Source of the DNA: Candidatus Omnitrophota bacterium
GTDB lineage: Bacteria > Omnitrophota > Gorgyraeia > Gorgyraeales > Gorgyraeaceae
DNA length: 64,000 nucleotides
Direction: 5' to 3'
Assembly: GCA_043814965.1 (NCBI GenBank)
Contig: JBDRJN010000002.1
Span: 39,984 to 103,983 of the forward strand
Shown here: positions 1-64,000 of the stretch, piece after piece
Position numbering within the stretch: the stretch's first letter is position 1
How the letters are laid out: every line of letters begins with the position of its first letter
Notes under the pieces: generated by a model
What the model was told of the DNA's origin: nothing
The model's input: the letters and a program-made list of their open reading frames with translations, nothing else
The model's database searches: none
Program-made: the position numbers and the translations under genes

Positions 1-65
1 AAGTAGAATTTGAAGTAGAGAAAGGACCTAAAGGAGATCAGGCTAAGAACGTAGTAAAGCTATAG
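1..65 (+). CDS. 3' end of an upstream CDS (partial, product unknown)
   Basis: Only frame 3 is open from the window start to TAG at 63-65 (..EFEVEKGPKGDQAKNVVKL*). A hairpin follows immediately. Confidence 0.3.
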   Translation, partial: VEFEVEKGPKGDQAKNVVKL

Positions 66-86
66 TCTTATAACTAAATAATCAGG

Positions 87-130
87 AAAAGATAAGGGCT
101 CGATGAAGATCGGGCCCTTATCTTTTGTAT
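87..130. terminator. Hairpin terminator, possibly bidirectional
   Basis: aaaaGATAAGGGC (87-99) pairs with GCCCTTATCtttt (114-126); 13 bp stem, 14 nt loop. A-run upstream and T-run downstream, between the upstream partial CDS and the permease gene. Confidence 0.55.
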
Positions 131-176
131 TGTAAAATCTAGTTATAAGCTATACAATATTCTTAAAGAGGGCTCT

Positions 177-2024
177 ATGAAAGAAAACTTAAAGAAAGAA
201 CTTAAACTTTTAGATATATTTTGTATTGCGACAGGAGCAATGATCTCTTCAGGCCTATTCATACTTCCCGGGCTTGCATTCAGTAAGGCTGGCCCAGCCG
301 TAGTCATATCCTATATATTATCAGGTATAATTTGTATCCCTACATTATGCAGTATGGCTGAACTGGTCACGGCTATGCCTAAAGCAGGAGGGGATTATTT
401 TTATATAATGCGCGGATTTGGGCCTCTATTGGGTACGGTAGCTGGATTCAGCTCGTGGTTCTCCCTGAGCCTTAAAGGCGCTTTTGCTTTAGTCGGCATG
501 GGAGCGTACCTGGCGTTGATAACAAACATACCTTTAAATATAATAGCATCTTTTTGCTGTATATTATTCATTGCGCTGAACCTGTTAGGGGTGAAAGAGG
601 CAGGGAGATTCCAAGTATTCTTGGTTTTCGGGCTTTTAGCGATACTTTTTTTATACATAGCATTAGGGGCCAGATCCATCAGTAGTTCAAATTTTTCACC
701 ATTTTTCTCTAAAGGCATGGGCTCTATATTTTCTACAGCGAGTTTTGTATTTATATCCTACGGGGGGCTTGTCAAGGTAGCTGCGCTTGCAGAAGAGACA
801 GAAAATCCAGGAAAGAACTTGCCGTTAGGTATGATGCTTTCTTTAGCGGTTACTACTATTATCTATGCATTAGTTGTCATAGTTACCGTGGGAATTCTCG
901 AGCCTATGGAACTCAGCAGTACTCTTATACCCATATCTGACGGCGCAAAAGCGCTTGGAGGCAGTGGGTTGACTATAGCTATAAGCATAGCAGCGTTCCT
1001 GGCGTTTATATCAACTGCTAATGCAGCAATAATGACAGCTTCGCGTTATCCTTTAAGTATGAGCAGGGATAAGCTGCTTCCGCCTTACTTCCAGAAACTG
1101 AGCAAGAATTCCAATATTCCATATATAGCAATATTATGCACTGGCAGTTTTATGATAGTTGCGCTTCTTTTTCTGAAACTTGAATTACTTGTAAAGGTAG
1201 CCTCAAGCATACTTATACTGCTTTTTATATTCGCAAATCTCACAGTGATACTTTTTAGGGAAAGCAAGATCCTTAGTTATAGGCCTAAATTTATTTCGCC
1301 ATTTTACCCGTATCTACAGATCATTGGTATAATAGGGGGGGCATTTTTATTGATGGAGATGGGTACATTTATAATATTTCTTACGATGATATTTCTTTTG
1401 TTGGGGTTAAGTTGGTATAAATTCTATGGGCAGAAAAGATCTAGCAAGGATTCCGCTCTTATCTATGTACTTGAAAGATTGGTGGCCAAGGACGAGGAAC
1501 TTGCTTCTGATAACCTGCTTACGGAACTAAAAGATATAGTCATAAAAAGGGATGAGGTCACTGAAGACAGATTTCATAGGTTGGTAGAAAATAGTCTTGT
1601 CGTTGATATAGAAGAACCTTTGAAGATGGAAGATTTTTTTGATAGGATCGCAGGGATGCTTTCCGATAGATTGGATCTGGATAAGGCAGAGTTATTTACA
1701 AAATTGCTAGGGAGAGAAAGAGAGTCAAGCACTGTCTTGAGAAAGGGCCTTGCTATTCCGCATATAGTCATCAAGGGTAAAAATATATTTACTATTATTT
1801 TAGTAAGGGCGAGGTCCGGTATTATATTTCCCGACGATAAATTAGCCCATATTATCTTTATATTAGCAGGCTCAAGCGACGAGAGAAACTTTCATTTAAA
1901 AGTTTTAGCCGCTATCGCTCAGATCACCGAGAACCCTGAATTTGATAGATCCTGGCTTGAAGCGCGGAACACCGATGAATTAAAAAATATAGTACTTCTC
2001 GCTGACAGGAGAAGGTCAGTCTAG
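177..2024 (+). CDS. APC-family amino acid permease fused to a C-terminal PTS EIIA type-2 (EIIA-Ntr/Fru-like) domain
   Basis: About 12 predicted TM helices with amino-acid-permease-like sequence in the N-terminal 430 aa. The C-terminal 150 aa carry the GLAIPH motif typical of PTS_EIIA_2, including the phosphorylatable His. Confidence 0.75.
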   Translation: MKENLKKELKLLDIFCIATGAMISSGLFILPGLAFSKAGPAVVISYILSGIICIPTLCSMAELVTAMPKAGGDYFYIMRGFGPLLGTVAGFSSWFSLSLKGAFALVGMGAYLALITNIPLNIIASFCCILFIALNLLGVKEAGRFQVFLVFGLLAILFLYIALGARSISSSNFSPFFSKGMGSIFSTASFVFISYGGLVKVAALAEETENPGKNLPLGMMLSLAVTTIIYALVVIVTVGILEPMELSSTLIPISDGAKALGGSGLTIAISIAAFLAFISTANAAIMTASRYPLSMSRDKLLPPYFQKLSKNSNIPYIAILCTGSFMIVALLFLKLELLVKVASSILILLFIFANLTVILFRESKILSYRPKFISPFYPYLQIIGIIGGAFLLMEMGTFIIFLTMIFLLLGLSWYKFYGQKRSSKDSALIYVLERLVAKDEELASDNLLTELKDIVIKRDEVTEDRFHRLVENSLVVDIEEPLKMEDFFDRIAGMLSDRLDLDKAELFTKLLGRERESSTVLRKGLAIPHIVIKGKNIFTIILVRARSGIIFPDDKLAHIIFILAGSSDERNFHLKVLAAIAQITENPEFDRSWLEARNTDELKNIVLLADRRRSV

Positions 2025-2157
2025 CTCTTTTAAAAATAAATAATTTTTTTTACCATTTTTATCTCCCTATCTCTTGACAAATCATCTATATGTGATATAC
2101 ATATAATAAAGAAATGTTTTTATGATTTTTTGAAAGAGAGTGTGAAGGGAGGTGAAT

Positions 2158-2208
2158 ATGGCGACAAAGAAAAAAGCAAAGAAAAAAGCAAAGAAAAAAA
2201 AGAAATAA
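2158..2208 (+). CDS. 16-codon lysine-rich mini-ORF (MATKKKAKKKAKKKKK)
   Basis: Strong SD (GGGAGGTG) 7 nt before ATG 2158. The body is a 12-bp A-rich unit (aagaaaaaagca) repeated three times. Stop TAA at 2206-2208. Confidence 0.3.
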   Translation: MATKKKAKKKAKKKKK

Positions 2209-2223
2209 ATCTTTATATTTTTG

Positions 2224-2277
2224 AAAAAGCTACATTTTTAGAAAAGGTTTTTATGATTTACTATGATGTAGCTTTTT
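2224..2277 (+). promoter_or_regulatory. 12-bp perfect-stem hairpin between the mini-ORF and the next gene
   Basis: aaaaagctacat (2224-2235) pairs with atgtagcttttt (2266-2277) around a 30 nt loop. The T-run is part of the 3' arm (attenuator-like geometry). Confidence 0.35.
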
Positions 2278-2293
2278 CATTTTAGGATTTTAT

Positions 2294-2869
2294 ATGAAAG
2301 AAGAAGATCAAAAACAAAGAATAAAGGACATAAAAGAGATATCCATCGCGATAGATACGTGGGATGATATCTTCTCGGATTTTGACCCAAGGCCTATGAA
2401 CGAGAGGGCATTGTCAGAGGATTTTAAGTCAGAGATAGCAAAAAGATATAGGGAGACCAGGAAGGGAGATTTTTTAGTCACTATATTTGCCCCAAATTCT
2501 TTAAATGACGGAAAATCCGAGAAGATCGTCATCCAGAGGCTTAAGAGGCATTTCAAGCACAAGGCGATGCAGAGTAAGAAAGAGATCTATGGTATAAGGA
2601 TCAGGGGAGTCTTTTTTGTGATAACCGGGATAATGTTCCTGGGTTTCTTGACGCTCGCAACATACCGCAAGCTTTTTAGAGATTTTACTATAGACATGCT
2701 AGGTATAATACTTTTGCCTCTGGGCTGGTTCGGGGTGTGGGAAGGTTTTTCAAAGATAGTAGATACGTCCATTTCTTTTATACAGGATCAAACCTTGTAC
2801 GATAAGCTCTCCAAAGCAAATTATAGATTTAAATATATAGAGGATGCTCCTAAAAAAGATGCTGTTTAA
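2294..2869 (+). CDS. Hypothetical membrane protein (2 TM helices in the C-terminal half)
   Basis: ORF with hydrophobic segments VFFVITGIMFLGFLTLA and MLGIILLPLGWFGVW. No recognisable family. Confidence 0.5.
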   Translation: MKEEDQKQRIKDIKEISIAIDTWDDIFSDFDPRPMNERALSEDFKSEIAKRYRETRKGDFLVTIFAPNSLNDGKSEKIVIQRLKRHFKHKAMQSKKEIYGIRIRGVFFVITGIMFLGFLTLATYRKLFRDFTIDMLGIILLPLGWFGVWEGFSKIVDTSISFIQDQTLYDKLSKANYRFKYIEDAPKKDAV

Positions 2870-3401
2870 AGAGCTTATATCTAACCGCAGGACACTCAGG
2901 AAATATTCCTCGGAAACTGTTCCGAGAGAAATCATAGACAGATGCCTTGACGCAGCGCGTCTTGCGCCTTCTGCCTGCAACAGCCAGCCATGGTATTTTG
3001 TAGTCATAGATGACGAGGGCTTAAGGAAGCGTGTTGGAGAGGCTGCCTTTTCAGGCGTATATTCTATGAATAGTTTTGCAAGGTCTGCGCCTATATTAAT
3101 AATAGTAGTGAGAGACTGCACAAAATATATAACAAAGCTTGGAGGATTCTTGAGGAAAGTTAATTTTAGCCTTATTGACATAGGTATCTCCTGCCAGAAT
3201 CTTGTTATGCAAGGAGAAGAAGAATCGCTCGGCAGCTGTTACCTGGGGTGGTTTGATGAAAAAAGAGTAAAAGGTATTTTAAATATCCCGAAAAATAAAA
3301 AAATAGACCTAATGATAAGCCTCGGTTACCCTGAAAAAGAAGAAAGGCCCATCAAAGAAAAGCTCCCTCTCGATAAAATAAGGTCCTTTAATAAAATCTA
3401 G
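2844..3401 (+). CDS. Nitroreductase-family flavoprotein
   Basis: RCLDAARLAPSACNSQPWYFVVI is nitroreductase-like, and the C-terminal GYP..E motif fits. The true start may be ATG 2859. Overlaps the upstream ORF. Confidence 0.8.
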   Translation: MLLKKMLFKELISNRRTLRKYSSETVPREIIDRCLDAARLAPSACNSQPWYFVVIDDEGLRKRVGEAAFSGVYSMNSFARSAPILIIVVRDCTKYITKLGGFLRKVNFSLIDIGISCQNLVMQGEEESLGSCYLGWFDEKRVKGILNIPKNKKIDLMISLGYPEKEERPIKEKLPLDKIRSFNKI

Positions 3402-3461
3402 ATCTTACTATATTATAAAGAGCAATAACGAAAACATTTTCGATGTGGATTGGGCACAGTC

Positions 3462-3633
3462 TTTTTTTATTGGTGAGAGTGCCTAGCAAAAAGCCTTTTT
3501 GTTTTGCGAAACACATAGATAATGCACTACAATTTAGATTGCCTGTCAAAACAAAACGGAGCGAAGCCCAACTTTACAAAACACTGATTCTGGCGCAGCG
3601 TCTTTTTGAAAGGCACTCTCACCAATAAAAAAA
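3462..3633. repeat. Structured repeat element, copy A (candidate ncRNA; see copy B at 59221-59340)
   Basis: A 23-bp perfect outer stem (3462-3484 pairs with 3611-3633) encloses a conserved core AAAAAGCCTTTTTGTTTTGCGAAAC..TGCCTGTCAAAACAAAACG. The inner ttttgtttt/aaaacaaaa stem shows compensatory changes in copy B. It lies between convergent genes. Confidence 0.5.
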
Positions 3634-3680
3634 CGAACAAGAGATATCATCTTGAGCGATTATCATCTCGTCCTGTCCGA

Positions 3681-6161
3681 TCAGACTCTTTTCTGTTGGC
3701 TTTCTAGATAGACATCTATGTTATTAATTGGTCTATTTGATGTAAGCTTTAGGAAGGTTTTCTTTTTTATAGGCGTATCTTTTGCGATACGCTCATTTAT
3801 AAGGACCTTTAATACTCTGTATTCTCCAAAATCAAGCCTCTCTGGATTGCGGTAGGTTATGTTTAAGCGCCTATTTAAAAAACTTGTCTCCAGGGAGATG
3901 GTCCCGGATGATTTGAACTGTTCTTTTACTAATTTCGGTTCTATCACAAGGTCTCCCATGTCTCCACGTACCCCGAAGACCTGTGTAATGAGCGTCAGCA
4001 TAAACCAGCTTGCGGAACCAGTAAGGTATGAATACATGCCTCTACCATCACTATTAAAATATTCAGGCAGGCATGGATAGATATTGCTTAGCTTGGTATT
4101 TTTGGACATATTGTATATGGAGTTCAGGACCTCGAAACCTTCTTTTACGAAGGCCCTTTTATATAATGAATAAGCGAACATTACGTTCATGTGGCTGAAA
4201 AACGCGCCATTCTCTTTTTCACCATATGCAAAACTAAACGCTCTTCCAAGCTCAGGATATATATCCTTAAAATCAGTATTAAGCCTGAAGCCTTTAAGGC
4301 CTTTATCCCATAGATATCTTTTAACGCTTTTATATATCTTTTTTATTTTTATAGGCTCTGCCACCCCGCTCATAATGGGGAATACCTGTCCGGTAAGGGT
4401 CATCCTGACGCCTTTTTTATTATTGCCTTCGACTTTCTTTGAAGAGTTGTCGTAGTAGCCATTAAAAAAACTATAGCCTGACTTTACAGTAAGCCACTCA
4501 TTTTTATTTATATTCTTTTTTAATCCTTCAGCTTTTTTTCTGAGCCATGTTATGGTATTTTTTTTATAATTTATCTTTTCAAGAAGGTTCGATAGCTCTA
4601 TCATATTGCCGATATAGGCAGCTGTAAATGCTACGCTCTCGCCATATTTATCAGCCATATCAAGCCCATCGTTCCAGTCGCCCCCCTCCAATAGGAAATT
4701 ACCATGGCGGGATATCTTGGAAAGCTCTCTTTTTATCTCTAGGAGTATATGATCAAGTACAGTATCTTTCTTTTTGCTTTCAAAATAGCCTACTTTTTCG
4801 AAGAGGATGCCAGTGTCCCCTGTCTGATTGATATATAGGTTGAGTGTTATAAACGGCCACAGGCCATGGTCCATCCATATCCTCTTGATATTATTTCTGT
4901 CGGGTATGAATTCCCCTAGTTTTTTGCCTATTATAGTGGCATTTGAACCATCTATACGTACACCCTTGAAGTTATTTAAAAGTATATTCCTGACGTCTCT
5001 GGGTGAGATAAGTAGGAGCGTAAGACAATCCTGCCATAGGTCGCGCCAGCCTCTCCCGCCCCTACCATAATCAAAATCAGGCAGGAATGAACACCCGAAT
5101 ATCTTCCTTAAGGTAGGCTGCAGCATCACCCAGTTTACCCATCTATCGAAATCATTGTCTTTTGTAGAGAGTTTTGCAGAGCTTACTACATTTTTCCAAT
5201 ATTTTTTAGTTGAGGCCAGGCTTGAGCGTATCTTCTGAACGGAGTTATATTTTTTTAATATCTGTATCGGGTCTTTTTTTTGGCTGATGCCAGCTATTGC
5301 TATATAGTAAACTGATCTATCAGGGGAGAGAAGGGTATTTTTAAATTTTAAGGCGCCTATAGCTTCTTTACCTTGCATGTTCTTTATGTCTATTGATTTA
5401 TCTTTGATGAGAGACATGGGCCTTTCCAGGTTTCCGCTTTCCCCAACAAAACTCTCTATTGTAGGATAGATCTTTAAAGGAGTTTTTCCCAGGCCGCTCG
5501 CGCCTAGTACAAAATAAGAGGTGTGGTTTACTTTATGGCCTTTCTCATAAAAGCTCATAGTAGGAGTCACTATGACCCCGTTTTTATGTAATTTTATGCG
5601 GTTCAAAAGAGAACTTACATGCCTATGGTCTCGCAGCCTATCCGCAGAACGAGCGAATATAGGTATAGCTATAGTAGGTTGTATATTTAATCTCTTCCTA
5701 GAGGTATTTGTGATCTTTATTAGCTCTAATTCTACAGCATCATCACTGATCGGCGCAAAATTTGTAAATTCCACTTTAAGCCCTGATCTTTTATTTATCC
5801 TGGTAAGTTTATGGTATAGAAAGCCTCCTTCTACATAGGAATTGGTAACCTCTCCTGACGCAGCTGACCAAAGAGAGTTATTATTTATCATTATCCAGAG
5901 ATTACGGTTGTACCTGGAATCTCTGAGGTCTTCAGTGGATTGGGGCACTGTGAGGAATGAATGTAGGCCTAGTTTTATATCGCCATGCAGCGTAGGGGTA
6001 ATGGATGAAAGCACTCCGTTGGGGCTGCAAAGAGGGAAATAGAGCCTGCTTATCTTATGAGGGTCTTTTGCGATAAAAGTACCTAAATCATCTATAAAGC
6101 GCCAGAAAGGTTTTTTTGAGATATTTTTTTTCATTTTTTTCACCTTTACCATTTTTCCCAA
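3681..6161 (-). CDS. Large glycoside hydrolase/phosphorylase, GH94-like (alpha/alpha)6-barrel family (cellobiose/chitobiose-phosphorylase-like)
   Basis: 826 aa. Motifs RGGRGWRDLWQD and LEGGDWNDGLDMA resemble the GH94 catalytic region. Family assignment is from memory and unverified. Confidence 0.55.
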   Translation of the reverse strand: MGKMVKVKKMKKNISKKPFWRFIDDLGTFIAKDPHKISRLYFPLCSPNGVLSSITPTLHGDIKLGLHSFLTVPQSTEDLRDSRYNRNLWIMINNNSLWSAASGEVTNSYVEGGFLYHKLTRINKRSGLKVEFTNFAPISDDAVELELIKITNTSRKRLNIQPTIAIPIFARSADRLRDHRHVSSLLNRIKLHKNGVIVTPTMSFYEKGHKVNHTSYFVLGASGLGKTPLKIYPTIESFVGESGNLERPMSLIKDKSIDIKNMQGKEAIGALKFKNTLLSPDRSVYYIAIAGISQKKDPIQILKKYNSVQKIRSSLASTKKYWKNVVSSAKLSTKDNDFDRWVNWVMLQPTLRKIFGCSFLPDFDYGRGGRGWRDLWQDCLTLLLISPRDVRNILLNNFKGVRIDGSNATIIGKKLGEFIPDRNNIKRIWMDHGLWPFITLNLYINQTGDTGILFEKVGYFESKKKDTVLDHILLEIKRELSKISRHGNFLLEGGDWNDGLDMADKYGESVAFTAAYIGNMIELSNLLEKINYKKNTITWLRKKAEGLKKNINKNEWLTVKSGYSFFNGYYDNSSKKVEGNNKKGVRMTLTGQVFPIMSGVAEPIKIKKIYKSVKRYLWDKGLKGFRLNTDFKDIYPELGRAFSFAYGEKENGAFFSHMNVMFAYSLYKRAFVKEGFEVLNSIYNMSKNTKLSNIYPCLPEYFNSDGRGMYSYLTGSASWFMLTLITQVFGVRGDMGDLVIEPKLVKEQFKSSGTISLETSFLNRRLNITYRNPERLDFGEYRVLKVLINERIAKDTPIKKKTFLKLTSNRPINNIDVYLESQQKRV

Positions 6162-6643
6162 TGCAGCATCTCTTTAATAGCCTTTTTTGCCTTAGGGCCT
6201 TCCTTAGGGTCTTTGGGGTAACCTACAGATATCATGCTGACGAGTCTATGACCTGAAGGGACATCAAGCATACCCCTTATAGTCTCTACATAGTCTTTTT
6301 TATCCCCAGCTACCCAACACCCTCCCAGGCCTAATGCCTCTATAGCAAGAAGCATGTTTTGTGTAGCAGCGGAGCAGTCTTCTATGTAGTATTTTGTATC
6401 TTTTGAGAATACTGCTATAAGGCATGATGCATCTTTTATAAAAGGCCCGTTCGGGCACATGCCGCATATCTTTTTTAGTATTTTCTTATCATATATTACT
6501 ATAAATTCCCATGGTTGTTCATTCCTTGCTGTGGCAGCAAGGCGGCCCGCGTCTATTATCTGTTCAATAAGAGATTTTTCAACCTTTTTATCAGAATATG
6601 ATCTTACGCTTTTCCTGTTTTTTATTATCTCGAAGAACTCCAT
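6146..6643 (-). CDS. Nitroreductase-family flavoprotein
   Basis: RKSVRSYSD..IIDAGRLAATARNEQPWEFIVI is nitroreductase-like. Overlaps the downstream GH gene by 16 nt, suggesting an operon. Confidence 0.8.
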   Translation of the reverse strand: MEFFEIIKNRKSVRSYSDKKVEKSLIEQIIDAGRLAATARNEQPWEFIVIYDKKILKKICGMCPNGPFIKDASCLIAVFSKDTKYYIEDCSAATQNMLLAIEALGLGGCWVAGDKKDYVETIRGMLDVPSGHRLVSMISVGYPKDPKEGPKAKKAIKEMLHWEKW

Positions 6644-6722
6644 AAAACCCCCTTGTTAGGTCAATGAATTCATTATTTATGGTAGGGAAGGTTTAGACCT
6701 CCCCTACCATAGTTATAGATCG

Positions 6723-7991
6723 TTAAGCTTTATTTAGTTTTGATGTAAACCTTCTTATCTTTTGTATATTCTCACTTGATCTCGGCTCGAGTAATTCAGA
6801 GAATATTGCCTTATTGTGCCATAGTGGGTCAGTGTCCTTTTTTAAGGTGTTGTTCTTTAACATGTTCTTATAATCCATGGTGCCTGGTATAGAGGAATAA
6901 CTTGCCAATACTACCTTTACTCCGAGAGAGTTTATAAATAATATATCTTTCATGGTCTTATCAATATTAAGCCAGTTTGCGCCTATTAATATGTATACGC
7001 CTAAGTCGCTTTTATTGAACCCGGCTTCTCTTAGATTGCGTATAGCCCTCTTTAAGTCTACATTAGTTACCTTTGCTCCTGTAAAGAACTGCAGGTCTTC
7101 ATCAGATGTCTCAAGAGATAATCTGAGTTCCTTGAAATTTGCATGTTTAAATAGATGGGCCAGGTCTTCATCTATGAATCTAGCATGGAGGCCATTCGGT
7201 GTATGGAATGTAAGTTTGCGTCCCGAAGCTATAACCATCCTCAGGAACTTTTTTATGCCAATGCCGCTCTTATAAATAAGGGCGTCATCGTAAAAGACGA
7301 ATTTATCCGTACCAAACGTATTATGATAATGCATGACCTCTTCAAATAGGTCTACAGGGTCTTTTAACATGAACCCTCCTGATATCATCCTGGATGCGCA
7401 GTAACTGCATCTAAAAGGACAGCCCTGAGTGAGCTGTATCGGGAGCATGTTTCTTTCAAATAATAGGTCGTAAGCTGGATAAAAACCTTTTTTAAAGAAG
7501 TAGTCTCTTTCGAGGTAATCTTTTTCCCATATAATATCTGCGCCACTATGTAGGGAGGCGTGTCTGGGGGAGAGCGTAGCGTATATGCCGCCAAGCGTGA
7601 TCTTTATATCTTTAAAATATTCTCTTAATGATTTTATAGTAAGTTGTACCCCAGGATACCAGTATGTCATGCCTGATGTAACAAATATCTCATCAATATC
7701 CTTTAAGGCGTTTAGTTTGTTTTTAAACTCCTCTATGGATATACCGTATCTAAAATAAGGCCTTTTAATGTCTTTTATAGTATCTGGTTTATCAACATTC
7801 TCTTTTCTGATCTTTGAGAAACCAAATTCGTCTTTACTCCTTCCGCAGTTCTCAAGGCAATCTACAAGATAGACGCGGCTGCCATCTCTACGCAGCGCCT
7901 CTCCTATACGTAGTAGCCCTATTGGCTTTATGCCGTAGTCGTGAGCAGCAAAATCATATATCCAAGGGTTTACAAGAAGGACTTTTCTCAT
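6723..7991 (-). CDS. B12-binding (class B) radical SAM enzyme
   Basis: N-terminal B12-binding-like fold (LLVNPWIYDF..). Radical SAM cluster QGCPFRCSYCAS (CxxxCxxC). Confidence 0.8.
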   Translation of the reverse strand: MRKVLLVNPWIYDFAAHDYGIKPIGLLRIGEALRRDGSRVYLVDCLENCGRSKDEFGFSKIRKENVDKPDTIKDIKRPYFRYGISIEEFKNKLNALKDIDEIFVTSGMTYWYPGVQLTIKSLREYFKDIKITLGGIYATLSPRHASLHSGADIIWEKDYLERDYFFKKGFYPAYDLLFERNMLPIQLTQGCPFRCSYCASRMISGGFMLKDPVDLFEEVMHYHNTFGTDKFVFYDDALIYKSGIGIKKFLRMVIASGRKLTFHTPNGLHARFIDEDLAHLFKHANFKELRLSLETSDEDLQFFTGAKVTNVDLKRAIRNLREAGFNKSDLGVYILIGANWLNIDKTMKDILFINSLGVKVVLASYSSIPGTMDYKNMLKNNTLKKDTDPLWHNKAIFSELLEPRSSENIQKIRRFTSKLNKA

Positions 7992-8365
7992 GTCATATTA
8001 TGTTATCATGATAGAATTTTAAAGGCAAGATTTAAGTCTCACAAAAGCATAGATCATTATAACCATAGCAAGACTTCCCTATAAGCTCAGGTGAAATTTT
8101 TCCCGAGTCCCGAAGTCTCTAGACTCGGGGCCGTCTTTTAAGGAGGTATTTTATATAGGGCTAAAAAAACTCGTCGCTAATATATATAGCAGGCTCAGAC
8201 AGTTTTTAGCCTATATTTAAAAGCTAAAATACTATTAATGAAAGACTAAACTTTCAATTTGCTTATATGGAAGCCTTACTATGGTTTATGGGTTTATTGC
8301 ATGTTTTTGGCTGAGCGTCTTTTTGAAGAGCTTCTGTCAGTCAAGAACAATAAGCAGCATAATTA

Positions 8366-9709
8366 TTAAAGGCTGGGATTTAAAGTAAGAGCTAATTCTT
8401 TCCACATGGATATGTGTTCCATACATAGGTATATTGGAAGGTCCTTGGAGTGTTTTCTCAAGGCTTCGAGTATCTTTTCATATATCGATCTTCTTAGCGC
8501 ATAAGGATACCTTAGCTTATTATCAAAACCTTTCAGGAGTTCTCCGTCGAGGATGGTATTATACGGGAAGCGTTTTTCAATAGTTGTCTTTACCTTTGGG
8601 TTGAACCTTAAGGTCCCTATACTGATCCATGCTATGTGTTTTGGCTTTATCCTGGAGAATAGGGCATCTATGAGTTTTTTATATTCTTTTTCCCATCCAA
8701 TAAAATATATCACTGGATCAAAATGTATACCTATCTTGTAACCTGCCTGAGCGCATAGTGCCATGGCCTCAAGCCTTTCCGAAAGAGAGGATGCGGAGAA
8801 TTCATTTTCATCGATCATCTTTTGAGGGTTGAGCGACCAGGAGGCTACTATATTGCCTGCATGCCGGGCGTTTAATAGATTTTTTATATTTTTGCTCTTT
8901 GTCTTAAATTCAAAACGGATGTTCGTATGGTCTTTAAAAAAATCTATTATATGGAGGGAGTATCCTGTTATATCATCGAGCATCAGGGAATCAGAAAATT
9001 CGCCTGTACCTATGCGCATACGACATTTTTTAAAGCCCTTGAAGCTATCAAAGAACTTATCAAGGTTTGACGGGAATATGATGCCAGGCGTATTTGTATA
9101 TTCCTGGAGGTAGCAGTAAGTGCAGTCATATATACACCCAAAGCTCAGGTTGAATATATTGTACCCGCAGCATACAGCTTTTTTTGTACAGGGGCATCTT
9201 TTAAAAAGATCATGCATCTCGTTGGTGATAAATACAGTATCAAGCCTTTTATTGTAGTCTTTTATCGAGAATCTCTTGTTGTGCTCCAAATAGCTCTTGA
9301 GGGAAGGGATCATCTTTATGCTAGACTCGGAAAATGCTTTTTTAAATGAATTTGCTAGCGAAGAGTCCGAGGATGCTTCTTCGATAAGTATATCTTTTGG
9401 ATAAAAGTGTTTTTCGGGTTTAGCTATAGAGCCCGGATCAAGTTCTAACTTTGGAAGGTGCGCATTTAACTCCCTATTAAGATATCCCTGAGGGAAACGT
9501 GTTTTAAGAAGGATATCTTTTATCTTGTGGAAGTCTTTTGTTTCAATACTGCTTAGGATATTGGATGGTTTGCGTGAATCCCTTTTTGATATCTCAAAAA
9601 CAAGCCTTACAAGTTCCTGGGCCTTGTTTACGCCGAGAGCTGGGAAGTCTTTTGATATGAGCTTTTTAATATCTTTTAAGAGCTCGATATTTTTTGTATG
9701 AACTTCCAT
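8366..9709 (-). CDS. Radical SAM protein, SPL-like family (spore-photoproduct-lyase/COG1533-like)
   Basis: CxxxCxxC in GCIYDCTYCYLQ, with extra upstream Cys (CPCTKKAVCCGYN). 447 aa. Confidence 0.7.
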   Translation of the reverse strand: MEVHTKNIELLKDIKKLISKDFPALGVNKAQELVRLVFEISKRDSRKPSNILSSIETKDFHKIKDILLKTRFPQGYLNRELNAHLPKLELDPGSIAKPEKHFYPKDILIEEASSDSSLANSFKKAFSESSIKMIPSLKSYLEHNKRFSIKDYNKRLDTVFITNEMHDLFKRCPCTKKAVCCGYNIFNLSFGCIYDCTYCYLQEYTNTPGIIFPSNLDKFFDSFKGFKKCRMRIGTGEFSDSLMLDDITGYSLHIIDFFKDHTNIRFEFKTKSKNIKNLLNARHAGNIVASWSLNPQKMIDENEFSASSLSERLEAMALCAQAGYKIGIHFDPVIYFIGWEKEYKKLIDALFSRIKPKHIAWISIGTLRFNPKVKTTIEKRFPYNTILDGELLKGFDNKLRYPYALRRSIYEKILEALRKHSKDLPIYLCMEHISMWKELALTLNPSL

Positions 9710-10395
9710 ATAAGGTCCAGTGAGAGTGATATAGAGCCCGAGAGCCTATCTTTTTCTTTACCTTCCAGCGGCACGTAAAATGGTTTTACATTTATGATAT
9801 CTGTTATATAAAAAAGCGCCATGGCGTTTAATCCAGCTTTACTGGCTGCAGAAAATAACGCAGAGCATTCCATATCTACGACGTCTATACCAAGAGAGCT
9901 GAATCTATCAATATAACCTTCTTCTAGAAGAAGGGAAGCCAGTGTAGCGCATGTGACTTTTTTGATAGATGATGAAATGTTATCTTCCAGGAATTTTTCT
10001 GAGAGCTCTCTATCAGGGTAGAACATCTTCGGGCCTTCAATGTCATTTAAGAGCATGTCGCTGAAGCTTTCAAATGCATAGCATTTATCAGGCATTACGA
10101 GGCTTGCTACATCTAAGTCGGGCGTTTTTTGTGTAAGGCCGCACGAGCCCAGTATTATTACGTTTTTGCATCCTGTGTTTTTTAGGTGCAGTACGCAATC
10201 ACCAGTCAGGGATGGGCCTATGCCAGTATGTATTACAGTAGAGAACTTATTCTCTGCAGATGAATATATCTTACCTCTTGAAAAATTTGTTATGTTGAAC
10301 TTTTTTAGGAGATCTTTTGGTATAAGGGGAAGGAGGATGCACGTGTCTTTGACCTGGGAACTATCTATGCCAAATAAGGCCTTGAATTTATTCAT
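9676..10395 (-). CDS. PNP_UDP_1-family nucleosidase, MTA/SAH (5'-deoxyadenosine) nucleosidase-like
   Basis: VIILGSCGL, VVDMECSALF and ALFYITDII match E. coli Pfs motifs (INTGSAGG, AVEMEATAIA, VVVRAISDV). A DeoD/MqnB-type function cannot be excluded. Confidence 0.65.
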   Translation of the reverse strand: MNKFKALFGIDSSQVKDTCILLPLIPKDLLKKFNITNFSRGKIYSSAENKFSTVIHTGIGPSLTGDCVLHLKNTGCKNVIILGSCGLTQKTPDLDVASLVMPDKCYAFESFSDMLLNDIEGPKMFYPDRELSEKFLEDNISSSIKKVTCATLASLLLEEGYIDRFSSLGIDVVDMECSALFSAASKAGLNAMALFYITDIINVKPFYVPLEGKEKDRLSGSISLSLDLIWKFIQKISSS

Positions 10396-11468
10396 AATTC
10401 AATAAGATTGTAATCTATGTTACCCAGGCCTATTTTGTGCGCGTATTCAAAGATCTTTTTATATGAGTTTCCCGGGCGTTCTTTTAGTATCACGTCACCA
10501 GCTTTATTCATGATATCTATAGTTGCTTTGTCCATGCTTAATATGTCGCGCGAGGCGATTATGCCTATATCATCCGATATCATGGGCTCATCCTTAGTGG
10601 ATATACAGTCGCATTCTTTGGTTATATCGAATGCAAAATTTATAAATAGCTTGTTTTTGAACTTTGATAGTATGAACTTTGCTACATCAACAGTCCTTTT
10701 GATAAATATATCGACATCCTCGTGCCAGTTTACGCCTATTGCATCGAATTTGCAGGCGCAGAGGCATTCTCCACAGCCAACGCATATAGATCTATCTATA
10801 GCAGCCTTAGAGGTGTCTTTGTCCGAAGTTATTGCGTTTACTGGGCATATTTTTATGCATAAGCCGCAGGCAGTACACTTTTTTTGTATCACCTGTGGTT
10901 TTAGCGAAGAATGCTGGATCTGTTTTGTGGATTTCGAGGACATGCCCATAGCGACATTTTTGATACCAGCTGCAAATCCAGAGAGTATGTGACTAGTGAC
11001 ATGGGAAAGGACTACAACGCTATCGACCATGCCTATAAAAGATGGGATCTTGACCTTTTTTATGTATTCCGAGTCTATGTCATAGGTCGATCCATCCTGG
11101 CCAAAGAGGCCGTCAGCTATTATAAATGGGGCGCCTATCCTGGAATGTGAAAATCTTTTATTTAAGGCCAGTGTCAAGTGGTCTACTGCATTAAGGCGGG
11201 AGCCCTTATATATGACATTTGTATCAAATAAGAATGGTTTTGCTTTTTTATCTTTTATGTCCGATATGACCAGTTTTACGAGCTCCGGGTCGACGTGATA
11301 TACGCATTCGCTGTCGCCTATAGTGATCTTTACAGGCACGAATTCGTCCTTTTTGTAGGCTATCTCAGGGCCTAATGCCTCTAGTAGTTTTAAAAGACAA
11401 TTCCTGCGTGACTGTAAGTCCTTGCCGTTAGATCTAACAAAATAAACCTTGCTTTTCATAGTAGTCAT
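10392..11468 (-). CDS. DUF362-domain protein with a C-terminal 2x[4Fe-4S] ferredoxin domain
   Basis: Two CxxCxxCxxxCP motifs (CTACGLCIKICPVNAI and CVGCGECLCACKFDAI). The N-terminal 200 aa are DUF362-like. Confidence 0.7.
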   Translation of the reverse strand: MTTMKSKVYFVRSNGKDLQSRRNCLLKLLEALGPEIAYKKDEFVPVKITIGDSECVYHVDPELVKLVISDIKDKKAKPFLFDTNVIYKGSRLNAVDHLTLALNKRFSHSRIGAPFIIADGLFGQDGSTYDIDSEYIKKVKIPSFIGMVDSVVVLSHVTSHILSGFAAGIKNVAMGMSSKSTKQIQHSSLKPQVIQKKCTACGLCIKICPVNAITSDKDTSKAAIDRSICVGCGECLCACKFDAIGVNWHEDVDIFIKRTVDVAKFILSKFKNKLFINFAFDITKECDCISTKDEPMISDDIGIIASRDILSMDKATIDIMNKAGDVILKERPGNSYKKIFEYAHKIGLGNIDYNLIEL

Positions 11469-11569
11469 TTTATTCCTATCGTGTTCTTAACTGGAGAGGC
11501 TTTTCAAAAAGACGTTCGGCCTATATTGTAATTTGTAAATGTGGGCCTCACCAGTGTTTATATATACTA

Positions 11570-11595
11570 GTAGGGGAGCTTTAAAGCTCCCCTAC
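11570..11595. repeat. REP-like perfect palindromic hairpin GTAGGGGAGCTTTAAAGCTCCCCTAC (copy 1 of the family)
   Basis: 26-nt perfect palindrome. It sits in a 130-bp element also seen at 16881-16995. A second 9-bp hairpin lies at 11639-11661. Confidence 0.6.
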
Positions 11596-11713
11596 TAAAG
11601 AAAAGGTTTAGGCGAGAGCGAAAAAGAAAATAGAGTAACCCTGCACCATACTGGTGCAGGGCACGCTGGTGAAATTTAACGTTCTCGAAAACAGCGCTTG
11701 CCCGCAGACAAGG

Positions 11714-12562
11714 TTAATATCTTTTATACTTATTGTCAAAATAAGCATCGAGCTTATGTATGTATATATTGTGATCTTTGCCAGAGGACTTTGCCTCTTT
11801 TTTGATGCTTTCCTCGATATTATACCAGAAAGAAGTGTAATAGTCTTTATCTTTTGAGAGCTTGGCGTAATTATCCTTTAATTCAGGATAGATGCCTACT
11901 ATGGCAGTTATTATATTTTTTATGTTTCCCACCATAAAATTCAACCCTTCAAACTCAACTGCTCTTGCCTTGGGAAATCTTGTAAATATGCCGCTAATAT
12001 CTGATACATAAGGCAGGATCGGAGAAAAGTACGGCGTGACATTGATGCCTTTTTCCAGAAGTCCATTTATAGCATTAAATCTATCTACATATTCAGGGCT
12101 TTTTGCCTCCAAGACATTTTTAAGCATAAAAGGGATGTTATTTATAGTAAAATATATATTTTTACAGAACCCTTGAGAAAGAAGGCCTGTGTATTCTGCT
12201 ATATAATTTGAACGCGTGAGGATGTTGTAATATACACCGTATCTATTTAATATCTCAAGGACCTGTTTTGTTATCCTATATTTTTTTTCAATATCCTGGA
12301 AGCAATCAGTGGTGGAGCCCAGGAGTACGCATTTTGGTTTTTTGAGGAGTATTTCTTTTTCAAGCAGTCTTGGCGCATTTACTCTTATATCAACATAGCT
12401 TCCCCAGGTCTCTTTTTTCTTTGATATGACTTTATTGTGCCTTACATAGCAATAAAGGCATGAATACTCGCATCCCATATATGGGTTTATGACGTATTCC
12501 CCGAGGTCTATGGAGGTCGGGTTAAGTATCCTGGATATCTTTACAGTATTAAAATCCGTCAT
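11714..12562 (-). CDS. Radical SAM protein, SPL-like family
   Basis: MGCEYSCLYCYVRHN (CxxxCxxC). 282 aa. Overlaps the upstream B12-radical SAM gene by 4 nt. Confidence 0.7.
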   Translation of the reverse strand: MTDFNTVKISRILNPTSIDLGEYVINPYMGCEYSCLYCYVRHNKVISKKKETWGSYVDIRVNAPRLLEKEILLKKPKCVLLGSTTDCFQDIEKKYRITKQVLEILNRYGVYYNILTRSNYIAEYTGLLSQGFCKNIYFTINNIPFMLKNVLEAKSPEYVDRFNAINGLLEKGINVTPYFSPILPYVSDISGIFTRFPKARAVEFEGLNFMVGNIKNIITAIVGIYPELKDNYAKLSKDKDYYTSFWYNIEESIKKEAKSSGKDHNIYIHKLDAYFDNKYKRY

Positions 12563-13869
12563 TTTTCTATCAGGTTGCCCAAAAAGGCGTTTGTGTACTT
12601 AAAGCCATGTCTTTTTATCTCGCTTACAAAATATTCATACCTTTTTATTGCAATACCATTGGTCGAATTGCCTGAACTTTTCTTAAGAGGGGTTCCTTCA
12701 TAGTAAGTAAAAGGGTTTATCTGTTCTATCTTTGGTATAAGAGTTTTATTTTTTATCAAAAATTCCAGGCTTTCCTCAAAGTCTTTTTCTGTCTCTCCTG
12801 GGTAGCCTGTTATCATGCTTATGCCAAATCTTAAGCCAGCATCCTGCAGATCCTTAAAGAATATCACCGCATCGCTGGTAGTAAAACCCTTATTCATATT
12901 CAGCAATGTACGATCACACCCTGACTCAAGTCCTACAAAGAGATTATAGCATCCGCTTTTTTTTATTTTTTCGAACAACTCTTTAGGCATATCTTTTCTT
13001 ATACATATCTGCGCTTCCCATGGGATGGATCTAAAATTTCTAATGATCTCTTCGGAAAGTCCGTCAAGTTTTCCTAGGTCAGCATTTATCATAGAGTCAT
13101 TGAATACAAAATTCCGCGCTATTTTATTATGAAGCTTGTGATATTCGACCTCATCCATGAGGCTTTCTATAGATCTTGCCCTAAATCTTTTATAAAGCAG
13201 GCGCTCGGAACAAAAAGAGCATTTTTTAATACACCCCCTTGATAAAAGGAGAGATATAGTTTTTTTTGGGTAACTAGATATGTCAATAGAGCGGTATTTT
13301 GGAAAGCTTGCGTCATCCAGGCACTTTAGTTCTTTAAAGCAGGATGTTTCATTAGTAGCGTTGTCAGGCCCTTTTATAAGGTCAAATAGCGAAAGCTCTC
13401 CTTCGCCAACCACGATATGGTCTACAAGGTTTTTTATTTCTTCAGGGAATGAGCCATTGTATTTAAAGAATAGCCTAGCTATCTCTGGCCCGCCGAGTAT
13501 TATCTTTGTAAGAGGCTTTTTTGATCTTATAAACTTTATTATTTTTATAGTCGATGAGAAATTACTTTTAAAACATGAAAACCCTATTATATCGCAGGAG
13601 AGGAGCTTATTTATAACATCATCGAACTTTTCAGGAAAATCTTTCTCTAGGAGAGACAGGATATTTTTTTCTAAAGCAGAATTACAGCTTATTGACCAGT
13701 CTTTTTTTAGGCTGCCAGAGGCCAGGTTATAAAATATATTATTTATATCCAGGATATCCGCATGAATGCCTTTTTCGATCAAAAAACTTTCAAGATAAGA
13801 TAGCCCCAGAGGCGGCATCATAGGATAGAAAACAGGAAGTATCGTGAGTAATATCTTTTGCTGGGCCAT
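12559..13869 (-). CDS. B12-binding (class B) radical SAM enzyme
   Basis: N-terminal B12-binding-like region. LLSRGCIKKCSFCSE (CxxxCxxC). Confidence 0.8.
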   Translation of the reverse strand: MAQQKILLTILPVFYPMMPPLGLSYLESFLIEKGIHADILDINNIFYNLASGSLKKDWSISCNSALEKNILSLLEKDFPEKFDDVINKLLSCDIIGFSCFKSNFSSTIKIIKFIRSKKPLTKIILGGPEIARLFFKYNGSFPEEIKNLVDHIVVGEGELSLFDLIKGPDNATNETSCFKELKCLDDASFPKYRSIDISSYPKKTISLLLSRGCIKKCSFCSERLLYKRFRARSIESLMDEVEYHKLHNKIARNFVFNDSMINADLGKLDGLSEEIIRNFRSIPWEAQICIRKDMPKELFEKIKKSGCYNLFVGLESGCDRTLLNMNKGFTTSDAVIFFKDLQDAGLRFGISMITGYPGETEKDFEESLEFLIKNKTLIPKIEQINPFTYYEGTPLKKSSGNSTNGIAIKRYEYFVSEIKRHGFKYTNAFLGNLIEK

Positions 13870-13889
13870 ATTTTATTGTAAAGGAAGGA

Positions 13890-15278
13890 TTAATTAGCGG
13901 AGTTATTATTTAACCAAAAAGGCTCGCCATTGTGTATATCAACTATATCCAGCGCGACCTTTACTATGTCTTTATCATATTTTGTGCCAGCATGGTCAGT
14001 GATCTCTTTTACAGCTTTATTGATCCCAAGAGCAGCTCTATATGGCCTATGGAATGTCATTGCCTCCAACACATCAGATATAGCAAGTATCCTTGCCTCT
14101 GGTATAATATCTTTTCCTGAAAGCCCCCTTGGGTACCCCTCGCCGTTTAGCCTTTCATGATGCTGGTATATAGCTTCTGGAAGAGGGAATGGGAATGTAT
14201 GGGGTTTAAGCATATCATAGCACTTTATTACATGTTCTCGTATCATCTCGTGTTCTAGCTTGGAAAGTATACCAGGTTTGTTGAGTATCTCAAGAGGAAT
14301 AAGTATTTTTCCTATATCATGCAGTTCCGCAGACATCTTTAACTCAAGTATCTTGTTTTCATCCCAGCCCATTGCCTGAGCTATTCTTTCAGCTATTATT
14401 GATACACGTCTAGTGTGTCCGAACGTATAAGGGTCTCTTATCTCAAGGACCTTATCAAGCACTTTTAGAGAGGTCACTACTATATTAAGGCGGCTTTTTT
14501 CCATCTTGTCATACGCAGTGATGTCTCTAGTGATACCCATAGTCCCTATGATAGTGCCGCGCTTATTGTGTATAGGTATCTTTGTGGTAGTAACGCAGTT
14601 ATAAGTGCCGTTTGGAAGAAGTGTGCGTTCGATCTTGCCTATGATAAGTTTTCCGGATTTAAGTACATATGTATCATCCTCGAACATTAACTTGGCCTGT
14701 TCTTTAGGGAAGAAATCAAAATCAGTCTTGCCCATGAGCTCTTCAGGCCTTTTCTTGAAACCATTAGCGTAAAAACGGTTCACTCTTATCAGCCTATTTT
14801 TATTGTCCTTAAAATATACTGCATCAGGCAGGTTATCAAGGAGGTTTTGAAAAAGCTCTTTTTCAAACGCGAAACTTTCTTCAAGCTGTTTGTGATCGGA
14901 TATATCTTCTATGACGCCTTCAAGGCAAAGATATCGGCTGTCATAAGGTGATTCTGTCACATACGCAGTAATGCCTACCCAGACATCTTTTCTGTCTTCC
15001 CTGATGAATTTTGCCTCATATAGCCTTACGATCTTTTCTTTCTTGAGGATATTAAAGAATATATTTGCGTCCTTCTGATGTTTAAAGAGGGACTTAAATG
15101 TAAGTTGTTGTATCTTGTCATCGGAGGAAAAACCCAGGATCTTGCTAAGGCTTGAATTTATAGCAAGAAACTTTTCATTAGGGGATAGCTGGTATCTAAA
15201 TAGACACAACCCTAACTTATCAGCTGTAGAGAACTTAAGATAAAACTTGTCTTTTCCTTTGGATTTGACTTTGATCAT
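13890..15278 (-). CDS. PAS-sensor HD-GYP c-di-GMP phosphodiesterase
   Basis: HDIGKILIP and HHERLNGEGYP (HD and GYP motifs). Two PAS-like segments in the N-terminal half. Confidence 0.75.
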   Translation of the reverse strand: MIKVKSKGKDKFYLKFSTADKLGLCLFRYQLSPNEKFLAINSSLSKILGFSSDDKIQQLTFKSLFKHQKDANIFFNILKKEKIVRLYEAKFIREDRKDVWVGITAYVTESPYDSRYLCLEGVIEDISDHKQLEESFAFEKELFQNLLDNLPDAVYFKDNKNRLIRVNRFYANGFKKRPEELMGKTDFDFFPKEQAKLMFEDDTYVLKSGKLIIGKIERTLLPNGTYNCVTTTKIPIHNKRGTIIGTMGITRDITAYDKMEKSRLNIVVTSLKVLDKVLEIRDPYTFGHTRRVSIIAERIAQAMGWDENKILELKMSAELHDIGKILIPLEILNKPGILSKLEHEMIREHVIKCYDMLKPHTFPFPLPEAIYQHHERLNGEGYPRGLSGKDIIPEARILAISDVLEAMTFHRPYRAALGINKAVKEITDHAGTKYDKDIVKVALDIVDIHNGEPFWLNNNSAN

Positions 15279-15365
15279 AGTGTATAATATATTAACATAT
15301 AGATAGCACCAAAGTAAAGTAAAATATAATATTATTTATAATATTTGTAGTAGTAAATGATCGTA

Positions 15366-15391
15366 GTAGGGGAGCTTTAAAGCTCCCCTAC
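15366..15391. repeat. REP-like palindromic hairpin GTAGGGGAGCTTTAAAGCTCCCCTAC (copy 2)
   Basis: Identical 26-nt palindrome, in the divergent intergenic region between the HD-GYP and pyruvate kinase genes. Confidence 0.6.
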
Positions 15392-15467
15392 TACCCCCTA
15401 CATTGTGGTTAGAATTGTCAGATTGGAATATAGTGTATCATATTAAATATAAAGGAGTTATAAACAT

Positions 15468-16478
15468 ATGGTAAAGACAAAGATCATCTGTACTCTTGGC
15501 CCAGCTAGCTCAAATGAGACAATTATAAGAAAAATGACGCTTTCCGGCATGGATGTAGCGAGGCTTAATTGCTCGCATGGGACATCTAAGAGCCAGGTAT
15601 CCAATATTGAGCTTGTAAGGAAGGTAAATAAAAAGTATAAAAGGGCTGTAAAGGTCCTTTTGGACCTCGAAGGCCCGAGGATAAGGATAGGGGACCTTAA
15701 GGATAAAAAACCCATATTACTTAAAAAAAGAGAGAGGTTCTATCTCTCAAAAAATAAAATTCACTCGGGAAATGTCATACCTTTTGACTATAAAGGCCCT
15801 CTTGATAGCATTAAAAAGGCGGAGTTTATCTATATTGATGACGGTAATATCATATTAAGAGTAAGATCTATTGATAAAAATAACGTAAAAGTAGAAGTGG
15901 TGATCGGCGGCATCTTAAAAGAGCATAAGGGTGTAAATATCCCCGGCGCAAGACTCGAGTTCCCTGTAATAAGCGAAAAAGATAAGCTGGATATTGAATT
16001 TGGAAATTCTTTTTTTGTCGACTATATTGCCCAGTCTTTTGTAAGAAATAAATTAGATGTATTGGAGCTTAAAAAAAGGATAAATTCTAAATCCGGGCCT
16101 CTAGTGATATCCAAGATAGAAAACCAGGATGGAGTAAAAAATATCGATTCGATCATAGATGAATCCGACGGCATAATGATAGCAAGGGGCGATATGGGAG
16201 TATCCCTACCTATATATAAAGTCCCGATCATACAAAAAGAGATCATTAAAAAGTGTAATAAGAAAAAAAAGTTTGTCATCACTGCTACACAGATGCTTGA
16301 GAGCATGACAGAGCATCTCCGCCCGACGAGGGCAGAAGTGACTGACGTTGCAAATGCGATAATAGACGGCACTGATTTTGTGATGCTATCAGGCGAAACA
16401 GCTATCGGCAAATACCCGGTAGAGTCAGTAAAAATGATGAATGATATCATCAAATTCACAGAGAAGCCTATCAAGTAG
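15468..16478 (+). CDS. pyk: Pyruvate kinase (barrel domains only; C-terminal alpha/beta domain absent)
   Basis: [25 protein letters not shown] is a PK signature. SD AAGGAG at 15451. The ORF ends after about 336 aa, where the C-terminal domain normally begins. Confidence 0.8.
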
Positions 16479-16880
16479 TTAAATATTTTTATAAACTAAA
16501 AAAGAGCCTTGTCCGCTCATGTGAAAATTTCCTTTCGTTCTGAGATTTCAAGACTCGAGGTCGCCTTTTATTCCTCATTTTGTCGGGGCTCGAAAAACTT
16601 GCCACCACAAAATCTGGCATGGTGGCTTCGGACAGTTTCGAGCCTTTTAAAAACCGACAAAATGTTTTATAAAAGGCTAAATTTTCAAATTCGCTTACAA
16701 GCCTCTTTTTTAGTTTATAACTGTGTTAGTTTATTTAATGGATTTGTCGATTTTAGTGCCTGAGTAGGCCTAAGAAAAGCCTTGTTTTTTTGAGCGGGCC
16801 CCGTACCAAATTTATTATACTTAATGTAACTGGTATAAATTTTGATACGGGGCGGGCATGGTTCGCCCTCGCATCTACTG

Positions 16881-16906
16881 GTAGGGGAGCCTTAAGGCTC
16901 CCCTAC
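16881..16906. repeat. REP-like palindromic hairpin GTAGGGGAGCCTTAAGGCTCCCCTAC (copy 3, compensatory variant)
   Basis: The palindrome is preserved with ctttaaag changed to ccttaagg. It is followed by AGGCGAGAGCGAAAAA..CTCGAAAACAGC, as in copy 1. Confidence 0.6.
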
Positions 16907-17101
16907 CTTAGACAAAGTTCAGGCGAGAGCGAAAAAAACGAGAGTAAAATTTCCACGCTGAGAAAATTTTACGTCCTCGAAAACAGCTCCCACAGATAGA
17001 TAAAAATGATCTTCCATTAGGATTTGTATTTACAAACATATATTATTTGTTATAATGGCACTTTGATGAACACAATATATTAAATTGAAAGGAGTCTTGC
17101 G

Positions 17102-18076
17102 ATGAGTGTTTCTTACAAAGAATTAGGACTGGTAAATACACGAGAGATGTTTAAAAAAGCAATGGCTGGCAAGTATGCTATTCCTGCATATAACTTCAAC
17201 AATATGGAGCAGTTACAAGCGATAATCACTGCCTGTATAGAGAGTAGATCACCTGTTATCTTACAAGTATCATCCGGCGCCAGAAAATACGCCAACCAGA
17301 TACTCTTAAGGCACATGGCAAAAGGCGCTATTGAGATAATAAAAGACTCTGGAAGCAATATTCCTGTTACGCTTCATCTAGACCATGGTGATACATATGA
17401 GCTATGCGTATCCTGCATAGAGAGCGGGTTTTCCAGTGTCATGATAGACGGCTCAAGCCACACATTTGAAGATAATATCAAACTGACAAAAAAGGTAGTT
17501 GAATACGCCCATAAATATGACGTGACAGTAGAGGGTGAGCTTGGCGTGTTAGCAGGCATAGAGGATGAAGTAAGCCATGAACAGTCTCACTATACCCACC
17601 CTGAAGAAGTAGAAGAATTTGTCAAAAAAACCGGTGTGGACAGCCTTGCGATATCTATCGGTACAAGCCATGGCGCTTATAAATTTAAATTAGCGCCAGG
17701 AGAGAGTGTGCCGGAATTACGTTTTGATATATTGCATGAAGTTGAGAAAAAACTTCCTGGTTTTCCAATAGTCTTGCATGGAGCAAGTTCTGTGCCAAAA
17801 GAATATGTGGATATCATCAATAAGTATGGCGGAAAAATGGAAAATACTGCAGGCGTGCCTGAAGATCAGCTCCGTAAAGCTACTCAATCAGCAGTATGTA
17901 AGATCAACATTGACTCAGACGGCCGCTTAGTAGTAACTGCAAAGATAAGGGAAGTATTCGCCAACTCTCCAAAAGAGTTTGACCCTCGTAAATACCTGGG
18001 CCCGGCAAGGACAGAACTTGTAAAGATGTATAAGCACAAGAATGAACATGTGCTTGGAAGCGCTGGAAAGGCGTAA
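17102..18076 (+). CDS. fba: Fructose-bisphosphate aldolase, class II
   Basis: N-terminal KYAIPAYNFNNMEQ and the LHLDHG motif. 324 aa. SD GGAG precedes the start. Confidence 0.85.
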   Translation: MSVSYKELGLVNTREMFKKAMAGKYAIPAYNFNNMEQLQAIITACIESRSPVILQVSSGARKYANQILLRHMAKGAIEIIKDSGSNIPVTLHLDHGDTYELCVSCIESGFSSVMIDGSSHTFEDNIKLTKKVVEYAHKYDVTVEGELGVLAGIEDEVSHEQSHYTHPEEVEEFVKKTGVDSLAISIGTSHGAYKFKLAPGESVPELRFDILHEVEKKLPGFPIVLHGASSVPKEYVDIINKYGGKMENTAGVPEDQLRKATQSAVCKINIDSDGRLVVTAKIREVFANSPKEFDPRKYLGPARTELVKMYKHKNEHVLGSAGKA

Positions 18077-18333
18077 TGATAGATAAGCTTGCTTTGATCA
18101 GCTCAATAATACTTCCTTTGTGGAACATTCCGCTTATTATAAAGATCATAAAGCGGCGTTCAGCCGAAGATATTAGTATGTCCTGGGCAATAGGTGTATG
18201 GACGTGCCTTTTAATAATGCTCCCATCTGGCCTAAAGACTGATTTTTTGGTCTGGAAGGCATTTACTGTATCTAACTTCATTTTATTCAGTGGGGTAGCT
18301 TTTTCTACGGTTTTGTTCCACAAGAAGAAATAA
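18076..18333 (+). CDS. Small membrane protein, function unknown
   Basis: 85 aa with 3 hydrophobic helices. Start overlaps the fba stop (ATGA), suggesting translational coupling. Confidence 0.4.
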   Translation: MIDKLALISSIILPLWNIPLIIKIIKRRSAEDISMSWAIGVWTCLLIMLPSGLKTDFLVWKAFTVSNFILFSGVAFSTVLFHKKK

Positions 18334-18391
18334 CCTATCATAATTTCTATAACTCTAATATTTACAATAAGTTAAAATCTCTTCCAAGCCC

Positions 18392-18419
18392 TTGAAATAC
18401 CCTTATAGTATGGTATAAT
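18392..18419 (+). promoter_or_regulatory. Sigma-70-like promoter for the giant gene
   Basis: TTGAAA (18392-18397), 16-nt spacer, TATAAT (18414-18419). About 130 nt upstream of ATG 18547. Confidence 0.5.
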
Positions 18420-18546
18420 TAATATATGGTAATACACGCTATATAAGAGCCTAAATAGCTCTAATATAGCTTTTATAAATAACCTTAAATCTATCCGATG
18501 GAACCAGTCTTTAGGCTGGGGAAAACGGAAATTTTTTACCCCTTTT

Positions 18547-21500
18547 ATGACACACTTTAAAAAACATTTAATTAAAAACCCCATCTCCAAGAAAGTCAAA
18601 GTTTATGGCTTTAAGCTTATGACTTTACTTATAGCATCTATATTTTTCTTAAATAATATAGCTTATGGGATGGATCTGTCTGGTACAGCCCACCTAAGAG
18701 GTAACTCTCCATTTGATAAGATAAATGAAAAAGAAGATAAAGACAGGGTCAATGAACTACTTAAAGCAGTCCAGGATGCATCTGAAAAGAAAAAAGAAAA
18801 CAAGGAAGACTCGAGAGGGCCATCTATTTCCTCGACAGGCGTAGGCGATGAACACCAGGCAAATAGAAATATCCTGGAGGGCATACTCAGCACTGCTTTA
18901 AGACAGGGAAAGATCGATCCTAAAGAAAAAGAAAGAAGATTAAAAGAGTTTGATGACTTTGGGAAAGCCTTATCAGATGATATCGACCTAGAAGTAGACA
19001 ATAAAAACGTATTTTTAATAAATGGGCAAAAGCTTATTGTTGTGGATGGAGTAGATGTTTTATCAACTACAGAAGAAGGGGAACAGTATGCTTCAGCAGG
19101 CCTTAGGAGAGGGGCAGTATATATTACGAGGAATAAGTTTAATGAATGGGTGCTTGCAGGTACGCTTATGCAGAAGATACGACACGAGCAGGATGAAGTC
19201 AGTCATTTATTAAAACAAGCTGAAAATATGGGCCTATCGAGCGAGGAATTGAGCGAATATCTGAAAGACCCTCGCAATAAAGCTTCTGCCAAAAACATGA
19301 TCCAGGATGCGCATAAATTTGCTGAAGAGAATGAAAGATTAAGCGCATTGCTTAGCGAGGCCTCAGAAGATGAGGCCAGGCAGTCCTTTAAAGATAAGTT
19401 TCTTGATATGTTTAGAGGAAGATCCAAGCTATTGCAGGCACAAAGAGAGAATGCTTTAGTCAGAGAGAATGGAAGGGAAGTAAAGGTGTTTAGAGATAAT
19501 AGCCTTACACAAGAGTTTGCAGATTTTACAAAATCTCTAAAACTTCAAAAAGTCAGAGTTGTAGAAGAAAGCAATAATGGAAAAAATAAGATATATGCTG
19601 TAGATGATGTTAACGATAATAGATTTTTAGTATTTGAAGAAGAAGGCCATGTTTACATGATAGCAGTAAAAGCTGCTACTTTGTCTACGGGAGAGTTTTT
19701 TATAGAGACAAAAGATGAGCAAGTGTTACAAGGTTTTAAGAAAGCATGGGATGGGTTTGGAAGCAGAAAGACTGGAAGATTCGACGAGCATAAATTTTTA
19801 TATGCGTCAGCATTTTCAAAGAGCGGGATAGAAGTTTTGTTGAATAAGGTAGCAGGCAACCCTATTTTACGCAATTTATTTGCTCTGATAATAGAAAGAT
19901 CTGATGAGCTGCGCTTAGCGGGCGGGTTCTTTCTGAGTGATAGACAAGACGCAGGCGGATTTTACATGCCATATTTGAAATTGATCTTGTGGAGAGCTAA
20001 GCATAGCATTCCTAGCGCAGGGCTTATAGGGCATGAAGCAATGCATCATCTATTTAGTGAAGATGGAGAAATCTATAAAAAATTCCATAAGTATATAGAA
20101 GAGAACCATGAAAAGCTTCTAAAAGAGCTAAGGCATAGCCCATTATATTCTTATTTATCCGAAAAGAACCTTATCGATGAAGTGATCGCGTATTTAATGG
20201 ATGGCATAGCAGATGGCCGCGTAGAAATATTTCAATTTGGTAGATTGAAATACGGAGATCTGAAGATGTTTAAACAAATAATCCCGTCACTTGAAGAATA
20301 TTTTCCAGAAGAACTTCTCTTGCGCTTTTCCGATGAAGATATTATACGCGGGAGATTTTTTGATCTGCTTAAAGAATTATATAAGATAAGATCTGAGAAC
20401 AAGGGAATGGATTTAAAAGACGCTCTTAGTGAATGCGCCAAGAGGGAATATGGAAAAGAAGCGCCATCTCATGAGACATTATTGATAGTGGCAGATTTTT
20501 TCAAAGAAGCAGGTGATCTTAAAAGAGCAGAAAATATATACAAAAGATTATTAGATAGTTCTGAAGTTGATATGGCAACAAAAGCGATCATACGATTAGG
20601 TTTGATAGACCTGTATGTAAAAGAAGGAGATGTGCCAGAAGCAGGTAAATTGTTTGAGGTTTCAAAGGAAGAACTTACAGATGCAGGGTTTACAGAAGAT
20701 CTAATTGATAAAGCTTTTTCAATGGTCATATATCCGTCCGAGGTTTTGGCTATTTTGCTTTCAGTGACAGATGCGGAAACCATAAGAGACATATTTTCTC
20801 ATACTATAAAGGCAATAGAGAGTAAGATCGTAAAGGTAAAAGAAAAACTACAGCCCACCACAGTTCAATTTGAAATTGGAGGCCGTACAATAGAATGGGA
20901 TAGAGAATTTGTCAACCCTTACGATGTTAATATTACAGATGAAAAAACGATAAGGGACAGTGTGACATCTGGCCTAATAAAGAAAAGGAAAGATCATGAT
21001 GAATTATTGAGTTTATTAAATAAATCCGCGTTTTTATATTATTTATCAGGAGATAATGAGAAATATGAGTCTACTTTAAAAGAAGTAGAAAAGACTGAGC
21101 AAGAGATTTTAATGTTGGAAGAAAAGATCGAAAGAAGGTTAGAAGAAGACAGAGAGGCCTCCGTAAACGAAAGTTTAGAAAAGAAAAAATCTGAAAATGA
21201 ATTTTGGGATAATTTACCTAATACAGATTGGCTTAGAGATATGAAGATAGAGGATTTCCAGCTAATATATGGTGAACTTGGTAAAGTTGAGCCAGTAAAT
21301 AACCAGGTAGCCGATATAGTACCTATATTTGGCTATATAGAAGACCTATCATCTCAAGAAGATATCAAGGCCCCTGAAGCAAGTGCTTTATTGTTAGAAG
21401 TCGAACAGTTTGATTATAGCGCTGGTATTGAGCTAGTAGAGTATGACCCAGAACTTATAAAGAATATGACCTTATTACACAAAAGAAACCACTCGTCATT

Positions 21501-24500
21501 ATTTAGATGGGTATTATCAGCTATCAAAAATATTATCGGAGATAAGAGTTTAGGTGAAAAAGACAAAAAATATTATATGAAGTTTGTTTTTGATATCCTG
21601 AAGACTTATCTTAAAAATACGATCTTAAAAGATAGATTAAGCAGTGCGTTCAGGGAAAGATTAGAATCATTAGGCCTAAGCAGTGATGCAATAGGCTCTA
21701 TTATAGAACGCGGGGCTTTATCTATAGAAGATGGGCAGGTAAGAGGCAACATGGATATATTGAAGTTAATAGCAGAGATAGAAGGAGTCAAAGTAGGTGA
21801 TGTCTTAAGAAGGAGCTTGTTCCACGAAAGAGCGCACGATATCCTTGAGCTTTTATTAAAAGAAGATAAAAAAGATGTGCTTAAGGATGTAAAAGATGGC
21901 CTTGGCAGTGACTATTATCTGGTAAAAGCTATTATGGAAGAAGAGTTCGGCGAGTTTGAAAGTGAACAGGAATTTTTAGAGGAATTAGTCGTCAAGTACT
22001 ATACGTACAGATTTTCCGGCAGTGATACTTCTATTTTTGAAAAAAGCGAGATGCTAAAAGTAGCTAGCGTTATAGATTCTTTAATGCCGGATGGCCTAAA
22101 GGAGCTATTTACTATAAAAGGAGAAAACACACAACATGCGCAGTCCGAGAAGTTGAAAGAGCTTTCCAGGGAATCCAAAAGATTAGGCGGAAAACTCGAG
22201 ATAGAATTTGAAGAAGGTGAAGCTATAAAAGAACTTTCTGATGAGATAAAAAATGTTATAGCTAGTATAAATATGACTCAAAGCGCACAAGACCCTGAAG
22301 AAGCTGTATCAATTAATGAAACTGTGTTAGGGCTAGGAGCTAAGATGGTGACTTTGCGAGATATAGATTTAGAAGAGATAAATAGGCTTAGGAGATCAAA
22401 TATAGACAAGTTTGTTATTGAAAGAAAACCAGGCCTAGAGCCAATAATAAATAGCGATACAAGAGATCAGCAGAATTGGCCATATACATATTCTGACCTA
22501 AATATCGTTGATTCCAATTTTGGCATAGATATATTTGATATGATAGAGAAAAAATCAGATTCCGAACCAGATAAGACTTTTACTGTAGTGGATTGGGGGT
22601 GTGGCGCAGGCATAGCCTTGAATGATATAGCAAAGAAGTTAAAAGAAAAAGGCATAAACAATGTAAGATTAATTGGTTTTGCTGATCAATATCATTCTGC
22701 GTGGGAGAAGGCTGACGAGAGTATAACCTTTATTTTAGACGAAGCCAAAGCGCTGCCCAAATATCGTGACGTATTAAAAAGCCCATATTTAATTTATAGT
22801 TTTATGGGCCTAAGGCACTTAATAGGAAAGAATATTGATGATCACTCTGATTATAGCGACTATATAATGGAGTTAACCGATAATTTATCCAAAGACGGGA
22901 AAATAATCACTGAATATGATAGATCTAAATATGAAAGGGTATATGAACATATAAAATCAGATTTAGCCTCCAAAGGGATCGAGTTCGAACAAGTAATAAA
23001 TCCAGTAAGAGGCTCTGCTATGATCATATCCAAAGAAGATCCAAATAAACAGCCTGCCTCAAGTGGAAAAATAGAAGAGCCGATGATCAGGTTTATTCCA
23101 GGTATAGTGGATATGGTAGATCTGGGAATTTTATTCAAGAAATATAAAGGAAACCTTTTTTATAGAGTTTCTGACGAAGGAGATACTAAAAAGGCAGTCG
23201 TATTTTCTCACGATAAGAACAAGAATGAAATAGTACGCGGTGAATGGCAGCTTGTAAATAGATTTGACCTTAATATATGGGAGCCAGTGTATATTCCCAG
23301 CTCTACAGCTTCATACGGAGAAAAGAAAGCATATGAATTTATAACTAAATTCGATGAGCTTATATATAAGATAGAACCTTTGAATTTTTTATTCCCAGAT
23401 ATAAATCTTAGGGATATCAGAAACCAGTCGATTTATCTAAGAGATATCGCTAGGAACCACAAAACTGAGCAGCAATTATTAAAGGTACTATCCAAGGCAA
23501 AAGATGCGATAGAGGACAAGGTGATAAAGCTGGCATTGAAGGACAGCAGTAAGTTTGACATCTCAAGACAGAATAGGATCAAAGAACGCCTAAAATCCAC
23601 AAAGTCAGATTTTAAAGGATTATACAATATCTTGTCTGACATAGAAAAGAATCTCAATAAAAAAGGCACAAAGACTAATATAGTAGGAAAATTGACTTTG
23701 TTCGCAGCAGGTGTTTTGAGTTCATTAGGCACTATGGAGGCAAGTGATATCTCAGGTCAAGATTTATCCCAGGTAAAAGACCCAGCACCCATAGTGCAGT
23801 ACGTAGATAATGCGCCAAATGCTATAGATCTATTAGAACAAGATCCTAAAGATTTAGCGCTTCAGGATGAGAGGTTTATTATAGACGTAGGAGGTATTGA
23901 GTTTGACCTTACTGGTAAAGCAATGCGGGAGGTGTTGGATGACGGGACTACCGTAGCTACAGTCCTGGAGTATATAAATATTAAAGATGGGAATTTTGAT
24001 ATAGGGACCCATAAAGACGTATTTATCTTCCATCCAAATGACAAGATAATAATATCTCCTGCGAAACCCGGCATACCCAGCATTATAACTTTGAATACTT
24101 CATGGGAGGTCACGCCTCCTTCTTTCGTTGATCTCGGCACTCTATACATTAAGGGTTCTGAAGAATATAAGACTATACTTACTTTGGTAACATATGGCAT
24201 GGGTAGTCTCGATGAAAACGATATCCCTGCATTTAATAATGGACGTATGACAGAGTTTGACATGGCGCCATATGAGTTATCAGGAAGCTTAATATTATAT
24301 CCCGCGTATGGCTCTTATGGTACTGGCCGCAATTCATCTACGGGGGAACTCGTAGGATTTATATTTATAGATAATAAAACCAAAGAAATATTGATGATAG
24401 ATAGAGAGAACTATAGTTTTAATGAACTTAAAATGTTATATGAAGCGACATATAAAGGAGTGACGAATATTGATGAATTTGAGACTGCTACAAACAGTCT

Positions 24501-27500
24501 TATAAAAAGAGGAGGTAGTATTTATAATGAATTACGCAGCGCCCGTTCCTATATATTGGACGCGGTTACTAATGATAAGGAATTTAAATTAGAACTTTTA
24601 GATGGATCAGGCAATAAGACAGGAGAATTCGTAATTTTTAATAAAGGAACAAGGATAGATATGAATACGATGATGCCTAAAGACGGCTCAAAGGGCCTTC
24701 TGAATGGAGATAGTTCTAAACCCGTAAGATATATGAAAGGTGATATCATAACCGAAGAAGAATATCAAAAAGACATGTTTTATGATGATGAGAACCAGGG
24801 TATGCTAGATCTGCAAAATACCTCGTTTTCCTTGAAACAGCCTGATCTGGCAGGGCTAAAGACTACCCATGATACAAAATCACGAGTTCTGTTAGAAAGC
24901 ATATTTGACAGTAGGAAAGTAGACCTTGGTAGATATGCGGTAGATGAGCCTGTAACCGAAGGGACAGGCGTGAATCTATACTGGGTCAAAGACACTCAAT
25001 CTGAACTAGAATTCTTTGTTTTGTGTGTAGACAGTAGGGGAAGCATTATTTTAATAGCTGAAGGTATGGAAGGCTATGATGAACTACTTTCTCCTTACAT
25101 TTCAAATGATATCGAACGCCTTAAAAACAAGATGGTTGAGATAATAAGCCGCGGTATAGATAATCCATATGGCATAGGAGACGTCATCCTCTTTGATAAA
25201 AATAATATTTCAGTAAGGCTCAATAATGGACAGGTGATAGACTATAAGTTTAGGTCAGAAGAAATAGACAATCCTGATGGAACAATAAGCTTGGTATATA
25301 TAGGTGATAAGCCTGTAAATGTAGGCAATCAGACCTTCGAGAAAGGCGACAAGATAGTCTTGGAATGGAGCGATGATAAGTACGGAAAGAGTGACACAGG
25401 ATTTATCATTAAAGAGATCGTAAAAGGAGAATTATATAAAGATATCATTGATACCCAGGATAAAAAAAGCGAGGAAAGCAAGATAGGTGATAAAGAAGTC
25501 CATTCTCTCATAGCTGTACTAAGAGCAGGTGATTATAATAAGATAATCTGGGCCAAAAAAATGTTGCTGCAAATGGGAGATATAGCAGTAGATCAGCTTA
25601 TTGAAGCGTTGAGCGATAGTTCAATAAAATCCAACGTTCTTAGTTCAATTATAGATATATTGGGAAATGTCGGTGATCCAAAGGCAATACAGCCATTATT
25701 GATTTCTATTGAGAAACAGTCTAATTATTTTGGTGCCTATTTGGCTGCAAAAGCAGTATTCAAGATCGATGAAGAAAAACTTTCTACAATATTCCAGGCC
25801 TTGGCAAATAGGGCTAAGGTTAAAGGCAATAGCTGGAGAAGCTATCTACTATTTGCAAATAGTCTAAATATGGGATTATCCGACCATCAAAAAGAACGTT
25901 ATAGTGTTTTCTATAATGGATTACAAGCTGGAATACAGGAAGGAGTTCTATGTATTCATGAAGCAGGTATGGACAATAATCAGATCGAGGATGTAGGAAT
26001 TCGTAGGGTATTTTCGAACATAGATGAAGTAAAGGAATGGATTAATAGAGATTATGAATTGGGTTTTCAATATTATCCTCCTTTTGACGAAATGTCAAAT
26101 ATGTTATCGCCAGATTTTATATTACAGATCAGTAATGGAAAAATTTCCATGGTTTATCATACAGATGTAAAACTTAGACAGATAGTTGGTGAAAAAGAAG
26201 TAGAAGAAGAGCTACGAAATATTGGCTTTATTGGTGGTTCTGGAATTATAGCAGTAGAGAAGGGAGGCGATATCGGGAATAATAGCCTATATCTAAGAGT
26301 TTTTAATAGTGTACATTCACATAGCCATCCTAAAAAATATGAATCGCATATCGTAGTTCCATCCGAGACAGATCTGAATTGTTATAAAGGTGAAATTGAT
26401 AAACGTAACGAGTTAGAGTTAGAAGATCAAAAAAAGGATCCTTCAAAGGCTGATACTTTGGCTGAATCAACTTATGTCTATACTAAAATATTGGGATTTG
26501 GGTACAAAGATAATGAAGCTGAGCGTATTACAAAAATGATCTCAGATTTTTATATGGAAAACAATATAAGTGTTTTAGAAAACTTACCAGAGTTGGAACA
26601 GATCAAAGGGCTCAAGGATATATTATCAGGTAATCTTGAGATAGAATTCGGACTTCCAACGAATTTAGAAGAAGTATTTACTGGAAGAAAGGCAAATTGT
26701 TATGGCAGCAGCCAACTGTTTAAGATATTAGGGGAAATGATAGGTTTGGATATAACTCCGTTAGAGATAATAGTGTCCAATGATAAACAACTGCATCTTT
26801 CTAGCCATGGAGCCTTATTAGTTAATTTAAGTAATGGCACTTCAGTAATTGTGGATATGGCTTTGCCTAGTATGGGTGAAAATGGCATTAGTGATGCTTT
26901 TTCTATAAATATGCAATACAAGAAAGAAGGGAACTATCTTATATTGAATGATAATGTCAACCCTTTAAATCTATACTATAAATTTAGAATAGGAGATATC
27001 GGGTTGATTAATTCATGGGTTATCTTATCGAATGTGCATTATCCCGATTCTTATACTATTCCGGATGTAGATAGTAATAATGTTAAGATAATAGAGAAAG
27101 CTATAGAGAAAGATCCTCTGTACATACGCTCATATTTTGGTCTAGCAAACGCGTATTGCACAAATATATTATACGCCAATGTTTATTCTGAAGATGATAT
27201 TATCAAATGGGTAAAAGATAATCCTGAAAATATAGAAAAGGCGTTGAAATTGATGGATAAGGCCTTAGGATTGGACCCTAAAAATGAACAGGGCCTATTG
27301 TACAAAAATAGACTAGAAGAATTGTTGGAAAAAGCAGAAAGCAGAGGAAGTCTTGAAGTTATTCCAAATTCCGACTCCGGCTCATTGATGCCTGAGTCAA
27401 GCATGCAGCCTCACAGATTAGAACTTTTAGATGGGACTGGCAATAAGACAGGAGAATTCGTTATTTTTAATAAGGGGACAAGGGTAAAACCTAGCACGAT

Positions 27501-29982
27501 GACACCCGAAGACGGCTCCAGGGGTTTCTTAAATGGCAATAGCTCAAAACCTGTTAGATATATGAATGGTAAGATAATAACCGAAGAGGAATATCAAAAA
27601 GATATGTTCTATGATGGCGGTAAAGATCAGGGCATGATAGATTGGAATAATATACCTTCTAATATATCTCCCAAGGTTCCTTTTACTATCTCTAGTATTA
27701 ATAGTTATGATTTTAAGCTAAATGGAGCATTAGATAGAAATAACGTGGCAAGTATCTTACCGGAAGGCCTTAGCGTAATCCCGTATTATACCGGAGGAGG
27801 TGTCTTACCTATTGGATTGACAGTAGGCTATGAGAATTTATTCGGGAATAATATGATAGGAGGAGGGTTTAATACTATAGGGCTGAACTTAAGAGAGTTC
27901 GAAGCTAAATACGGATATATGTTAGATAAAGATGAATATTTAGCTGGTTCAATCAAGCTGTTTGGGAAAGGTTACCATCCTCTTTTGGATAACACATTGA
28001 TAGCAAAGTTTCAGTATGCAGGCGGAAGACATCAATTAACAGCTGGATATGCAAACTTTCTTGCGCAGTTCGCTAATAAAAATATGAAAAATAGCTCTAC
28101 AAACCTGATATTTTCTAACTATATATATGATTATGACAAAAATATCAATGAAGGATTTGATTATTATTTAAATATAAATTTGAATGGGGGCTGGAACTCT
28201 GCAAATTCTGAAACATGGGAGTCTTTTTTGGGGTTGTTTGACGAAGGATTTTTAGCTTATAGTAGATTTTTAGGCAAGGCAAAATACGCATTATCCATAG
28301 ATGACCATTTTAATGCCTATGGCGAGAGCGTATTGGAACTTGGGGCCAGAACAGAGCTTAATAATATTTTGATGTTAAAATGGCGCTTGTCCCCGTCTAC
28401 AAAATTGTCAGGAGGGCTTCAAACCAGGCATAATCTAGACCTATGGTCTAGTGTCGCGCTTAGAGAAATTTATGGTTCTACAGAAGTTTTATTACCGTTT
28501 ATAATAGATTTAGAGCTTTACGGAAACTATCTGGAAGTAAAGGGCAATTATTACCCTAAGACTAATTTTTTAGGATTTGAACTTACACTTAGGACAGATT
28601 ATATATGGATAAAGGCATTTAAAGAATCTTATTTGTCAGATGTCCCAAGGTATGGCATAGGGCTTTCGGTTCCTTTGGGCAGGGATAAAGAAAGATATAT
28701 GCCAGATTTTTACCAGTTTGATAATAGAGATGTTTTTATAACTGATTCTATCGTGCAGATGCCTGAAAACATCTTAGCTTCTTTCGAAGAATATCCAGCA
28801 GAAGTTGTCCCGCAAGACCCTGCTTTTTATGAGGAGCTTAAAAAGAGATTAGTGGAGTCAGGCCTACTACGTCCGGAAATTCCCATAGAAGAGATAAAGT
28901 ACCATTATATACTGGAGCTAAAGGCATCAAGAGACATATTTGGCCTGACATCTGCAGAAGTAGTAAATAATTTTAGGAAATATAATTGGGGACTTAATGA
29001 ACTTTTATATCTTGGGAAGTCATTAGAGTGGGATTATCATGAAAGTATTTTTACTACTCCTCAAGAGACCTGGAGCAAAGAACCAAGTGTGTGCAGGGAC
29101 CATTCAGCTTTTCTTGCATTAATCATGAGAGATGGCATGGGATTGAGCACTGCAAGGGCGTATAATCTTATTGGTATGTATGGTTTTGCGCATGTAGTAG
29201 CAGTAGCTGTGGGAGAAAATGGGCATGGCAGAGAAGGATATGTTATGGTAGTTGATAAGGATAAGATCTATCTGCCAGGTGAGAATGGTTTTCCAGCAAT
29301 AAAATATGAGAATGAGGGCTCTTTTGTAAGGGCGTTGAGCTATATATATCCCAATGCTATTACTACACAGGGAGGAGATACATTTTTTGGAAAGATATTA
29401 AGAGATAATATAGAGAAGCCGATATTTGATATTAAAAGTAATAAAAATAATCCTTCACTGGAGGAAGAAGAATTAGAACAAGATGGGGTAAAAGAAGAAC
29501 AGAGAGATGATAAAGAAATAGAAAAACAGGAAGATAAAGAACAAGATAGTGATGGTTCTTTGATGATGCCTATACCATTGGTCCCTGTAGGAAAGAGAAA
29601 TAACAACACTTTTACTGATATACCCAAAAGATCTACGGCTAATAGTATGAGCCAGATCGAAGCTGTATTCGCAGATACTATCATAGGTAATGAAGAAAAA
29701 TTCGAAGACTGGCTGCGTGATAAGCGTAATGCAGGGCACCAGGTAGTGATAATATCAGAACCCGAAGATTTTAAGAATATAGAAAAATATAAAGAAATAG
29801 CCTATATAAAGGTTCTCGGGGAAGACATAAAGGATGAAAGTTATATAAATAAACTAAGGGAGTTAAGAGTATTATGTGAATTTAAGCCATTTAGTGGTTT
29901 TAATTTTGATGATCTACTGCAGGTAGAGTCGAATCTCGACCAATATAAAGAAGTCCTGGTATCAGTAGCAGGGGATATGTAA
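18547..29982 (+). CDS. Giant secreted/surface multidomain protein (3811 aa): HExxH x2, SAM-methyltransferase motif, HEAT/TPR, beta-rich aromatic region, transglutaminase-like core
   Basis: Uninterrupted 11.4 kb ORF with an N-terminal signal-like segment (LMTLLIASIFFLNNIAYG). HEAMHH at about 20032 and HERAHD at about 21823. VVDWGCGAGIAL at about 22590. CRDHSAFLALIMR..GFAHVV at about 29090. Own promoter and terminator. Confidence 0.85.
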   Translation: MTHFKKHLIKNPISKKVKVYGFKLMTLLIASIFFLNNIAYGMDLSGTAHLRGNSPFDKINEKEDKDRVNELLKAVQDASEKKKENKEDSRGPSISSTGVGDEHQANRNILEGILSTALRQGKIDPKEKERRLKEFDDFGKALSDDIDLEVDNKNVFLINGQKLIVVDGVDVLSTTEEGEQYASAGLRRGAVYITRNKFNEWVLAGTLMQKIRHEQDEVSHLLKQAENMGLSSEELSEYLKDPRNKASAKNMIQDAHKFAEENERLSALLSEASEDEARQSFKDKFLDMFRGRSKLLQAQRENALVRENGREVKVFRDNSLTQEFADFTKSLKLQKVRVVEESNNGKNKIYAVDDVNDNRFLVFEEEGHVYMIAVKAATLSTGEFFIETKDEQVLQGFKKAWDGFGSRKTGRFDEHKFLYASAFSKSGIEVLLNKVAGNPILRNLFALIIERSDELRLAGGFFLSDRQDAGGFYMPYLKLILWRAKHSIPSAGLIGHEAMHHLFSEDGEIYKKFHKYIEENHEKLLKELRHSPLYSYLSEKNLIDEVIAYLMDGIADGRVEIFQFGRLKYGDLKMFKQIIPSLEEYFPEELLLRFSDEDIIRGRFFDLLKELYKIRSENKGMDLKDALSECAKREYGKEAPSHETLLIVADFFKEAGDLKRAENIYKRLLDSSEVDMATKAIIRLGLIDLYVKEGDVPEAGKLFEVSKEELTDAGFTEDLIDKAFSMVIYPSEVLAILLSVTDAETIRDIFSHTIKAIESKIVKVKEKLQPTTVQFEIGGRTIEWDREFVNPYDVNITDEKTIRDSVTSGLIKKRKDHDELLSLLNKSAFLYYLSGDNEKYESTLKEVEKTEQEILMLEEKIERRLEEDREASVNESLEKKKSENEFWDNLPNTDWLRDMKIEDFQLIYGELGKVEPVNNQVADIVPIFGYIEDLSSQEDIKAPEASALLLEVEQFDYSAGIELVEYDPELIKNMTLLHKRNHSSLFRWVLSAIKNIIGDKSLGEKDKKYYMKFVFDILKTYLKNTILKDRLSSAFRERLESLGLSSDAIGSIIERGALSIEDGQVRGNMDILKLIAEIEGVKVGDVLRRSLFHERAHDILELLLKEDKKDVLKDVKDGLGSDYYLVKAIMEEEFGEFESEQEFLEELVVKYYTYRFSGSDTSIFEKSEMLKVASVIDSLMPDGLKELFTIKGENTQHAQSEKLKELSRESKRLGGKLEIEFEEGEAIKELSDEIKNVIASINMTQSAQDPEEAVSINETVLGLGAKMVTLRDIDLEEINRLRRSNIDKFVIERKPGLEPIINSDTRDQQNWPYTYSDLNIVDSNFGIDIFDMIEKKSDSEPDKTFTVVDWGCGAGIALNDIAKKLKEKGINNVRLIGFADQYHSAWEKADESITFILDEAKALPKYRDVLKSPYLIYSFMGLRHLIGKNIDDHSDYSDYIMELTDNLSKDGKIITEYDRSKYERVYEHIKSDLASKGIEFEQVINPVRGSAMIISKEDPNKQPASSGKIEEPMIRFIPGIVDMVDLGILFKKYKGNLFYRVSDEGDTKKAVVFSHDKNKNEIVRGEWQLVNRFDLNIWEPVYIPSSTASYGEKKAYEFITKFDELIYKIEPLNFLFPDINLRDIRNQSIYLRDIARNHKTEQQLLKVLSKAKDAIEDKVIKLALKDSSKFDISRQNRIKERLKSTKSDFKGLYNILSDIEKNLNKKGTKTNIVGKLTLFAAGVLSSLGTMEASDISGQDLSQVKDPAPIVQYVDNAPNAIDLLEQDPKDLALQDERFIIDVGGIEFDLTGKAMREVLDDGTTVATVLEYINIKDGNFDIGTHKDVFIFHPNDKIIISPAKPGIPSIITLNTSWEVTPPSFVDLGTLYIKGSEEYKTILTLVTYGMGSLDENDIPAFNNGRMTEFDMAPYELSGSLILYPAYGSYGTGRNSSTGELVGFIFIDNKTKEILMIDRENYSFNELKMLYEATYKGVTNIDEFETATNSLIKRGGSIYNELRSARSYILDAVTNDKEFKLELLDGSGNKTGEFVIFNKGTRIDMNTMMPKDGSKGLLNGDSSKPVRYMKGDIITEEEYQKDMFYDDENQGMLDLQNTSFSLKQPDLAGLKTTHDTKSRVLLESIFDSRKVDLGRYAVDEPVTEGTGVNLYWVKDTQSELEFFVLCVDSRGSIILIAEGMEGYDELLSPYISNDIERLKNKMVEIISRGIDNPYGIGDVILFDKNNISVRLNNGQVIDYKFRSEEIDNPDGTISLVYIGDKPVNVGNQTFEKGDKIVLEWSDDKYGKSDTGFIIKEIVKGELYKDIIDTQDKKSEESKIGDKEVHSLIAVLRAGDYNKIIWAKKMLLQMGDIAVDQLIEALSDSSIKSNVLSSIIDILGNVGDPKAIQPLLISIEKQSNYFGAYLAAKAVFKIDEEKLSTIFQALANRAKVKGNSWRSYLLFANSLNMGLSDHQKERYSVFYNGLQAGIQEGVLCIHEAGMDNNQIEDVGIRRVFSNIDEVKEWINRDYELGFQYYPPFDEMSNMLSPDFILQISNGKISMVYHTDVKLRQIVGEKEVEEELRNIGFIGGSGIIAVEKGGDIGNNSLYLRVFNSVHSHSHPKKYESHIVVPSETDLNCYKGEIDKRNELELEDQKKDPSKADTLAESTYVYTKILGFGYKDNEAERITKMISDFYMENNISVLENLPELEQIKGLKDILSGNLEIEFGLPTNLEEVFTGRKANCYGSSQLFKILGEMIGLDITPLEIIVSNDKQLHLSSHGALLVNLSNGTSVIVDMALPSMGENGISDAFSINMQYKKEGNYLILNDNVNPLNLYYKFRIGDIGLINSWVILSNVHYPDSYTIPDVDSNNVKIIEKAIEKDPLYIRSYFGLANAYCTNILYANVYSEDDIIKWVKDNPENIEKALKLMDKALGLDPKNEQGLLYKNRLEELLEKAESRGSLEVIPNSDSGSLMPESSMQPHRLELLDGTGNKTGEFVIFNKGTRVKPSTMTPEDGSRGFLNGNSSKPVRYMNGKIITEEEYQKDMFYDGGKDQGMIDWNNIPSNISPKVPFTISSINSYDFKLNGALDRNNVASILPEGLSVIPYYTGGGVLPIGLTVGYENLFGNNMIGGGFNTIGLNLREFEAKYGYMLDKDEYLAGSIKLFGKGYHPLLDNTLIAKFQYAGGRHQLTAGYANFLAQFANKNMKNSSTNLIFSNYIYDYDKNINEGFDYYLNINLNGGWNSANSETWESFLGLFDEGFLAYSRFLGKAKYALSIDDHFNAYGESVLELGARTELNNILMLKWRLSPSTKLSGGLQTRHNLDLWSSVALREIYGSTEVLLPFIIDLELYGNYLEVKGNYYPKTNFLGFELTLRTDYIWIKAFKESYLSDVPRYGIGLSVPLGRDKERYMPDFYQFDNRDVFITDSIVQMPENILASFEEYPAEVVPQDPAFYEELKKRLVESGLLRPEIPIEEIKYHYILELKASRDIFGLTSAEVVNNFRKYNWGLNELLYLGKSLEWDYHESIFTTPQETWSKEPSVCRDHSAFLALIMRDGMGLSTARAYNLIGMYGFAHVVAVAVGENGHGREGYVMVVDKDKIYLPGENGFPAIKYENEGSFVRALSYIYPNAITTQGGDTFFGKILRDNIEKPIFDIKSNKNNPSLEEEELEQDGVKEEQRDDKEIEKQEDKEQDSDGSLMMPIPLVPVGKRNNNTFTDIPKRSTANSMSQIEAVFADTIIGNEEKFEDWLRDKRNAGHQVVIISEPEDFKNIEKYKEIAYIKVLGEDIKDESYINKLRELRVLCEFKPFSGFNFDDLLQVESNLDQYKEVLVSVAGDM

Positions 29983-30007
29983 AACAAGACACAAGTTGCA
30001 AGACACA

Positions 30008-30040
30008 GGTCACAGGTAATGTATTGTGACCCTTTTTTAT
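30008..30040 (+). terminator. Rho-independent terminator of the giant gene
   Basis: ggtcaca (30008-30014) pairs with tgtgacc (30025-30031), followed by TTTTTT (30033-30038). It lies 26 nt after stop 29982. Confidence 0.6.
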
Positions 30041-30057
30041 TGTGTTATAATATCTCC

Positions 30058-31572
30058 ATGAAGATCATACCTATATTTATCCCGCATGCAGGGTGTCCAT
30101 ATAAGTGTATATATTGTGACCAGAATAAGATCTCAGGCGCAGTGAGGCTTCCTTCAAAAAAAGAGGTCCAATCTATAATAGATGAGAGGCTAAAAACCAT
30201 CCCAAAAGAAGAAGTAAAAGAAATAGCGTTCTTCGGCGGCACGTTCACATCTTTACCTAATAAATTACAAGAGGAATATCTGAGGATAGCCCACTCATAT
30301 GTGAAAAAAGGCGTAGTTGATTCTATTCGCATGTCTACCCACCCTGAATCAGTAACTAAGGAATCCATGAAAAGATTTAAAAGATACGGAGGAAGATTAG
30401 TAGAGCTTGGCATACAATCCCTGGATAAAAAGGTCTTAAAAAGTATTAAAAGAGAAGTAGATCTTAAGAATGTTAAAGATGCAGTTGAGATCATAAAGAG
30501 TTCAGGGCTTAAATTAGGGGTGCAGGTGATGCTGGGCCTTCCAGGAGATACACTTAAAAGGTCTATTGATACAGCCAAGAGACTTGTAAGATTCAAGCCA
30601 GAGACAGCCCGCATATATCCAGCGCTTGTCATAGAAGGGACAGAGTTAGCTGGTTTATATAAGAAAAGAAAATATAAACCAATGGCCTTAAAAAGAGCTA
30701 TAGAAGAAGCAAGTGTTATAACAGATATCTTTGAAAAGAATAAAGTAAAGGTTATCCGTATTGGCCTTCATCCTTCAAGGGACTTGGAATCAAAAGAGAC
30801 TTTGTTAGCCGGGCCGTACCATGTGAATTTTGGGAGTTTAGTGCGTTCTAGGATCATGCAAAATAAAACTAGAGATGTCAAAAAGGACATTGCTTTAATA
30901 GACCCACGGATGCCGAGGAAAGCCAAAGAAAAACTTAAGTGCCTAAATTTTAATTTAATCGAAGTACCATTGCATAAAAGGCTTCAAAAACCTATTAAAG
31001 GTCATACTGATATGATGATCTTTAAGTACAATAAAACTGTGGTATATGAACCGAGACTTGAAAAGATAGCAAGGATCTTGAGGCTAAATGGATATAAATG
31101 CATAAAGGGAGATGAGATCTTATCAGGTAGATACCCCAAAGATATAATCTATAATGCATGCAGTGTTGGTAGAGCGATAATCCATTATAAAGGTGATATT
31201 GATAAGCATATAAAATCTTTGAAAGCAGGGCATATACTGGTTAATCAGGGATATGCAAAATGCTCTATAGTGCCTGTAGATAATAAGCGCATTATTACAT
31301 CTGATACAGGTATAGCTAATGCTTGGACTAAAAAACGCGGGATGTCTCTACTCGTAAAGCCTGGGCATGTGAAGCTGCCTGGATATAAGGCTGGATTTAT
31401 AGGAGGCGCAACAGGAGTGACAGATAAGACAGTGTTTTTTGTAGGTAGACTAGATACTCACCCAGATTCTAGAAAGATAAGGAGTTTTATCAAAAAATCA
31501 GGCAAAAGCATAGTAGAGCTCTACGAGGGCCCGTTATATGATGTAGGGAGTGTAGTATTTTTTGATTGCTGA
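30058..31572 (+). CDS. Radical SAM protein with a C-terminal 250-aa domain of unknown function
   Basis: IPHAGCPYKCIYCDQ (CxxxCxxC), with the glycine-rich FFGGTFTSLP. Start moved to ATG 30058 because 30019 lies inside the upstream terminator. Confidence 0.75.
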   Translation: MKIIPIFIPHAGCPYKCIYCDQNKISGAVRLPSKKEVQSIIDERLKTIPKEEVKEIAFFGGTFTSLPNKLQEEYLRIAHSYVKKGVVDSIRMSTHPESVTKESMKRFKRYGGRLVELGIQSLDKKVLKSIKREVDLKNVKDAVEIIKSSGLKLGVQVMLGLPGDTLKRSIDTAKRLVRFKPETARIYPALVIEGTELAGLYKKRKYKPMALKRAIEEASVITDIFEKNKVKVIRIGLHPSRDLESKETLLAGPYHVNFGSLVRSRIMQNKTRDVKKDIALIDPRMPRKAKEKLKCLNFNLIEVPLHKRLQKPIKGHTDMMIFKYNKTVVYEPRLEKIARILRLNGYKCIKGDEILSGRYPKDIIYNACSVGRAIIHYKGDIDKHIKSLKAGHILVNQGYAKCSIVPVDNKRIITSDTGIANAWTKKRGMSLLVKPGHVKLPGYKAGFIGGATGVTDKTVFFVGRLDTHPDSRKIRSFIKKSGKSIVELYEGPLYDVGSVVFFDC

Positions 31573-31578
31573 ACAGGC

Positions 31579-31646
31579 GTAGGTGACACTTAAGGGTCAC
31601 CTACCGACTCGCATAAACCAGTAGGGGAGCCTTAAGGCTCCCCTAC
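31579..31646. repeat. Tandem pair of REP-like hairpins (copies 4a and 4b)
   Basis: GTAGGTGACACTTAAGGGTCACCTAC (31579-31604) and GTAGGGGAGCCTTAAGGCTCCCCTAC (31621-31646). Both start 7 nt after the radical SAM stop, with conserved GTAGG..CTTAAG..CCTAC ends. Confidence 0.6.
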
Positions 31647-31715
31647 TTGAGCTAAAGCCGGCTATCCTAAAATTACCTTGTTTATGCAAGCGCACGGTGT
31701 TATACTAAATTCACT

Positions 31716-32681
31716 ATGAAAATAAGCGATTTTTTAAAGAAAAATTTCAAGCATTTCAATGCAAGAGCGCTTATAGATGCTTCAGATAGCTATATAGAGC
31801 ACCTCGACAAGGGTGGCAAGATGCTTCTAGCAATGGCAGGAGCTATGAGTACAGCTGAGCTTGGGATAAGCCTTGCTGAGATGATAAGGCAGGACAAGAT
31901 CCATGCTGTATGTACTACTGGAGCGAACCTTGAAGAGGACATATTTAACCTTGTCGCGCACTCTCACTATAAAGTCATACCTAATTATAGGGACCTTTCT
32001 CCAGAGGACGAGCTCAAACTTCGCAAAAAAGGCCTCAACAGAGTGACAGATACCTGCATACCCGAAGAAGAGGCAATACGAAGGATCGAGGGTAAGATCC
32101 TCCCTTTGTGGGAAGAAGCCAGTAAAAATAATAAGAGATATTTTCCCTATGAATATTTTTATGAACTTATACGTAAAGATGAATTAAAGGAGTTTTATGA
32201 GATAGATCCTTTGGACAGTTGGGTAGTGGCTGCATCTAAAAAGAATATCCCTATATTTACTCCTGGGTGGGAAGACTCTACTTTAGGCAATGTTATAGTA
32301 GGACATCTTAAAAAAGGCGTTTTTAAGGGCCTTGGTTTTATAAAAAGCGGCTTGGAACAGATGTCGTATCTAGTGGACTGGTATCTTGAGAACACAAAGT
32401 GCTCTTCTATAGGGTTCTTTCAGATAGGAGGAGGGATCGCAGGTGACTTTCCTATATGCGTAGTGCCTCTTATAAGGCAGGACCTCGGAAAAGACTGTCC
32501 TCTCTGGGGATATTTTTGCCAGATAAGTGACTCTACCACATCCTATGGCTCCTATAGCGGGGCAGTGCCTAATGAAAAGATCACTTGGGAGAAGCTCGGA
32601 TTAGACACACCAAAGTTTTTAATAGAATCAGATGCCAGCATTGTAGCGCCTCTTATGTTCCAATATATCCTGGAAAAGTAA
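31716..32681 (+). CDS. Deoxyhypusine synthase-like protein
   Basis: MSTAELGISLAEMIRQDKIHAVCTTGANLEED and overall DHS-like layout. 321 aa. Confidence 0.65.
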   Translation: MKISDFLKKNFKHFNARALIDASDSYIEHLDKGGKMLLAMAGAMSTAELGISLAEMIRQDKIHAVCTTGANLEEDIFNLVAHSHYKVIPNYRDLSPEDELKLRKKGLNRVTDTCIPEEEAIRRIEGKILPLWEEASKNNKRYFPYEYFYELIRKDELKEFYEIDPLDSWVVAASKKNIPIFTPGWEDSTLGNVIVGHLKKGVFKGLGFIKSGLEQMSYLVDWYLENTKCSSIGFFQIGGGIAGDFPICVVPLIRQDLGKDCPLWGYFCQISDSTTSYGSYSGAVPNEKITWEKLGLDTPKFLIESDASIVAPLMFQYILEK

Positions 32682-32682
32682 T

Positions 32683-33549
32683 ATGCCCATTATATTCGGC
32701 GGAAAAGATACTGACTTTACTGCATTCAATCATTCAAAGGCTGTTATCGTGCCTGTTCCTTATGGAAAGACTGTAAGTTATAAGAAAGGCACAGAGCACG
32801 GGCCTCTTGCAATATTAAAGGCCTCGGATAACCTGGAGCTTTTTGATGAGGAATTAAACCTTGAAACATATAAATTCGGTATAGCTACACTTCCTTTTTT
32901 AAAGGTAGGAGGGCTTAAACCTGAAAAGATGATATCTCGAGTAGAAAAGAACGTATCAAAGGTTCTTGAAAAAGAAAAGTTTCCTATAGTGATAGGAGGA
33001 GAACACTCTGTTACTATCGGGGCTATAAAGGCTGTCAGAAAAAAACACAGTGATTTTTCAGTACTATATTTTGACGCGCACAGCGATTTAAGGGATAGTT
33101 ACAATCACTCAAAGTACAATCATGCGTGTGTAGCAAGAAGGATATTGGAGTATGCTGGTATAGTTGAGGTTGGCATAAGAAGCTTTAGTAAGGAAGAGAA
33201 TGATTTTTCTGTAGAAAATAAGCTTAATGTCATAAAGATGTTGGATGTATTGGAAGATAAAGACATAAAAAATTCTATAAAAAGAGGCTTAAAGCAAAAA
33301 GTATATATCAGTATAGACCTTGATGTATTTGATCCAAGTATCATGCCGTCGGTCGGCACTCCTGAGCCAGGCGGGATGAGCTGGTATGGTTTTTTAAATA
33401 TATTAAAGGAAGTAATAAAAGAAAAACACATAGTCGGGTTTGACGTAGTAGAGCTTTGCCCTACAAGGAACATGGTGAGGTCTGATTTTTTTGCAGCTAA
33501 ACTTATATATAAAACGCTCGGCTACATCTTTTCCAAAAAGGAGAGTTGA
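32683..33549 (+). CDS. speB: Agmatinase (arginase/ureohydrolase family)
   Basis: Mn-ligand motifs GGEHS, FDAHSDL and SIDLDVFDP. Confidence 0.75.
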   Translation: MPIIFGGKDTDFTAFNHSKAVIVPVPYGKTVSYKKGTEHGPLAILKASDNLELFDEELNLETYKFGIATLPFLKVGGLKPEKMISRVEKNVSKVLEKEKFPIVIGGEHSVTIGAIKAVRKKHSDFSVLYFDAHSDLRDSYNHSKYNHACVARRILEYAGIVEVGIRSFSKEENDFSVENKLNVIKMLDVLEDKDIKNSIKRGLKQKVYISIDLDVFDPSIMPSVGTPEPGGMSWYGFLNILKEVIKEKHIVGFDVVELCPTRNMVRSDFFAAKLIYKTLGYIFSKKES

Positions 33550-33552
33550 TAT

Positions 33553-34098
33553 ATGCTGGTACCGACCAAGGTATTCTTGACAAAAGGCGTTGGCTCAAAT
33601 AAAGAAGAGCTCAGGTCATTTGAGCTTGCATTGAGGGATGCTGGTATAGAAAAATGCAATCTTGTAGAAGGTTCTGGCATACTTCCTCCAGGATGCAAGA
33701 TAATATCTAAAAATGAAGGCATAAAGGAACTTAAACCAGGCATGATAACTTTTGCGGTTGTCTCCCGCTGTGCAAGCAATGAACCGAGGAGGCTTATAGC
33801 TGCTTCAATTGGCCTGGCAAAGCCAGCTGATGATGCTGCTTATGGATACCTTTCACAGAACTATGCATATGGCCAGACAGATGAAGTAGCAGGGGACTAT
33901 GCAGAGGATATGGCGGCTTGCATGCTTGCCTCTAGTCTCGGCATAGAATTTGACGAGGAAAAATCCTGGGACGAAAAAAAGGAATTTTTTAAAATAAATG
34001 AACAGATCATAAGGACCAGCAATATCACTCAATCTACTATTATAGGCAATAATGGCTGGTATTCGACTGTTATTGCAGCAGCAGTATTTATCTTCTAA
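33553..34098 (+). CDS. pdaD: Pyruvoyl-dependent arginine decarboxylase
   Basis: MLVPTKVFLTKGVG..LVEGSGILPPG is PdaD-like. 181 aa. Confidence 0.7.
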   Translation: MLVPTKVFLTKGVGSNKEELRSFELALRDAGIEKCNLVEGSGILPPGCKIISKNEGIKELKPGMITFAVVSRCASNEPRRLIAASIGLAKPADDAAYGYLSQNYAYGQTDEVAGDYAEDMAACMLASSLGIEFDEEKSWDEKKEFFKINEQIIRTSNITQSTIIGNNGWYSTVIAAAVFIF

Positions 34099-34101
34099 AA
34101 A

Positions 34102-34695
34102 ATGATCATTCTTGCATCGCGCTCAAAACGTAGGTCGCAGATACTTTCATCTTGTGGGATCAAGCATAAGGTTGTGATAAGCAAGATCTCTGAAGACATA
34201 TCAGGAGTTTCTCCAAAAAATATCTCTATTAAGAATGCAAGGCTCAAGGCAGTAGATATTGCAATGGGTCTAAAAGATGGTTATGTAATAGGCGCTGACA
34301 CTGTGGTACAGTTGGGTAAAAATATAATAGGCAAGCCAAAGGACGCTAAACATGCAAAGAGCATGCTAAAAGAGATATCAGGTAAGAGTATAGCCGTATA
34401 TACAGGATTATGTGTAGTGGATGTAAAGAAAAAAAACTTGGTTTTAGGATGCGAGAGGTCAATTGTCAAAGTGAAAAAGATCAAAAATAGCGAGTTCTCC
34501 CGCACGCTTAAGCTTCTTGCGCCTTATGATAAAGCAGGCGGGTTTTCTATAGAAGGAGTAGGATCCATGATATTTGATGATATAAAAGGGTCGTATTTTA
34601 ATATATTGGGCCTTCCGATGATATTACTGAAAGATATGTTTAATATATTAGGCGTAGATCTGTTTAAATTTGTAAATAAAAAGGTAAAATGCTGA
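34102..34695 (+). CDS. maf: Maf-like nucleoside-triphosphate pyrophosphatase
   Basis: MIILASRSKRRSQIL..GADTVV..KP and a C-terminal GF.IEG motif. Confidence 0.75.
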   Translation: MIILASRSKRRSQILSSCGIKHKVVISKISEDISGVSPKNISIKNARLKAVDIAMGLKDGYVIGADTVVQLGKNIIGKPKDAKHAKSMLKEISGKSIAVYTGLCVVDVKKKNLVLGCERSIVKVKKIKNSEFSRTLKLLAPYDKAGGFSIEGVGSMIFDDIKGSYFNILGLPMILLKDMFNILGVDLFKFVNKKVKC

Positions 34696-35666
34696 ATCTA
34701 GTTTTTTTGATAGTAGTGGTCTTATTTTTCTCAGGTATATGTTCCATGGTAGAAGCAGCTATCCTGAGCCTGCCTTTAGTAAGGGCAAGGATGCTTTTTG
34801 ACCAAAAACGTAAAGGCTCAAAAGACCTGCTTTTTATAAAGGAAAATATCCATGTAGCTGTTGCTACAGTAGTAGTCCTTAATAATTCTATAAATATTAT
34901 AGGTTCTATTTTTGTAGGACAGCGTGTTACAAGGATCTTTGGAAATGAATGGCTTGGGATGTCCTCAGCCATACTTACATTTTTGATAATAGTCCTTGCA
35001 GAGGTGATCCCTAAGACCATAGGTGAGCATTATAAGATAGCTATATCTTTGATGAGCGCCAAGCCATTGAGAGGCGTAACATGGGCCCTAAAGCCTTTCA
35101 TAAGATTACTTATACTCACAGCCACTATTTTTAAAGGTAAAGTAGCTGTCCCTAAGGTAACTGAAGAAGAGATAAAGGCTATGCTTAAACTGGGCAGGGA
35201 CTCAGGTACTGTAGAAGTGGATGAGGAGAACCTTTGCAACAAGGTCTTTAAGCTTAATGATGTAAAAGCCCATCATATCATGAAACCAATCGACAAGATC
35301 TATGCATTGCCAGTTGAGAGCAAACTAGTAGACATAAAAGACTCTATATTGGATTCGCAGTATAGCAGGATCGCTGTATATGATAAGGATACATCCAATA
35401 TTGTAGGCACAACTCAGCAAAGGGTCCTTTTAAGGGAGATCGCAAAGGATAATTATGAGGCAAAGGTAAAAGATTTTATGACCAGGCCGATATTTGTAAA
35501 TGAGTTTGAAAAGGCAGATGACCTTCTCAGTAAATTCCAGGCTTACCACCAGCACCTTTTTATAGTAAGGAATAAGGACAATAAGAATATCGGTATAGTA
35601 TCCATGGAAGATGTCTTAGAAGAGCTATTCGGAGAGATATACGACGAAAAGGATAAAGTTACCTAA
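34689..35666 (+). CDS. CNNM/DUF21 transmembrane domain plus CBS-pair protein (CorC/HlyC-like)
   Basis: 4 N-terminal TM helices followed by two CBS-like segments. Overlaps maf by 7 nt. Confidence 0.7.
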   Translation: MLNLVFLIVVVLFFSGICSMVEAAILSLPLVRARMLFDQKRKGSKDLLFIKENIHVAVATVVVLNNSINIIGSIFVGQRVTRIFGNEWLGMSSAILTFLIIVLAEVIPKTIGEHYKIAISLMSAKPLRGVTWALKPFIRLLILTATIFKGKVAVPKVTEEEIKAMLKLGRDSGTVEVDEENLCNKVFKLNDVKAHHIMKPIDKIYALPVESKLVDIKDSILDSQYSRIAVYDKDTSNIVGTTQQRVLLREIAKDNYEAKVKDFMTRPIFVNEFEKADDLLSKFQAYHQHLFIVRNKDNKNIGIVSMEDVLEELFGEIYDEKDKVT

Positions 35667-36250
35667 TCTAAGAGTATTGCTTTTTTGATCTTCAAAGAAG
35701 CCTCTTTACTTACCAGCATCTCAACTATTTTTAGTGAAAATAAGATTGCTGTAGCAGGCCCCTGGCTTGTTATAATATTTCCATCTACAACAACAGCTTC
35801 ATTTTTATATGAGGTATCTTTATTAAAAGTATCCTCCATCCCGGGATAGCACGTTGCTCTTTTACCATTGAGTACTCCCAGCGGCGCGAGTACTACTGCG
35901 GGCGAGGCGCAGATCGCAGCGATAAGTTTTTCTTTTTTGTACATATTTTCTATCAATAAGGTTACTTTATCTGACCTGGAAAGATTTGTTGCGCCAGGCA
36001 TACCGCCAGGCAGTATCAATGCGTCAAAATCATCTCCTGCGCCGCTCAGTTTTTTATCAGCCAAGATCACTGTGTTACGCGATGCCTTGACCTTTATATC
36101 CCCTATGCTGGCTACAGTAAGGCCTATACCAGCTCTTCTTAAGATATCTATGACACTTACTGCCTCTATGTCTTCAAACCCCTCTGCAAGTATTATAATA
36201 GCTTTTTTATTCATAACCTTATTATAGTATAGAAACGTTTTCTGAGTCAA
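35663..36250 (-). CDS. DJ-1/PfpI family protein
   Basis: AIIILAEGFEDIEAVSVIDILRRAG with a nucleophile-elbow AICASP. Confidence 0.75.
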   Translation of the reverse strand: MTQKTFLYYNKVMNKKAIIILAEGFEDIEAVSVIDILRRAGIGLTVASIGDIKVKASRNTVILADKKLSGAGDDFDALILPGGMPGATNLSRSDKVTLLIENMYKKEKLIAAICASPAVVLAPLGVLNGKRATCYPGMEDTFNKDTSYKNEAVVVDGNIITSQGPATAILFSLKIVEMLVSKEASLKIKKAILLD

Positions 36251-36359
36251 TCGGGAAACAGTTTAGACAAGGTTGTATTTTTAAGGATTATAGGGTAAAC
36301 TTCTTCTATTAAACGTGTTATATGCTATATTTATCTTATTATAATATATAGAAAGGGTT

Positions 36360-36626
36360 ATGGTTGTGCAAAAGGCTTCCGATAAAGAGCTAAAACAAAG
36401 ATTACTTAATTTACTGGCAGATATCGCAAGAATGGATGTTAACGACATAGATGAAAATGCCAGCATAAGAGATGATCTCGGCTTAGACTCCGTATCTTCC
36501 GTAGAGATACTTGCCGCTGTAGAAACGAGACTTGATATAAATATAGATGAAGCAAAGGCTATGGATGTTGTCTCAGTTAAAGATCTGATAAATTTAGTAT
36601 TTGCTACACTGAAAGAAAAGACATGA
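36360..36626 (+). CDS. Acyl carrier protein-like (stand-alone)
   Basis: DLGLDSVSSVEILAAVETRLDINIDE matches the phosphopantetheine-attachment pattern (DSL/DSV). 88 aa. Confidence 0.65.
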   Translation: MVVQKASDKELKQRLLNLLADIARMDVNDIDENASIRDDLGLDSVSSVEILAAVETRLDINIDEAKAMDVVSVKDLINLVFATLKEKT

Positions 36627-37939
36627 AACTCGCTTTGATTTCTCCCAAAGGCAAAATCAGTAACAATCCCGCTTTTATAGATTTTTGGAACAGTTCAAAA
36701 GACATAGATTTCTATCGTAACCATTTTACAGGCTCCAGTTCAGGATTATTGATAATGGCATCTTTAACTCCCAAAGATTGGGAGATAGATCTTATAGATG
36801 AGAATCTTGAAGATATAAATTTCGATAAGGATTATGATCTTATTGGATTAGGTTCTATGACTCAACAGGCAACCAGGGCTTATGAAATAGCAGATAAATT
36901 TAGAAAAAAGGGCAGCAAAGTAGTGATGGGAGGAATACATGCTACTGTTTTATTCGAAGAAGCTAAGGAACATGTAGATAGCGTAGTGATTGGAGAAGGG
37001 GAAGAGATATGGCCTAACGTATTGTCCGATTTTATAGATAATAAATTAAAACCATACTATAAATCAGAAAGTTTTTTTGATTTAACTAAATCTCCTATTC
37101 CTAGATACGATTTATTAGATCCCAATAAATATAAAACAATATGGATACAGACTACGCGGGGATGCCCTATAGATTGTGAATTCTGCTGCGCTTCCAATGT
37201 ATATGGATCTAAATTTAGATACAAGACTGTTAATCAGATAGTAAAAGAACTAGAGAAGATAAAATCTATTTGGGGGAGAAAGGCATTGATCAATTTTGCA
37301 GATGACAATATGTTTGTTAATAAGAAATTTTCCAGTGAATTGATAGCAGAAATAAAAAGATTAAAGATAAGATGGTTTGCGCAGACAGATATATCTGTCT
37401 CTGATGATGAGGATTTTTTGACACTTCTTAAAGATAGTGGTTGTGCTATATTATTCGTAGGATTCGAAAGTCTTAATTATGACAATTTCAAGACTATGAA
37501 TAAGAGCAATAAGAAAGCAAAATATTTTAAAGATTATTCAAAGATTATTGCAAAAATACAAAGACACGGCATTGGTATAATGGGAAGTTTTATAGTAGGA
37601 TTTGATGGGGATGATGTGTCGGTTTTTGATAAGACAGCTAATTTTATAATAGAAAACGATTTATTTGCTACGCAGGCTACGGTGTTGACTCCTTTACCAG
37701 GCACAAGACTGCAAAAACGGCTTTCAAAGGAAAATAGGTTAATTGTTTCTAAATGGGATAATTATACATTTACGAATGTTAATTTTAAGCCAAATAAAAT
37801 GTCCATAAGTGAATTGGAAAAAGGATTATTGAATATTTATAAGAAAGTATATTCTCGAGAAGTCACTCTTAAAAAGACCCAATATTTTAGAAAGATATAT
37901 ATCGACTTGGAAAGGCAGAAGATAGATAGAGGTATTTAA
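36623..37939 (+). CDS. B12-binding (class B) radical SAM enzyme
   Basis: N-terminal B12-binding-like region. TRGCPIDCEFCCAS (CxxxCxxC). Overlaps the ACP stop by 4 nt. Confidence 0.8.
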   Translation: MKLALISPKGKISNNPAFIDFWNSSKDIDFYRNHFTGSSSGLLIMASLTPKDWEIDLIDENLEDINFDKDYDLIGLGSMTQQATRAYEIADKFRKKGSKVVMGGIHATVLFEEAKEHVDSVVIGEGEEIWPNVLSDFIDNKLKPYYKSESFFDLTKSPIPRYDLLDPNKYKTIWIQTTRGCPIDCEFCCASNVYGSKFRYKTVNQIVKELEKIKSIWGRKALINFADDNMFVNKKFSSELIAEIKRLKIRWFAQTDISVSDDEDFLTLLKDSGCAILFVGFESLNYDNFKTMNKSNKKAKYFKDYSKIIAKIQRHGIGIMGSFIVGFDGDDVSVFDKTANFIIENDLFATQATVLTPLPGTRLQKRLSKENRLIVSKWDNYTFTNVNFKPNKMSISELEKGLLNIYKKVYSREVTLKKTQYFRKIYIDLERQKIDRGI

Positions 37940-37940
37940 G

Positions 37941-40124
37941 ATGAATTTATACGCAGTCCCTCTTTTACTGGCTGGTCTTTTAATGTTTTTGAATGGTCTT
38001 TTTATATTCTGGAACAATAAAAAATCCGAAGTCAACATTGCTTTTGCATTATTTAATCTATCCTGCACTATATGGCTTTTTGGGTACTCTTCTGTTTATT
38101 ATTTTGCAAAGACAGAAGAAGTAGCGCTTAATCTGGTAAAATTTCTTTATATAGGTGTATTGTTTATTCCTAGTACTTTCTATCATTTTAATATAAAATT
38201 TTTGAAGATAGAGAGAAAGAAGATTTATATAAAACTTTTTTATTTGGCAAGTTTTGTGCTTGTAGGGTTGCTTTATGCAACACCTTATGTAATCTCAGGC
38301 GTATATAAGTATTTTTGGGGATATTATGCAAAGGGCTCTTTTTTACATACGTTATATCTGGGGCTTTTAGGTTTTTCTGTTTTTAGATGCTTATTTCTTT
38401 TATATGTAAATTCTGAAGCAAAAAAACAAAAAGAGCCTCTTGAATCTTTAAGAATAAAGTATATTTTCTGGGCTTTTACCATAGGGTTTATGGGCGGTTT
38501 TCAGGATTTTGTACCAAATTATGGTATTATAGAATTTTATCCATTAGGCTCTATATTTGTAGCTATAGCAGCATCTGTTATTGCCTACACTATAATACAT
38601 TTGCACCTACTTGATATTAAACTAGTTTTTACCCGAGCCGGGATATTAACTCTAGTATATGCTCTTGTATTAGGCATTCCTTTTGGATTAGGAGCATTTA
38701 TAAACAAGGCTGAAGTTTATAGACTGTGGTTTTTACCAATGATATTAATGGCTGTTTTAGCTACAGCAGGCCCTTTTATATACCGCCGCTTACAGCAGAA
38801 AGCAGAAGATATATTATTAGCCAAGCAGAAACACTACCAAAGGCTCCTTCTCCAGGCAGGAGAAGGGATGGTAAGAGAGCATAACTTAGATAAGCTCCTT
38901 AACTTAATAGTGCATATTGTAAAAAAGGCAGTAAAAATTAAGTTTGCAGCTATATTTTTTCATGATAAAGCTAATAAGGCCTATACGCTAAAGGCTGTAA
39001 GAGACCATAAGGCCATTTCTCCTGATATAGCCTTAAAGGAAGATTCTTCTCTGATAAAATATATTAAGATAAGAGAAGGCCCTTTTCTCTCTGAAGAGAT
39101 GCCTTATGGTCTAAGGAAGCCACTGCAGGAGAAATTAAACTCTTCTTTTGATTTAATCGTCCCTTCTCTTATTGAAGACAGGATGTTAGGGTTCTTGATC
39201 CTGGGCCAAAAACTGAATAAGACTACTTATACCCAGGATGACATAAATGTATTTAATATCCTTTCTCATCAGACAGCCTTAGCTGTAGATTACTGTGTGT
39301 TCTTAGAAGAATTCAAAAAGAGCCAGCAAAGACTTTTCACCGCTGAAAAACTAGCTTCTATCGGAGGCATGGCATCAGGAGTAGCTCATCAGATAAGGAA
39401 CCGTTTAGGAGTATTCAGCGCCCATGCAGGAACGCAGGAGCTCGAGATACAGGATTTTATTGAAAAGCACCCTGATCTTATAATCAAGTACCCTGATCTT
39501 AAAAAAACCTTTGACCGCCTGATAGAAGAGGCAGGAGATATACAAGATAATGTCCAGAGAGCAGGTAAGCTCATAAAAGGTATTTTAGATTTTGCAGGCA
39601 CACAGGAAAGGGAGATATCTTTTTCATTTTTCCCTTTACAGGAGACTATAGATCTTTCAATATCTCCTCTTAGAGCAAAACATTCTATATCCGATGATTT
39701 CCCATTAGAGATAAGGACTGAAAACACTAATACTATTATTTATGCGTCCAAAGGACAGATGGCTGAAGTAATATTTAACTTTATAGATAATAGCTATGAA
39801 GCTATTATGGAGAAGATAAATCTTTGCTTGAATGAAGATGAGAAGGCAGCATTTAAGCCTTTTATTGAAATAAAGCTAAAAGAGACAGAAGCCTCTTTTA
39901 TAATCCAGATTTCAGACAATGGGATTGGCATGAAAGAAGAGGATAAATTAAGGATATTCTCGCCTTATTTTACTACAAAGATCTCTACCATATCAGGCAC
40001 AGGCATTGGCATGTTTGTAGTAAAAAGGATAATAGAGGAAAATCATAGAGGCAAAATATGGTTTGAATCTACATATATGAAAGGAACAACTTTCTTTATA
40101 GAGCTTCCTAAAAAGAAAGGATAA
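37941..40124 (+). CDS. Membrane sensor histidine kinase (multi-TM sensor, GAF-like, HisKA, HATPase_c)
   Basis: About 8 N-terminal TM helices. H-box ASGVAHQIRNRLGV. ATPase motifs ISDNGIGM and GTGIGM. Confidence 0.75.
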   Translation: MNLYAVPLLLAGLLMFLNGLFIFWNNKKSEVNIAFALFNLSCTIWLFGYSSVYYFAKTEEVALNLVKFLYIGVLFIPSTFYHFNIKFLKIERKKIYIKLFYLASFVLVGLLYATPYVISGVYKYFWGYYAKGSFLHTLYLGLLGFSVFRCLFLLYVNSEAKKQKEPLESLRIKYIFWAFTIGFMGGFQDFVPNYGIIEFYPLGSIFVAIAASVIAYTIIHLHLLDIKLVFTRAGILTLVYALVLGIPFGLGAFINKAEVYRLWFLPMILMAVLATAGPFIYRRLQQKAEDILLAKQKHYQRLLLQAGEGMVREHNLDKLLNLIVHIVKKAVKIKFAAIFFHDKANKAYTLKAVRDHKAISPDIALKEDSSLIKYIKIREGPFLSEEMPYGLRKPLQEKLNSSFDLIVPSLIEDRMLGFLILGQKLNKTTYTQDDINVFNILSHQTALAVDYCVFLEEFKKSQQRLFTAEKLASIGGMASGVAHQIRNRLGVFSAHAGTQELEIQDFIEKHPDLIIKYPDLKKTFDRLIEEAGDIQDNVQRAGKLIKGILDFAGTQEREISFSFFPLQETIDLSISPLRAKHSISDDFPLEIRTENTNTIIYASKGQMAEVIFNFIDNSYEAIMEKINLCLNEDEKAAFKPFIEIKLKETEASFIIQISDNGIGMKEEDKLRIFSPYFTTKISTISGTGIGMFVVKRIIEENHRGKIWFESTYMKGTTFFIELPKKKG

Positions 40125-40128
40125 TTTA

Positions 40129-40494
40129 ATGAAGGCTATTTTAATTGTTGATGATGAAAAAGAATTAATAGGGTATCTTTCCATGTTTATAGAAAGAAAA
40201 GGTTTTAAAGCCTTAACTGCTTCTACAGGAGAAAAAGGAATAGAACTCTATAAAGAAAATCTGCCAATCTGCGTATTTTTAGATCTGCATCTTCCCAAGA
40301 TGGACGGCATTACTGTATTGAAGAAAATAAAAGAAATAAACCCTGATCCATGCGTTTATCTAGTTACAGGGGATGACAGCCCTGAACTTCGCCAAAAAGG
40401 AGAACAGCTTGGGATAAAAGGTTATCTCTTGAAACCTTTAGATATAAGAATTATTATAAAGATACTGGATGACCTGAAAAAAGAAGGAGTTTAG
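40129..40494 (+). CDS. Single-domain response regulator (receiver only)
   Basis: ILIVDDE..DLHLPKMDG..K receiver motifs. 121 aa. Confidence 0.75.
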   Translation: MKAILIVDDEKELIGYLSMFIERKGFKALTASTGEKGIELYKENLPICVFLDLHLPKMDGITVLKKIKEINPDPCVYLVTGDDSPELRQKGEQLGIKGYLLKPLDIRIIIKILDDLKKEGV

Positions 40495-40498
40495 CTTT

Positions 40499-40759
40499 AT
40501 GAAAGAAATAAGGATGGGTTTTCATGATCTGGCTAATAAACTTAATAAGGTCTCTATTGAAGGAGGCTCAGTCGTAGAGATCGCCAAACTAAAAGATATT
40601 GATAAGATGAGTCCTGAAGAGCTAAAGAAAGAGCTTAAAAAAGCTCTTGATACCCTTTCTAACGCAGTAGACTATGCCCTCGAAGCAGGAACGCTTCTAA
40701 GTAACCTTAAAAAGACTATCTATAAAGAGTTTAATATAGATACAACAGAATCCATATAA
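40499..40759 (+). CDS. Hypothetical protein
   Basis: 86-aa ORF tightly following the RR. No recognisable family. Confidence 0.35.
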   Translation: MKEIRMGFHDLANKLNKVSIEGGSVVEIAKLKDIDKMSPEELKKELKKALDTLSNAVDYALEAGTLLSNLKKTIYKEFNIDTTESI

Positions 40760-40787
40760 TAGGACTTTAACCAGAAAGGACTAACTC

Positions 40788-41075
40788 ATGGCAGGCTTAT
40801 TTTTTAAAAGACGCAAGGCTAAACCGGTAGATGAAGATGTCTTTATTAAAGTAAGGTCCATTCTTGCTAAACAAGCTAACATACATGAAGATAAAATTAC
40901 TCTTGAGACAAGATTAATCGATGATATGAATATTGACTCACTCCAGAGTATAAAGCTTGTTATAGAGCTTGAAGAAGTTTTTGATATAGAGATACCGGAT
41001 GAGGATGCTGAGAAGGCGCTCACAGTAAGAGACATTGATTCCTATATAACCGCCAAACTTAAAGAACAGAAGTAA
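40788..41075 (+). CDS. Acyl carrier protein-like (second stand-alone copy)
   Basis: DMNIDSLQSIKLVIELEEVFDIEIPDEDAE matches the ACP helix II-III pattern. Confidence 0.6.
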   Translation: MAGLFFKRRKAKPVDEDVFIKVRSILAKQANIHEDKITLETRLIDDMNIDSLQSIKLVIELEEVFDIEIPDEDAEKALTVRDIDSYITAKLKEQK

Positions 41076-41170
41076 TCCCTATCATGTGTTTAATGGAGCC
41101 GATAGATTCCTTTCAATAACAGAAAAAGGGCGGTTTCCTTCTCGGCTTGGAAAACGTCTCTGGTTTTTTC

Positions 41171-41199
41171 TTGACATGGTACGAATTTATGTTAATATA
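41171..41199 (+). promoter_or_regulatory. Candidate sigma-70 promoter of pflBA
   Basis: TTGACA (41171-41176), 16-17 nt spacer, TAATAT/AATATA (41193-41199). This would give a leader of about 200 nt. Confidence 0.45.
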
Positions 41200-41311
41200 A
41201 AGATACAAAATTAAATATCCCGCGCAACTGGTGTCTTACATGGGAAACCATGAGGAAGCGCGTAAAAAATAAACGGTAAATCGTCCACCTGGGTTTTATA
41301 ACCCGGGTTTT

Positions 41312-41346
41312 TTGTTTTTAGGCAACATAAAGTTGCCTAAAAACAA
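41312..41346 (+). promoter_or_regulatory. 15-bp perfect-stem hairpin in the pfl leader
   Basis: ttgtttttaggcaac pairs with gttgcctaaaaacaa around loop ATAAA. It is preceded by the AACCCGGGTT mini-palindrome. No U-tract follows, so it is not a simple terminator. Confidence 0.5.
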
Positions 41347-41405
41347 TCCCGAGCCGCTTTTGTATGATACTATGTGGCGAGGGATAAAGAAAGGTAAGGT
41401 GCGAT

Positions 41406-43616
41406 ATGTTTACAAGAGGAAGATGGGACAAGACGATCGATGTAAGGGATTTTATCAATCGTAATTACACTCCTTATGACGGAGACAGTTCTTTTTTGAA
41501 AGGCCCTACAGAGCGCACAAAAAGACTCTGGGCAAAATGCCTGGAACTTTTTGAAGAAGAAAGAAAACGCGGCGGAGTCCTGGATATAGATACATCTACT
41601 GTCTCGACCATCGCAAGCCATAAGGCCGGATATATTGATAAAAAACTGGAGATAATAAAGGGCCTGCAGACAGATAAGCCTTTAAAAAGGGCAATAAAAC
41701 CGCTGGGCGGTATAAAGATAGTCGAGAAAGCCTGCAAGGACTATGGGTATAGCCTTGATAAAAAAGTAAAGGATATCTACCTAAAATATAGAAAAACACA
41801 TAATGACGCTGTATTTGATGCTTATACAGAGGATATATTGAGGGCCCGCCGCAATGGCCTTATAACAGGGCTCCCTGACAATTATTCAAGGGGAAGGATA
41901 ATAGGGGACTATAGGAGAGTCGCTCTTTATGGTATAGATAGGTTGATAGATTCCAAGAAAAAATATAAAAGGATACTTGAGGACTATTCTACTAATGAAG
42001 CTCTCCAGCTCAGGGAAGAGATAGCGGATCAGATCACAGCGTTAAATGAAATGAAAGAACTTGGCAGTATCTATGGATTTGATATCTCAAAACCAGCTAA
42101 AGACGCTAAAGAGGCAATACAGTGGACATATTTCGGGTATCTAGCAGCTATAAAAGAGCAGGATGGAGCTGCGATGAGCCTGGGGAGTGTAAGTAATTTC
42201 TTCGATGTATTTGTAGAAAGGGATATCCAGAATCACAGATTGACAGAGGATGAAGCGCAGGAACTGATAGATGATTTTGTGATAAAGCTGAGGCTTGTAA
42301 GGCAGTTAAGGACAAAGGCCTACACTGATATCTTTGCAGGAGATCCTGTATGGGTGACTGAAGCGATAGGAGGCATGACAATAGATGGAAGGCACAAGGT
42401 CACAAAATCATCCTTTAGGTTTTTACAGACCCTCTTCAATCTTGGGCCATCGCCTGAGCCGAATCTAACTATACTTTGGTCAAATAGGCTGCCAGAAAAC
42501 TTTAAGAAATTCTGCAGTTTTACCTCTATAAAGACAAGCTCCATACAGTATGAAAATGACGACCTTATGAGGATGATGGGAGGCGATGACTATAGTATTT
42601 CCTGCTGTGTATCGCTTTTAAAAAATGGGAGCGAGATGCAGTATTTTGGCGCAAGATGCAACCTGGCAAAAGTACTTTTATACGCGCTTAATAGAGGCAG
42701 AGATGAAGTGACTGGCGAAAAAGTAGTCCCTAATATCGCGCCTATCTTATCTGACCCGTTTGATTTTAACGAAGTAAAAGAAAGGTTCCACCAGGTATTG
42801 CGCTGGACCATTAATACTTATGTAGAGGCTCTCAATATAATACACTCTATGCATGATAAATATTATTACGAGAGGGCTCAGATGGCGCTTCTGGACAGTG
42901 AACTTACCAGATATATGGCATTTGGTGTAGCTGGGTTAAGCGTGGCAGCGGATTCCTTGAGCGCGATAAGATACGCAAAAGTAAAACCCGTCAGAAATAA
43001 AAAAGGAGTTGCAATCGACTTTAATGTAAAGGGCGATTTTCCTAAATTCGGCAATGATGATGATAGAGTAGACGGGAGAGCAGTGGATCTCGTGACAAGT
43101 TTTCTGGGAGAATTAAAAAAACACCCTCTTCACAGAAACTCTATACCAGCTATCTCTATACTTACTATAACTTCCAATGTCATGTATGGCAAAAAGACTG
43201 GCGCGACCCCTGACGGAAGAAAAAAGGGCGACCCATTTGCGCCAGGAGCCAGCCCTATGCATGGAAGAGATGAAAACGGCATTATAGCCAGCCTTAATTC
43301 AGTCGCAGGCCTTCCTTATAGCGAGTGCAGGGATGGTATCTCGAACACTTTTACTGTAATACCATCCATATTAGGCAAGCTGGAAGAAGAAAGAATAGAT
43401 AATCTGTCGCATTTACTGGAAGGTTATTTTACAAAAGGCGCTCATCACCTCAATGTAAATGTGATAGACAAAGATACATTAAAAGACGCAATAAAAAATC
43501 CACATAAATACCCTCAGCTTACAATAAGGGTATCAGGATACGCGGTTCACTTCAGTAAATTGTCGTTAGAGCAGCAAAAAGAAGTTCTATCAAGGACATT
43601 CCATGAAAACATGTAA
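41406..43616 (+). CDS. pflB: Pyruvate formate-lyase (formate C-acetyltransferase)
   Basis: 736 aa. C-terminal glycyl-radical motif [11 protein letters not shown]. Overall PFL-like. Confidence 0.9.
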
Positions 43617-44346
43617 AGATCGTGATAATAGTTCAGGAAGGATCCATTCTTTTGAAAGCTTCAGTACGCTGGACGGGCCAGGCATAAGGTATGTTGTATT
43701 TATGCAGGGGTGCCTTGGAAGGTGCATCTATTGCCAGAACCCAGATACCTGGAAACTTAACGCCGGTGATCTATATACGGCTAAAGAGGTGTTCCATAAA
43801 ATAGAAAAGTGTATTCCCTATATGGCTTCATCTAATGGAGGGGTGACGCTTTCAGGCGGAGAGCCGCTGTTACAGCCTGATTTTATAATAGAGCTGTTTA
43901 AGTTGTGCAGGGCTAGTTCTATCCATACTACGATAGACACAAGCGCTTTTTATGCTAAGTCCCTATCCAAAGAAAAACTAGATAAGATAACAGCTCTTAC
44001 TGGCCTATTTATGGTTGATTTAAAAGCCTCTTCTAAAAAACTGCATAAGGATATAACAGGGAGAGAGATGGGAGAAGCAGTCTCTTTTATAGAAGATCTG
44101 GAAGAAAAAAAGAAGCCTTACTGGATCAGGTATGTGCTTGTACCTGGTTTAAATGATTCAGAAAAAGATATATCAGGTTTAAAAGAGATATTAAGTACTC
44201 TTAGATATTGCAAGAATTTTGAGTTCTTGCCATATCACACGCTCGGTAACCACAAGTGGAGCCACCTAGGATTAAAGTATAGACTCAAAGACACCCCGCC
44301 TGCCGCCAAAGAAGACATCAAAAAAGCTGAAAAATTATTAAGTTAA
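43603..44346 (+). CDS. pflA: Pyruvate formate-lyase activating enzyme (radical SAM)
   Basis: [15 protein letters not shown] (CxxxCxxC). Overlaps the pflB stop. Confidence 0.85.
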
Positions 44347-44390
44347 AATAAGTTTATTTTATTCTATTTTAATGTATAATCAGTAATTAT

Positions 44391-45059
44391 ATGAAGGTAC
44401 TTCTTGTGGAAGATGAAAAGAAGATAGCCAGCTTTATCAATAGAGGCCTTAAGGAAGAGCATTATGCCGTAGATATAGCATATGACGGGGAAGAGGGCCT
44501 TTTTTTAGCCAAGGCCAATGTATATGACCTCGTAATACTTGATGTGATGCTTCCAAAAAAAGACGGGATAACATTATGCAGGGAACTTAGGCATAGCAAG
44601 ATTGATGTCCCGATATTGATGCTGACAGCAAAGGACAGGATCATCGATAAGGTCTCCGGATTAGATGCTGGAGCGGATGATTATCTTACAAAGCCTTTTT
44701 CATTTCAGGAGTTTTTAGCCAGGATCAGGTCTTTACTCAGGAGAAAAAGGGATGAAAAGGTAAATCTGCTTAAAGTAGGGGATTTGGAGCTTGACCAATT
44801 GACCCACAAGGTAAAGAGACAGGACAAAGAAATATCGCTTACCAGCAAAGAATACGCTCTCCTCGAGTATCTTATGCTCAATGCTGATCAGATCGTCACC
44901 AGGACAATGATCTCGGAACATGTATGGAATGAAGATTTTGACAGTTTTACCAATGTTATAGATGTCTATGTAAACTATCTTCGGAATAAAATAGATTCTG
45001 ATTTCAAAAAAAAGCTTATCCATACTATCCGCGGCGCAGGGTATATAATAAAAGATTAA
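44391..45059 (+). CDS. OmpR-family response regulator
   Basis: Receiver (MKVLLVEDE..D..K) plus a winged-helix output domain (TIRGAGY). Confidence 0.85.
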   Translation: MKVLLVEDEKKIASFINRGLKEEHYAVDIAYDGEEGLFLAKANVYDLVILDVMLPKKDGITLCRELRHSKIDVPILMLTAKDRIIDKVSGLDAGADDYLTKPFSFQEFLARIRSLLRRKRDEKVNLLKVGDLELDQLTHKVKRQDKEISLTSKEYALLEYLMLNADQIVTRTMISEHVWNEDFDSFTNVIDVYVNYLRNKIDSDFKKKLIHTIRGAGYIIKD

Positions 45060-45060
45060 T

Positions 45061-46551
45061 ATGAAACTAAACTCAGTAAGGTTTAAGATCAGCGTTTTAT
45101 ATGTAGCTATTCTTGGCGTGATCCTAGTTACGTACAGCGCGTTTTTATATCTTTCTTTACACTACACTCTCTATGATGAGCTTGATGATGAGCTTCATGT
45201 AAAGGTCAATGGGATAAATTCTGCCATTAACCTTTACAAAGAAATACTCCCGGATAATAAGGATTCTTTTTTATTTTCAGTTAAAAAGGCTGTTACGCTG
45301 GAAGGTTCTTATCCAGATCAAGGTAAGATGCTTGAGATAGATCAGCTTGAAAGATTGTGGCTTGGTAAAGTAGATATATTCAACCTGAGAGAGGATTTTA
45401 TAGCATTTATGGATCAGGATGGAAAGGTTCTTGTAAACTCCAGACCCACGCCTCCAGACCTTAAAGCCGCCTTTTTAAAAAATTCTAAACTGCTGGACAA
45501 AGATGAAGCGATATATAAAAGTGTAAAACATGACAAAAAAGACCTAAGAGTCATTACAAAGGTATTTATCTATAACGGCAAAAATTATTATATCCATATA
45601 GCCACATCTTTAAAGCCTGTTATACATCTTTTAAGGATAAGACTGGCGCATATCTTGACAAGCATTCCGATAATACTGATAATAGCGAGTTTTATAGGCC
45701 AGCTTTTTGCGACCCGTATCCTTACCCCTGTCCTAGAGATCACTAAGACCGCAGAAAATATTACCCACGAGGACCTTAGCTTGAGAGTAAAAAGCCTTCA
45801 CGCTGACTCTGAGATGAAGTATCTTGTAGATGCTTTTAATGATATGATAGCGCGCCTTGAAAAATCGTTCAAATATATAGCGGAGTTTAGTTCTTACGCA
45901 TCTCATGAGCTGAAGACACCTTTGGCTATAATAAGAGGAGAGTCAGAGGTCGCGCTTAGAAAAGACCGCGATATAGAAGAATATAAAAGGGTCATCAGGA
46001 TAAATATCGAGGAAACAGAAAGGATGCTTAAGCTCATAGAAGACCTCCTTCTCCTTACAAAACTTGATTACAAGCCCGAGGTTTTTAAGTTTGAGAGATT
46101 TGACCTTGTTGGGTTTTTGAAGGAGATATATGAACAGACAGAACTTCTTTCAGGTAAAAAAAATATAGAAGTTACTTTAAGAGGGAGTATAGATAAGCCT
46201 ATTTTTATTAAAGGAGACAGGCTTCACCTGAGGCGGCTTTTTTTTAATCTGATAAGTAATGCAATCAAATTTAGTTTTAAAGACGGGAGAATAGACATCA
46301 GATTAAATAAAGAAGACAAAAAAGCCGTTATATCTATCTCTGACATAGGTATTGGCATAGATAAAGATGATATACCTCACATATTCAACAAGTTCTTCCA
46401 CAAAGACACGTTAAATGAAGATGATACGTCGGGAAATGGGCTTGGCCTGAGCATAGCCCAGTCGATCGTCAATATACACCAGGGATATATTGGAGTTAAG
46501 TCTGTTCCCAACAAGGGCTCCACCTTTACTGTATTTTTACCTATCTTTTGA
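45061..46551 (+). CDS. Sensor histidine kinase (2 TM, HAMP, HisKA, HATPase_c)
   Basis: H-box SHELKTPL. N/G boxes ISNAIKF, DIGIGI and GNGLGLSIA. Confidence 0.8.
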   Translation: MKLNSVRFKISVLYVAILGVILVTYSAFLYLSLHYTLYDELDDELHVKVNGINSAINLYKEILPDNKDSFLFSVKKAVTLEGSYPDQGKMLEIDQLERLWLGKVDIFNLREDFIAFMDQDGKVLVNSRPTPPDLKAAFLKNSKLLDKDEAIYKSVKHDKKDLRVITKVFIYNGKNYYIHIATSLKPVIHLLRIRLAHILTSIPIILIIASFIGQLFATRILTPVLEITKTAENITHEDLSLRVKSLHADSEMKYLVDAFNDMIARLEKSFKYIAEFSSYASHELKTPLAIIRGESEVALRKDRDIEEYKRVIRINIEETERMLKLIEDLLLLTKLDYKPEVFKFERFDLVGFLKEIYEQTELLSGKKNIEVTLRGSIDKPIFIKGDRLHLRRLFFNLISNAIKFSFKDGRIDIRLNKEDKKAVISISDIGIGIDKDDIPHIFNKFFHKDTLNEDDTSGNGLGLSIAQSIVNIHQGYIGVKSVPNKGSTFTVFLPIF

Positions 46552-46647
46552 TCGCCTCCAACATTAGAAAAATTTAATATTGTTCTAATCTTCTTTTAAT
46601 GGTCTTTATGCTAAGCTCTACGCGAGTGATAGAAAGAGAGGGCTTTT

Positions 46648-47010
46648 ATGAAGAAGATACTTGTGGTTGACGACGAAAAAAAGATAAGAAAGATTTATGT
46701 TAAATTGCTGAGCGCAGAAGGGTATGAAGTCGTAGAGTCACTGAATCCAATGCAGGCCAGCGAGATACTTGTCAAGGAGCGTATAGATCTTGTTTTACTT
46801 GATATAAACATGCCAGAGGTCGATGGAAGCGTGCTTTATGATGTAATGCAGCTTTTTCATAAAAAGGTAAAAGTAATAGTCGCCAGTGTATATCCTCTTG
46901 ACGAACAAAAGCACAGGATAAAGGATGCATATGACTATTATGATAAATCAGACGGCAGCGAGATATTGCTTTATAAGATAAAAAAAGCACTTGAGAACGG
47001 GGTTTCTTGA
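46648..47010 (+). CDS. Single-domain response regulator
   Basis: MKKILVVDDE..DINMPEVDG receiver motifs. 120 aa. Confidence 0.7.
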   Translation: MKKILVVDDEKKIRKIYVKLLSAEGYEVVESLNPMQASEILVKERIDLVLLDINMPEVDGSVLYDVMQLFHKKVKVIVASVYPLDEQKHRIKDAYDYYDKSDGSEILLYKIKKALENGVS

Positions 47011-47034
47011 TCTCTAAAAAACTAAGGAGGCGGT

Positions 47035-47586
47035 ATGGCTGTTTTGTATATATTTAAGAGATTTTTAATATACCTATCTCTTGTTATAGGAGGAGTGCTC
47101 TTGTTTTCAGGATGCGGTAATATGGATCTAGCGGCAAAGAAGGCTTCTCAGGAAGAAAAAGAGATATTTGGGCCTCTAACAGGATATAATTATCTAGCCA
47201 AAGAAGCGGAGATCTGCTTGGATAAAGCTGGTTTTGATCCAGGCCCTATAGATGGAGTGTTGGATGGGGCTGCGCGAAAAGCTGTAATAGGATTCCAGAA
47301 ATCAAATAATTTAAAGATGTCGGCATTTATTGATAAAACAACTTGGGAGAAGCTCAGGCCGTATAAGATAACCAGTAAGATAGATCGTAAAGAAAAAGTG
47401 TCTATAAAGAGTATACAGCAGGCATTAAAAACTGCTGGATTCGACCCTGGGCCGATAGATGGGAAAATGGGCCCTAAGACTAAAAAAGCAGTTACTGATT
47501 TTCAGAGGAAAGTAGGTTTAGCCGATAGCGGGAAATTAGACCCCAAGACATTAGAAAAATTAAAAACATATATTGCAATAAAATAA
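47035..47586 (+). CDS. Lipoprotein with two peptidoglycan-binding (PG_binding_1-like) domains
   Basis: Lipobox LLFSGC. Two G(F/Y)DPGPIDG(x)..TKKAV..FQ repeats. Confidence 0.65.
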   Translation: MAVLYIFKRFLIYLSLVIGGVLLFSGCGNMDLAAKKASQEEKEIFGPLTGYNYLAKEAEICLDKAGFDPGPIDGVLDGAARKAVIGFQKSNNLKMSAFIDKTTWEKLRPYKITSKIDRKEKVSIKSIQQALKTAGFDPGPIDGKMGPKTKKAVTDFQRKVGLADSGKLDPKTLEKLKTYIAIK

Positions 47587-47600
47587 TAAGGAGGAGATGG

Positions 47601-48050
47601 ATGAAAAGAAATTTGATGAGCGTATTATTTATCACTTTAATATTAACGGGCTGCGCTACTACAGGAAGGGGCCTTAAAAGCCAGGAATACAAGAGCCTTC
47701 AATGTAAGGTAGCAAATCTTGAAACTGAGTTAAGGGAAAAAGACAGATTGATCTCTGAGCTTGAATATCAGCTGGAAGAAAAAAAGGCCGAGCCAGCAAA
47801 ACCCGCTTATATAACACCTAGTAAAAAAGCAGTTAGCCAAAAAAGCGAAAAGAAAAAGACTTACAAAAAGACCCCTGAAAGGATCCAGAAAGCCCTTAAA
47901 AACGCAGGTTTTTATAAAGGGCCGATAGATTCTAAGATAGGAAAGAACACAAAGAAGGCTATTTCTGACTTTCAAAAGGCGAACGGTATAACATCCGATG
48001 GAGTAGTAGGAAAAAAGACCTGGTCTAAGCTGAGTAAATTTTTAGAGTAA
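47601..48050 (+). CDS. Lipoprotein with a coiled coil and a peptidoglycan-binding domain
   Basis: Lipobox LTGCAT. GFYKGPIDSKIGKNTKKAISDFQKANG. Confidence 0.6.
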   Translation: MKRNLMSVLFITLILTGCATTGRGLKSQEYKSLQCKVANLETELREKDRLISELEYQLEEKKAEPAKPAYITPSKKAVSQKSEKKKTYKKTPERIQKALKNAGFYKGPIDSKIGKNTKKAISDFQKANGITSDGVVGKKTWSKLSKFLE

Positions 48051-48082
48051 AAAGATACCAATAATAAGGGAGGTGTGTTAAA

Positions 48083-48391
48083 ATGATTAAGACAAGTTAT
48101 ATTACATTATTAACAATAGTATTGGCATTTACTTTATTATCCTGTACTGGTACGCAGAAAGGCGCTGGATTGGGGACTTTGGTAGGCGCTGGGGCTGGAG
48201 CTATAATAGGCCATCAATCAGGGCATGCCAAAGAAGGAGCTCTCATAGGCGGCGTAGCAGGTGCAGCAGGAGGAGCCCTTATAGGTAACAGTATGGAGAC
48301 AAAGTTTTGTCCTGCGTGTGGAGCTAGTTATGGCTCAAGCGTAACATATTGCCCTAAAGATGGCTCAGAGTTAAAAGCCAAACAAAAATAA
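48083..48391 (+). CDS. Glycine-zipper lipoprotein with a C-terminal zinc ribbon
   Basis: Lipobox LLSCTG. GAGLGTLVGAGAGAIIG..GGVAGAAGGALIG. CPACG..CPKDG. Confidence 0.5.
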   Translation: MIKTSYITLLTIVLAFTLLSCTGTQKGAGLGTLVGAGAGAIIGHQSGHAKEGALIGGVAGAAGGALIGNSMETKFCPACGASYGSSVTYCPKDGSELKAKQK

Positions 48392-48409
48392 AAAAGGAGA
48401 AGTTTATAT

Positions 48410-49375
48410 ATGGATAGACTACTCAAGATATTTATATGCGTTATTCTTTTTCTAGCAATTTTAGACCTTAATCTTTATAGCCAGGCAGCCCAAAAGGCCG
48501 AAGGGGTGAGGGAACAGCTTGAGAATATGCAGAAGGAGTTTGACTGGTGGCCTACAGATGCAAAGCCAGGGCCTTACAAAGATATGGATAAAGGCGGTTA
48601 CTGGTGGTGGCCTGAAGAACCAGGAAAGGCCAGGCCTTGGGGTAATAGAGGCTATATATATGTATATAAGATAATATTTGATTACAAGGAAGAGGAACTT
48701 CCTCCTCCGAAACAAAAAGAACTCAGGCCGTCATTGCTGATAAAAAAGATAATAAAGAATGTAAAGGTATATTTTGATTATGACAAGTCTGACTTAAGAA
48801 GCGATGCTGCAAAGATATTGGAAGATGCAGTAGGAACACTTAGAAGGAGCCCTGAGACAAGCATACTTATAACTGGTAATTGTGATATAAGGGGCACTGA
48901 AAAATACAATGAAAAATTGGGTAGGCACAGGGCAGAGTCTGTCAGGAGATTTATGCTTGGTAAAGGCTTGCCAGAAGACCGCATCAAAATAGTAAGCAGG
49001 GGAAAGCTGGATGCGATAGCTCATGTGACAGACCTTGAAGGTATGCAGAAAGATAGAAACGCCCAGTTCATGGTTGCTGAAGTCGAAGAGGTCATGATCC
49101 CTTATGAAGGGGCTGAGAGATTAGAGGCGTCTCCCGAGATGGAAGCAATAGATGAAAATAAATATCTAGTTGAGGAAGAAGAAAACCTGGAATCAGAAAT
49201 AAAAGTCTCGACAAAAGAATATATTGTAAAAAAAGGCGATACTTTATCAAAGATAGCAAAGGATGAGCTGGGCAGCGCTCATAGATGGAAGTATCTCTAT
49301 CAGGTAAATAAGGATAGGATAAAGAACCCGGATAAGCTCAGGCCAGGCCAGAAAATAATCATACCGATAGAGTAG
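48410..49375 (+). CDS. OmpA-family peptidoglycan-associated protein with a C-terminal LysM domain
   Basis: Signal peptide. OmpA_C-like segment VYFDYDKSDL..TGNCDIRGTEKYNEKLGRHRAESV. LysM EYIVKKGDTLSKIA..PGQKIIIP. Confidence 0.75.
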   Translation: MDRLLKIFICVILFLAILDLNLYSQAAQKAEGVREQLENMQKEFDWWPTDAKPGPYKDMDKGGYWWWPEEPGKARPWGNRGYIYVYKIIFDYKEEELPPPKQKELRPSLLIKKIIKNVKVYFDYDKSDLRSDAAKILEDAVGTLRRSPETSILITGNCDIRGTEKYNEKLGRHRAESVRRFMLGKGLPEDRIKIVSRGKLDAIAHVTDLEGMQKDRNAQFMVAEVEEVMIPYEGAERLEASPEMEAIDENKYLVEEEENLESEIKVSTKEYIVKKGDTLSKIAKDELGSAHRWKYLYQVNKDRIKNPDKLRPGQKIIIPIE

Positions 49376-49432
49376 TTTGTAGTTTTATTGACATAGATTG
49401 CTTATATAAGCATAAGGTATTGTGAAGGTTTT

Positions 49433-49894
49433 ATGAAGAGAAGCCAGCTTGCAATGATATGGTTTTTACCTTTGATCATTATAGGAGGGATTTTTAATCC
49501 ATTACTTGGATATTTAGTTTTAGGAATGATGATATTTTTTCTGACATTATCTGTTTTTAAGGGAAGATATTGGTGCTGGAACTTATGCCCAAGAGGCGCT
49601 TTTTTAGACTCTGTTTTATCAAAGATCAGTCGTAAAAAACCTACACCTAAACTTTTTACAAAACAATATTTTCGCTGGATAGTTTTTGTATTACTTACGA
49701 GTTTTTTGATTTTACGTATTATCGCTAAAGGCAAAAGCTTGGCCGCTATTGGTTCTATTTTGATAGTCATGTGTATAATAACAACTATTATCTCTATCGT
49801 ACTGGGTATTATCATGAAACATAGGACATGGTGTATGATATGCCCTATGGGAACTTTGCAGGATAAGATCGGTAAGTTATCTGATTCTAAATAA
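49433..49894 (+). CDS. 4-TM membrane protein with two CxxC motifs (metal or Fe-S binding?)
   Basis: CWNLCPRG and CMICPMG flank TM helices. Family unknown. Confidence 0.45.
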   Translation: MKRSQLAMIWFLPLIIIGGIFNPLLGYLVLGMMIFFLTLSVFKGRYWCWNLCPRGAFLDSVLSKISRKKPTPKLFTKQYFRWIVFVLLTSFLILRIIAKGKSLAAIGSILIVMCIITTIISIVLGIIMKHRTWCMICPMGTLQDKIGKLSDSK

Positions 49895-49910
49895 GATAAA
49901 AATAGATATA

Positions 49911-51203
49911 TTATTTTGTGAGAGGGTCTTTAAATCTTTCTTTTATAGAAGTTATTTCCGGAAGCAGCTCTTTAAATTTTTCAACTAACCTCGGTTCAAA
50001 ATAAGTCCCGCTTGATCTTTGTATCTCTTCCACGGCATTTTCTATTGACCACGCTTCTTTATAGGTACGTTTTGAAGTCAAGGCGTCAAATACATCGCAT
50101 AATCCTACGATACGGCCTGTAACTGGTATCTCTTCTTTTGAAAGGCTATTAGGATATCCTGAACCATCCCATTTTTCATGATGGGTCAGTGCTATTGTCT
50201 GAGCGAGTTGTAAGAGTTTGGAATTATTTATGGAAAGTATCTTTGAACCTATTGTAGTATGAGTCTTCATGAGGTCGTATTCTTCAGGCGTCAAGCGGCC
50301 AGGCTTTAGGAGTATCGAGTCAGGTATGCCTATCTTGCCTATATCATGCATTTGACTGGCATGGAACAAGAGATGGCAGTCTTTTCCTTGCATCCCGATA
50401 GCGTGCGCCAGTACTGCACAGTAATGGCTCATGCGTTTTATATGAGAACCAGTCTCATTGTCCCTATATTCAGCTGCTACACCCAGGGTATAGACTATCT
50501 CCTGTTGTGTATCATGCAGTTCTTTGGTGCGTTCCTGTACTTTTAATTCAAGATTATCTCTATGTTCTTCAAGAAGCTTTGAATGCAGGAAGTTTTTTCT
50601 GGCAAAAAGTTCCATGGTATAGCATACATACATGCCTATAAAATTACCCATTATAAGAAAAAAACTATTATTTATGAACATGGCTATAGGCACATGCCTG
50701 ATGAAAATAGATACTGCTATATGAGAAGAGAGTATTACAAGGCCCGTTATTGATGCAGGTATAAACCTATTACGCATAGTAGCGTATCCATATATGAATA
50801 TGATAATGAGACTGGCATTCCATATGGAACTTATCTCAGAAGGAAGCATCGCGAATTTAGCGACAACGCCTAATCCGCATGCACCTATTCCCATAGAGAT
50901 AGCAATATCCAGGTATTTTTTAGGTTTTTTAGTAAAACTCAGCGCAAAAGAAATAAGCATCACTGGCCAGACAAATGCGTAACGCATTAAAAGTAGTTTT
51001 GGCATTACTTCTTTTGGGGCAAAGAAAGAGTCTATGATACCAAAAAGGCCCCATATGATTATGCCTAGTATCATGGACATGCGCATATTATTTAGATAGT
51101 GTGAGAAATAATAAGTACGGAACTTTTCTTCCAGTGCCTTATTGAAGGAAAGCGTGATGGGGTTTATCTTTACATTTTCAAACTGTGAATTGAGATCTCG
51201 CAT
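49911..51203 (-). CDS. Membrane-anchored HD-GYP c-di-GMP phosphodiesterase
   Basis: 6 N-terminal TM helices. HDIGKIGIP and HHEKWDGSGYP. Confidence 0.75.
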   Translation of the reverse strand: MRDLNSQFENVKINPITLSFNKALEEKFRTYYFSHYLNNMRMSMILGIIIWGLFGIIDSFFAPKEVMPKLLLMRYAFVWPVMLISFALSFTKKPKKYLDIAISMGIGACGLGVVAKFAMLPSEISSIWNASLIIIFIYGYATMRNRFIPASITGLVILSSHIAVSIFIRHVPIAMFINNSFFLIMGNFIGMYVCYTMELFARKNFLHSKLLEEHRDNLELKVQERTKELHDTQQEIVYTLGVAAEYRDNETGSHIKRMSHYCAVLAHAIGMQGKDCHLLFHASQMHDIGKIGIPDSILLKPGRLTPEEYDLMKTHTTIGSKILSINNSKLLQLAQTIALTHHEKWDGSGYPNSLSKEEIPVTGRIVGLCDVFDALTSKRTYKEAWSIENAVEEIQRSSGTYFEPRLVEKFKELLPEITSIKERFKDPLTK

Positions 51204-51290
51204 AAGTCTTTATATATTATACACATATAAAGACTGGTAGTACAACATTTTTTACGATATAGATTATGTAATGTCAATGGATTAAAATTG

Positions 51291-51434
51291 TTCTTGGTAA
51301 GCATACGAAAAGACGCTTGATTACCCCAGCGTGGTAATCTTCGCTCGGTGCCGCTTCTCGCTCATCCGCCATAAATCTTGGCGGATACCATGCCCGCTCA
51401 AACCGGCAACGCTTTTCTTTAGGCTTACCAAGAA
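51291..51434. other. GC-rich structured element flanked by 12-bp inverted repeats (candidate ncRNA or MITE)
   Basis: ttcttggtaagc (51291-51302) pairs with gcttaccaagaa (51423-51434). Internal hairpins lie at 51319-51339 and 51366-51384. About 50% GC in a 35% GC genome. Confidence 0.4.
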
Positions 51435-51475
51435 TAATTGCGGTTTGGCGTATTATTTAAGCATTAGATTGTACA

Positions 51476-52312
51476 ATGCAGATTATTACTAGATTATTGA
51501 TATTAAAGGTGTATAATAATATATCAATCATGAATAAATCCGATAGCAGTTATAAATATATATACGGCCCGGTCTCATCATGGAGGCTTGGAAATTCACT
51601 AGGGGTGGACCTTATATCCAAAAAGGAAAAGACCTGTACATTCGATTGCGCGTATTGCCAGATAGGAAAGACTGAAGACTTTCTAGACCAGAGAAAGATC
51701 TTTGTAAAGACAAAGGACGTATTAAAAGAGATAAATCTAGTAGAGGCTGGTAATATTGATTATATAACGTTCTCAGGCAAGGGTGAGCCGACACTGGCAT
51801 CTAATCTTGGAGATGTAATAGAGGGGATAAGGAAGATAAGGCATGAGAAGATAGCTATTATAACGAATACCTCCTTGATAGACAGGCCAGATGTACAGCA
51901 GGACCTGAAATTAGCGGATATTGTCATGATCAAGATAGATGCATGTAATGAGGACCTTTTTTTAAAGATCAATAGACCCATGAAAGATATGCGCCTAAAA
52001 AATATGATCGAAGGTATAAAAGAATTTAGATCTAGTTATAAGGGGAAGATAGCCTTACAGATCATGTTCGTAGAAGATAATAAAAAATACGCGCAGGAAT
52101 TTGCCAAGATAGCCAAGGATATTTCACCAAATGAAGTAGATATAAATACTCCATTAAGGCCTAGCCCTGTAAAGCCATTATCCAAGAAAGGCATAGATCT
52201 GATATTGCCTTATTTTAAAGGACAAAATGCGATATCTGTATATGATTCTTATAGAAAGCCTATAACACCTTTAAGCACAAAAGATACATTGAAGAGAAGG
52301 GGATCTCTCTGA
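51476..52312 (+). CDS. Radical SAM protein
   Basis: KTCTFDCAYCQIGK (CxxxCxxC). The real start may be ATG 51530. Function not assignable. Confidence 0.7.
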   Translation: MQIITRLLILKVYNNISIMNKSDSSYKYIYGPVSSWRLGNSLGVDLISKKEKTCTFDCAYCQIGKTEDFLDQRKIFVKTKDVLKEINLVEAGNIDYITFSGKGEPTLASNLGDVIEGIRKIRHEKIAIITNTSLIDRPDVQQDLKLADIVMIKIDACNEDLFLKINRPMKDMRLKNMIEGIKEFRSSYKGKIALQIMFVEDNKKYAQEFAKIAKDISPNEVDINTPLRPSPVKPLSKKGIDLILPYFKGQNAISVYDSYRKPITPLSTKDTLKRRGSL

Positions 52313-52321
52313 GCTTGCGAT

Positions 52322-52978
52322 ATGATACAAGAGAATGTCCAAAAAATACTTAGAGAATTGCCTGTAGGAGTAAAACTTGTAGCTGCGGCAAAGGCAAGGT
52401 CTCCTGAGGAGATTTTAGAGGCATTAGATAGCGGTGTAGAGATAATAGGCGAGAATTATATACAAGAAGCTGAACTTGCTTTTAAGGTAATAGGAAAAAA
52501 AGCAAGATGGCATTTTATAGGCCACTTGCAAAAAAACAAAGTCAAAAAAGCAGTCAGTATATTCGACATGATAGAGACAGTTGATTCTTTTGGCCTGGCA
52601 GAGGAGATAGGTAAATATTCAGGCAAGATCAATAAGCCGATGGAGGTCTTGATAGAGATAAATAGTGGAGAAGAGCTGCAAAAGTCCGGCGTATTTCCAA
52701 AAGATGCGGAGAGCATTATAAGAAAGGCAGCTGGCTTAAAGAATATAAAGGTAATGGGGCTTATGACAATGGGGCCCTTAAAAGATGACCCTGAAGACAT
52801 AAGGCCATATTTTATTAAAACTAGAGAGGTTTTTGAAAAAATAAGGTCATTGAGCATAGAGAACGTGGAGATGAAATACCTTTCTATGGGGATGAGTGAT
52901 AGTTATAAAGTTGCCATAGAAGAAGGCGCTAATATGGTGAGGATCGGTACCAGGATATTTGGGGAGAGAAAAATATGA
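52322..52978 (+). CDS. YggS-family PLP-binding protein (PLP homeostasis)
   Basis: KLVAAAKARS..IIGENYIQE..HFIGHLQKNK resembles the alanine-racemase N-terminal fold. 218 aa. Confidence 0.8.
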   Translation: MIQENVQKILRELPVGVKLVAAAKARSPEEILEALDSGVEIIGENYIQEAELAFKVIGKKARWHFIGHLQKNKVKKAVSIFDMIETVDSFGLAEEIGKYSGKINKPMEVLIEINSGEELQKSGVFPKDAESIIRKAAGLKNIKVMGLMTMGPLKDDPEDIRPYFIKTREVFEKIRSLSIENVEMKYLSMGMSDSYKVAIEEGANMVRIGTRIFGERKI

Positions 52979-53919
52979 TATACGATGTAATTATTATAGG
53001 CGGCGGGCCAGCCGGGCTTACAGCCAGCCTTTATAGTTCACGAGCAAGGCTAAAGACACTGGTCATTGAAAGCTACATGGTAGCAGTACAGGCGGTCTTG
53101 ACTGAAAAAATAGAGAATTACCCTGGTTTTCCAGGAGGCATAGGCGGATTTGAGCTTATAGAGAACTTTAAGAAACAATCCAGGGAATTTGGATCAGAGT
53201 TTATCATAGGAGATGTTAAAAATATAGAAGAGACTATACAGGATAATAAAAGATATTTTAATGTGATAACAGATGACAAGTCATTTACTGCCTTATCAAT
53301 TATCATTGCTTCAGGCGCAAAGCTGAAAGAACTAGGAGTAGAAGGCGAAAAAAAGTTCCAGGGAAGAGGCGTATCATATTGCGCTACTTGCGATGGAGCG
53401 TTCTTCAAAGACAAGGATATAGTTGTCATAGGAGGAGGAGATACTGCGGTTGAGGAGGCCTTATTTTTGACAAGGTTTGGTAAAAAGGTGACGCTTATCC
53501 ATCGTAAAGACAGGTTAAGAGCTACGAAGGTGCTGCAAGAGAGGGCATTTGAGAATAAAAAACTTGATATCATATGGGATTCTACTTTGGTCAAGATCTT
53601 AGGTAAAGACAAAATCGAGAGCTGTTTACTAAAGAATATAAAGACCAATGAAGAGAAAAGCATAGAATGCAGCGGTGTATTTATCTTTGTCGGCTATATA
53701 CCTAATGCAAGTTTTAGTAAGGATATCTTAAAATTAGACAAGGATGGATATATAATCACGGATAAAGAGATGGGTACTTCTAAAAAAGGCATATTTGCTT
53801 GCGGTGATTGTACTAGTAAGAGGCTTCGCCAGGTAGTAACAGCATGCGGAGACGGCGCAACAGCTTCTTTTAGCGCCCAGGCTTATGTAGAGGACTTAAA
53901 AGGTATAGCATATAAGTAG
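52975..53919 (+). CDS. trxB: Thioredoxin reductase
   Basis: IIIGGGPAGLTAS and the redox motif CATCDG. 314 aa. Confidence 0.85.
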   Translation: MIYDVIIIGGGPAGLTASLYSSRARLKTLVIESYMVAVQAVLTEKIENYPGFPGGIGGFELIENFKKQSREFGSEFIIGDVKNIEETIQDNKRYFNVITDDKSFTALSIIIASGAKLKELGVEGEKKFQGRGVSYCATCDGAFFKDKDIVVIGGGDTAVEEALFLTRFGKKVTLIHRKDRLRATKVLQERAFENKKLDIIWDSTLVKILGKDKIESCLLKNIKTNEEKSIECSGVFIFVGYIPNASFSKDILKLDKDGYIITDKEMGTSKKGIFACGDCTSKRLRQVVTACGDGATASFSAQAYVEDLKGIAYK

Positions 53920-53932
53920 AAAGGGGGAGGTC

Positions 53933-54310
53933 ATGAGAAAAATATTGGTTGTTTCCATGTTAGCGGTATTTTCTCTAGGGATAATAGGTATATCTTACGG
54001 AGAAGATATAGCAGCTACTGAAGAAGCTGTTCCAAAATGCGAGATGTGCAAGATGCGCATGAAAAAAGATGGTGAAAAAGGCGGCATGCATGAGATGAAG
54101 TCAATGATGATGAAAGGCATGATGCAGAAGGAGATGGTGCCTACCAAGGACGGAGGAGTGATAGTCCTTTCAGGGAATAAACTTTTGCAATATGACAAGG
54201 ACCTAAACCTTAAGAAAGAGGTTGAGATCAAGACAGATATGGAATGCATGATGAAAAAGATGAAGAAGTGCATGGAAGACAAAGAAAAGACGAAAGAAGA
54301 GCCTCAATAA
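53933..54310 (+). CDS. Secreted Met/Lys-rich protein (putative Cu(I)/Ag(I)-binding)
   Basis: Signal peptide. MHEMKSMMMKGMMQKEM and CMMKKMKKCM. Met-rich Mx(n)M clusters as in CusF/CopC/PcoC-type metallochaperones. Confidence 0.5.
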   Translation: MRKILVVSMLAVFSLGIIGISYGEDIAATEEAVPKCEMCKMRMKKDGEKGGMHEMKSMMMKGMMQKEMVPTKDGGVIVLSGNKLLQYDKDLNLKKEVEIKTDMECMMKKMKKCMEDKEKTKEEPQ

Positions 54311-54322
54311 AAGGAAGCCCTT

Positions 54323-55477
54323 ATGGCAAAAGACCCAGTATGCGGTATGGATGTGGATGTATCCAGGTCTTTAAAGCTTACAAAAAATAACGAGGTGTAT
54401 TATTTTTGCAGTAAGCATTGCCTTGAAAAATTTTTAGGCTCTAGAAATATAGCTGGCTCTCAACTAAAAGGTTGTATAGTTGAGAGCCAGTCAAAATGGT
54501 ACCATAATAGACTTTTTATCGCATCGCTGGTTTTGTTTTTTATATATAGCTTGTCTTTTATCCTGCCTATTCTAGCCCCATTCAGGGAAAATCTTATAAT
54601 GTATTTCAAAAAGATGTGGTGGGCTGTCTCGTTGGGCCTTATATTGGGCGGAGTCATAGACCATTTTATACCGAGAGAGTATGTTTCGCATATATTGTCA
54701 AAACCGCGTAAACGCACGATCCTGTATTCGGTCATACTTGGGTTTTTTATGAGCGCATGCAGTCATGGGATACTGGCTTTATCCATTGAGCTGCATAAAA
54801 AAGGCGCGTCCAATCCTGCGGTAGTCGCATTTTTACTCGCAAGTCCCTGGGCGAACCTGCCTCTTACAATAATGCTTCTGGCGTTTTTTGGCCTCAAGGC
54901 ATTGTATATAATAGTAGCTGCTGTGATAATAGCCATAACAACAGGCTTTATATACCAGGTCTTGGAGTCAAAGAACCTGATAGAGATAAATAAGAACATT
55001 TTAGAGACCAAAAAAGATTTTTCTATAGCCAAAGATATAAGAAGCAGGTTTTTCTCTCATAAATTTTCAATGGAAGACATCAAAGGTATATATAGAGGAA
55101 GTGTATCGTTAGCTAATATGGTGCTTTGGTGGATAATCATAGGCATGGTGTTCGCAAGCCTGGCCAGCAGCTATGTTCCCCGCAGTGTGTTCCAAAATTA
55201 TATGGGCCCAAGCATATTTGGCATGCTGGTTACCCTAACTGTTGCGACTATACTCGAGGTGTGTTCTGAAGGTACAGCGCCTTTGGCATTTGAGATATAT
55301 AGACAGACGCTCGCATTCGGTAATGCATTTGTGTTTTTAATGGCAGGGGTAGTGACTGACTATACAGAGATCGGGCTTTTGTATTTTAATGTAGGTAAAC
55401 GCGTTGCAATATTACTGCCTATAATAACAGTCCCCCAGGTAATAATCTTTGGTATAATAGCAAATAAGTTGTTCTGA
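54323..55477 (+). CDS. YHS/TRASH-domain-fused membrane permease (DUF318-like)
   Basis: N-terminal CGMDVD..YYFCSKHC (YHS/TRASH) followed by about 8 TM helices. Confidence 0.65.
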   Translation: MAKDPVCGMDVDVSRSLKLTKNNEVYYFCSKHCLEKFLGSRNIAGSQLKGCIVESQSKWYHNRLFIASLVLFFIYSLSFILPILAPFRENLIMYFKKMWWAVSLGLILGGVIDHFIPREYVSHILSKPRKRTILYSVILGFFMSACSHGILALSIELHKKGASNPAVVAFLLASPWANLPLTIMLLAFFGLKALYIIVAAVIIAITTGFIYQVLESKNLIEINKNILETKKDFSIAKDIRSRFFSHKFSMEDIKGIYRGSVSLANMVLWWIIIGMVFASLASSYVPRSVFQNYMGPSIFGMLVTLTVATILEVCSEGTAPLAFEIYRQTLAFGNAFVFLMAGVVTDYTEIGLLYFNVGKRVAILLPIITVPQVIIFGIIANKLF

Positions 55478-55594
55478 GGTTCTTAGGTTATTGAATCCAA
55501 GTTTAAAGTTGGCTGTCTATATTTTTATTGATTCATAGTTATAACTTGAAAAATAATACAATTTGCCTTAGTATAACATAAAAAGGAGAGTCGT

Positions 55595-56116
55595 ATGGCA
55601 GATGAGCGCAAGATCACGATCAAAGGAAATCCTCTTACTTTATTGGGCAGTGAGCTCGATGTAGGCGGAAAAGTTGCAAATTTTAAAGTATTGGATAGCG
55701 AGCTCAAGGAGGTATCTTCGGGAGATTTCTCTGGAAAGATAAAACTTATAGCTTCAGTCCCGTCCCTGGATACGCCTGTATGCGATACAGAGATAAAGCG
55801 TTTCAATGATGAGGCAAGTAAATCATCAAAGGACCTTGTCGTACTTTTTATATCAATGGATCTTCCTTTTGCGCAAAAAAGATTCTGCCAGATGAATAAT
55901 ATAAAAAATATAAAGACCTTATCTGACCATAGAGATGCTGATTTTGGCATGAAGTATGGGGTTCTTATAAAGGAGCTTAGGCTTCTAGCCAGGGCTATAT
56001 TTATAGTTGATAAAGATGATATATTAAGATATCATGAACTAGTAAAAGAGCTTTCATCCCCGCCGGATTATGATAAGGCATTGGGGGCTTTAAAGGCTGT
56101 AACAGCTAAAAAATAA
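55595..56116 (+). CDS. tpx: Thiol peroxidase (Tpx-type peroxiredoxin)
   Basis: SVPSLDTPVCDTE active-site context. 173 aa. Promoter-like TTGAAA..TAGTAT at 55520-55550. Confidence 0.8.
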   Translation: MADERKITIKGNPLTLLGSELDVGGKVANFKVLDSELKEVSSGDFSGKIKLIASVPSLDTPVCDTEIKRFNDEASKSSKDLVVLFISMDLPFAQKRFCQMNNIKNIKTLSDHRDADFGMKYGVLIKELRLLARAIFIVDKDDILRYHELVKELSSPPDYDKALGALKAVTAKK

Positions 56117-56131
56117 ACAGGAGGAGTAAAG

Positions 56132-56272
56132 ATGAAGAAATATAAATGCACAGTATGTGATTATATATATGACCCAAAGGAAAACGGCAATGTCGCGTTT
56201 AGTGATCTACCCGATGATTGGGTATGCCCTGAATGTGGTGTAGGAAAAGATATGTTCGAGGCGGAAGGTTAA
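56132..56272 (+). CDS. Rubredoxin (46 aa; below the ORF-track cutoff)
   Basis: Hand translation gives [46 protein letters not shown], with CxxC..CPxCG. SD GGAGGAG at 56119. Confidence 0.85.
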
Positions 56273-56326
56273 AAATAGAGCAGTGAACTGATTTACAGCG
56301 CAGCTTCAGCAACTTAAGGATTCTAG

Positions 56327-56749
56327 ATGAAAGAAAAAAGTTTTGTCTGCCATGATTGTTTTAAATTAAAGAATTGCAAAGAATCAGGCCTATCATGGCT
56401 ATTCTTTTTTATTGCCTTAGTAGCTGTCATAGCATTGAGAGCAGTAAATCTAGTATTTGATTTTAACCCGTTATTCGCAAAATCTCTTTGGTATCTGGGC
56501 GTGACTGGTTTTTTTGTATTTTTTATATATAAATTCAGGTATGACCAGATACTGCATAAAGAACTTTATAAGACCAGGCTCAAAGACAAACTTCTCAATA
56601 AAGAAGACCTCACCGAGCATGACAAAGAAGTTCTTGGGACTATAGTATGTAAGTTGAGTTCGAGAAAGGATAAGATAAATTATTTTTTTATATTTGTGTC
56701 TTCTTTTTTAGCATTGGTCTTCGGAGTATACCTAGATTTTTTTAAATAA
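56327..56749 (+). CDS. Membrane protein with an N-terminal CxxC motif, function unknown
   Basis: CHDCFKLKNC followed by 3 TM helices. Confidence 0.4.
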   Translation: MKEKSFVCHDCFKLKNCKESGLSWLFFFIALVAVIALRAVNLVFDFNPLFAKSLWYLGVTGFFVFFIYKFRYDQILHKELYKTRLKDKLLNKEDLTEHDKEVLGTIVCKLSSRKDKINYFFIFVSSFLALVFGVYLDFFK

Positions 56750-56775
56750 AAAAGAAAGGAAAAAAAGGTGTCTAT

Positions 56776-57168
56776 ATGCCAGAAGCAAAATACACATGTA
56801 ATGATGATATCCTTTGCGGAGTAAATGTCCCTAAGGATAAAAACAACCTGGCTGACCTTGAGAAGAAACATTTACCTGTAATAGATAGCCCTGAAAAAGT
56901 GAAAAAGGATGGGGCCTTTGAGATCAAAATAGAAGTAGGCGGCATAGATGGAGTAATCCATCCTAACGAAGCAGCTCATTTTATTGAATGGATAGAACTA
57001 TACTGCGGAGATACATTTTTAGGCAGGTCATCTTTTAGCGGCGGAACTAGCTATGGCGTGGCAAGGTTTAAGGTAAGGTTAAGTCATACGCATGGCTCTA
57101 TAAAAGCCAGAGCAAAATGTAATCTTCACGGACTTTGGGAAAGCTCCAGGGATATCACTATAGAATAA
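56776..57168 (+). CDS. Superoxide reductase (1Fe-SOR/neelaredoxin-like)
   Basis: EKKHLPVID (compare the EKHVP motif). HPNEAAHFIEWIELYCGD..H ligand pattern. 130 aa. Confidence 0.65.
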   Translation: MPEAKYTCNDDILCGVNVPKDKNNLADLEKKHLPVIDSPEKVKKDGAFEIKIEVGGIDGVIHPNEAAHFIEWIELYCGDTFLGRSSFSGGTSYGVARFKVRLSHTHGSIKARAKCNLHGLWESSRDITIE

Positions 57169-57629
57169 TGCAGAAACTTACAGAAGGCGTAATCAGATTT
57201 TTTTATCACCAACCGTATACTGTTATCACTACTATAGATGGTAATGGCTATCCTCATAATTCTTGTAAAGGTATAGTAGATATTGAGAAAGACAATAAAG
57301 TATATTTGATAGACCTTTATAAGAAGAAGACTTATGAAAACCTTAGAGTCAACCCAAACATAAGCATCACTGCTGTAGATGAGCATAAGTTTATGGGTTT
57401 TTCTTTAAAGGGTAAGGGTAAACTGGTAGATATAGAAGCAGTTTCTGAAGACAGCCTCAAAAAATGGGAAGATAAGATACTTAAGAGAATATCCTATAGG
57501 CTTGTAAAGAACTTAAAAGGCGAAAAAGGGCATCCACGGCACCCAGAGTCGCTCTTACCAAAACCAGAATATCTTATTTTAGTAGAAGTCGAAGAAGTAA
57601 TAGACCTTACACCGCATAATATAAAATAA
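57169..57629 (+). CDS. Pyridoxamine-5'-phosphate-oxidase-like FMN-binding family protein (start adjusted)
   Basis: MQKLTEGVIRFFYHQPYTVITTIDGNGYPH. Start placed at ATG 57169, directly after the SOR stop. Confidence 0.45.
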
Positions 57630-57633
57630 AATC

Positions 57634-58536
57634 ATGCTAGACCTTATTATAATAGGCGCAGGGCCTGCAGGTATTACTGCATCGGTCTATGCAGCCAGGA
57701 AAAAAATGGATTTTCTTGTTATCTCAGAAGATATAGGAGGCCAGACTGCCTGGAGCGGAGACATAGAGAACTATACTGGGTATCAGTTTGTGAGCGGCCC
57801 TGAATTAGTCGCTAAGTTTGAAGAACATATGCGCAGCTACGGGACAAGCTTAAAAGAGAATGAAAGAGTTGAAGAAGTCAAAAAGCTGGACAATAGTATC
57901 TATATAAAGACCAATAAAGGAGAATATCATTCGAAGACAGCTATTATAGCATCCGGGAAACGCTCAAGAGAACTAGGTGTCAGTGGAGAAAAAGAATTCA
58001 AGAACAAGGGGCTTACGTATTGCGCGACCTGTGACGGCCCGCTCTTTGCAGGCAAGGATGTTGCGGTAATAGGCGGAGGGAATTCCGCGCTGGATGCAGC
58101 GCTGCAGCTAATCAGGATAGCAAGCCATGTATATATCATAAATATTGCTAAGGGCCTTACAGGCGATGCTATAATGCAGGAGAAATTAAGGCGGTCAAAG
58201 AATGTCACTATATTAAATGATACTAAGATCCAGTCTATATATGGAGAAAAGTTCGTAAATGGCATAAAGATAAAAAGTTCTTCTAAGGAAAAAGATATAA
58301 AAGTAGAAGGGATATTTGTAGAGATAGGCCTTATACCTAATTCTTTTTTTATAGATGGAGTAGAAAAGAACAAGGCTGGAGAGATAAAGGTAAATTCTTA
58401 TAACGAGACCAATATCCCAGGCATCTTTGCTGCAGGAGATGTCACAGATATACCTGAAAAACAGATCATAATAGCTGCAGGAGAAGGCGCGAAAGCAGCT
58501 CTTAGCGCCTTTAGATACCTATCGCGTCTTAAATAA
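57634..58536 (+). CDS. Thioredoxin-reductase-like pyridine nucleotide-disulfide oxidoreductase (second copy)
   Basis: IIIGAGPAGITAS and CATCDG. 300 aa. Confidence 0.75.
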   Translation: MLDLIIIGAGPAGITASVYAARKKMDFLVISEDIGGQTAWSGDIENYTGYQFVSGPELVAKFEEHMRSYGTSLKENERVEEVKKLDNSIYIKTNKGEYHSKTAIIASGKRSRELGVSGEKEFKNKGLTYCATCDGPLFAGKDVAVIGGGNSALDAALQLIRIASHVYIINIAKGLTGDAIMQEKLRRSKNVTILNDTKIQSIYGEKFVNGIKIKSSSKEKDIKVEGIFVEIGLIPNSFFIDGVEKNKAGEIKVNSYNETNIPGIFAAGDVTDIPEKQIIIAAGEGAKAALSAFRYLSRLK

Positions 58537-58551
58537 TTTTCTACTATACTG

Positions 58552-59190
58552 ATGAAACCTATAAAGATAAGAGTAGTAGAGATAATAAAGACCTTACGGA
58601 AATTATATCCAAAAAGCCGCACAGCTTTATGCTATAGGTCTCCTTTGGAGATACTTGTGGCGACTATACTTTCAGCTCAGTGTACGGATAAGAGAGTCAA
58701 TAAAGTTACCCCGGGCCTATTTAAAAAATATAAAAATGTATATGGTTTTTCCAGGGCTAAACAAGCTAGTCTTGAAAAAGATATCCACTCGTGCGGTTTT
58801 TTTAGATCTAAGGCAAAAAATATTATAGCCAGTTCCAGGAGGATCGTAGAAGTTTTCAGCGGAAAGGTCCCGGACACAATAGATGACCTATTGACCCTTC
58901 CGGGAGTTGCGCGTAAGACAGCAAATATAGTTTTATCGAGTGCGTTTAAAAAATCAGAAGGTATAGCAGTAGATACCCATGTAAAGAGGCTTTCCGGAAG
59001 ATTAGGCCTTAGTAAAAATCTCGATCCAAATAAGATCGAGGAGGACCTATTAAAAATAGTGCCTAAAAAATACTGGATAGATTTTAATTATATATTAGTG
59101 GACCATGGCCGCGCGATCTGTGATGCAAGGAAACCGCTATGCAGTGAATGCGCTATTAGGAAGCTTTGCCCCTCGCTTAATAAGATTTGA
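58552..59190 (+). CDS. nth: Endonuclease III
   Basis: HhH-GPD segment LPGVARKTANIVL and a [4Fe-4S] loop CDARKPLCSECAIRKLC. Confidence 0.85.
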   Translation: MKPIKIRVVEIIKTLRKLYPKSRTALCYRSPLEILVATILSAQCTDKRVNKVTPGLFKKYKNVYGFSRAKQASLEKDIHSCGFFRSKAKNIIASSRRIVEVFSGKVPDTIDDLLTLPGVARKTANIVLSSAFKKSEGIAVDTHVKRLSGRLGLSKNLDPNKIEEDLLKIVPKKYWIDFNYILVDHGRAICDARKPLCSECAIRKLCPSLNKI

Positions 59191-59220
59191 TTGTTAGGAT
59201 AGGTTCTTGGCTTATATTGT

Positions 59221-59340
59221 TTTTGATTTGGCGAGGTCTGAAAAAAGCCTTTTTATTTTGCGAAACCTATAGATCTTGCATTACATAATATACTGCCTGT
59301 CAAAATAAAACGTCTTTTTGAAGACCTTGCCGAATCAAAA
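59221..59340. repeat. Structured repeat element, copy B (same family as 3462-3633)
   Basis: Outer stem ttttgatttggcgaggtctgaaaaaagcc pairs with gtctttttgaagaccttgccgaatcaaaa. Conserved core AAAAAGCCTTTTTATTTTGCGAAAC..TGCCTGTCAAAATAAAACG with a compensatory G-to-A/C-to-T pair relative to copy A. Ends 44 nt before the radical SAM gene. Confidence 0.5.
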
Positions 59341-59383
59341 TATACTAGGAATAAATTTACGTCTTCGAATACTTTAAATTATT

Positions 59384-60391
59384 ATGTTAAAAGAAGCATT
59401 ATTATACGATAAGTTAAGTGATTCGAAAGTGCAGTGCATATTGTGCAGGCATAATTGCACTATATTACCTGGTGAATTCGGAATATGCGGGGTCAGGAAG
59501 AATATAGATGGAAAACTTTACACTTATGCTTTCGGCAGTGTAATAGCTAGCCATGTTGATCCTGTCGAGAAAAAGCCTTTATATCATTTTTTACCCGGCT
59601 CGATGTCTTTTTCCATAGCTACTATAGGGTGCAATTTTAAATGTTCTTTCTGCCAGAACCACGAGATATCCCAGCGCTCATTTAAAGATGGAGAAAATGA
59701 AGGATATGCGATGTCTCCCGAGGAAGTAGCAAAAGAGGCAAAGAAGAATAATTGTAAGAGTGTATCCTATACATATACAGAGCCGACAATATTTTTTGAG
59801 TATGCTTATGAGTGTAGTAAACTTGCTAAAAAAGCAGGGCTTAAGAATGTCTTTGTCACCAACGGTTATATGACTGAAAAAGCGCTTAATATGATATCTC
59901 CGTATCTAGATGCATGCAATGTAGACTTAAAGAGCTTTAATAAAGGTTTCTATAAAAATATATGCGGCGCTGACCTTGATGGTGTCTTGGATTCAATAAG
60001 GATAATGAAAAAACAAGGCATTTGGATAGAGATAACTACTTTGGTCGTGACAGGAGAGAATGACTCAGAAAAGGAACTCAAAGATGTAGCTCGTTTTATA
60101 TCCAGCTTGGATAAAAATATCCCATGGCATGTAAGTAGATATCACCCTGATTATAAATATGTCAAAGGTGGGCCTACTCCTATAGAGAGATTGCGATTAG
60201 CAAGATCCATAGGTGAAAACGCGGGTCTTAGATATATATATCTAGGTAATGTCCTTGAAGGAGGAAACACTTATTGTTATAATTGTAGGAAGCTTCTAGT
60301 AGAAAGAGAAACATTCAGCGTAAGAGAAGGCTATGTAAGACAAAATAAATGCCCCAATTGTTCTAAGGAAATAGAAGGGAGATGGCAATGA
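59384..60391 (+). CDS. AmmeMemoRadiSam-type (PFL-activase-like) radical SAM enzyme
   Basis: N-terminal CILCRHNC and GCNFKCSFCQNHEIS clusters. No AMMECR1 or Memo gene adjacent. Confidence 0.75.
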   Translation: MLKEALLYDKLSDSKVQCILCRHNCTILPGEFGICGVRKNIDGKLYTYAFGSVIASHVDPVEKKPLYHFLPGSMSFSIATIGCNFKCSFCQNHEISQRSFKDGENEGYAMSPEEVAKEAKKNNCKSVSYTYTEPTIFFEYAYECSKLAKKAGLKNVFVTNGYMTEKALNMISPYLDACNVDLKSFNKGFYKNICGADLDGVLDSIRIMKKQGIWIEITTLVVTGENDSEKELKDVARFISSLDKNIPWHVSRYHPDYKYVKGGPTPIERLRLARSIGENAGLRYIYLGNVLEGGNTYCYNCRKLLVERETFSVREGYVRQNKCPNCSKEIEGRWQ

Positions 60392-61488
60392 AAAAAGCTA
60401 TTCTTGGAAATTTGGCTGAGGCCGGACAAAGCGCTTGGCTTGATAATATCAATAGGTCCATGTTAGAGTCCGGCAAATTGTCGGGCTTAGTATATCTTGG
60501 ATTACGCGGTATGACATCTAACCCAGCTATATTTGATAAATCTATACGCTTAAGTGATGATTATGATAGATATATAGAGGAATTGGCAAATGCTGGAAAA
60601 AGCGCATTCGAGATATATGACGCATTGACTATAAAAGATGTGCAAGATGCATCGGATATATTTAAACCTGTATATGAGAAGACCAATAGAGTAGACGGAT
60701 ATGTGAGTTTAGAGGTAAACCCAAAATTAGCTTTTAATAAAGAAGAGACTATAAAAGACGCCCTAAGACTTCATAAAAGCGTAAATAGGGAAAACGTAAT
60801 GTTCAAAATACCTGCGACAGATGAGGGATGCGCTGCTATAGAAGAATTATTGGGGCAAGGCATCAACATAAATGCAACGCTTATATTTTCTAGAGCGCAG
60901 TATATAAAAGTAGCAGATAGTTTTATAAAAGGCATAAGGAGATTTTTAAAAAAGGGAGGAGATATAACTAAAGTTCATTCTGTGGCAAGTGTATTTGTAA
61001 GCCGCATAGATTCAACTATTGATAAATTACTTGATGAAAAAGATGCTAAAGGCCTAGAAGGAAAGGCTGCTGTAGCAAATTCCAGAGCGATATATAAAAG
61101 TTATCTTGAGATCTTCGGAGAAAAGGATTTTAAGAGCTTAAAAGAAAAAGGCGCTAATATACAAAGGGTCTTATGGGCATCTACCAGCACAAAGAACCCT
61201 AATTACAGTGACCTTAAATATGTAGAGGAGCTGATAGGAAAAGATACTGTAAATACAATGCCGGACAATACGCTTGATGCATTTTTGGATCATGGCAGCG
61301 TAAAAGATGCATTAAATGGAGATCTTAGTGAAGACGATATTGCCATAGAAGAGTTAAACAAACTAGGTATCAATGTAGATGATGTATGTTTAACTCTTCT
61401 AAAGGACGGCCTCACAGCATTTGAAAAATCGTTCGACGCGCTTTTATCTTCGATAGAAAATAAAATAAAGGATTTGTGTAGTATATGA
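60382..61488 (+). CDS. tal: Transaldolase
   Basis: GMTSNPAIF, VSLEV, FKIPAT, TLIFS and VFVSRID motifs. 368 aa. Confidence 0.8.
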   Translation: MAMKKAILGNLAEAGQSAWLDNINRSMLESGKLSGLVYLGLRGMTSNPAIFDKSIRLSDDYDRYIEELANAGKSAFEIYDALTIKDVQDASDIFKPVYEKTNRVDGYVSLEVNPKLAFNKEETIKDALRLHKSVNRENVMFKIPATDEGCAAIEELLGQGININATLIFSRAQYIKVADSFIKGIRRFLKKGGDITKVHSVASVFVSRIDSTIDKLLDEKDAKGLEGKAAVANSRAIYKSYLEIFGEKDFKSLKEKGANIQRVLWASTSTKNPNYSDLKYVEELIGKDTVNTMPDNTLDAFLDHGSVKDALNGDLSEDDIAIEELNKLGINVDDVCLTLLKDGLTAFEKSFDALLSSIENKIKDLCSI

Positions 61489-61631
61489 TATTAGGTATAC
61501 AAGATTCGACCTTTATAAATGCCCAGCCTATGGATGCGCTTGGAATAGAAGCGCGAGAGTCCAAGATCAAAGAAGCATCCCGGATAGCAATAGACCTAGC
61601 AAACAAGCTTTAGTGTTTAAGTAGAATTATA

Positions 61632-61683
61632 TTGACATTGTAAAGCAATCTGTTATAATTGATATTGAATTTCAATATCAATT
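61632..61683 (+). promoter_or_regulatory. fur-feoAB promoter with an overlapping Fur-box-like 13-1-13 palindrome
   Basis: TTGACA (61632-61637), 16 nt spacer, TATAAT (61653-61658). AATTGATATTGAA T TTCAATATCAATT (61657-61683) is a perfect inverted repeat overlapping the -10 and +1 region. Confidence 0.55.
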
Positions 61684-61696
61684 TAAATGGAGGCAC

Positions 61697-62146
61697 ATGA
61701 TGCCTAAAGAATTCGAGATATTTACCGATTACTTAAAGCAAAAAGACCTCAAGCTTACCAGCCAGAGAAAAGAGATCCTAGGCCAGTTCCTAAAGATAGA
61801 CAAACACCTGAGCGTTGAGGACCTGTATGATATTGTGAAGAAAAAAGACCCTTCCATAGGCCAGGCCACTGTATTTAGGACCATGAAGCTACTATGCGAA
61901 GCAGATATTGCAAAAGAGGTGACCCTAGGCGGAAAGATAGCAAGATATGAGCATAAATACGGCCACAAACACCACGACCACCTTATATGTACTGAGTGCA
62001 GGAGTTTTATAGAGGCAGTGGACCCTAGGATAGAAGAGCTTCAGGAAAAACTATGTAAAAAATTTGAATTTATATCAAAGCGCCACAAGATGGAGATATT
62101 TGGCCTGTGCAAAAAATGTGCTTCAAAGAAAGAGGTTAAAAAATGA
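61697..62146 (+). CDS. fur: Fur-family metalloregulator
   Basis: N-terminal DNA-binding helix (LKLTSQRKEIL). HHDHLICTEC and CKKC metal sites. Confidence 0.8.
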   Translation: MMPKEFEIFTDYLKQKDLKLTSQRKEILGQFLKIDKHLSVEDLYDIVKKKDPSIGQATVFRTMKLLCEADIAKEVTLGGKIARYEHKYGHKHHDHLICTECRSFIEAVDPRIEELQEKLCKKFEFISKRHKMEIFGLCKKCASKKEVKK

Positions 62147-62376
62147 TACTGGACCTTACGAAGTTAAGGCACGACGAAGAAGGAGTGATAGCTGAATTTG
62201 ATGGAGGAAGCGGTTTTTCTATGCGTATGGAAAAGATGGGCATAAGGACCGGTAAAAGGATAAAGAAGATAAGTAGTCATTTTTGGGGAGGCCCTCAGAC
62301 CATAGAGATAGATAAGGCGAGATTTGCTATTGGGCATGGTATGGCGAAAAAAGTTCTTGTAGAGGTAGATAGATGA
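62143..62376 (+). CDS. feoA: Ferrous iron transport protein A
   Basis: GVIAEFDGGSGFSMRMEKMGIRTGKRI is FeoA SH3-like. Overlaps the fur stop (ATGA). Confidence 0.8.
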   Translation: MILDLTKLRHDEEGVIAEFDGGSGFSMRMEKMGIRTGKRIKKISSHFWGGPQTIEIDKARFAIGHGMAKKVLVEVDR

Positions 62377-63998
62377 GCATGAAAAATATACTCCTGATGG
62401 GAAATCCTAATGTCGGAAAAAGCGCTATTTTTTCAAGGCTCACAGGAGCTAAGATAGCGATCTCAAATTATCCTGGGTCTACAGTAGAATTTTGTCAAGG
62501 CAGGATGAAAATAGATGACGAGATGCATATAGTTATAGATGTTCCAGGTACATATGACCTAAAGGCATCCTGCAAAGCAGAGGAAGTAGCTTGCAATATG
62601 GTGTTGGAGGGAGATTTTATTATAAATGTGGTCAATGCTACGAATCTAGAGAGGAATCTATATCTTACTCTGGAGCTTATAGAAAAAAACATTCCTATGG
62701 TAGTGTGCCTAAACATGTGGGATGAGACTAGGCATCAAGGGATCAGTATAGATGTAAAAGAACTCGAGAGAAAATTAGGCATTCCAGTTATCGCTACATG
62801 TGCTTTGACTGGTGAAGGCATAAAAGAGATGATAGAGCGGTTGAAAGCCGCAAAACCATTGCTATCACACAAGACCAATGGTAAGGATAAATGGAAAATA
62901 ATAGGAGAGATAGTAGATAGTGTACAGAAGCTTACTCACCATCATCATACAATTCTTCAGAGATTAGAGGACCTCAGTATAAGGCCTGTCACAGGTATAC
63001 CTATAGCATTAGGTATGATATACGCATCTTTTTGGATCATCAGGTTCATTGGAGAGGGCCTCATAGGATTTTTATTTGAACCGTTGTTTAAAAAAATATG
63101 GCTCCCTATAATACTTGAACTAAGCGATCTTCTGGGAAAAGAAAGTCTATTAAGTAATATACTCATAGGTAACTTTATTGATGGAAAAATAGACTTTGGC
63201 CAGTCTTTCGGAGTTTTAACCACAGGACTTTTTGTACCAATAGCAATGGTGTTACCTTATATATTAAGTTTTTATCTAGTACTTGGCATATTGGAAGACC
63301 TTGGATATCTTCCTCGTCTCGCAGTATTAGTGGATAACATCATGCATAAGATAGGCTTACATGGCTATGCAATAATACCTATGATGCTTGGCTTAGGTTG
63401 CAATGTGCCGGGGGCTCTTGCATTGAGATTGCTAGAAGGAAGGCGCGAGAAGTTTATAGCAGCCACCTTGTTAGCCATATCAGTTCCGTGCATGGCGCAG
63501 ATCGCCATGATAGTAGGCCTTTTAGGTAAAAGAGGCGGCGGGCCATTACTGATAGTGTTTGGAACATTGTTTTCTCTGTTGGTCATAAAGGGGCTTCTTT
63601 TGAATAGATTTTTGAAAGGCGCGTCTCCCGAAATACTTTTAGAGATACCGCCATATAGAAAACCTCAGATCCAGGCAGTACTTAAGAAACTCTGGATGAG
63701 GGTGTCTGGATTTTTAAAAGAAGCAGTGCCATATGTGCTCTTAGGTGTATTCATAGTAAATATACTTTATTTATTAAATGTGATAGATTTTTTATCTAAT
63801 ATATTCGCGCCTGTATTCACTAAGCTTTGGGGCCTTCCAAAAGAGGCAATATCCGCGCTTTTAGTAGGTTTTTTAAGAAAAGACGTTGCAGTGGGTATGC
63901 TTGCCCCGCTAAATCTGACAACAAAAGAGCTTATCATAGGTTCAGTAATACTTTCTGTCTATTTTCCGTGTATAGCTACATTTATAGTATTGGTAAAA
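62373..63998 (+). CDS. feoB: Ferrous iron transporter FeoB (3' end beyond the window)
   Basis: N-terminal G-protein MSMKNILLMGNPNVGKSAIFSRLTG. Open to the end of the window with later TM segments. Start overlaps the feoA stop. Confidence 0.85.
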   Translation, partial: MSMKNILLMGNPNVGKSAIFSRLTGAKIAISNYPGSTVEFCQGRMKIDDEMHIVIDVPGTYDLKASCKAEEVACNMVLEGDFIINVVNATNLERNLYLTLELIEKNIPMVVCLNMWDETRHQGISIDVKELERKLGIPVIATCALTGEGIKEMIERLKAAKPLLSHKTNGKDKWKIIGEIVDSVQKLTHHHHTILQRLEDLSIRPVTGIPIALGMIYASFWIIRFIGEGLIGFLFEPLFKKIWLPIILELSDLLGKESLLSNILIGNFIDGKIDFGQSFGVLTTGLFVPIAMVLPYILSFYLVLGILEDLGYLPRLAVLVDNIMHKIGLHGYAIIPMMLGLGCNVPGALALRLLEGRREKFIAATLLAISVPCMAQIAMIVGLLGKRGGGPLLIVFGTLFSLLVIKGLLLNRFLKGASPEILLEIPPYRKPQIQAVLKKLWMRVSGFLKEAVPYVLLGVFIVNILYLLNVIDFLSNIFAPVFTKLWGLPKEAISALLVGFLRKDVAVGMLAPLNLTTKELIIGSVILSVYFPCIATFIVLVK

Positions 63999-64000
63999 GA

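Follow-up and report, generated by a model that had tools for sequence, protein, structure and literature searches.

The window analysed here is a 64-kb stretch of DNA from a Candidatus Omnitrophota MAG and represents the part of the source genome examined, and copy counts for that genome are limited to it. Within the window, the pyk and fba genes are separated by a spacer of 623 bp (16479-17101), which is non-coding and is the longest truly non-coding spacer present. The left neighbour, pyk (15468-16478, plus strand; Pfam PF00224, 1.7e-110), encodes a protein of 336 aa that consists of the barrel domain only and is 100 % identical to a protein of a Candidatus Omnitrophota MAG, and its TAG stop codon directly adjoins the left edge of the insert described below. 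Truncation of pyk by the insertion was considered and rejected, as a short, barrel-only kinase is found throughout the lineage and the homologues in Omnitrophota are 314-380 aa in length. The right neighbour, fba (17102-18076, plus strand; class II aldolase, Pfam PF01116, 5.7e-99), is preceded by a ribosome-binding site at 17087-17094 (GAAAGGAG) and by a predicted promoter at 17029-17056 on the plus strand (TTTACA-16-TATAAT with TG ahead, 11 of 12 matches), both of which lie downstream of the structures in the spacer. The promoter is kept in relatives, where alignment places it overlapping or directly following the end of pyk.

Two ORFs had been called in the spacer (16509-16763 and 16790-16999) and were thought to be spurious. 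On comparative grounds we take the same view and reject coding potential, because neither has a Pfam match and the homologues of the modules that underlie both ORFs differ by indels that are apparently not multiples of three. A search for tRNA and tmRNA genes found none, and the spacer had no match when plasmid and phage sequences were searched with BLASTN. The covariance-model search that had been suggested was performed against Rfam, using both the gathering thresholds and permissive E-values, for the window and eight loci; neither the window nor the other copies of the modules matched a family, the only output being generic microRNA-hairpin noise. None of the 18 ORFs scanned is a transposase, and no transposase, RAYT or reverse transcriptase was found adjoining any copy of the modules.

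The structured modules A and E2

The left part of the spacer is occupied by module A (16484-16723, plus strand; nhmmer E = 6e-60), a rod-like hairpin of 232-240 nt. Positions 16489-16720 form one such hairpin of 232 nt, with a minimum free energy of -92.1 kcal/mol on the plus strand (z -9.77) and -94.5 kcal/mol on the minus strand (z -9.93), and none of 200 shuffled sequences folds as well. The outer inverted repeat pairs 16489-16530 with 16679-16720 (42 nt, 86 % complementary). The nested inverted repeats that had been recognised from the sequence are present exactly as described, namely cattttgtcgg/ccgacaaaatg (16576-16586 with 16654-16664), ggctcgaaa/tttcgagcc (16587-16595 with 16636-16644) and gccacca/tggtggc (16601-16607 with 16620-16626), but they are merely the inner part (16563-16677) of the larger structure. 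In this inner part, arms at 16563-16586 and 16654-16677 enclose the ggctcgaaa/tttcgagcc pairing and an apical hairpin at 16601-16626.

Module A was recovered as ten copies in nine loci. In the ten-copy alignment the outer stem varies in sequence, the internal loops (GCTCAKRTG / CAAATTCG and TTCCKC / RYTWYA) are conserved, and the helices AAAATTT/AAATTTT and GTCGYCTTTTA/TAAAAGRC are almost invariant. RNAalifold predicts 65 pairs, 27 of them compensated. Counted over the alignment, pairing holds in 91.5 % of cells and compensatory changes support 28 of the 71 pairs, a level reached by none of 500 shuffles, and slid controls are at most 56 % paired. The consensus structure includes small internal loops and side hairpins only.

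A second copy in the window, A2 (8054-8292, plus strand; nhmmer E = 2e-38), is the most diverged copy known; it is approximately 66 % identical to the first, and its outer stem is wholly different in sequence yet fully paired. It is followed by a 3' remnant of E2 at ~8308-8330. The module is low-copy (two in 64 kb) and, at 66 % identity, its paralogues are old. The copy in L001, between DUF362 and a radical-SAM gene, has a mean column identity of 81 %, and further copies are found at other loci in L009, L010, L011, L012, L013, L015 and L023. The homologues of the modules have unrelated genes as neighbours (HycI, BFN, ribE, GT9 and radical SAM). L012 and L015 share the flanks of module A, but the module points in opposite directions in the two. 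In both L011 and L013 it lies downstream of ribE, although DNA in the ribE region is only 67 % identical, and long vertical persistence is therefore possible. An association with a particular B12/radical-SAM gene was rejected, as the neighbours concerned are merely 20 % identical. We also examined whether the genes flanking A and E2 in L009 correspond to the adjacent window genes at 59384 and 60382, which would provide a reciprocal empty site, but the proteins are unrelated. Viral contigs scanned with the module A motif gave no hits, and 8 of the 12 hits in a metagenome motif scan were chance AT-rich or coding matches.

Module E2 (about 16788-17000, plus strand; nhmmer E = 2e-40, fold z = -5.5) occupies the right part of the spacer. 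Its conserved core can be written as GAGCGGGC ... (A)GGCGAGAGCG ... a hairpin with the loop CACGCTGRG ... ACGTCC, with two positions for variable hairpins, which are filled here by hairpin B and by a REP-like palindrome. In the conserved-loop hairpin, 4 of 10 pairs are compensated among five copies, and alignments of E2 copies include whole-helix swaps. Judged from the alignments of the two modules, folds are maintained by compensatory change and unpaired motifs are conserved. Hairpin B (16798-16853; 56 nt, 16-nt arms, 88 %; GCCCCGTACC...GATACGGGGC) is the imperfect hairpin that had been placed at 16797-16850 and estimated at 50 bp. From our reading of the sequence we infer that it sits within the E2 motif GAGCGGGCAYGGT, flanked on either side by CGGGC, and in L013 a hairpin of the B type follows GAGCGGGC.

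The 3' half of the E2 core (16921-16987, plus strand) is the AGGCGAGAGCGAAAAA..CTCGAAAACAGC module, which, together with the palindrome, had been seen to recur at 11570-11715. This holds: in the window AGGCGAGAGCGAAAAA occurs exactly twice (16921 and 11610), as does CTCGAAAACAGC (16976 and 11684), and the stretch common to the two places comprises 77 nt at 82 % identity plus 34 nt at 85 %. The second place is a partial E2 copy (11562-11695, plus strand; nhmmer E = 8e-9) made up of the palindrome and the 3' core. The 3' half is also homologous to 3640-3701 of L009 (83 %) and 1995-2042 of L012 (84 %). A diverged full-length copy on the minus strand (51291-51434) has its own outer stem, TTCTTGGTAAGC/GCTTACCAAGAA, bringing the total for the window to two full and three partial copies, all of them diverged. 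Elsewhere, E2 was found in L009, L012, L024 (two copies) and L029, and 2-3 copies can be counted in the 11 kb of L024. Two hits to the E2 motif in viral contigs were chance matches in GC-rich, coding-looking sequence and had no HMM support.

The palindrome at the second variable-hairpin site (GGTAGGGGAGCCTTAAGGCTCCCCTACC, 16880-16907) is perfect (14+14 nt, 100 % complementary), and the description of it as REP-like is borne out, as it is short, has a GTAG head, is extragenic and is over-represented. Its 24-nt core pattern is found four times in the window (0.00 expected) and the looser pattern GTAGG-N6-TTAA-N6-CCTAC six times in the 64 kb (0.01 expected). The further copies at 11570-11595, 15366-15391, 31579-31604 and 31621-31646, and a degenerate one at 6682-6707, are all intergenic. 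The palindrome recurs in L005 and in L007, where the end of pyk has one, and these copies and the six in the window all read GTAGG...CCTAC. In other genomes, different palindromes occupy this position in E2. A conserved 5' GTAG head is a trait of REPs in the REP/RAYT literature, and the near-perfect palindrome with multiple extragenic copies in the window falls within the 20-40 nt size of REPs.

The pyk-fba junction in relatives and the movement of E2

Comparison with the orthologous spacers of relatives, also suggested originally, covered seven loci with four distinct spacers, of 51 bp (L001), 28 bp (L002-4), 45 bp (L005) and 114 bp (L007). These spacers of 28-114 bp contain the fba promoter only and lack the structures, and synteny is otherwise conserved. 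An nhmmer search of the relatives' pyk-fba loci with module A found none (0 in ~120 kb). The 3' end of pyk on the left and the fba promoter on the right both align to one single junction in the relatives. Because the relatives have this short junction with the fba promoter alone, the sequence comparison identifies the pyk-fba spacer as a lineage-specific insertion of ~560 bp, extending roughly from 16481 to 17047, and, by the refutation criterion set originally, the lack of the structures at the relatives' junction counts against an RNA specific to pyk-fba. In the window only two diverged copies of the ancestral junction are visible. Neither a terminal inverted repeat nor a target duplication is unambiguously readable at this copy, for which visual inspection alone gave the candidate ends TTTAATGGATTTGTCG / GATCTTCCATTAGG.

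Ends are readable in L024. By inspection of the alignment, the flanks of one E2 copy in L024 look ~95 % identical to the corresponding sequence in L027, from which the copy is absent. The insert in L024 is 257 bp long, includes E2, and is bounded by terminal inverted repeats of ~10 bp (GTAATATTTG / CAAATATTAT) with a perfect 17-bp direct repeat (AAAAAATACAACTATAT) at both sides. A second insert in L024 has similar ends and a direct repeat of ~16 bp, and within it one E2 is nested inside an inverted E2. Given the presence and absence of a copy in L024 and L027, with a 17-bp target duplication and terminal inverted repeats, we conclude from the sequences that E2 is mobile. The ends common to both L024 copies (GTAATATTT.. 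/ ..CAAATAYTAY) form a motif that is not recognisable in the window, where the right-end motif is not enriched (nine matches, 4.9 expected, most of them inside long ORFs). The ribE-rmuC junction is empty in L027 and holds differing combinations of modules in L011, L013, L024 and L029. Hence, two features by which MITEs are recognised were seen, namely presence or absence at orthologous sites, at pyk-fba (empty in L001, L002-4 and L005) and at ribE-rmuC, and target-site duplication, at the L024 copies of E2.

Interpretation of the insert

We consider that the insert in the spacer probably consists of modular MITE- or REPIN-like elements with folded cores that are under constraint. It is a mosaic of non-coding hairpin modules, A and then E2, from families common to Omnitrophota, and these elements would be non-autonomous mobile DNA of the MITE/REPIN/BIME kind, bounded by short terminal inverted repeats, duplicating a long target (~17 bp) on insertion and tending to settle beside or inside one another. 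A transposase would act in trans, and the folded single strand would be the form that matters, whether as DNA (in transposition or replication) or as RNA. At the pyk-fba locus, a read-through transcript from pyk would run into very stable structure over ~0.5 kb, the outer stems being of the A-tract / GC stem / U-tract type, and fba would be driven by its own conserved promoter at the right edge of the insert, in one of the two junction copies.

The original prediction had been of either a candidate ncRNA locus or the scar of a mobile element. The mobile half of this is supported, more strongly than the term scar suggests, by the empty sites in relatives, the scattered modules and the 17-bp duplication, and the modules here are intact and show no decay. 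For the ncRNA half, strong covariation was found, but an Rfam match, a promoter of its own, a coherent strand signal and positional conservation were not.

It is possible, though we think it rather unlikely, that A and E2 are instead free-standing structured ncRNA genes constituting two new Omnitrophota RNA families, with folds selected as RNA and with scattered positions that arose because the genome was rearranged or because mobile DNA carried them along, and not by mobility of their own. The strong covariation, the conserved unpaired motifs, the optional hairpins of variable length at fixed positions and the few copies with deeply diverged paralogues would all be expected of such genes, as would higher conservation in the cores than at the putative transposon ends and a module A that stays 3' of ribE in L011 and L013 at 67 % DNA identity. 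All ten copies of A also fold better, by 5-20 kcal/mol, in one orientation, as the minus strand. Low copy number, conserved interiors, the lack of an adjoining transposase and long persistence are at least as compatible with RNA genes as with selfish DNA, if not more so. However, the energy-favoured strands are opposite, minus for A and plus for the adjacent E2 or E3, a pattern that suits neither one shared transcript nor two obvious ones. No promoter-like site was found for A or E2, nor a conserved terminator, and no Rfam family includes them. The orientation of E2 relative to nearby genes is mixed, and its insertion polymorphism with target duplication, its nesting and the empty site in all seven pyk-fba loci of relatives examined are further points against free-standing genes.

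The modules could also be inert palindromic DNA in which stems are kept paired by mutation during replication, through intrastrand template switching or through quasi-palindrome correction, a well-established mechanism; the fold would then be under no selection, and the modules would not be moving at present. Judged by z-score, the two strands of A do not differ in how well they fold, A-C mismatches are no rarer than G-U in the A alignment, and every copy has its own perfect outer stem. Nevertheless, the unpaired loops and bulges are the best conserved parts across species at ~70 % protein identity, which template switching cannot account for, and the insertion polymorphism with target duplication is apparently recent; we regard this explanation as improbable. 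Least probable is an ancestral role of the spacer in the cis-regulation of pyk or fba, for instance as a leader, an attenuator, a riboswitch or a 6S-like RNA tied to glycolysis genes. Its position between two glycolytic genes and its high degree of structure would suit that role, but this explanation is already contradicted by the comparative data: the structures are missing from the junction in all seven loci of relatives examined, their homologues adjoin unrelated genes, no Rfam hit, 6S included, was obtained at E <= 10, and the promoter and ribosome-binding site of fba lie beyond them.

The view that the insert comprises MITE- or REPIN-like elements might be extended, tentatively and with a good deal less confidence, to a superfamily of mobile structured elements that comprises A, E2 and the related modules E3 and F, and in which the conserved loops and covarying stems are selected because the folded strand itself has a function. 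The members could be ncRNA cargo on miniature transposons, or folded single strands moved by an enzyme that makes cuts staggered by ~17 bp and prefers hairpin tips. If this were true, either version would be an undescribed type of bacterial mobile element and would add new RNA families to a phylum in which only the universal ncRNAs have been characterised.

We found no literature on the intergenic repeats of Omnitrophota, which are uncultivated. By sequence comparison, at least two, and possibly four, new repeat families appear to be present, with folds kept by compensatory change across species and with conserved loops, nesting at hairpin tips and a 17-bp target duplication. In annotation, the structures should not be labelled as regulatory RNA of pyk or fba or as ORFs; the junction shows an insertion splitting a tight gene pair with the downstream promoter left intact. 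The families provide a concrete case in which to test whether selection on small bacterial mobile repeats acts on folded RNA or on single-stranded DNA, and which enzyme moves them, and covariance models for a census of the whole phylum can be seeded with the module alignments.

Comparison with known elements

The closest parallels are with the repeats of other bacteria. As in the REPs and BIMEs of Enterobacteria and Pseudomonas, the 26-28-nt GTAGG..TTAA..CCTAC palindrome is near-perfect, extragenic and over-represented with a GTAG head, and modules are clustered as mosaics that are intergenic and mostly between co-directional genes. The density here is modest (6 in 64 kb), however, and BIME linker motifs are much shorter and simpler than A and E2. 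REPINs are REP doublets that form hairpins and are mobilised by RAYTs, and published work on them offers a precedent both for hairpins that persist as the spacer sequence changes and for A and T runs that are conserved at the flanks (PMC3337134). The elements described here likewise have long imperfect hairpins in which pairing is kept despite sequence turnover, A-runs and T-runs at their ends, nesting and higher-order arrangements, and an apparently long persistence in the lineage. They differ in that the arms of module A lack the REP palindrome and are not two inverted REPs, the REP being a single unit in E2, and in that copy number is low and E2 has terminal inverted repeats and a 17-bp target duplication. 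Duplication of the target is not known to result from the IS200/IS605-like mechanism that has been proposed for REPINs.

With structured MITEs (Correia elements of Neisseria, pneumococcal BOX and RUP, and enterobacterial ERIC/IRU) they share a non-coding nature, a length of 150-600 bp, long hairpins, a location between genes or in operons, a modular (BOX-like) make-up, and presence/absence polymorphism with target duplication. The target duplication of ~17 bp is unusually long, those of bacterial MITEs being 2-14 bp, and the termini are less conserved than the interior, with loops conserved and stems covarying at ~70 % protein identity. We know of no parent IS for the A and E2 elements. Several observations run against a mobile origin, namely that the window copy has no unambiguously readable ends, that no transposase adjoins, that A is low-copy and that its paralogues are old.

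6S RNA (RF00013) and the single-strand promoter/origin hairpins Frpo and ssoA resemble the modules in having a rod-like fold of ~200-290 nt, in which internal loops are conserved, and a copy number of 1-2 per genome region. The modules differ in matching no covariance model, in lacking a large central bubble, in their varied places and orientations and in not being plasmid-borne. 6S RNA specifically was rejected, as no hit was obtained at E <= 10 over 16400-17200 or in the other copies and the large central bubble is absent. Integron attC sites were also rejected, as on inspection the ends of A depart from the RYYYAAC / GTTRRRY core-site consensus and the flanks are housekeeping genes in conserved synteny. 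Retron ncRNAs and IS110- or TnpB-type guide RNAs were set aside, there being no model match, defining sites or adjoining partner gene.

IS1397 and ISKpn1 resemble the elements here in that insertion is repeatedly inside the hairpin tips of other elements, here E2 in E2 and palindromes at the variable-hairpin sites. They are, however, autonomous IS3-family elements with a transposase, whereas the units here are non-coding and such targeting is suggested by few cases. The best-conserved parts of both A and E2 are the internal loops and inner helices, so that the interior is better conserved than the termini, the opposite of a classical MITE.

The pyk–fba junction

The spacer of 623 bp (window 16479–17101) between pyk (15468–16478, + strand; Pfam PK barrel, 1.7e-110) and the class II aldolase gene fba (17102–18076, + strand; Pfam, 5.7e-99) had been proposed, from sequence alone, as a candidate ncRNA locus or the scar of a mobile element. 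The repeats described in that original prediction were each found in place, though the nested ones, while real, are merely the inner portion of a single rod-like hairpin (16489–16720) closed by a 42-nt outer inverted repeat (16489–16530/16679–16720, 86 % complementary). This hairpin has an MFE of −92.1 kcal/mol (z −9.8) on the + strand and −94.5 kcal/mol (z −9.9) on the − strand, and none of 200 shuffles folded equally well. On its 3′ side lie a 56-nt hairpin (hairpin B, 16798–16853), a perfect 28-nt palindrome (16880–16907) and a module, AGGCGAGAGCG...CACGCTG...CTCGAAAACAGC (16921–16987), which does recur at 11610–11695 as predicted. The covariance-model search proposed at the same time, using Rfam, gave nothing for the spacer even at E ≤10; no tRNA was found there and the two spacer ORFs had no Pfam match.

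The window pyruvate kinase (336 aa) has the barrel domain and lacks a C-terminal PK_C domain. Truncation by an insert was ruled out, as the homologues are equally short: the best 120 are 314–380 aa and apparently all from Omnitrophota. Hence, the short pyk is a lineage trait. The closest homologue is 100 % identical (from a Candidatus Omnitrophota MAG) and the next relatives, all with the short barrel-only kinase, share 70–72 % identity. In the pyk loci of four of these, the order DUF362, PAS/HD, pyk, fba, 85-aa ORF is kept and the pyk–fba spacer is 51 bp (L001), 28 bp (L002–L004), 45 bp (L005) or 114 bp (L007). In these short spacers, an fba promoter of the sigma-70 type (TTTACAA...TGTTATAAT) is conserved, overlapping the pyk stop codon or coming directly after it. 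In the window, the promoter is at 17029–17056 (consensus matched at 11 of 12 positions, TG upstream), and the pyk 3′ end can still be aligned to the ancestral junction. The short spacers of the relatives and the match of both flanks to one junction show that approximately 560 bp is inserted between two diverged copies of this junction. The homologous spacers lack the structures, an outcome that the original prediction had itself named as refuting, and by that criterion an RNA specific to pyk–fba is refuted.

In L007, a palindrome of the form GTAGG..TTAA..CCTAC (11054–11079) lies at the very end of pyk, lengthening the called ORF to 355 aa and the spacer to 114 bp, and the junction thus appears to be a repeated target. 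Beyond fba and the 85-aa ORF, the window has a 3811-aa ORF (18547–29982; internal 200-nt repeat at 24588–24787/27417–27616, 81 %) at a position taken by a radical-SAM/DUF6873 gene in L002, L005 and L007 and by a different large ORF in L001; it is another lineage-specific insertion.

Module A

The rod-like hairpin, module A, recurs in the opposite orientation in L001, flanked by a radical-SAM gene and DUF362, with 81 % mean column identity, an extra 20-nt side hairpin and compensated stem changes. A second window copy (8054–8292), first seen as a weak BLAST hit, is ~66 % identical, with an outer stem completely different in sequence and fully paired. A motif scan of species-representative genomes located module A in L010 (another contig of the L001 genome), L011 (an Omnitrophota single-cell genome) and L009 (a MAG labelled Planctomycetia, with three stretches in common with window 57.8–60.2 kb at 68–70 % DNA identity). 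Scanning JGI metagenomes added L012, L013, L015 and L023; the remaining eight pattern matches there were chance. Across 357 kb of retrieved Omnitrophota DNA, an nhmmer profile detected no copies beyond these ten, and the pyk loci of the relatives had none.

When the ten copies were aligned, the outer stem sequence and the apical hairpin were variable, and two or three positions held hairpins of widely differing length, or none. The helices AAAATTT/AAATTTT and GTCGYCTTTTA/TAAAAGRC are nearly invariant, and conservation extends to the internal loops (GCTCAKRTG opposite CAAATTCG; TTCCGC opposite RCTWCA). RNAalifold gave 65 pairs, 27 of them compensated. For a 71-pair structure, 91.5 % of cells were paired (82.9 % in shuffles) and both sides had changed in 28 pairs (15.1 expected), with neither the pairing nor the compensated-pair count attained in any of 500 shuffles; sliding the partners by 1–3 columns left pairing at ≤56 %.

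Another module of the superfamily comes next in all ten cases, namely E2, an E2 remnant, an 'E3' unit (L010, L023) or an 'F' unit (L001). The metagenome contigs L012 and L015 share both flanks of module A and carry the module (L012 1583–1897; L015 1578–1850) in opposite orientations, which suggests inversion across the outer inverted repeat or independent insertion. Both observations are signs of movement or rearrangement.

E2 and evidence for movement

The part of the spacer 3′ of module A is homologous to the corresponding region in L009 and L012, where an E2 unit is closed by a 23–25-bp outer stem (CTTCTGCACCRCCCAGACCAAGG/CCTTGGTCTGGGTGGTGCAGAAG; fold z −11 to −14, mononucleotide shuffle). 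Its conserved core comprises, in order, GAGCGGGCAYGGT, a variable hairpin, GCGAGMGAG and a hairpin with the loop CCACGCUGGGG (4 of 10 pairs compensated in five copies), then GCGUC. The helices between these are swapped wholesale among copies with pairing kept, e.g. UCUUUUACGC/GCGUAAAAAAAGA vs GCCGUGCC/GGCACGGGGC. A profile search identified E2 in the window at 16788–17000, 11565–11694 (the partial copy seen originally) and 51291–51434 (a diverged full copy, − strand), and several copies in L024, L025 and L029–L031. Hairpin B and the 28-nt palindrome occupy two variable-hairpin positions of the spacer E2; other genomes have different palindromes at the latter position, one of which, TTTACATTTAAGGCAAGACCTTAAATGTAAA, is itself repeated in L002–L004 and L023. 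The window palindrome pattern occurs four times (0 expected), and the looser GTAGG-N6-TTAA-N6-CCTAC six times (0.01 expected), always between ORFs, and the family is also present in L005 and L007. Judged on size, GTAG head and extragenic over-representation, 'REP-like', as it was first called, appears apt. Module A differs from REPINs in not being a REP doublet, and from 6S RNA in having no model match and no central bubble.

Pieces of the superfamily are found in most long spacers of the first 17 kb of the window, including an E2 fragment, GGCTGAGCGTCTTTTTGAAGAGC (8308–8330), directly after the second copy of module A and, at 11480–11550, the inverted and truncated start of an E2, GGCTTTTCAAAAAGACGTTCGG, whose stem is CTGGAGAGGC/GCCTCACCAG. 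F is a further structured family (window 3462–3633 and 59222–59339; L001 2427–2548; L029 about 10880–11010), in which a copy-specific perfect 16–22-bp outer stem surrounds a common 71-nt core (83 % identical between the window copies) containing TTGACAGGCA...; the E2-like motif GCGTCTTTTTGAA closes the unit. E3, 3′ of module A in L010 (about 3236–3452, − strand) and L023 (about 2612–2790, + strand), has a long copy-specific outer stem around the motifs TTTACAGYGAG ... CGAGCTGTAAACCGTAG, common to both loci, and folds 13–16 kcal/mol better on the strand given.

The evidence for movement is clearest at the ribE–rmuC junction: Gorgyraea atricola (L027) has a 48-bp spacer there, L024 and L025 have 307 bp and L029–L031 have 500 bp. 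The flanks in L024 and L027 are ~95 % identical, as judged by looking at the alignment, and the difference is a 257-bp insert with an E2 copy. On either side of it is one copy of a perfect 17-bp direct repeat, AAAAAATACAACTATAT (the final codons of ribE), and its ends are GTAATATTTG ... CAAATATTAT. A second L024 insert (5318–5700) has similar inverted ends (GTAATATTTTCACTGTTAC/GTAACTCTTCAAATACTAC) and a direct repeat of ~16 bp (ATCGCAATAATAGATT/ATCGCAATAATATATT), and contains an inverted E2 with a second E2 nested at its variable-hairpin position. In L013, an E2-like unit is inverted relative to module A. The L024/L027 insert and its duplication support the mobile-element part of the original prediction. 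The end motif of L024 could not be recognised in the window sequence. None of the module copies adjoins a gene for a transposase, integrase or reverse transcriptase, the neighbours being housekeeping genes, and searches of plasmids, phages and viral contigs gave no match.

Nature of the elements

In our view the modules are probably mobile elements akin to MITEs, REPINs and BIMEs, modular and non-autonomous. E2 resembles MITEs in presence/absence and target duplication, and the two L024 inserts have similar ends; its 17-bp duplication, conserved structured interior and nesting at hairpin tips are unusual for a MITE. That A and E2 are instead free-standing structured ncRNA genes is possible but distinctly less probable. 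Module A is found 3′ of ribE in both L011 and L013 despite only 67 % DNA identity in the ribE region, paralogues within one genome are old, interior loops of both families are conserved better than the presumed termini, and the window-minus-strand orientation, with a U-tract 3′ of the apical hairpin, folds 5–20 kcal/mol better in all ten copies. These observations argue for more than selfish DNA. Counting against RNA are the better fold of E2 and E3 in the orientation opposite to that favoured by module A, A–C mismatches at least as frequent as G–U in the module A alignment, and a promoter search for A and E2 that found none. None of the explanations so far accounts for this opposite strand asymmetry of adjacent modules.

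Quasi-palindrome correction by template switching can keep stems paired, and part of the stem maintenance could be mutational. However, it leaves the conserved loops unexplained, and we regard inert palindromes, their pairing kept by mutation, as unlikely. Ranked last, an ancestral pyk/fba regulatory element is highly improbable given the absence of the structures from the relatives' spacers.

For mobile elements, the constrained form would be a folded single strand, insertion would generate a long target duplication, and elements would tend to land next to or within each other. Locally, the insert may supply or adjoin the pyk stop codon, it would place ~0.5 kb of very stable structure, with outer stems of the form A-tract/GC stem/U-tract, behind pyk, and fba would stay under its own promoter. 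A similar REPIN arrangement has been read as co-option for termination (Bertels and Rainey, PMC3337134). The spacer is repeat DNA rather than a glycolytic regulator, and in that sense ordinary; what makes it of specialist interest is the strength of the covariation, the length of the target duplication and the question of RNA or single-stranded DNA. No literature on such elements in Omnitrophota was found.

Two other 'spacers' between ORFs of at least 100 aa, window 40495–41213 and 36251–36622, apparently contain short coding sequences, possibly acyl-carrier-like, and are probably not truly non-coding; the pyk–fba spacer would thus be the longest genuine non-coding stretch of the window. A ZMP/ZTP riboswitch (41214–41301; Rfam RF01750, 43.6 bits, exceeding the gathering score) sits upstream of a 736-aa ORF (41406–43616), and L007 has a PFL-like gene equal in length to this ORF.

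Follow-up and report, generated by a model that had tools for sequence, protein, structure and literature searches.

Omnitrophota are ultra-small, uncultivated and probably host-dependent or predatory bacteria, whose very long proteins, suspected to act as interaction factors, are almost entirely uncharacterized. The window, a 64,000-nucleotide stretch of DNA from one Candidatus Omnitrophota assembly, carries a gene for a 3,811-residue protein (here the giant), and the question raised by this locus is what such a protein is built from, in which compartment it resides and on what it acts. The gene, its flanking signals and a repeat within it lie as follows.

18392..18419, + strand: sigma-70-like promoter TTGAAA-N16-(TG)TATAAT, the best match (11/12) in 18000-30200, by consensus match only
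18547..29982, + strand: giant-protein ORF, 3,811 aa, to which NCBI MFH1478247.1 is identical from Met25 onward
24577..24843, + strand: internal repeat, copy 1 (aa 2011-2099), 68% amino acid identity to copy 2, E 2e-37
27406..27681, + strand: internal repeat, copy 2 (aa 2954-3045), from protein self-comparison and DNA alignment
30008..30041, + strand: intrinsic-terminator-like hairpin and T-run, from a sequence scan

The giant is encoded by a real, uninterrupted single large gene, as the initial annotation had reported: the ORF runs from an ATG at 18547 to a stop ending at 29982, with 3,811 codons and no internal stops. The GenBank entry, MFH1478247.1, is described as a "hypothetical protein" of Candidatus Omnitrophota on a 164.5-kb contig, and its start at Met25 is 24 codons too late. 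Since this entry derives from the same assembly it provides no independent confirmation of ORF integrity, and P0004 was rejected for that purpose because its sequence is identical to the giant. The gene had been credited with its own promoter and hairpin terminator, and signals resembling both are present. The promoter site carries a TG extension and is the top match of the 12-kb region, in which the total number of promoter-like sites is not above that of shuffled sequence. An 8-bp hairpin (30008-30031), followed by CTTTTTTATT, begins 26 nt past the stop of the giant gene and overlaps the mechanical start of the downstream ORF, whose real start alignment with L001 places at ATG 30059. The ORF might be an artefact of assembly or annotation, or a gene in decay that no longer functions, in keeping with its presence in only one assembly and with the orphan nature of most of its sequence. 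However, a run of 3,811 sense codons at 36% G+C is beyond chance, the gene has native codon usage (RSCU r 0.86; other large genes 0.84-0.91), homologues of five distinct segments retain catalytic or core residues, and the internal repeats, approximately 78% identical in DNA, are too diverged to cause misassembly, so that this explanation is extremely improbable.

The closest genome lacks the giant gene at the syntenic locus; such genes, found in one genome and missing at the same locus of the nearest relative, thus appear to be accessory and to turn over quickly. Its neighbours are housekeeping genes, with no adjoining secretion, pilus or predation genes, and the prey- or host-attack role suggested in the initial annotation is speculative. 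FBA neighbours and the NCBI name both indicate Omnitrophota as the lineage. A recent foreign origin or mobile element was rejected given the native codon usage; the gene is not flanked by direct or inverted repeats of 8 nt or more, and no integrase or transposase was found nearby.

Each motif quoted in the initial annotation was located in the translation at the residue given for it (HEAMHH 496, HERAHD 1093, VDWGCGAG 1348, LIEALSDSS 2351, CRDHSAFL 3516, GFAHVV 3546 and EEEELEQDG 3639). Firm identification within the giant is confined to HEAT repeats and one transglutaminase-like cysteine-enzyme domain. As no relative could be detected for approximately 66% of the sequence, most of the giant is unexplained, and the remainder combines rare Omnitrophota modules as a mosaic. 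The enzyme domain and the helical repeats map as follows.

20437..20676, + strand: TPR-like helical repeats (aa 631-710), TPR_19 E 1.2e-4 and TPR_21 E 6e-3, both below cutoffs
25477..25809, + strand: HEAT repeats of the PBS-lyase/alphaRep type (aa 2311-2421), E 2.5e-12 by phmmer against the PDB, HEAT_2 E 3e-4
26614..27051, + strand: transglutaminase-like Cys-His-Asp domain 1 (aa 2690-2835), triad C2718, H2754 and D2770
27064..27336, + strand: TPR repeats following transglutaminase-like domain 1 (aa 2840-2930)

Homologues of transglutaminase-like domain 1 were detected by phmmer with E values down to 2.6e-24, approximately 125 of 131 matches mapping to aa 2706-2880. The giant's own sequence lies below the cutoff for Pfam Transglut_core (PF01841), and P0014 (34 bits) and P0006 (28.3 bits) exceed that cutoff, 23 bits, at the aligned position. 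Among 61 aligned sequences C2718 and H2754 are conserved in all (61/61 each) and D2770 in 46/61, the giant having all three residues; the Cys and His are also invariant in alignments A2 and A4. An AF2 model of the domain (pLDDT 86.4, pTM 0.86) places the Cys at a helix N-terminus and the His and Asp on adjacent strands, with menin, arylamine N-acetyltransferases, TglA, the bacterial transglutaminase 4xz7, LapG and PeiW as structural neighbours. Matches in a PDB profile search with the transglutaminase-like and TPR segments together were dominated by the TPR. Prediction of aa 2690-2835 as a transglutaminase-fold Cys-His-Asp domain is well supported, and no other catalytic domain predicted in the giant is so. 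This region and its TPR (aa 2690-2930) had been overlooked in the initial annotation. Members of the transglutaminase-like superfamily cleave, cross-link or acyl-modify protein or peptide substrates, and the domain in the giant would be expected to do likewise, the TPR probably holding the substrate. The HEAT-like segment noted previously is confirmed by its match to alphaRep/PBS-HEAT structures, the HEAT_2 score itself (21.4 bits) being under the 27.7-bit cutoff, and the TPR-like segments noted alongside it are likewise present. With only three to four HEAT repeats this part of the giant is best regarded as a generic scaffold without functional implication.

Outside these regions, the detectable relatives of the giant belong to modules shared among Omnitrophota.

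18703..19347, + strand: conserved Omnitrophota module (170-aa N-terminal module; aa ~53-267) with invariant QANRNIL, EEGEQYASAGLRRG and HEQxE
27757..28746, + strand: beta-rich Gly/aromatic region (aa 3071-3400), first half of a P0005-like unit, with the highest alternating-hydrophobicity score in the giant
28939..29436, + strand: Cys/His core CRDHSAFL...AHVV...VVDKD (aa 3465-3630), making up the second half of the P0005-like unit and resembling transglutaminases by motif only
29452..29562, + strand: acidic linker (aa ~3636-3672), read from the translation
29617..29979, + strand: conserved 120-aa C-terminal domain (aa 3691-3811), recurring in P0008 and P0108

The N-terminal module aligns at 49-58% identity with stretches inside P0001-P0003 and L081-L083, is followed by cargo that differs from relative to relative (HExxH, HATPase-like or methyltransferase) and gave no match in Pfam and PDB searches. 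The C-terminal domain, also without a match in Pfam or the PDB, is 61% identical to the C-terminus of P0008 (MFH1478974.1, 2,740 aa), a protein probably from the same MAG as the giant, and 41% identical to that of P0108. The P0005-like unit (aa 3071-3628) shares 30% identity (E 1e-53) with P0005, a stand-alone protein of 734 aa, and profile searches with it yielded no further relatives and nothing significant among PDB sequences or profiles. Neither a scan of GTDB genomes with the whole giant nor a word-index search with aa 1250-2300 returned relatives.

The aromatic/Gly-rich beta region described previously is evident as a peak of aromatic and Gly content at aa 3001-3400 with strand-like periodicity, and the acidic linker was also found where EEEELEQDG had been read. 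The transglutaminase-like core proposed near the C-terminus is a candidate by motif: C3516 and H3549 are present, conserved in P0005 and spaced as in a transglutaminase-like core, but neither the tile nor P0005 has a Pfam match and hhalign of the core against the profile of transglutaminase-like domain 1 gave a probability of 0.7%. The beta-rich region could be read as an outer-membrane barrel (aa 3071-3400) that displays or retains the rest of the giant as an adhesin or scaffold, from which the adjacent Cys/His domain would release it in the manner of LapG. Its alternating-hydrophobicity signal, the strongest in the giant, the conservation of beta region and Cys/His core as one unit in the signal-peptide-bearing P0005 and the presence of LapG among the structural neighbours of domain 1 are in keeping with such a design. 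It is nevertheless quite unlikely, as the region has no Pfam, PDB or outer membrane protein family match, is not C-terminal, and gave an unusable AF2 model (pLDDT 34 for aa 3046-3645 from a two-sequence alignment).

Further enzyme-like segments lie between the shared modules.

20032..20046, + strand: HExxH motif 1, HEAMH (aa 496-500), motif only, in a tile without peptidase match
21823..21837, + strand: HExxH motif 2, HERAH (aa 1093-1097), motif only
22573..22962, + strand: divergent class I SAM-methyltransferase-like region (aa 1343-1472), Methyltransf_31 E 0.044 over profile positions 3-125 of 145
26314..26373, + strand: JAMM/MPN-like motif HSHSHP-x11-SETD (aa 2590-2609), motif only

Pfam and NCBIfam searches returned no zincin, methyltransferase or C-terminal transglutaminase model above cutoff, and the enzymes named in the initial annotation are upheld to differing degrees. 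For the methyltransferase, motif I (VDWGCGAG, chance P ~0.0007, with later motifs read by eye) is present and the sub-threshold profile matches are consistent with one another (BioC 0.013, UbiG 0.05, PrmC 0.11 and ketoArg-MT, within a range of 0.013-0.11), but the tile reaches no curated Pfam or NCBIfam cutoff and its PDB search gave no significant match; a methyltransferase identity for aa 1343-1472 is plausible, if sub-threshold. Both zincin-like HExxH motifs are likewise present and above chance (two observed against 0.07 expected; P(>=2)=0.003 by shuffling), but no zincin model passes its cutoff, and no Pfam or NCBIfam peptidase family matched either tile at E<=10. Weak similarity of the giant to the HExxH region of P0002 (E 0.014) was seen in a three-sequence search. 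The JAMM/MPN-like pattern arose in shuffled sequence with P ~0.02 in loose form and in 0/3000 shuffles in strict form, and Pfam and NCBIfam searches with aa 2430-2700 gave no match.

An assortment of this kind might be the payload of a delivered multi-effector toxin resembling MARTX, in which cysteine-protease-fold domains free methyltransferase and metalloprotease effectors inside prey or host to use the cofactors of the target cell. Several enzyme-like segments in one putatively exported chain, two Cys/His cores among them, the HExxH enrichment, the methyltransferase-like region, the conserved N-terminal module with a different cargo in each relative and the reported predatory or host-dependent habit of Omnitrophota are all consistent with this. 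Against it, Pfam and NCBIfam searches were negative for RTX and other translocation repeats, for families of known toxins, pretoxins or immunity proteins and for T1SS, T6SS and Rhs markers, neither immunity nor secretion genes were found adjacent to the giant gene, and the effector identities are those of motifs alone; delivery as a toxin is distinctly improbable.

The N-terminus bears on the compartment in which the giant acts.

18547..18672, + strand: predicted signal peptide (aa 1-42) with a K-rich n-region, hydrophobic core LMTLLIASIFFL and c-region NNIAYG|M, from hydropathy and shared layout

Hydropathy analysis indicated a single strongly hydrophobic stretch, at aa 17-42; a candidate second transmembrane segment at aa 723-741 was rejected, as it scored marginally and contains Pro, Ser and Glu. 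The signal-like N-terminus recorded in the initial annotation was borne out, with its K-rich n-region, hydrophobic core and AYG|M c-region, and the same M-x-x-FKK...NxAYG layout is common to the giant, P0005, P0008 and P0108. We infer from these features that the giant carries a Sec-type signal peptide, that this is probably cleaved and that the protein is likely to be exported. In agreement, Cys makes up 0.24% of the giant (9/3,811), a six-fold depletion relative to the 1.43% across 41 other ORFs of the window, with 0.36% in the paralogue-like P0008, and 77 of 120 full-length homologues of the transglutaminase-like and TPR region have signal-peptide or lipoprotein-like N-termini. Other observations count against export. 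The NCBI gene call, starting at Met25, lacks the charged n-region. SAM-dependent methyltransferases find no cofactor outside the cytoplasm, which sets the methyltransferase-like region against an extracytoplasmic location. The relatives with the same termini bear PGK-like and UDPGP-like domains, and such domains need nucleotides (ATP or UTP).

The giant could accordingly be tethered to the membrane by an uncleaved N-terminal anchor with its bulk in the cytoplasm, as an intracellular multi-enzyme scaffold of the type proposed for many long Omnitrophota proteins. The SAM requirement would then be satisfied, as would the ATP or UTP requirement of the PGK-like P0008 and UDPGP-like P0108, on which the same C-terminal domain and type of N-terminus occur, and methyltransferase and sugar-metabolism modules have been read as compatible with the cytoplasmic face (10.64898/2026.06.07.730766). 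This arrangement is somewhat unlikely given the cleavage-type AYG|M c-region, the lack of further transmembrane segments, the Cys depletion and the prevalence of signal-peptide or lipoprotein N-termini in the transglutaminase-like and TPR family; in addition the Lys-rich stretch lies before, not after, the hydrophobic core, predicting an N-in, C-out orientation. The termini may also be viewed as the defining feature of an unrecognized class of exported Omnitrophota proteins, which would share the ...N-I-A-Y-G signal peptide and the 120-aa alpha/beta C-terminal domain. The latter, found also on the 2,740-aa PGK-domain protein and on 815-827-aa UDPGP-like proteins, would serve as a sorting or anchoring signal of a novel envelope pathway and the P0005-like unit as a self-contained membrane anchor and processing module. 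We consider this unlikely; if true, extracytoplasmic nucleotide-dependent enzymes would imply action inside a partner cell or on material derived from one.

Taken together, these data favour, with a probability of about 0.5, a Sec-exported mosaic protein located at the envelope or surface and equipped with a transglutaminase-fold enzyme whose extracytoplasmic substrates would be proteins or cell-wall peptides. The N-terminal signal peptide would carry the giant across the inner membrane. Its body would be built of modules drawn and recombined from a limited pool restricted to the lineage, namely the 170-aa N-terminal module, the 560-aa beta-rich and Cys/His unit and the 120-aa C-terminal domain that also closes other long signal-peptide proteins, with HEAT and TPR scaffolds and divergent enzyme-like segments interspersed among them. 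Catalysis would fall chiefly to aa 2690-2835, and the methyltransferase-like and HExxH segments may contribute further chemistry. The likeliest role is the processing or binding of proteins or cell-wall peptides, either at the bacterium's own envelope or on a cell that it partners with or preys upon. At 3.8 kAA the giant is small enough for expression in pieces and represents a tractable case that does not overturn current views, with an intact transglutaminase-like Cys-His-Asp domain and TPR as handles, and the three rare modules recurring in long Omnitrophota proteins could mark shared steps of export, anchoring or processing.

Among known systems, MARTX and polymorphic toxins are similar by analogy in their long exported chains, enzyme-like modules, cysteine-protease-fold domains and conserved framing around variable cargo, but the giant does not appear to belong with them, having no RTX repeats, CPD, toxin or immunity families or nearby dedicated secretion genes. 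Nor is it an Archaeovorin-type protein. These exceed 30,000 aa and have numerous transmembrane regions, a divergent SecA/DEAD domain and GT, GH and NUDIX domains (West-Roberts et al. 2023, 10.1101/2023.11.21.568195), whereas Pfam and NCBIfam searches of the giant revealed no SecA/DEAD-like, glycosyl hydrolase, glycosyl transferase or NUDIX domains. The likeness to giant proteins of uncultivated lineages claimed previously holds insofar as Omnitrophota are known for them, but 3.8 kAA is well below the thresholds of 10-30 kAA or more applied to "giant" Omnitrophota proteins (10.1101/2023.11.21.568195; 10.64898/2026.06.07.730766).

The giant is closer to the long proteins of its phylum, of which 94% have a signal peptide or transmembrane helix and in which methyltransferase, peptidase, HEAT and TPR domains are common (10.64898/2026.06.07.730766; 10.1101/2023.11.21.568195). 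As signal-peptide Omnitrophota proteins with this combination have already been described (10.1101/2023.11.21.568195; 10.64898/2026.06.07.730766), the earlier assertion of few precedents was too strong. With them the giant shares a single very long ORF, a signal peptide, a mixture of methyltransferase-like, peptidase-like, HEAT and TPR segments and large unannotated stretches, and the sugar-related or glycolytic PGK and UDPGP domains on relatives sharing its termini are likewise found in their "multi-enzyme" class. It differs from the long and giant Omnitrophota proteins in its modest 3.8 kAA and single N-terminal hydrophobic segment, and its gene is not beside T2SS, pilus or PilZ genes; any sequence similarity to them is probably confined to generic repeats. 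At the level of individual domains, aa 2311-2421 correspond to the HEAT repeats of the PBS-lyase/alphaRep families (PF13646, PF03130). The region at aa 2690-2930 has the domain order of approximately 125 bacterial transglutaminase-like and TPR homologues, mostly signal-peptide proteins or lipoproteins of 300-700 aa, and the same predicted arrangement of catalytic residues on helix and strands; in the giant, this domain is one module within a chain of 3,811 residues.

The giant gene was read as a single open reading frame on the + strand, running from an ATG at 18547 to a stop codon ending at 29982 (3,811 codons) with no internal stops; since the G+C content of the window is 35–40%, a chance open frame of this length is excluded. 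The initial annotation had proposed an uninterrupted ORF with its own promoter and terminator, and all of these were found, together with a further promoter-like site downstream:

18392–18419, + strand: TG-extended, promoter-like TTGAAA-N16-TATAAT, whose 11/12 consensus match is the best in the 12-kb region
18547–29982, + strand: giant gene
30008–30031: hairpin of 8 bp, then CTTTTTTATT, 26 nt 3' of the giant ORF stop
30024–30051: promoter-like site TTGTGA-N16-TATAAT, preceding the most likely start of the radical SAM/DUF6873 gene at 30059

Across the whole 12-kb region the count of promoter-like sites was not above that in shuffles. The mechanical start of the downstream ORF (30019) falls within the terminator hairpin, and alignment with the related genome L001 (the collinear locus on CAYPYS010000009.1) indicates that the true start of this radical SAM/DUF6873 gene is most likely ATG 30059. 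NCBI protein MFH1478247.1 (P0004), encoded on a 164.5-kb contig, is 100% identical to the giant protein from Met25 on and gives no independent confirmation because it derives from the same assembly. The giant gene is real, an artefact being very unlikely, and every motif quoted in the initial annotation was found at the expected residue. The interpretation given there was partly right.

The gene lies among ordinary chromosomal genes, including those for pyruvate kinase, class II FBA, radical SAM enzymes, a deoxyhypusine-synthase-like protein, agmatinase, pyruvoyl arginine decarboxylase, Maf, histidine kinases and a riboswitch-preceded (ZTP) pyruvate formate-lyase. Its flanks contain no genes for secretion, pili or mobile elements. 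Among GTDB species representatives the best match to FBA was the L001 MAG (labelled Planctomycetia, 90%); the next four, at 80–84%, were all MAGs of Candidatus Omnitrophota. L001 is collinear on both sides of the giant gene (17107–18326 corresponding to L001 10006–11233, and 30057–30777 to 11288–12008), and has just 54 bp (11234–11287) at the position of the promoter, gene and terminator (11.7 kb, 18327–30056). Flanking repeats of at least 8 nt and mobile-element genes were both absent from the borders of this cassette. Codon usage fits the window (RSCU correlation 0.86 versus 0.84–0.91 in other large genes), and GC3, at 0.32, is inside the window's range. Absence from a collinear locus in the one comparator genome, L001, and native codon usage therefore identify a lineage-specific accessory gene, either gained here or lost in L001.

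L001 also differs from the window at 11358–14013, 6644–8501 and 33531–34507. Three radical SAM genes have no aligned counterpart there (two in 11714–13869, one at 6723–7991), and the PvlArgDC/Maf stretch is likewise unaligned. Between FBA and the giant gene, an ORF for an 85-aa hydrophobic protein (18076–18333) is conserved in L001 (10984–11246) and so probably a genuine gene for a small membrane protein. The riboswitch (ZMP/ZTP, RF01750, 43.6 bits; 41214–41301), immediately upstream of pyruvate formate-lyase (41406–43616), forms with it the classical pfl-motif arrangement.

The sole strongly hydrophobic stretch of the giant protein lies at residues 17–42, bearing out the signal-like segment originally proposed. 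Read from Met1, the N-terminus opens with an n-region rich in lysine, continues into the hydrophobic core and closes with the c-region NNIAYG/MDLS, a layout also seen in the related database proteins P0005 (MIKFKK...FNSPVYG/TDLS), P0008 (...FTITNIAYG/APS) and P0108 (...FTNIAYP). The NCBI model begins at Met25 (18619 versus 18547) and so drops the lysine-rich n-region; the similar N-termini of these three proteins, with M-x-x-FKK in P0005, support Met1 as the likely start. Cysteine makes up 0.24% of the protein (9 residues) versus 1.43% in the 41 other window ORFs, a contrast somewhat inflated by several Cys-rich radical SAM enzymes among the latter. Among full-length relatives carrying the transglutaminase-like plus TPR domain described below, the majority (77 of 120) have signal-peptide or lipoprotein-like N-termini. 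The protein is thus predicted from its sequence to be exported, low Cys content and homologue N-termini being consistent with an extracytoplasmic location.

The sole well-supported enzyme domain (domain 1), overlooked in the initial annotation, emerged from an exhaustive phmmer comparison of residues 2560–3759 with 1.84 billion representative proteins. About 125 of the 131 matches fell on residues 2706–2880, mostly from 300–700-aa proteins in which a transglutaminase-like domain is followed by TPR repeats, and two relatives, P0014 and the 3,357-aa P0006, passed Pfam Transglut_core at the aligned position. C2718 and H2754 were invariant in a 61-sequence alignment, with D2770 present in 46, and an AF2 model (32 sequences; pLDDT 86.4, pTM 0.86) placed the Cys at the start of a helix, with neighbouring strands carrying His and Asp. 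Homologues, alignment and model indicate a true thiol enzyme of the transglutaminase fold whose triad is intact and for which catalysis is predicted.

Two further candidate sites were located by motif:

aa 3516–3572: CRDHSAFL...AHVV...VVDKD segment, within a 560-aa unit (aa 3071–3628)
aa 2590–2609 (26314–26373): JAMM/MPN-like motif HSHSHP-x11-SETD, not previously mentioned

The former is the transglutaminase-like core originally claimed. Across its 560-aa unit, P0005, a stand-alone 734-aa signal-peptide protein, matches at 30% identity (E 1e-53), and the Cys and His are kept between the two with spacing compatible with a transglutaminase fold. The core had no Pfam match in either protein, hhalign against the domain 1 profile gave a probability of 0.7%, and AF2 of the unit from a two-sequence alignment reached pLDDT 34. 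The segment is therefore a candidate transglutaminase-like core, plausible by motif. The unit also includes the Gly/aromatic beta-rich region, where alternating hydrophobicity scores higher than anywhere else in the chain; the idea of an outer-membrane barrel comes from this score and from composition. An outer-membrane-anchored adhesin is possible, with nothing specific in its favour.

No Pfam or NCBIfam model exceeded its curated cutoff in the whole protein or in tiles. The HEAT assignment was confirmed by matches of residues 2311–2421 to alphaRep/PBS-HEAT structures (E 2.5e-12), and TPRs were detected weakly, below curated cutoff, at 631–710 and 2850–2871. Residues 1343–1472 are plausibly a divergent methyltransferase: motif I, a pattern seen in 0.07% of shuffles, is accompanied by mutually consistent sub-threshold matches to Methyltransf_31 (E 0.044, over most of the profile), BioC (0.013), UbiG (0.05) and PrmC (0.11). 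The two HExxH motifs behind the zincin-like claim exist and exceed expectation (0.07; P(≥2)=0.003), with no Pfam or NCBIfam profile support at either site; the JAMM/MPN-like motif, rare in shuffles, likewise lacks profile support. The proposal that one protein joins protease, methyltransferase and transglutaminase-like chemistry is thus only partly substantiated.

Significant relatives were found for about 34% of the chain, and named families account for about 11%; residues 268–2010 and 2100–2310 are orphan sequence. The N-terminal module (aa ~53–267), without detected relatives in Pfam or PDB, is 49–58% identical to an internal module of the long Omnitrophota proteins P0001–P0003 (one named Candidatus Omnitrophica by NCBI) and also occurs in three metagenome loci (L081–L083); the cargo following it in relatives differs, being HExxH segments, a HATPase-like segment or a methyltransferase-like segment. 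Besides this module (170 aa), P0001–P0003 and L081–L083 have in common a conserved N-terminal domain of ~340 aa and a C-terminal domain with 'GGIDFRYLPIV'; the stretches in between vary among the same three kinds of segment, in a cassette-like architecture. A delivered multi-effector toxin is possible, again without specific support. A duplication of ~90 aa (aa 2011–2099, 24577–24843; aa 2954–3045, 27406–27681) shows 68% aa and about 78% DNA identity, its second copy directly preceding the beta-rich region. Over the C-terminal domain (aa 3691–3811), identity is 61% with the C-terminal end of P0008 (MFH1478974.1), a 2,740-aa protein with a PGK-like domain, and 41% with that of the UDPGP-like P0108. 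P0008 resembles the giant protein in its ...NIAYG signal peptide and low Cys content, and its accession number suggests that it probably belongs to the same MAG. This 120-aa domain ends P0008 and the 815–827-aa UDPGP-like P0108 and P0135, all signal-peptide proteins and apparently exported nucleotide-dependent enzymes.

The cofactor needs of these PGK-like and UDPGP-like domains, in proteins sharing the giant's termini, and of its own methyltransferase-like region would fit the main rival reading, a membrane-tethered multi-enzyme scaffold facing the cytoplasm; how charges are distributed about the hydrophobic core argues against it, as do a c-region of cleavage type and Cys depletion. Most likely, the giant protein is an exported mosaic at the envelope or surface, which would draw on a limited set of lineage-restricted modules and on helical-repeat scaffolds and carry at least one active-looking thiol enzyme directed at proteins or peptides. 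What makes it a tractable case is an intact transglutaminase-like plus TPR domain, together with three conserved modules, all rare, which may mark common export, anchoring or processing steps.

The initial annotation saw few precedents for such a protein; the combination is not unprecedented in Omnitrophota, where earlier work describes long proteins that join methyltransferase, peptidase, HEAT and TPR segments to signal peptides or TM helices (10.1101/2023.11.21.568195; 10.64898/2026.06.07.730766). These papers set the "giant" threshold at 10–30 kAA or more and stress numerous TM helices, SecA-like domains and the proximity of T2SS and PilZ genes. In contrast, the 3,811-aa protein falls below this threshold and has none of these features; it is therefore not an Archaeovorin but a smaller instance of this broader phenomenon, with a signal peptide only.

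Follow-up and report, generated by a model that had tools for sequence, protein, structure and literature searches.

The large open reading frame (ORF) at 18547..29982 on the forward strand of the analysed DNA (a window of 64,000 nucleotides from a Candidatus Omnitrophota bacterium) encodes an uninterrupted protein of 3,811 aa that carries the same small module twice. We favor, with a probability of roughly 0.6, an old in-frame copying of a single domain of ~65–77 aa, with selection acting on both copies and a putative non-catalytic role in binding or docking.

Translation, self-BLASTP and a repeat search place copy A at aa 2014–2090 (24586..24816, forward strand; KLELLDGSGNKTGEFVIFNKGTRIDMNTMMPKDGSKGLLNGDSSKPVRYMKGDIITEEEYQKDMFYDDENQGMLDLQ) and copy B, which has one extra codon after FYD, at aa 2957–3034 (27415..27648, forward strand). 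The module begins at K/R-LELLDG and ends at QGM-[LI]-D-x-x. In the self-BLASTP comparison, aa 2014–2091 and 2957–3035 align at 74.7% identity over 79 aa (E 8.4e-35), the sole significant internal match of the protein. At the DNA level, the repeat search of the gene returned a single 200-nt direct repeat (24588–24787 and 27417–27616) with 81% identity and a spacing of 2,829 nt, which equals 943 codons in frame. This identity is far beyond chance because 200-nt pairs drawn at random, in frame, from this gene have a mean identity of 28.7% (sd 3.4%) and peak at 42.5%. The Shannon entropy of the copies (3.84 and 3.88 bits) equals the whole-protein average (3.82 bits), and thus the module is not low-complexity sequence. 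Nor do the copies form a tandem array: they are not head-to-tail, unique sequence lies between them, and TRF finds trivial short repeats only. Much of what a sequence-only reading of this DNA had described is borne out by these measurements. The two peptides that it quoted translate exactly as given in the frame of the large ORF, their separation of ~2.8 kb is correct, the similarity indeed extends beyond low-complexity sequence, and the self-comparison of the gene that it suggested yields one significant repeat pair and no second. The repeat that it called a 70-aa module is real and slightly wider, at 77–78 aa, and its figure of ~85% nucleotide identity was too high, since 80.5% is measured over its own 195-nt core.

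Relatives of the module are scarce. In a full HMMER scan of 1.84 billion representative proteins, the true matches are the protein itself and P0002 only (E 9.8e-8). P0002 (MBC8473664.1) is a partial hypothetical protein of a Candidatus Omnitrophica metagenome-assembled genome (MAG; GCA_014384055.1), and its gene fragment wholly occupies a contig of 3.7 kb. It contains two diverged copies of the module, 108 aa apart, and BLASTP detects it with copy A (E 5e-12) and with copy B (E 4e-6). Copies A and B are 75% identical to each other and 38–43% identical to the copies in P0002; a profile built from all four scores 100–130 bits on each of them, by construction. Both P0002 copies follow the pattern K-x-G-x-[FY]-[VL]-[IL]-F ... 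P-K-x-[GN]-S-K-G-x-L ... G-x-I-[IL] and are separated by an acidic, Pro/Glu-rich linker, but they are near-tandem and do not have the 6-residue DGSGN(K) insert of the module described here. The most conserved polar element in the four known copies (a conservation pattern sampled from two proteins only) is the loop P-[KE]-x-[GN]-S-[KR]-G-x-L, found by four-copy comparison at 24676..24702 in copy A (PKDGSKGLL) and at 27505..27531 in copy B (PEDGSRGFL), both on the forward strand. The remainder of P0002 has no Pfam or PDB match and is unrelated to the 3,811-aa protein. By sequence, the module qualifies as a family common to these two proteins.

Searches for described relatives agree with the earlier view that the module matches no recognised family. 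Pfam-A, NCBIfam and PHROGs give no match over aa 2014–2090 or 2957–3034, even at E-values up to 1–10, and a PDB profile search with the module gives nothing significant (best E 0.15). No relative of the whole protein was found in genome and metagenome contig collections, and no relative of the module alignment in genome, metagenome and viral contig collections. Word-indexed homology searches with the module, the four-copy alignment or module B plus its downstream sequence returned nothing, but these are weak negatives, as the index missed even the identical protein in the collection. Two further candidates from the HMMER scan, P0003 (Ig-like repeats) and P0004 (PD40-like repeats), were dismissed as spurious because their scores add up from partial matches of 2–11 bits and vanish with the four-copy profile. 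In P0003 (cumulative E 1.7e-4; single matches of 2–6 bits over ~25 residues each), the VE[IL]FDKDGNKIGEG strand-turn of a 91-aa adhesin repeat resembles the N-terminal xELxDxxGNKxGE hairpin of the module, whereas the C-terminal half of the module is helix-like and in this differs from an Ig repeat. The search for the module elsewhere, which had been recommended, thus adds one carrier, P0002, and judged from sequence the module represents an undescribed family with no carrier known so far outside Omnitrophota.

From an internal ATG at 18619, the product of the large ORF is identical to MFH1478247.1 in NCBI, a hypothetical protein of a Candidatus Omnitrophota MAG. An aldolase gene is a neighbour of the ORF. 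The N-terminus of the protein is signal-peptide- or membrane-anchor-like, and a Kyte–Doolittle screen finds this hydrophobic segment, one doubtful internal segment (mean 1.49) and no others. Weak matches to HEAT_2 (aa 2321–2393; 21–24 bits against a cutoff of 27.7) and to TPR (aa 2850–2871; every TPR family below its cutoff) fall between the two modules, in a stretch of 866 aa (24817..27414, forward strand) that is unique and unlike the sequence 3′ of copy B. The protein also has one JAMM-like motif, at aa 2592, and two protease-like HExxH motifs. In PDB sequence searches, the JAMM-like, methyltransferase-like and C-terminal regions have no significant match, so the catalytic motifs stand at motif level only; profile searches detect no SecA, dockerin, C39 or S8 domain. 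Immediately 5′ of copy B, a Ser/Pro/Glu-rich linker-like stretch read from the sequence (27328..27414, forward strand; EKAESRGSLEVIPNSDSGSLMPESSMQPH) appears to mark a domain boundary, and linker-like S/P/E-rich sequence also lies between the two copies of P0002. Directly 3′ of copy B, 385 aa (27652..28806, forward strand) are rich in Gly, Tyr and Asn and poor in Glu and Lys, a composition that resembles that of outer-membrane beta-barrels and makes this region a candidate for one.

Long Omnitrophota proteins are mostly membrane-anchored or exported and multi-domain; repeated domains are the rule in them, and the nucleotide similarity between repeats has decayed (Nielsen and Lui, 2026, bioRxiv 10.64898/2026.06.07.730766; West-Roberts et al., 2023, bioRxiv 10.1101/2023.11.21.568195). 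The 3,811-aa protein has in common with them its phylum, its probable exported or membrane-associated multi-domain type, putative HEAT/TPR scaffolding and large unannotated stretches. Its module likewise occurs at least twice per polypeptide, with the DNA similarity mostly lost and the protein domain kept, but it is not a Pfam domain and is present as two dispersed copies, not as an array. The term “giant gene,” used in the sequence-only reading, does not apply, as 3,811 aa is below all published thresholds for giant, long or huge proteins (at least 30,000, at least 10,000 and more than 5,000 aa). The protein also differs from the archaeovorin-type giants (West-Roberts et al., 2023) in length, which in those is 30,000 aa or more, and in having neither their many transmembrane regions nor a match to their divergent SecA DEAD domain; to the extracellular HEAT and TPR repeats that also characterise them, its weak HEAT_2 and TPR matches, which stay below the cutoffs, may or may not correspond.

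Shared ancestry of the two copies is still visible in the DNA because 40 of the 58 codons for conserved residues are identical, against 28.0 expected from codon usage; the other 18 differ synonymously. These codons support the proposed true intragenic duplication of coding sequence. Comparison of the copies also makes it very unlikely that the duplication is recent, as had been claimed, and that the copies are alike only since little time has elapsed, with no bearing on function. Identities of 75% in protein and 80–81% in DNA, rising to 91% over the first 66 nt, would favor a recent event. Against it, dS between the copies is 1.15 by NG86 and 0.89 by LWL85 (bootstrap 2.5% bound 0.58); these values are imprecise, as they rest on a short alignment of 76 codons, and yet lie above the range that defines young paralogues (much below 1, for example <0.1–0.2). 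A dS near 1 is about the level of divergence between Escherichia and Salmonella. With a dN of 0.14, dN/dS is ~0.1 (upper bound 0.25), and the high protein identity is the result of purifying selection on both copies and not of youth. Over the first 198 nt the copies differ at 38 sites (25 transitions and 13 transversions), distributed 9/4/25 over codon positions 1, 2 and 3, a pattern that is ordinary coding divergence in the frame of the ORF. Gene conversion could make the copies seem younger than their true age, and they might be far older and partly homogenised. The uneven identity (91% over the first 66 nt, ~65% in the middle and ~86% at the end) and the identical runs of 17 and 23 nt point in that direction. 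The longest run is not unusual, however, given the number of mismatches and their codon positions (P = 0.16), and the low-identity middle coincides with amino-acid changes in a variable loop, so that uneven protein constraint accounts for the dip; homogenisation is therefore an improbable explanation.

The edges of the repeat bear on how much was copied. The similarity between A and B starts and ends sharply, within a codon or two (within one codon of LELLDG at the start). Outside it, the partly linker-like flanks show no relationship in Smith–Waterman comparisons against shuffles (upstream z = 0.2, downstream z = −0.6). Among the four known copies, eight such comparisons gave no convincing flank similarity; the best was between the sequences 3′ of B and 3′ of copy 2 in P0002 (z 2.5, P 0.026 uncorrected), followed by that between the sequences 5′ of A and 5′ of copy 1 in P0002 (z 2.0, P 0.049 uncorrected). 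Sharp edges and unrelated flanks fit a discrete domain copied alone, to judge from the alignments, and not the remnant of a larger duplication. A doubling of the whole 2,829-nt (943-codon) block, with everything except the module diverged beyond recognition, would explain why the spacing is exactly in frame, and a Cys...His...Asp arrangement reminiscent of transglutaminase-type cysteine peptidases can be seen by eye later in each unit. These Cys-His-Asp regions align non-significantly (z 0.8), however, and at a dS near 1 constrained neighbouring domains would be expected to be still recognisable, which together with the unrelated flanks around all four copies makes a relic of this size unlikely. 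A different account takes the [GN]-[ST]-[KR]-G loop as a cleavage or recognition site that splits a precursor at block boundaries. Several self-cleaving proteins make use of Gly-Ser and Asn-Thr junctions. Copies A and B both adjoin linker-like sequence at a boundary, the HExxH and JAMM-like motifs are protease-like, and Omnitrophota giant proteins have been proposed to be cut into several products. Self-cleavage is nonetheless hard to credit, as the module matches no known self-cleaving domain, has no conserved His, Cys or Asp to assist, and occurs in P0002 in copies just 108 aa apart, which would be odd for polyprotein boundaries. Finally, two ~80% identical DNA copies of 200–230 nt within a few kb could in principle be a nucleic-acid element (a retroelement template/variable repeat pair or a recombination site) or an assembly artefact; this is barely conceivable, as the codon-position pattern is one of protein constraint, the gene matches nothing in Rfam, no identical run exceeds 23 nt and the frame is continuous on both sides. 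A diversity-generating retroelement pair was rejected because there is no adenine bias: mismatches fall at A in 15/38 (copy A) and 9/38 (copy B) cases, at an A content of 40%.

The structure prediction that had been suggested for the module gave no usable fold (pLDDT 31–41). AlphaFold2, given a two-row alignment of the module, reached a pLDDT of 40.5; module B with 400 downstream residues reached 30.9. Because both models are of low confidence, any fold comparison, including that with an SH3b-like five-stranded barrel, is meaningless, and a Foldseek search of the PDB with the module model (best E 2.3, probability ≤0.08) was discarded as such. From low-confidence secondary structure and sequence boundaries, which are also the basis for regarding the module as an independent domain, the likely layout is two beta-hairpins and then a short C-terminal helix. 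Copies A and B contain no Cys, His or Trp, and the columns that do not vary among the four copies hold hydrophobic residues, Gly, Lys, Thr, Ser and Pro. By analogy, and given the absence of catalytic-type residues, the module is most likely an orphan non-catalytic binding or adaptor domain of an exported multi-domain protein. The analogy, which is functional only, is with SH3b, LysM, carbohydrate-binding modules (CBMs) and dockerin/cohesin: the module is like these in its size (60–80 aa), its predicted beta-rich content, its linkers, its presence in more than one copy, its lack of catalytic residues and its exported host protein with hydrolase-like motifs, but searches with its sequence and with its low-confidence model match it to none of them.

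One class of Omnitrophota giant proteins commonly carries dockerin and EF-hand repeats. The best PDB profile match of the module (E 0.15) pairs DGSKGLLNGDSSK...TEEEYQK with an EF-hand of the Plasmodium MTIP light chain, over its loop and exiting helix. This lead was set aside as neither significant nor canonical. In the canonical 12-residue loop, D-x-[DNS]-x-[DNS]-G-x-[ILV]-x-x-x-[DE], ligands occupy positions 1, 3, 5 and 12, and Gly position 6. In the module, the Gly is preceded by an additional Lys and position 12 is not acidic; as EF-hand or dockerin loops, DGSKGLLNGDSS would have Gly at position 5 and Leu at position 6, and DGSGNKTGEFVI Lys at position 6 and Ile at position 12.

In the favored reading of an old copied domain, copies A and B would be paralogues of one small, independently folding domain of ~65–77 aa. 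Once the lineage had diverged from that of P0002, the one other known carrier, a segment of ~231 nt coding for the module alone would have given rise to a second, in-frame copy within the gene, 943 codons from the first. Since then, synonymous sites would have drifted towards one substitution per site, while purifying selection kept both copies nearly unchanged in protein, which suggests that both are in use and do a similar job. The conserved basic loop T-x-x-P-K-x-G-S-K-G-x-L, held on a small beta scaffold, may contact a ligand or partner, and the two copies would lie at the N-terminal edges of two different functional blocks in an exported HEAT/TPR-containing multi-domain protein. A bolder and unlikely extension is that the Omnitrophota-specific module marks block boundaries in large exported polyproteins as a docking or self-processing unit; if true, the pieces of a long precursor would be cut and/or reassembled via the module, comparable to cohesin–dockerin pairs in cellulosomes.

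The suggestion that this duplication represents a route by which giant genes grow is overstated, as the duplicate amounts to 77 of 3,811 residues (2%) and no further significant repeat is present. Domain duplication is ordinary in large multi-domain proteins, and the general picture is unchanged by one that covers 2% of a gene. The pair is a clean example of high internal protein identity that reflects selection and no recent event, and its age agrees with the published view of repeats in long Omnitrophota proteins. With the module, the large unannotated part of these proteins gains a further undescribed domain family. Short, discrete and strongly constrained, the module lends itself in practice to expression, structure determination and screens for binding, and may provide a first functional handle on an otherwise opaque protein.

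The open reading frame at 18547..29982 on the + strand is uninterrupted and encodes a protein of 3,811 aa in which one segment occurs twice. Both peptides picked out by the sequence-only reading are translated exactly as quoted in this frame, and self-BLASTP of the protein in overlapping chunks aligns aa 2014-2091 with aa 2957-3035 at 74.7% identity over 79 aa (E 8.4e-35), with no second significant internal match (next best pairs at E of at least 0.13). At the DNA level, a single long direct repeat (24588-24787 and 27417-27616) is 81% identical; over the 195-nt core of the earlier reading identity is 80.5% rather than the roughly 85% claimed there. For pairs of 200-nt segments drawn at random, in frame, from this gene, identity averages 28.7% and peaks at 42.5%. 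The start-to-start spacing is 2,829 nt, or 943 codons, and the copies are therefore in frame. Tandem Repeats Finder returns only trivial short repeats from the gene, and the residue entropy of the module equals the protein average, which bears out the claim that the similarity is not confined to low-complexity sequence. The in-gene repeat is thus confirmed with slightly wider limits: nt 24586-24816 (+) for copy A (aa 2014-2090) and, with one extra codon, nt 27415-27648 (+) for copy B (aa 2957-3034).

The age of the duplication was estimated by aligning the two copies codon by codon. The 76 comparable codons give a dN of 0.14 and a dS of 1.15 (Nei-Gojobori) or 0.89 (LWL85), and a codon bootstrap puts the 2.5% limit of dS at 0.58 and the upper limit of dN/dS at 0.25; on these values, the module cannot be called recently duplicated, as it had been. 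A dS near 1 is about that between Escherichia and Salmonella. Over the first 198 nt, differences fall 9/4/25 by codon position, and transitions account for 25 of the 38. Where the amino acid is conserved, 40 of 58 codons are identical against 28.0 expected under full randomisation by the gene's codon usage, so the intragenic duplication is real: a DNA-level trace of common descent persists, over half of it lost. The protein identity is high because strong purifying selection acts on both copies. A search for gene-conversion tracts found a longest identical run of 23 nt, which is unremarkable for this many mismatches at these codon positions (P = 0.16). The mismatches have no adenine bias, and the pair is therefore not the template and variable repeat of a diversity-generating retroelement. 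Together, these data show that the gene holds an internal duplication of a discrete coding segment, that this duplication is not recent, and that purifying selection acts on each copy in this reading frame.

Duplication had also been put forward as a route by which giant genes grow. The duplicate makes up 2% of the gene length and no other significant internal repeat was found; thus, internal duplication is not visibly the source of the gene's size. A much older internal duplication is possible but marginal, between aa 606-702 and aa 1182-1281 (20362-20652 and 22090-22389; 24% identity, Smith-Waterman z 5.0 against shuffles, BLASTP E 0.13). Each of these segments starts about 90-110 residues past an HExxH motif (aa 496, 20032-20046; aa 1093, 21823-21837). 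The host protein is otherwise almost wholly unannotated, with weak matches, all under curated cutoffs, to TPR (aa 631-710 and 2850-2871), HEAT_2 (aa 2321-2393) and Methyltransf_31 (E 0.028). The same pattern search that located the HExxH motifs found a SAM-methyltransferase motif I (VVDWGCGAG, 22585-22611) and a JAMM-like H-x-H...S-x-x-D (HSHPKKYESHIVVPSETD, 26320-26373; AfJAMM E 1.4), and none of the three motif types has a significant profile or PDB match. Its N-terminal end resembles a signal peptide or membrane anchor. NCBI MFH1478247.1, from a 164.5-kb contig, has the same sequence as the protein read from the internal ATG at 18619; the start codon is ambiguous between this ATG and 18547, where the longest frame begins, and the NCBI version lacks the first 24 residues and opens directly on the hydrophobic segment. 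Further in, a moderately hydrophobic segment (aa 1712-1730, 23680-23736, IVGKLTLFAAGVLSSLGTM; Kyte-Doolittle mean 1.49) could cross the membrane as a helix or act as a second export signal in mid-protein. Directly after copy B, a region of 385 residues (aa 3036-3420, 27652-28806) is rich in Gly, Tyr and Asn and poor in Glu and Lys, a composition resembling that of an outer-membrane beta-barrel; this region had no homologue in a word-indexed search and an AlphaFold2 pLDDT of 31.

Ordinary chromosomal genes surround the large gene, among them those for pyruvate kinase, a class II aldolase, radical SAM enzymes, Maf and pyruvate formate-lyase. The pyruvate kinase frame (15468..16478, 336 aa) matches the barrel domain only, its usual C-terminal domain seemingly missing, and the 620 nt between it and the aldolase (16479-17101) hold no frame above 84 aa and no Rfam match. 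Five radical-SAM frames lie within the 64 kb (6723-7991, 11714-12562 and 12559-13869 on the - strand; 30019-31572 and 36623-37939 on the + strand), three with B12-binding domains and one, a DUF6873 fusion, immediately downstream of the large frame. A compact polyamine or hypusine-like cluster (31716-34098, +) encodes members of the deoxyhypusine synthase and arginase/agmatinase families and a pyruvoyl-dependent arginine decarboxylase, followed by Maf. A ZMP/ZTP riboswitch (41214-41301, +; Rfam RF01750, 43.6 bits, over the gathering score) directly precedes the pyruvate formate-lyase frame (41406..43616) in the classic 'pfl motif' arrangement.

The search for the module elsewhere, which the sequence-only reading had proposed, yielded one true relative. 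A full HMMER scan of 1.84 billion representative proteins with a two-copy profile matched four, one being the host protein itself. The relative, P0002 (MBC8473664.1; E 9.8e-8), is a partial hypothetical protein of 1,240 aa from another Omnitrophota MAG, unrelated to the host protein outside the module; it carries two copies, 108 aa apart, with an acidic Pro/Glu-rich linker between them. The other two matches (P0003 and P0004) were rejected as summed, very weak partial matches to unrelated repeats that are lost with a four-copy profile. No further carrier turned up in scans of representative genomes, JGI metagenomes or viral contigs. The identity between copies A and B is 75%, against 38-43% with those of P0002, and the duplication thus postdates the split from the P0002 lineage. 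Word-indexed protein searches gave no match and missed even the identical host protein and P0002, both cluster representatives in the collection searched, so their "no homologue" outcomes for the host protein are unreliable.

The module lies outside recognised families, as had been proposed: nothing in Pfam, NCBIfam or PHROGs matches it at permissive thresholds, and the best hit of the four-copy profile among all PDB sequences is an EF-hand loop at E 0.15, whose canonical spacing the module does not fit. Structure prediction, suggested earlier as a check, produced models of low confidence (AlphaFold2 pLDDT 40.5 for the module alone, 30.9 for module B with 400 downstream residues), and Foldseek found nothing credible with the former. 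In the two models combined, strands fall at LELLD, GEFVIF, VRY and KII and EEEYQKDMF forms a helix, a tentative hint of a layout of two hairpins and a helix. Cys, His and Trp are absent from copies A and B. Across the four known copies, the invariant columns are core hydrophobics, turn glycines, two lysines, Thr, Ser and Pro, and the most distinctive element is a loop, T-x-x-P-[KE]-x-[GN]-S-[KR]-G-x-L.

Repeats of this kind are already known in the phylum; the module itself is undescribed. A Pfam domain is repeated at least twice in 65% of Pfam-positive Omnitrophota proteins of at least 10,000 aa, with nucleotide similarity among repeats largely dissolved and protein architecture kept (Nielsen and Lui, 2026, bioRxiv 10.64898/2026.06.07.730766). 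The present pair fits that pattern of decayed DNA and kept protein. Conversely, the host protein is much smaller, under every published "giant", "long" or "huge" threshold, and its two copies are dispersed rather than arrayed and belong to no described family. In sum, an unrecognised module was indeed duplicated inside the gene, but neither recently nor with a major effect on gene size.

Similarity sets in within one codon of LELLDG and fades past QGM-[LI]-D, the flanks resemble each other no more than shuffled controls do (60 residues upstream, z 0.2; 200 downstream, z -0.6), and a Ser/Pro/Glu-rich, linker-like stretch lies directly N-terminal to copy B. Most simply, a stretch of about 231 nt coding for just the module was copied into another site of the gene, in frame. 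Duplication of the whole 2.8-kb block, followed by erosion everywhere outside the module, is improbable; Cys...His...Asp regions spotted by eye downstream of each copy could have been its remnants, but the alignment between them is not significant (z 0.8). The module is probably an independently folding, non-catalytic domain with a putative binding role, judging from its sharp edges and the linkers beside it, its lack of catalytic-type residues, its multiple copies in both carriers and the published picture of long Omnitrophota proteins. Less favoured, and quite unlikely, is a role as a site of processing or self-cleavage. The full account of duplication, selection, independent fold and binding role is given a probability of roughly 0.6; duplication with selection is held with high confidence, and the binding role, taken alone, is tentative. 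In the published picture, long Omnitrophota proteins combine enzymes with HEAT/TPR scaffolds, are exported or anchored in the membrane, and are thought to act on the surfaces of hosts or prey. Each copy here would sit at the N-terminal edge of a different block in an exported multi-domain protein, where it would most likely bind a ligand or partner through its conserved basic loop.
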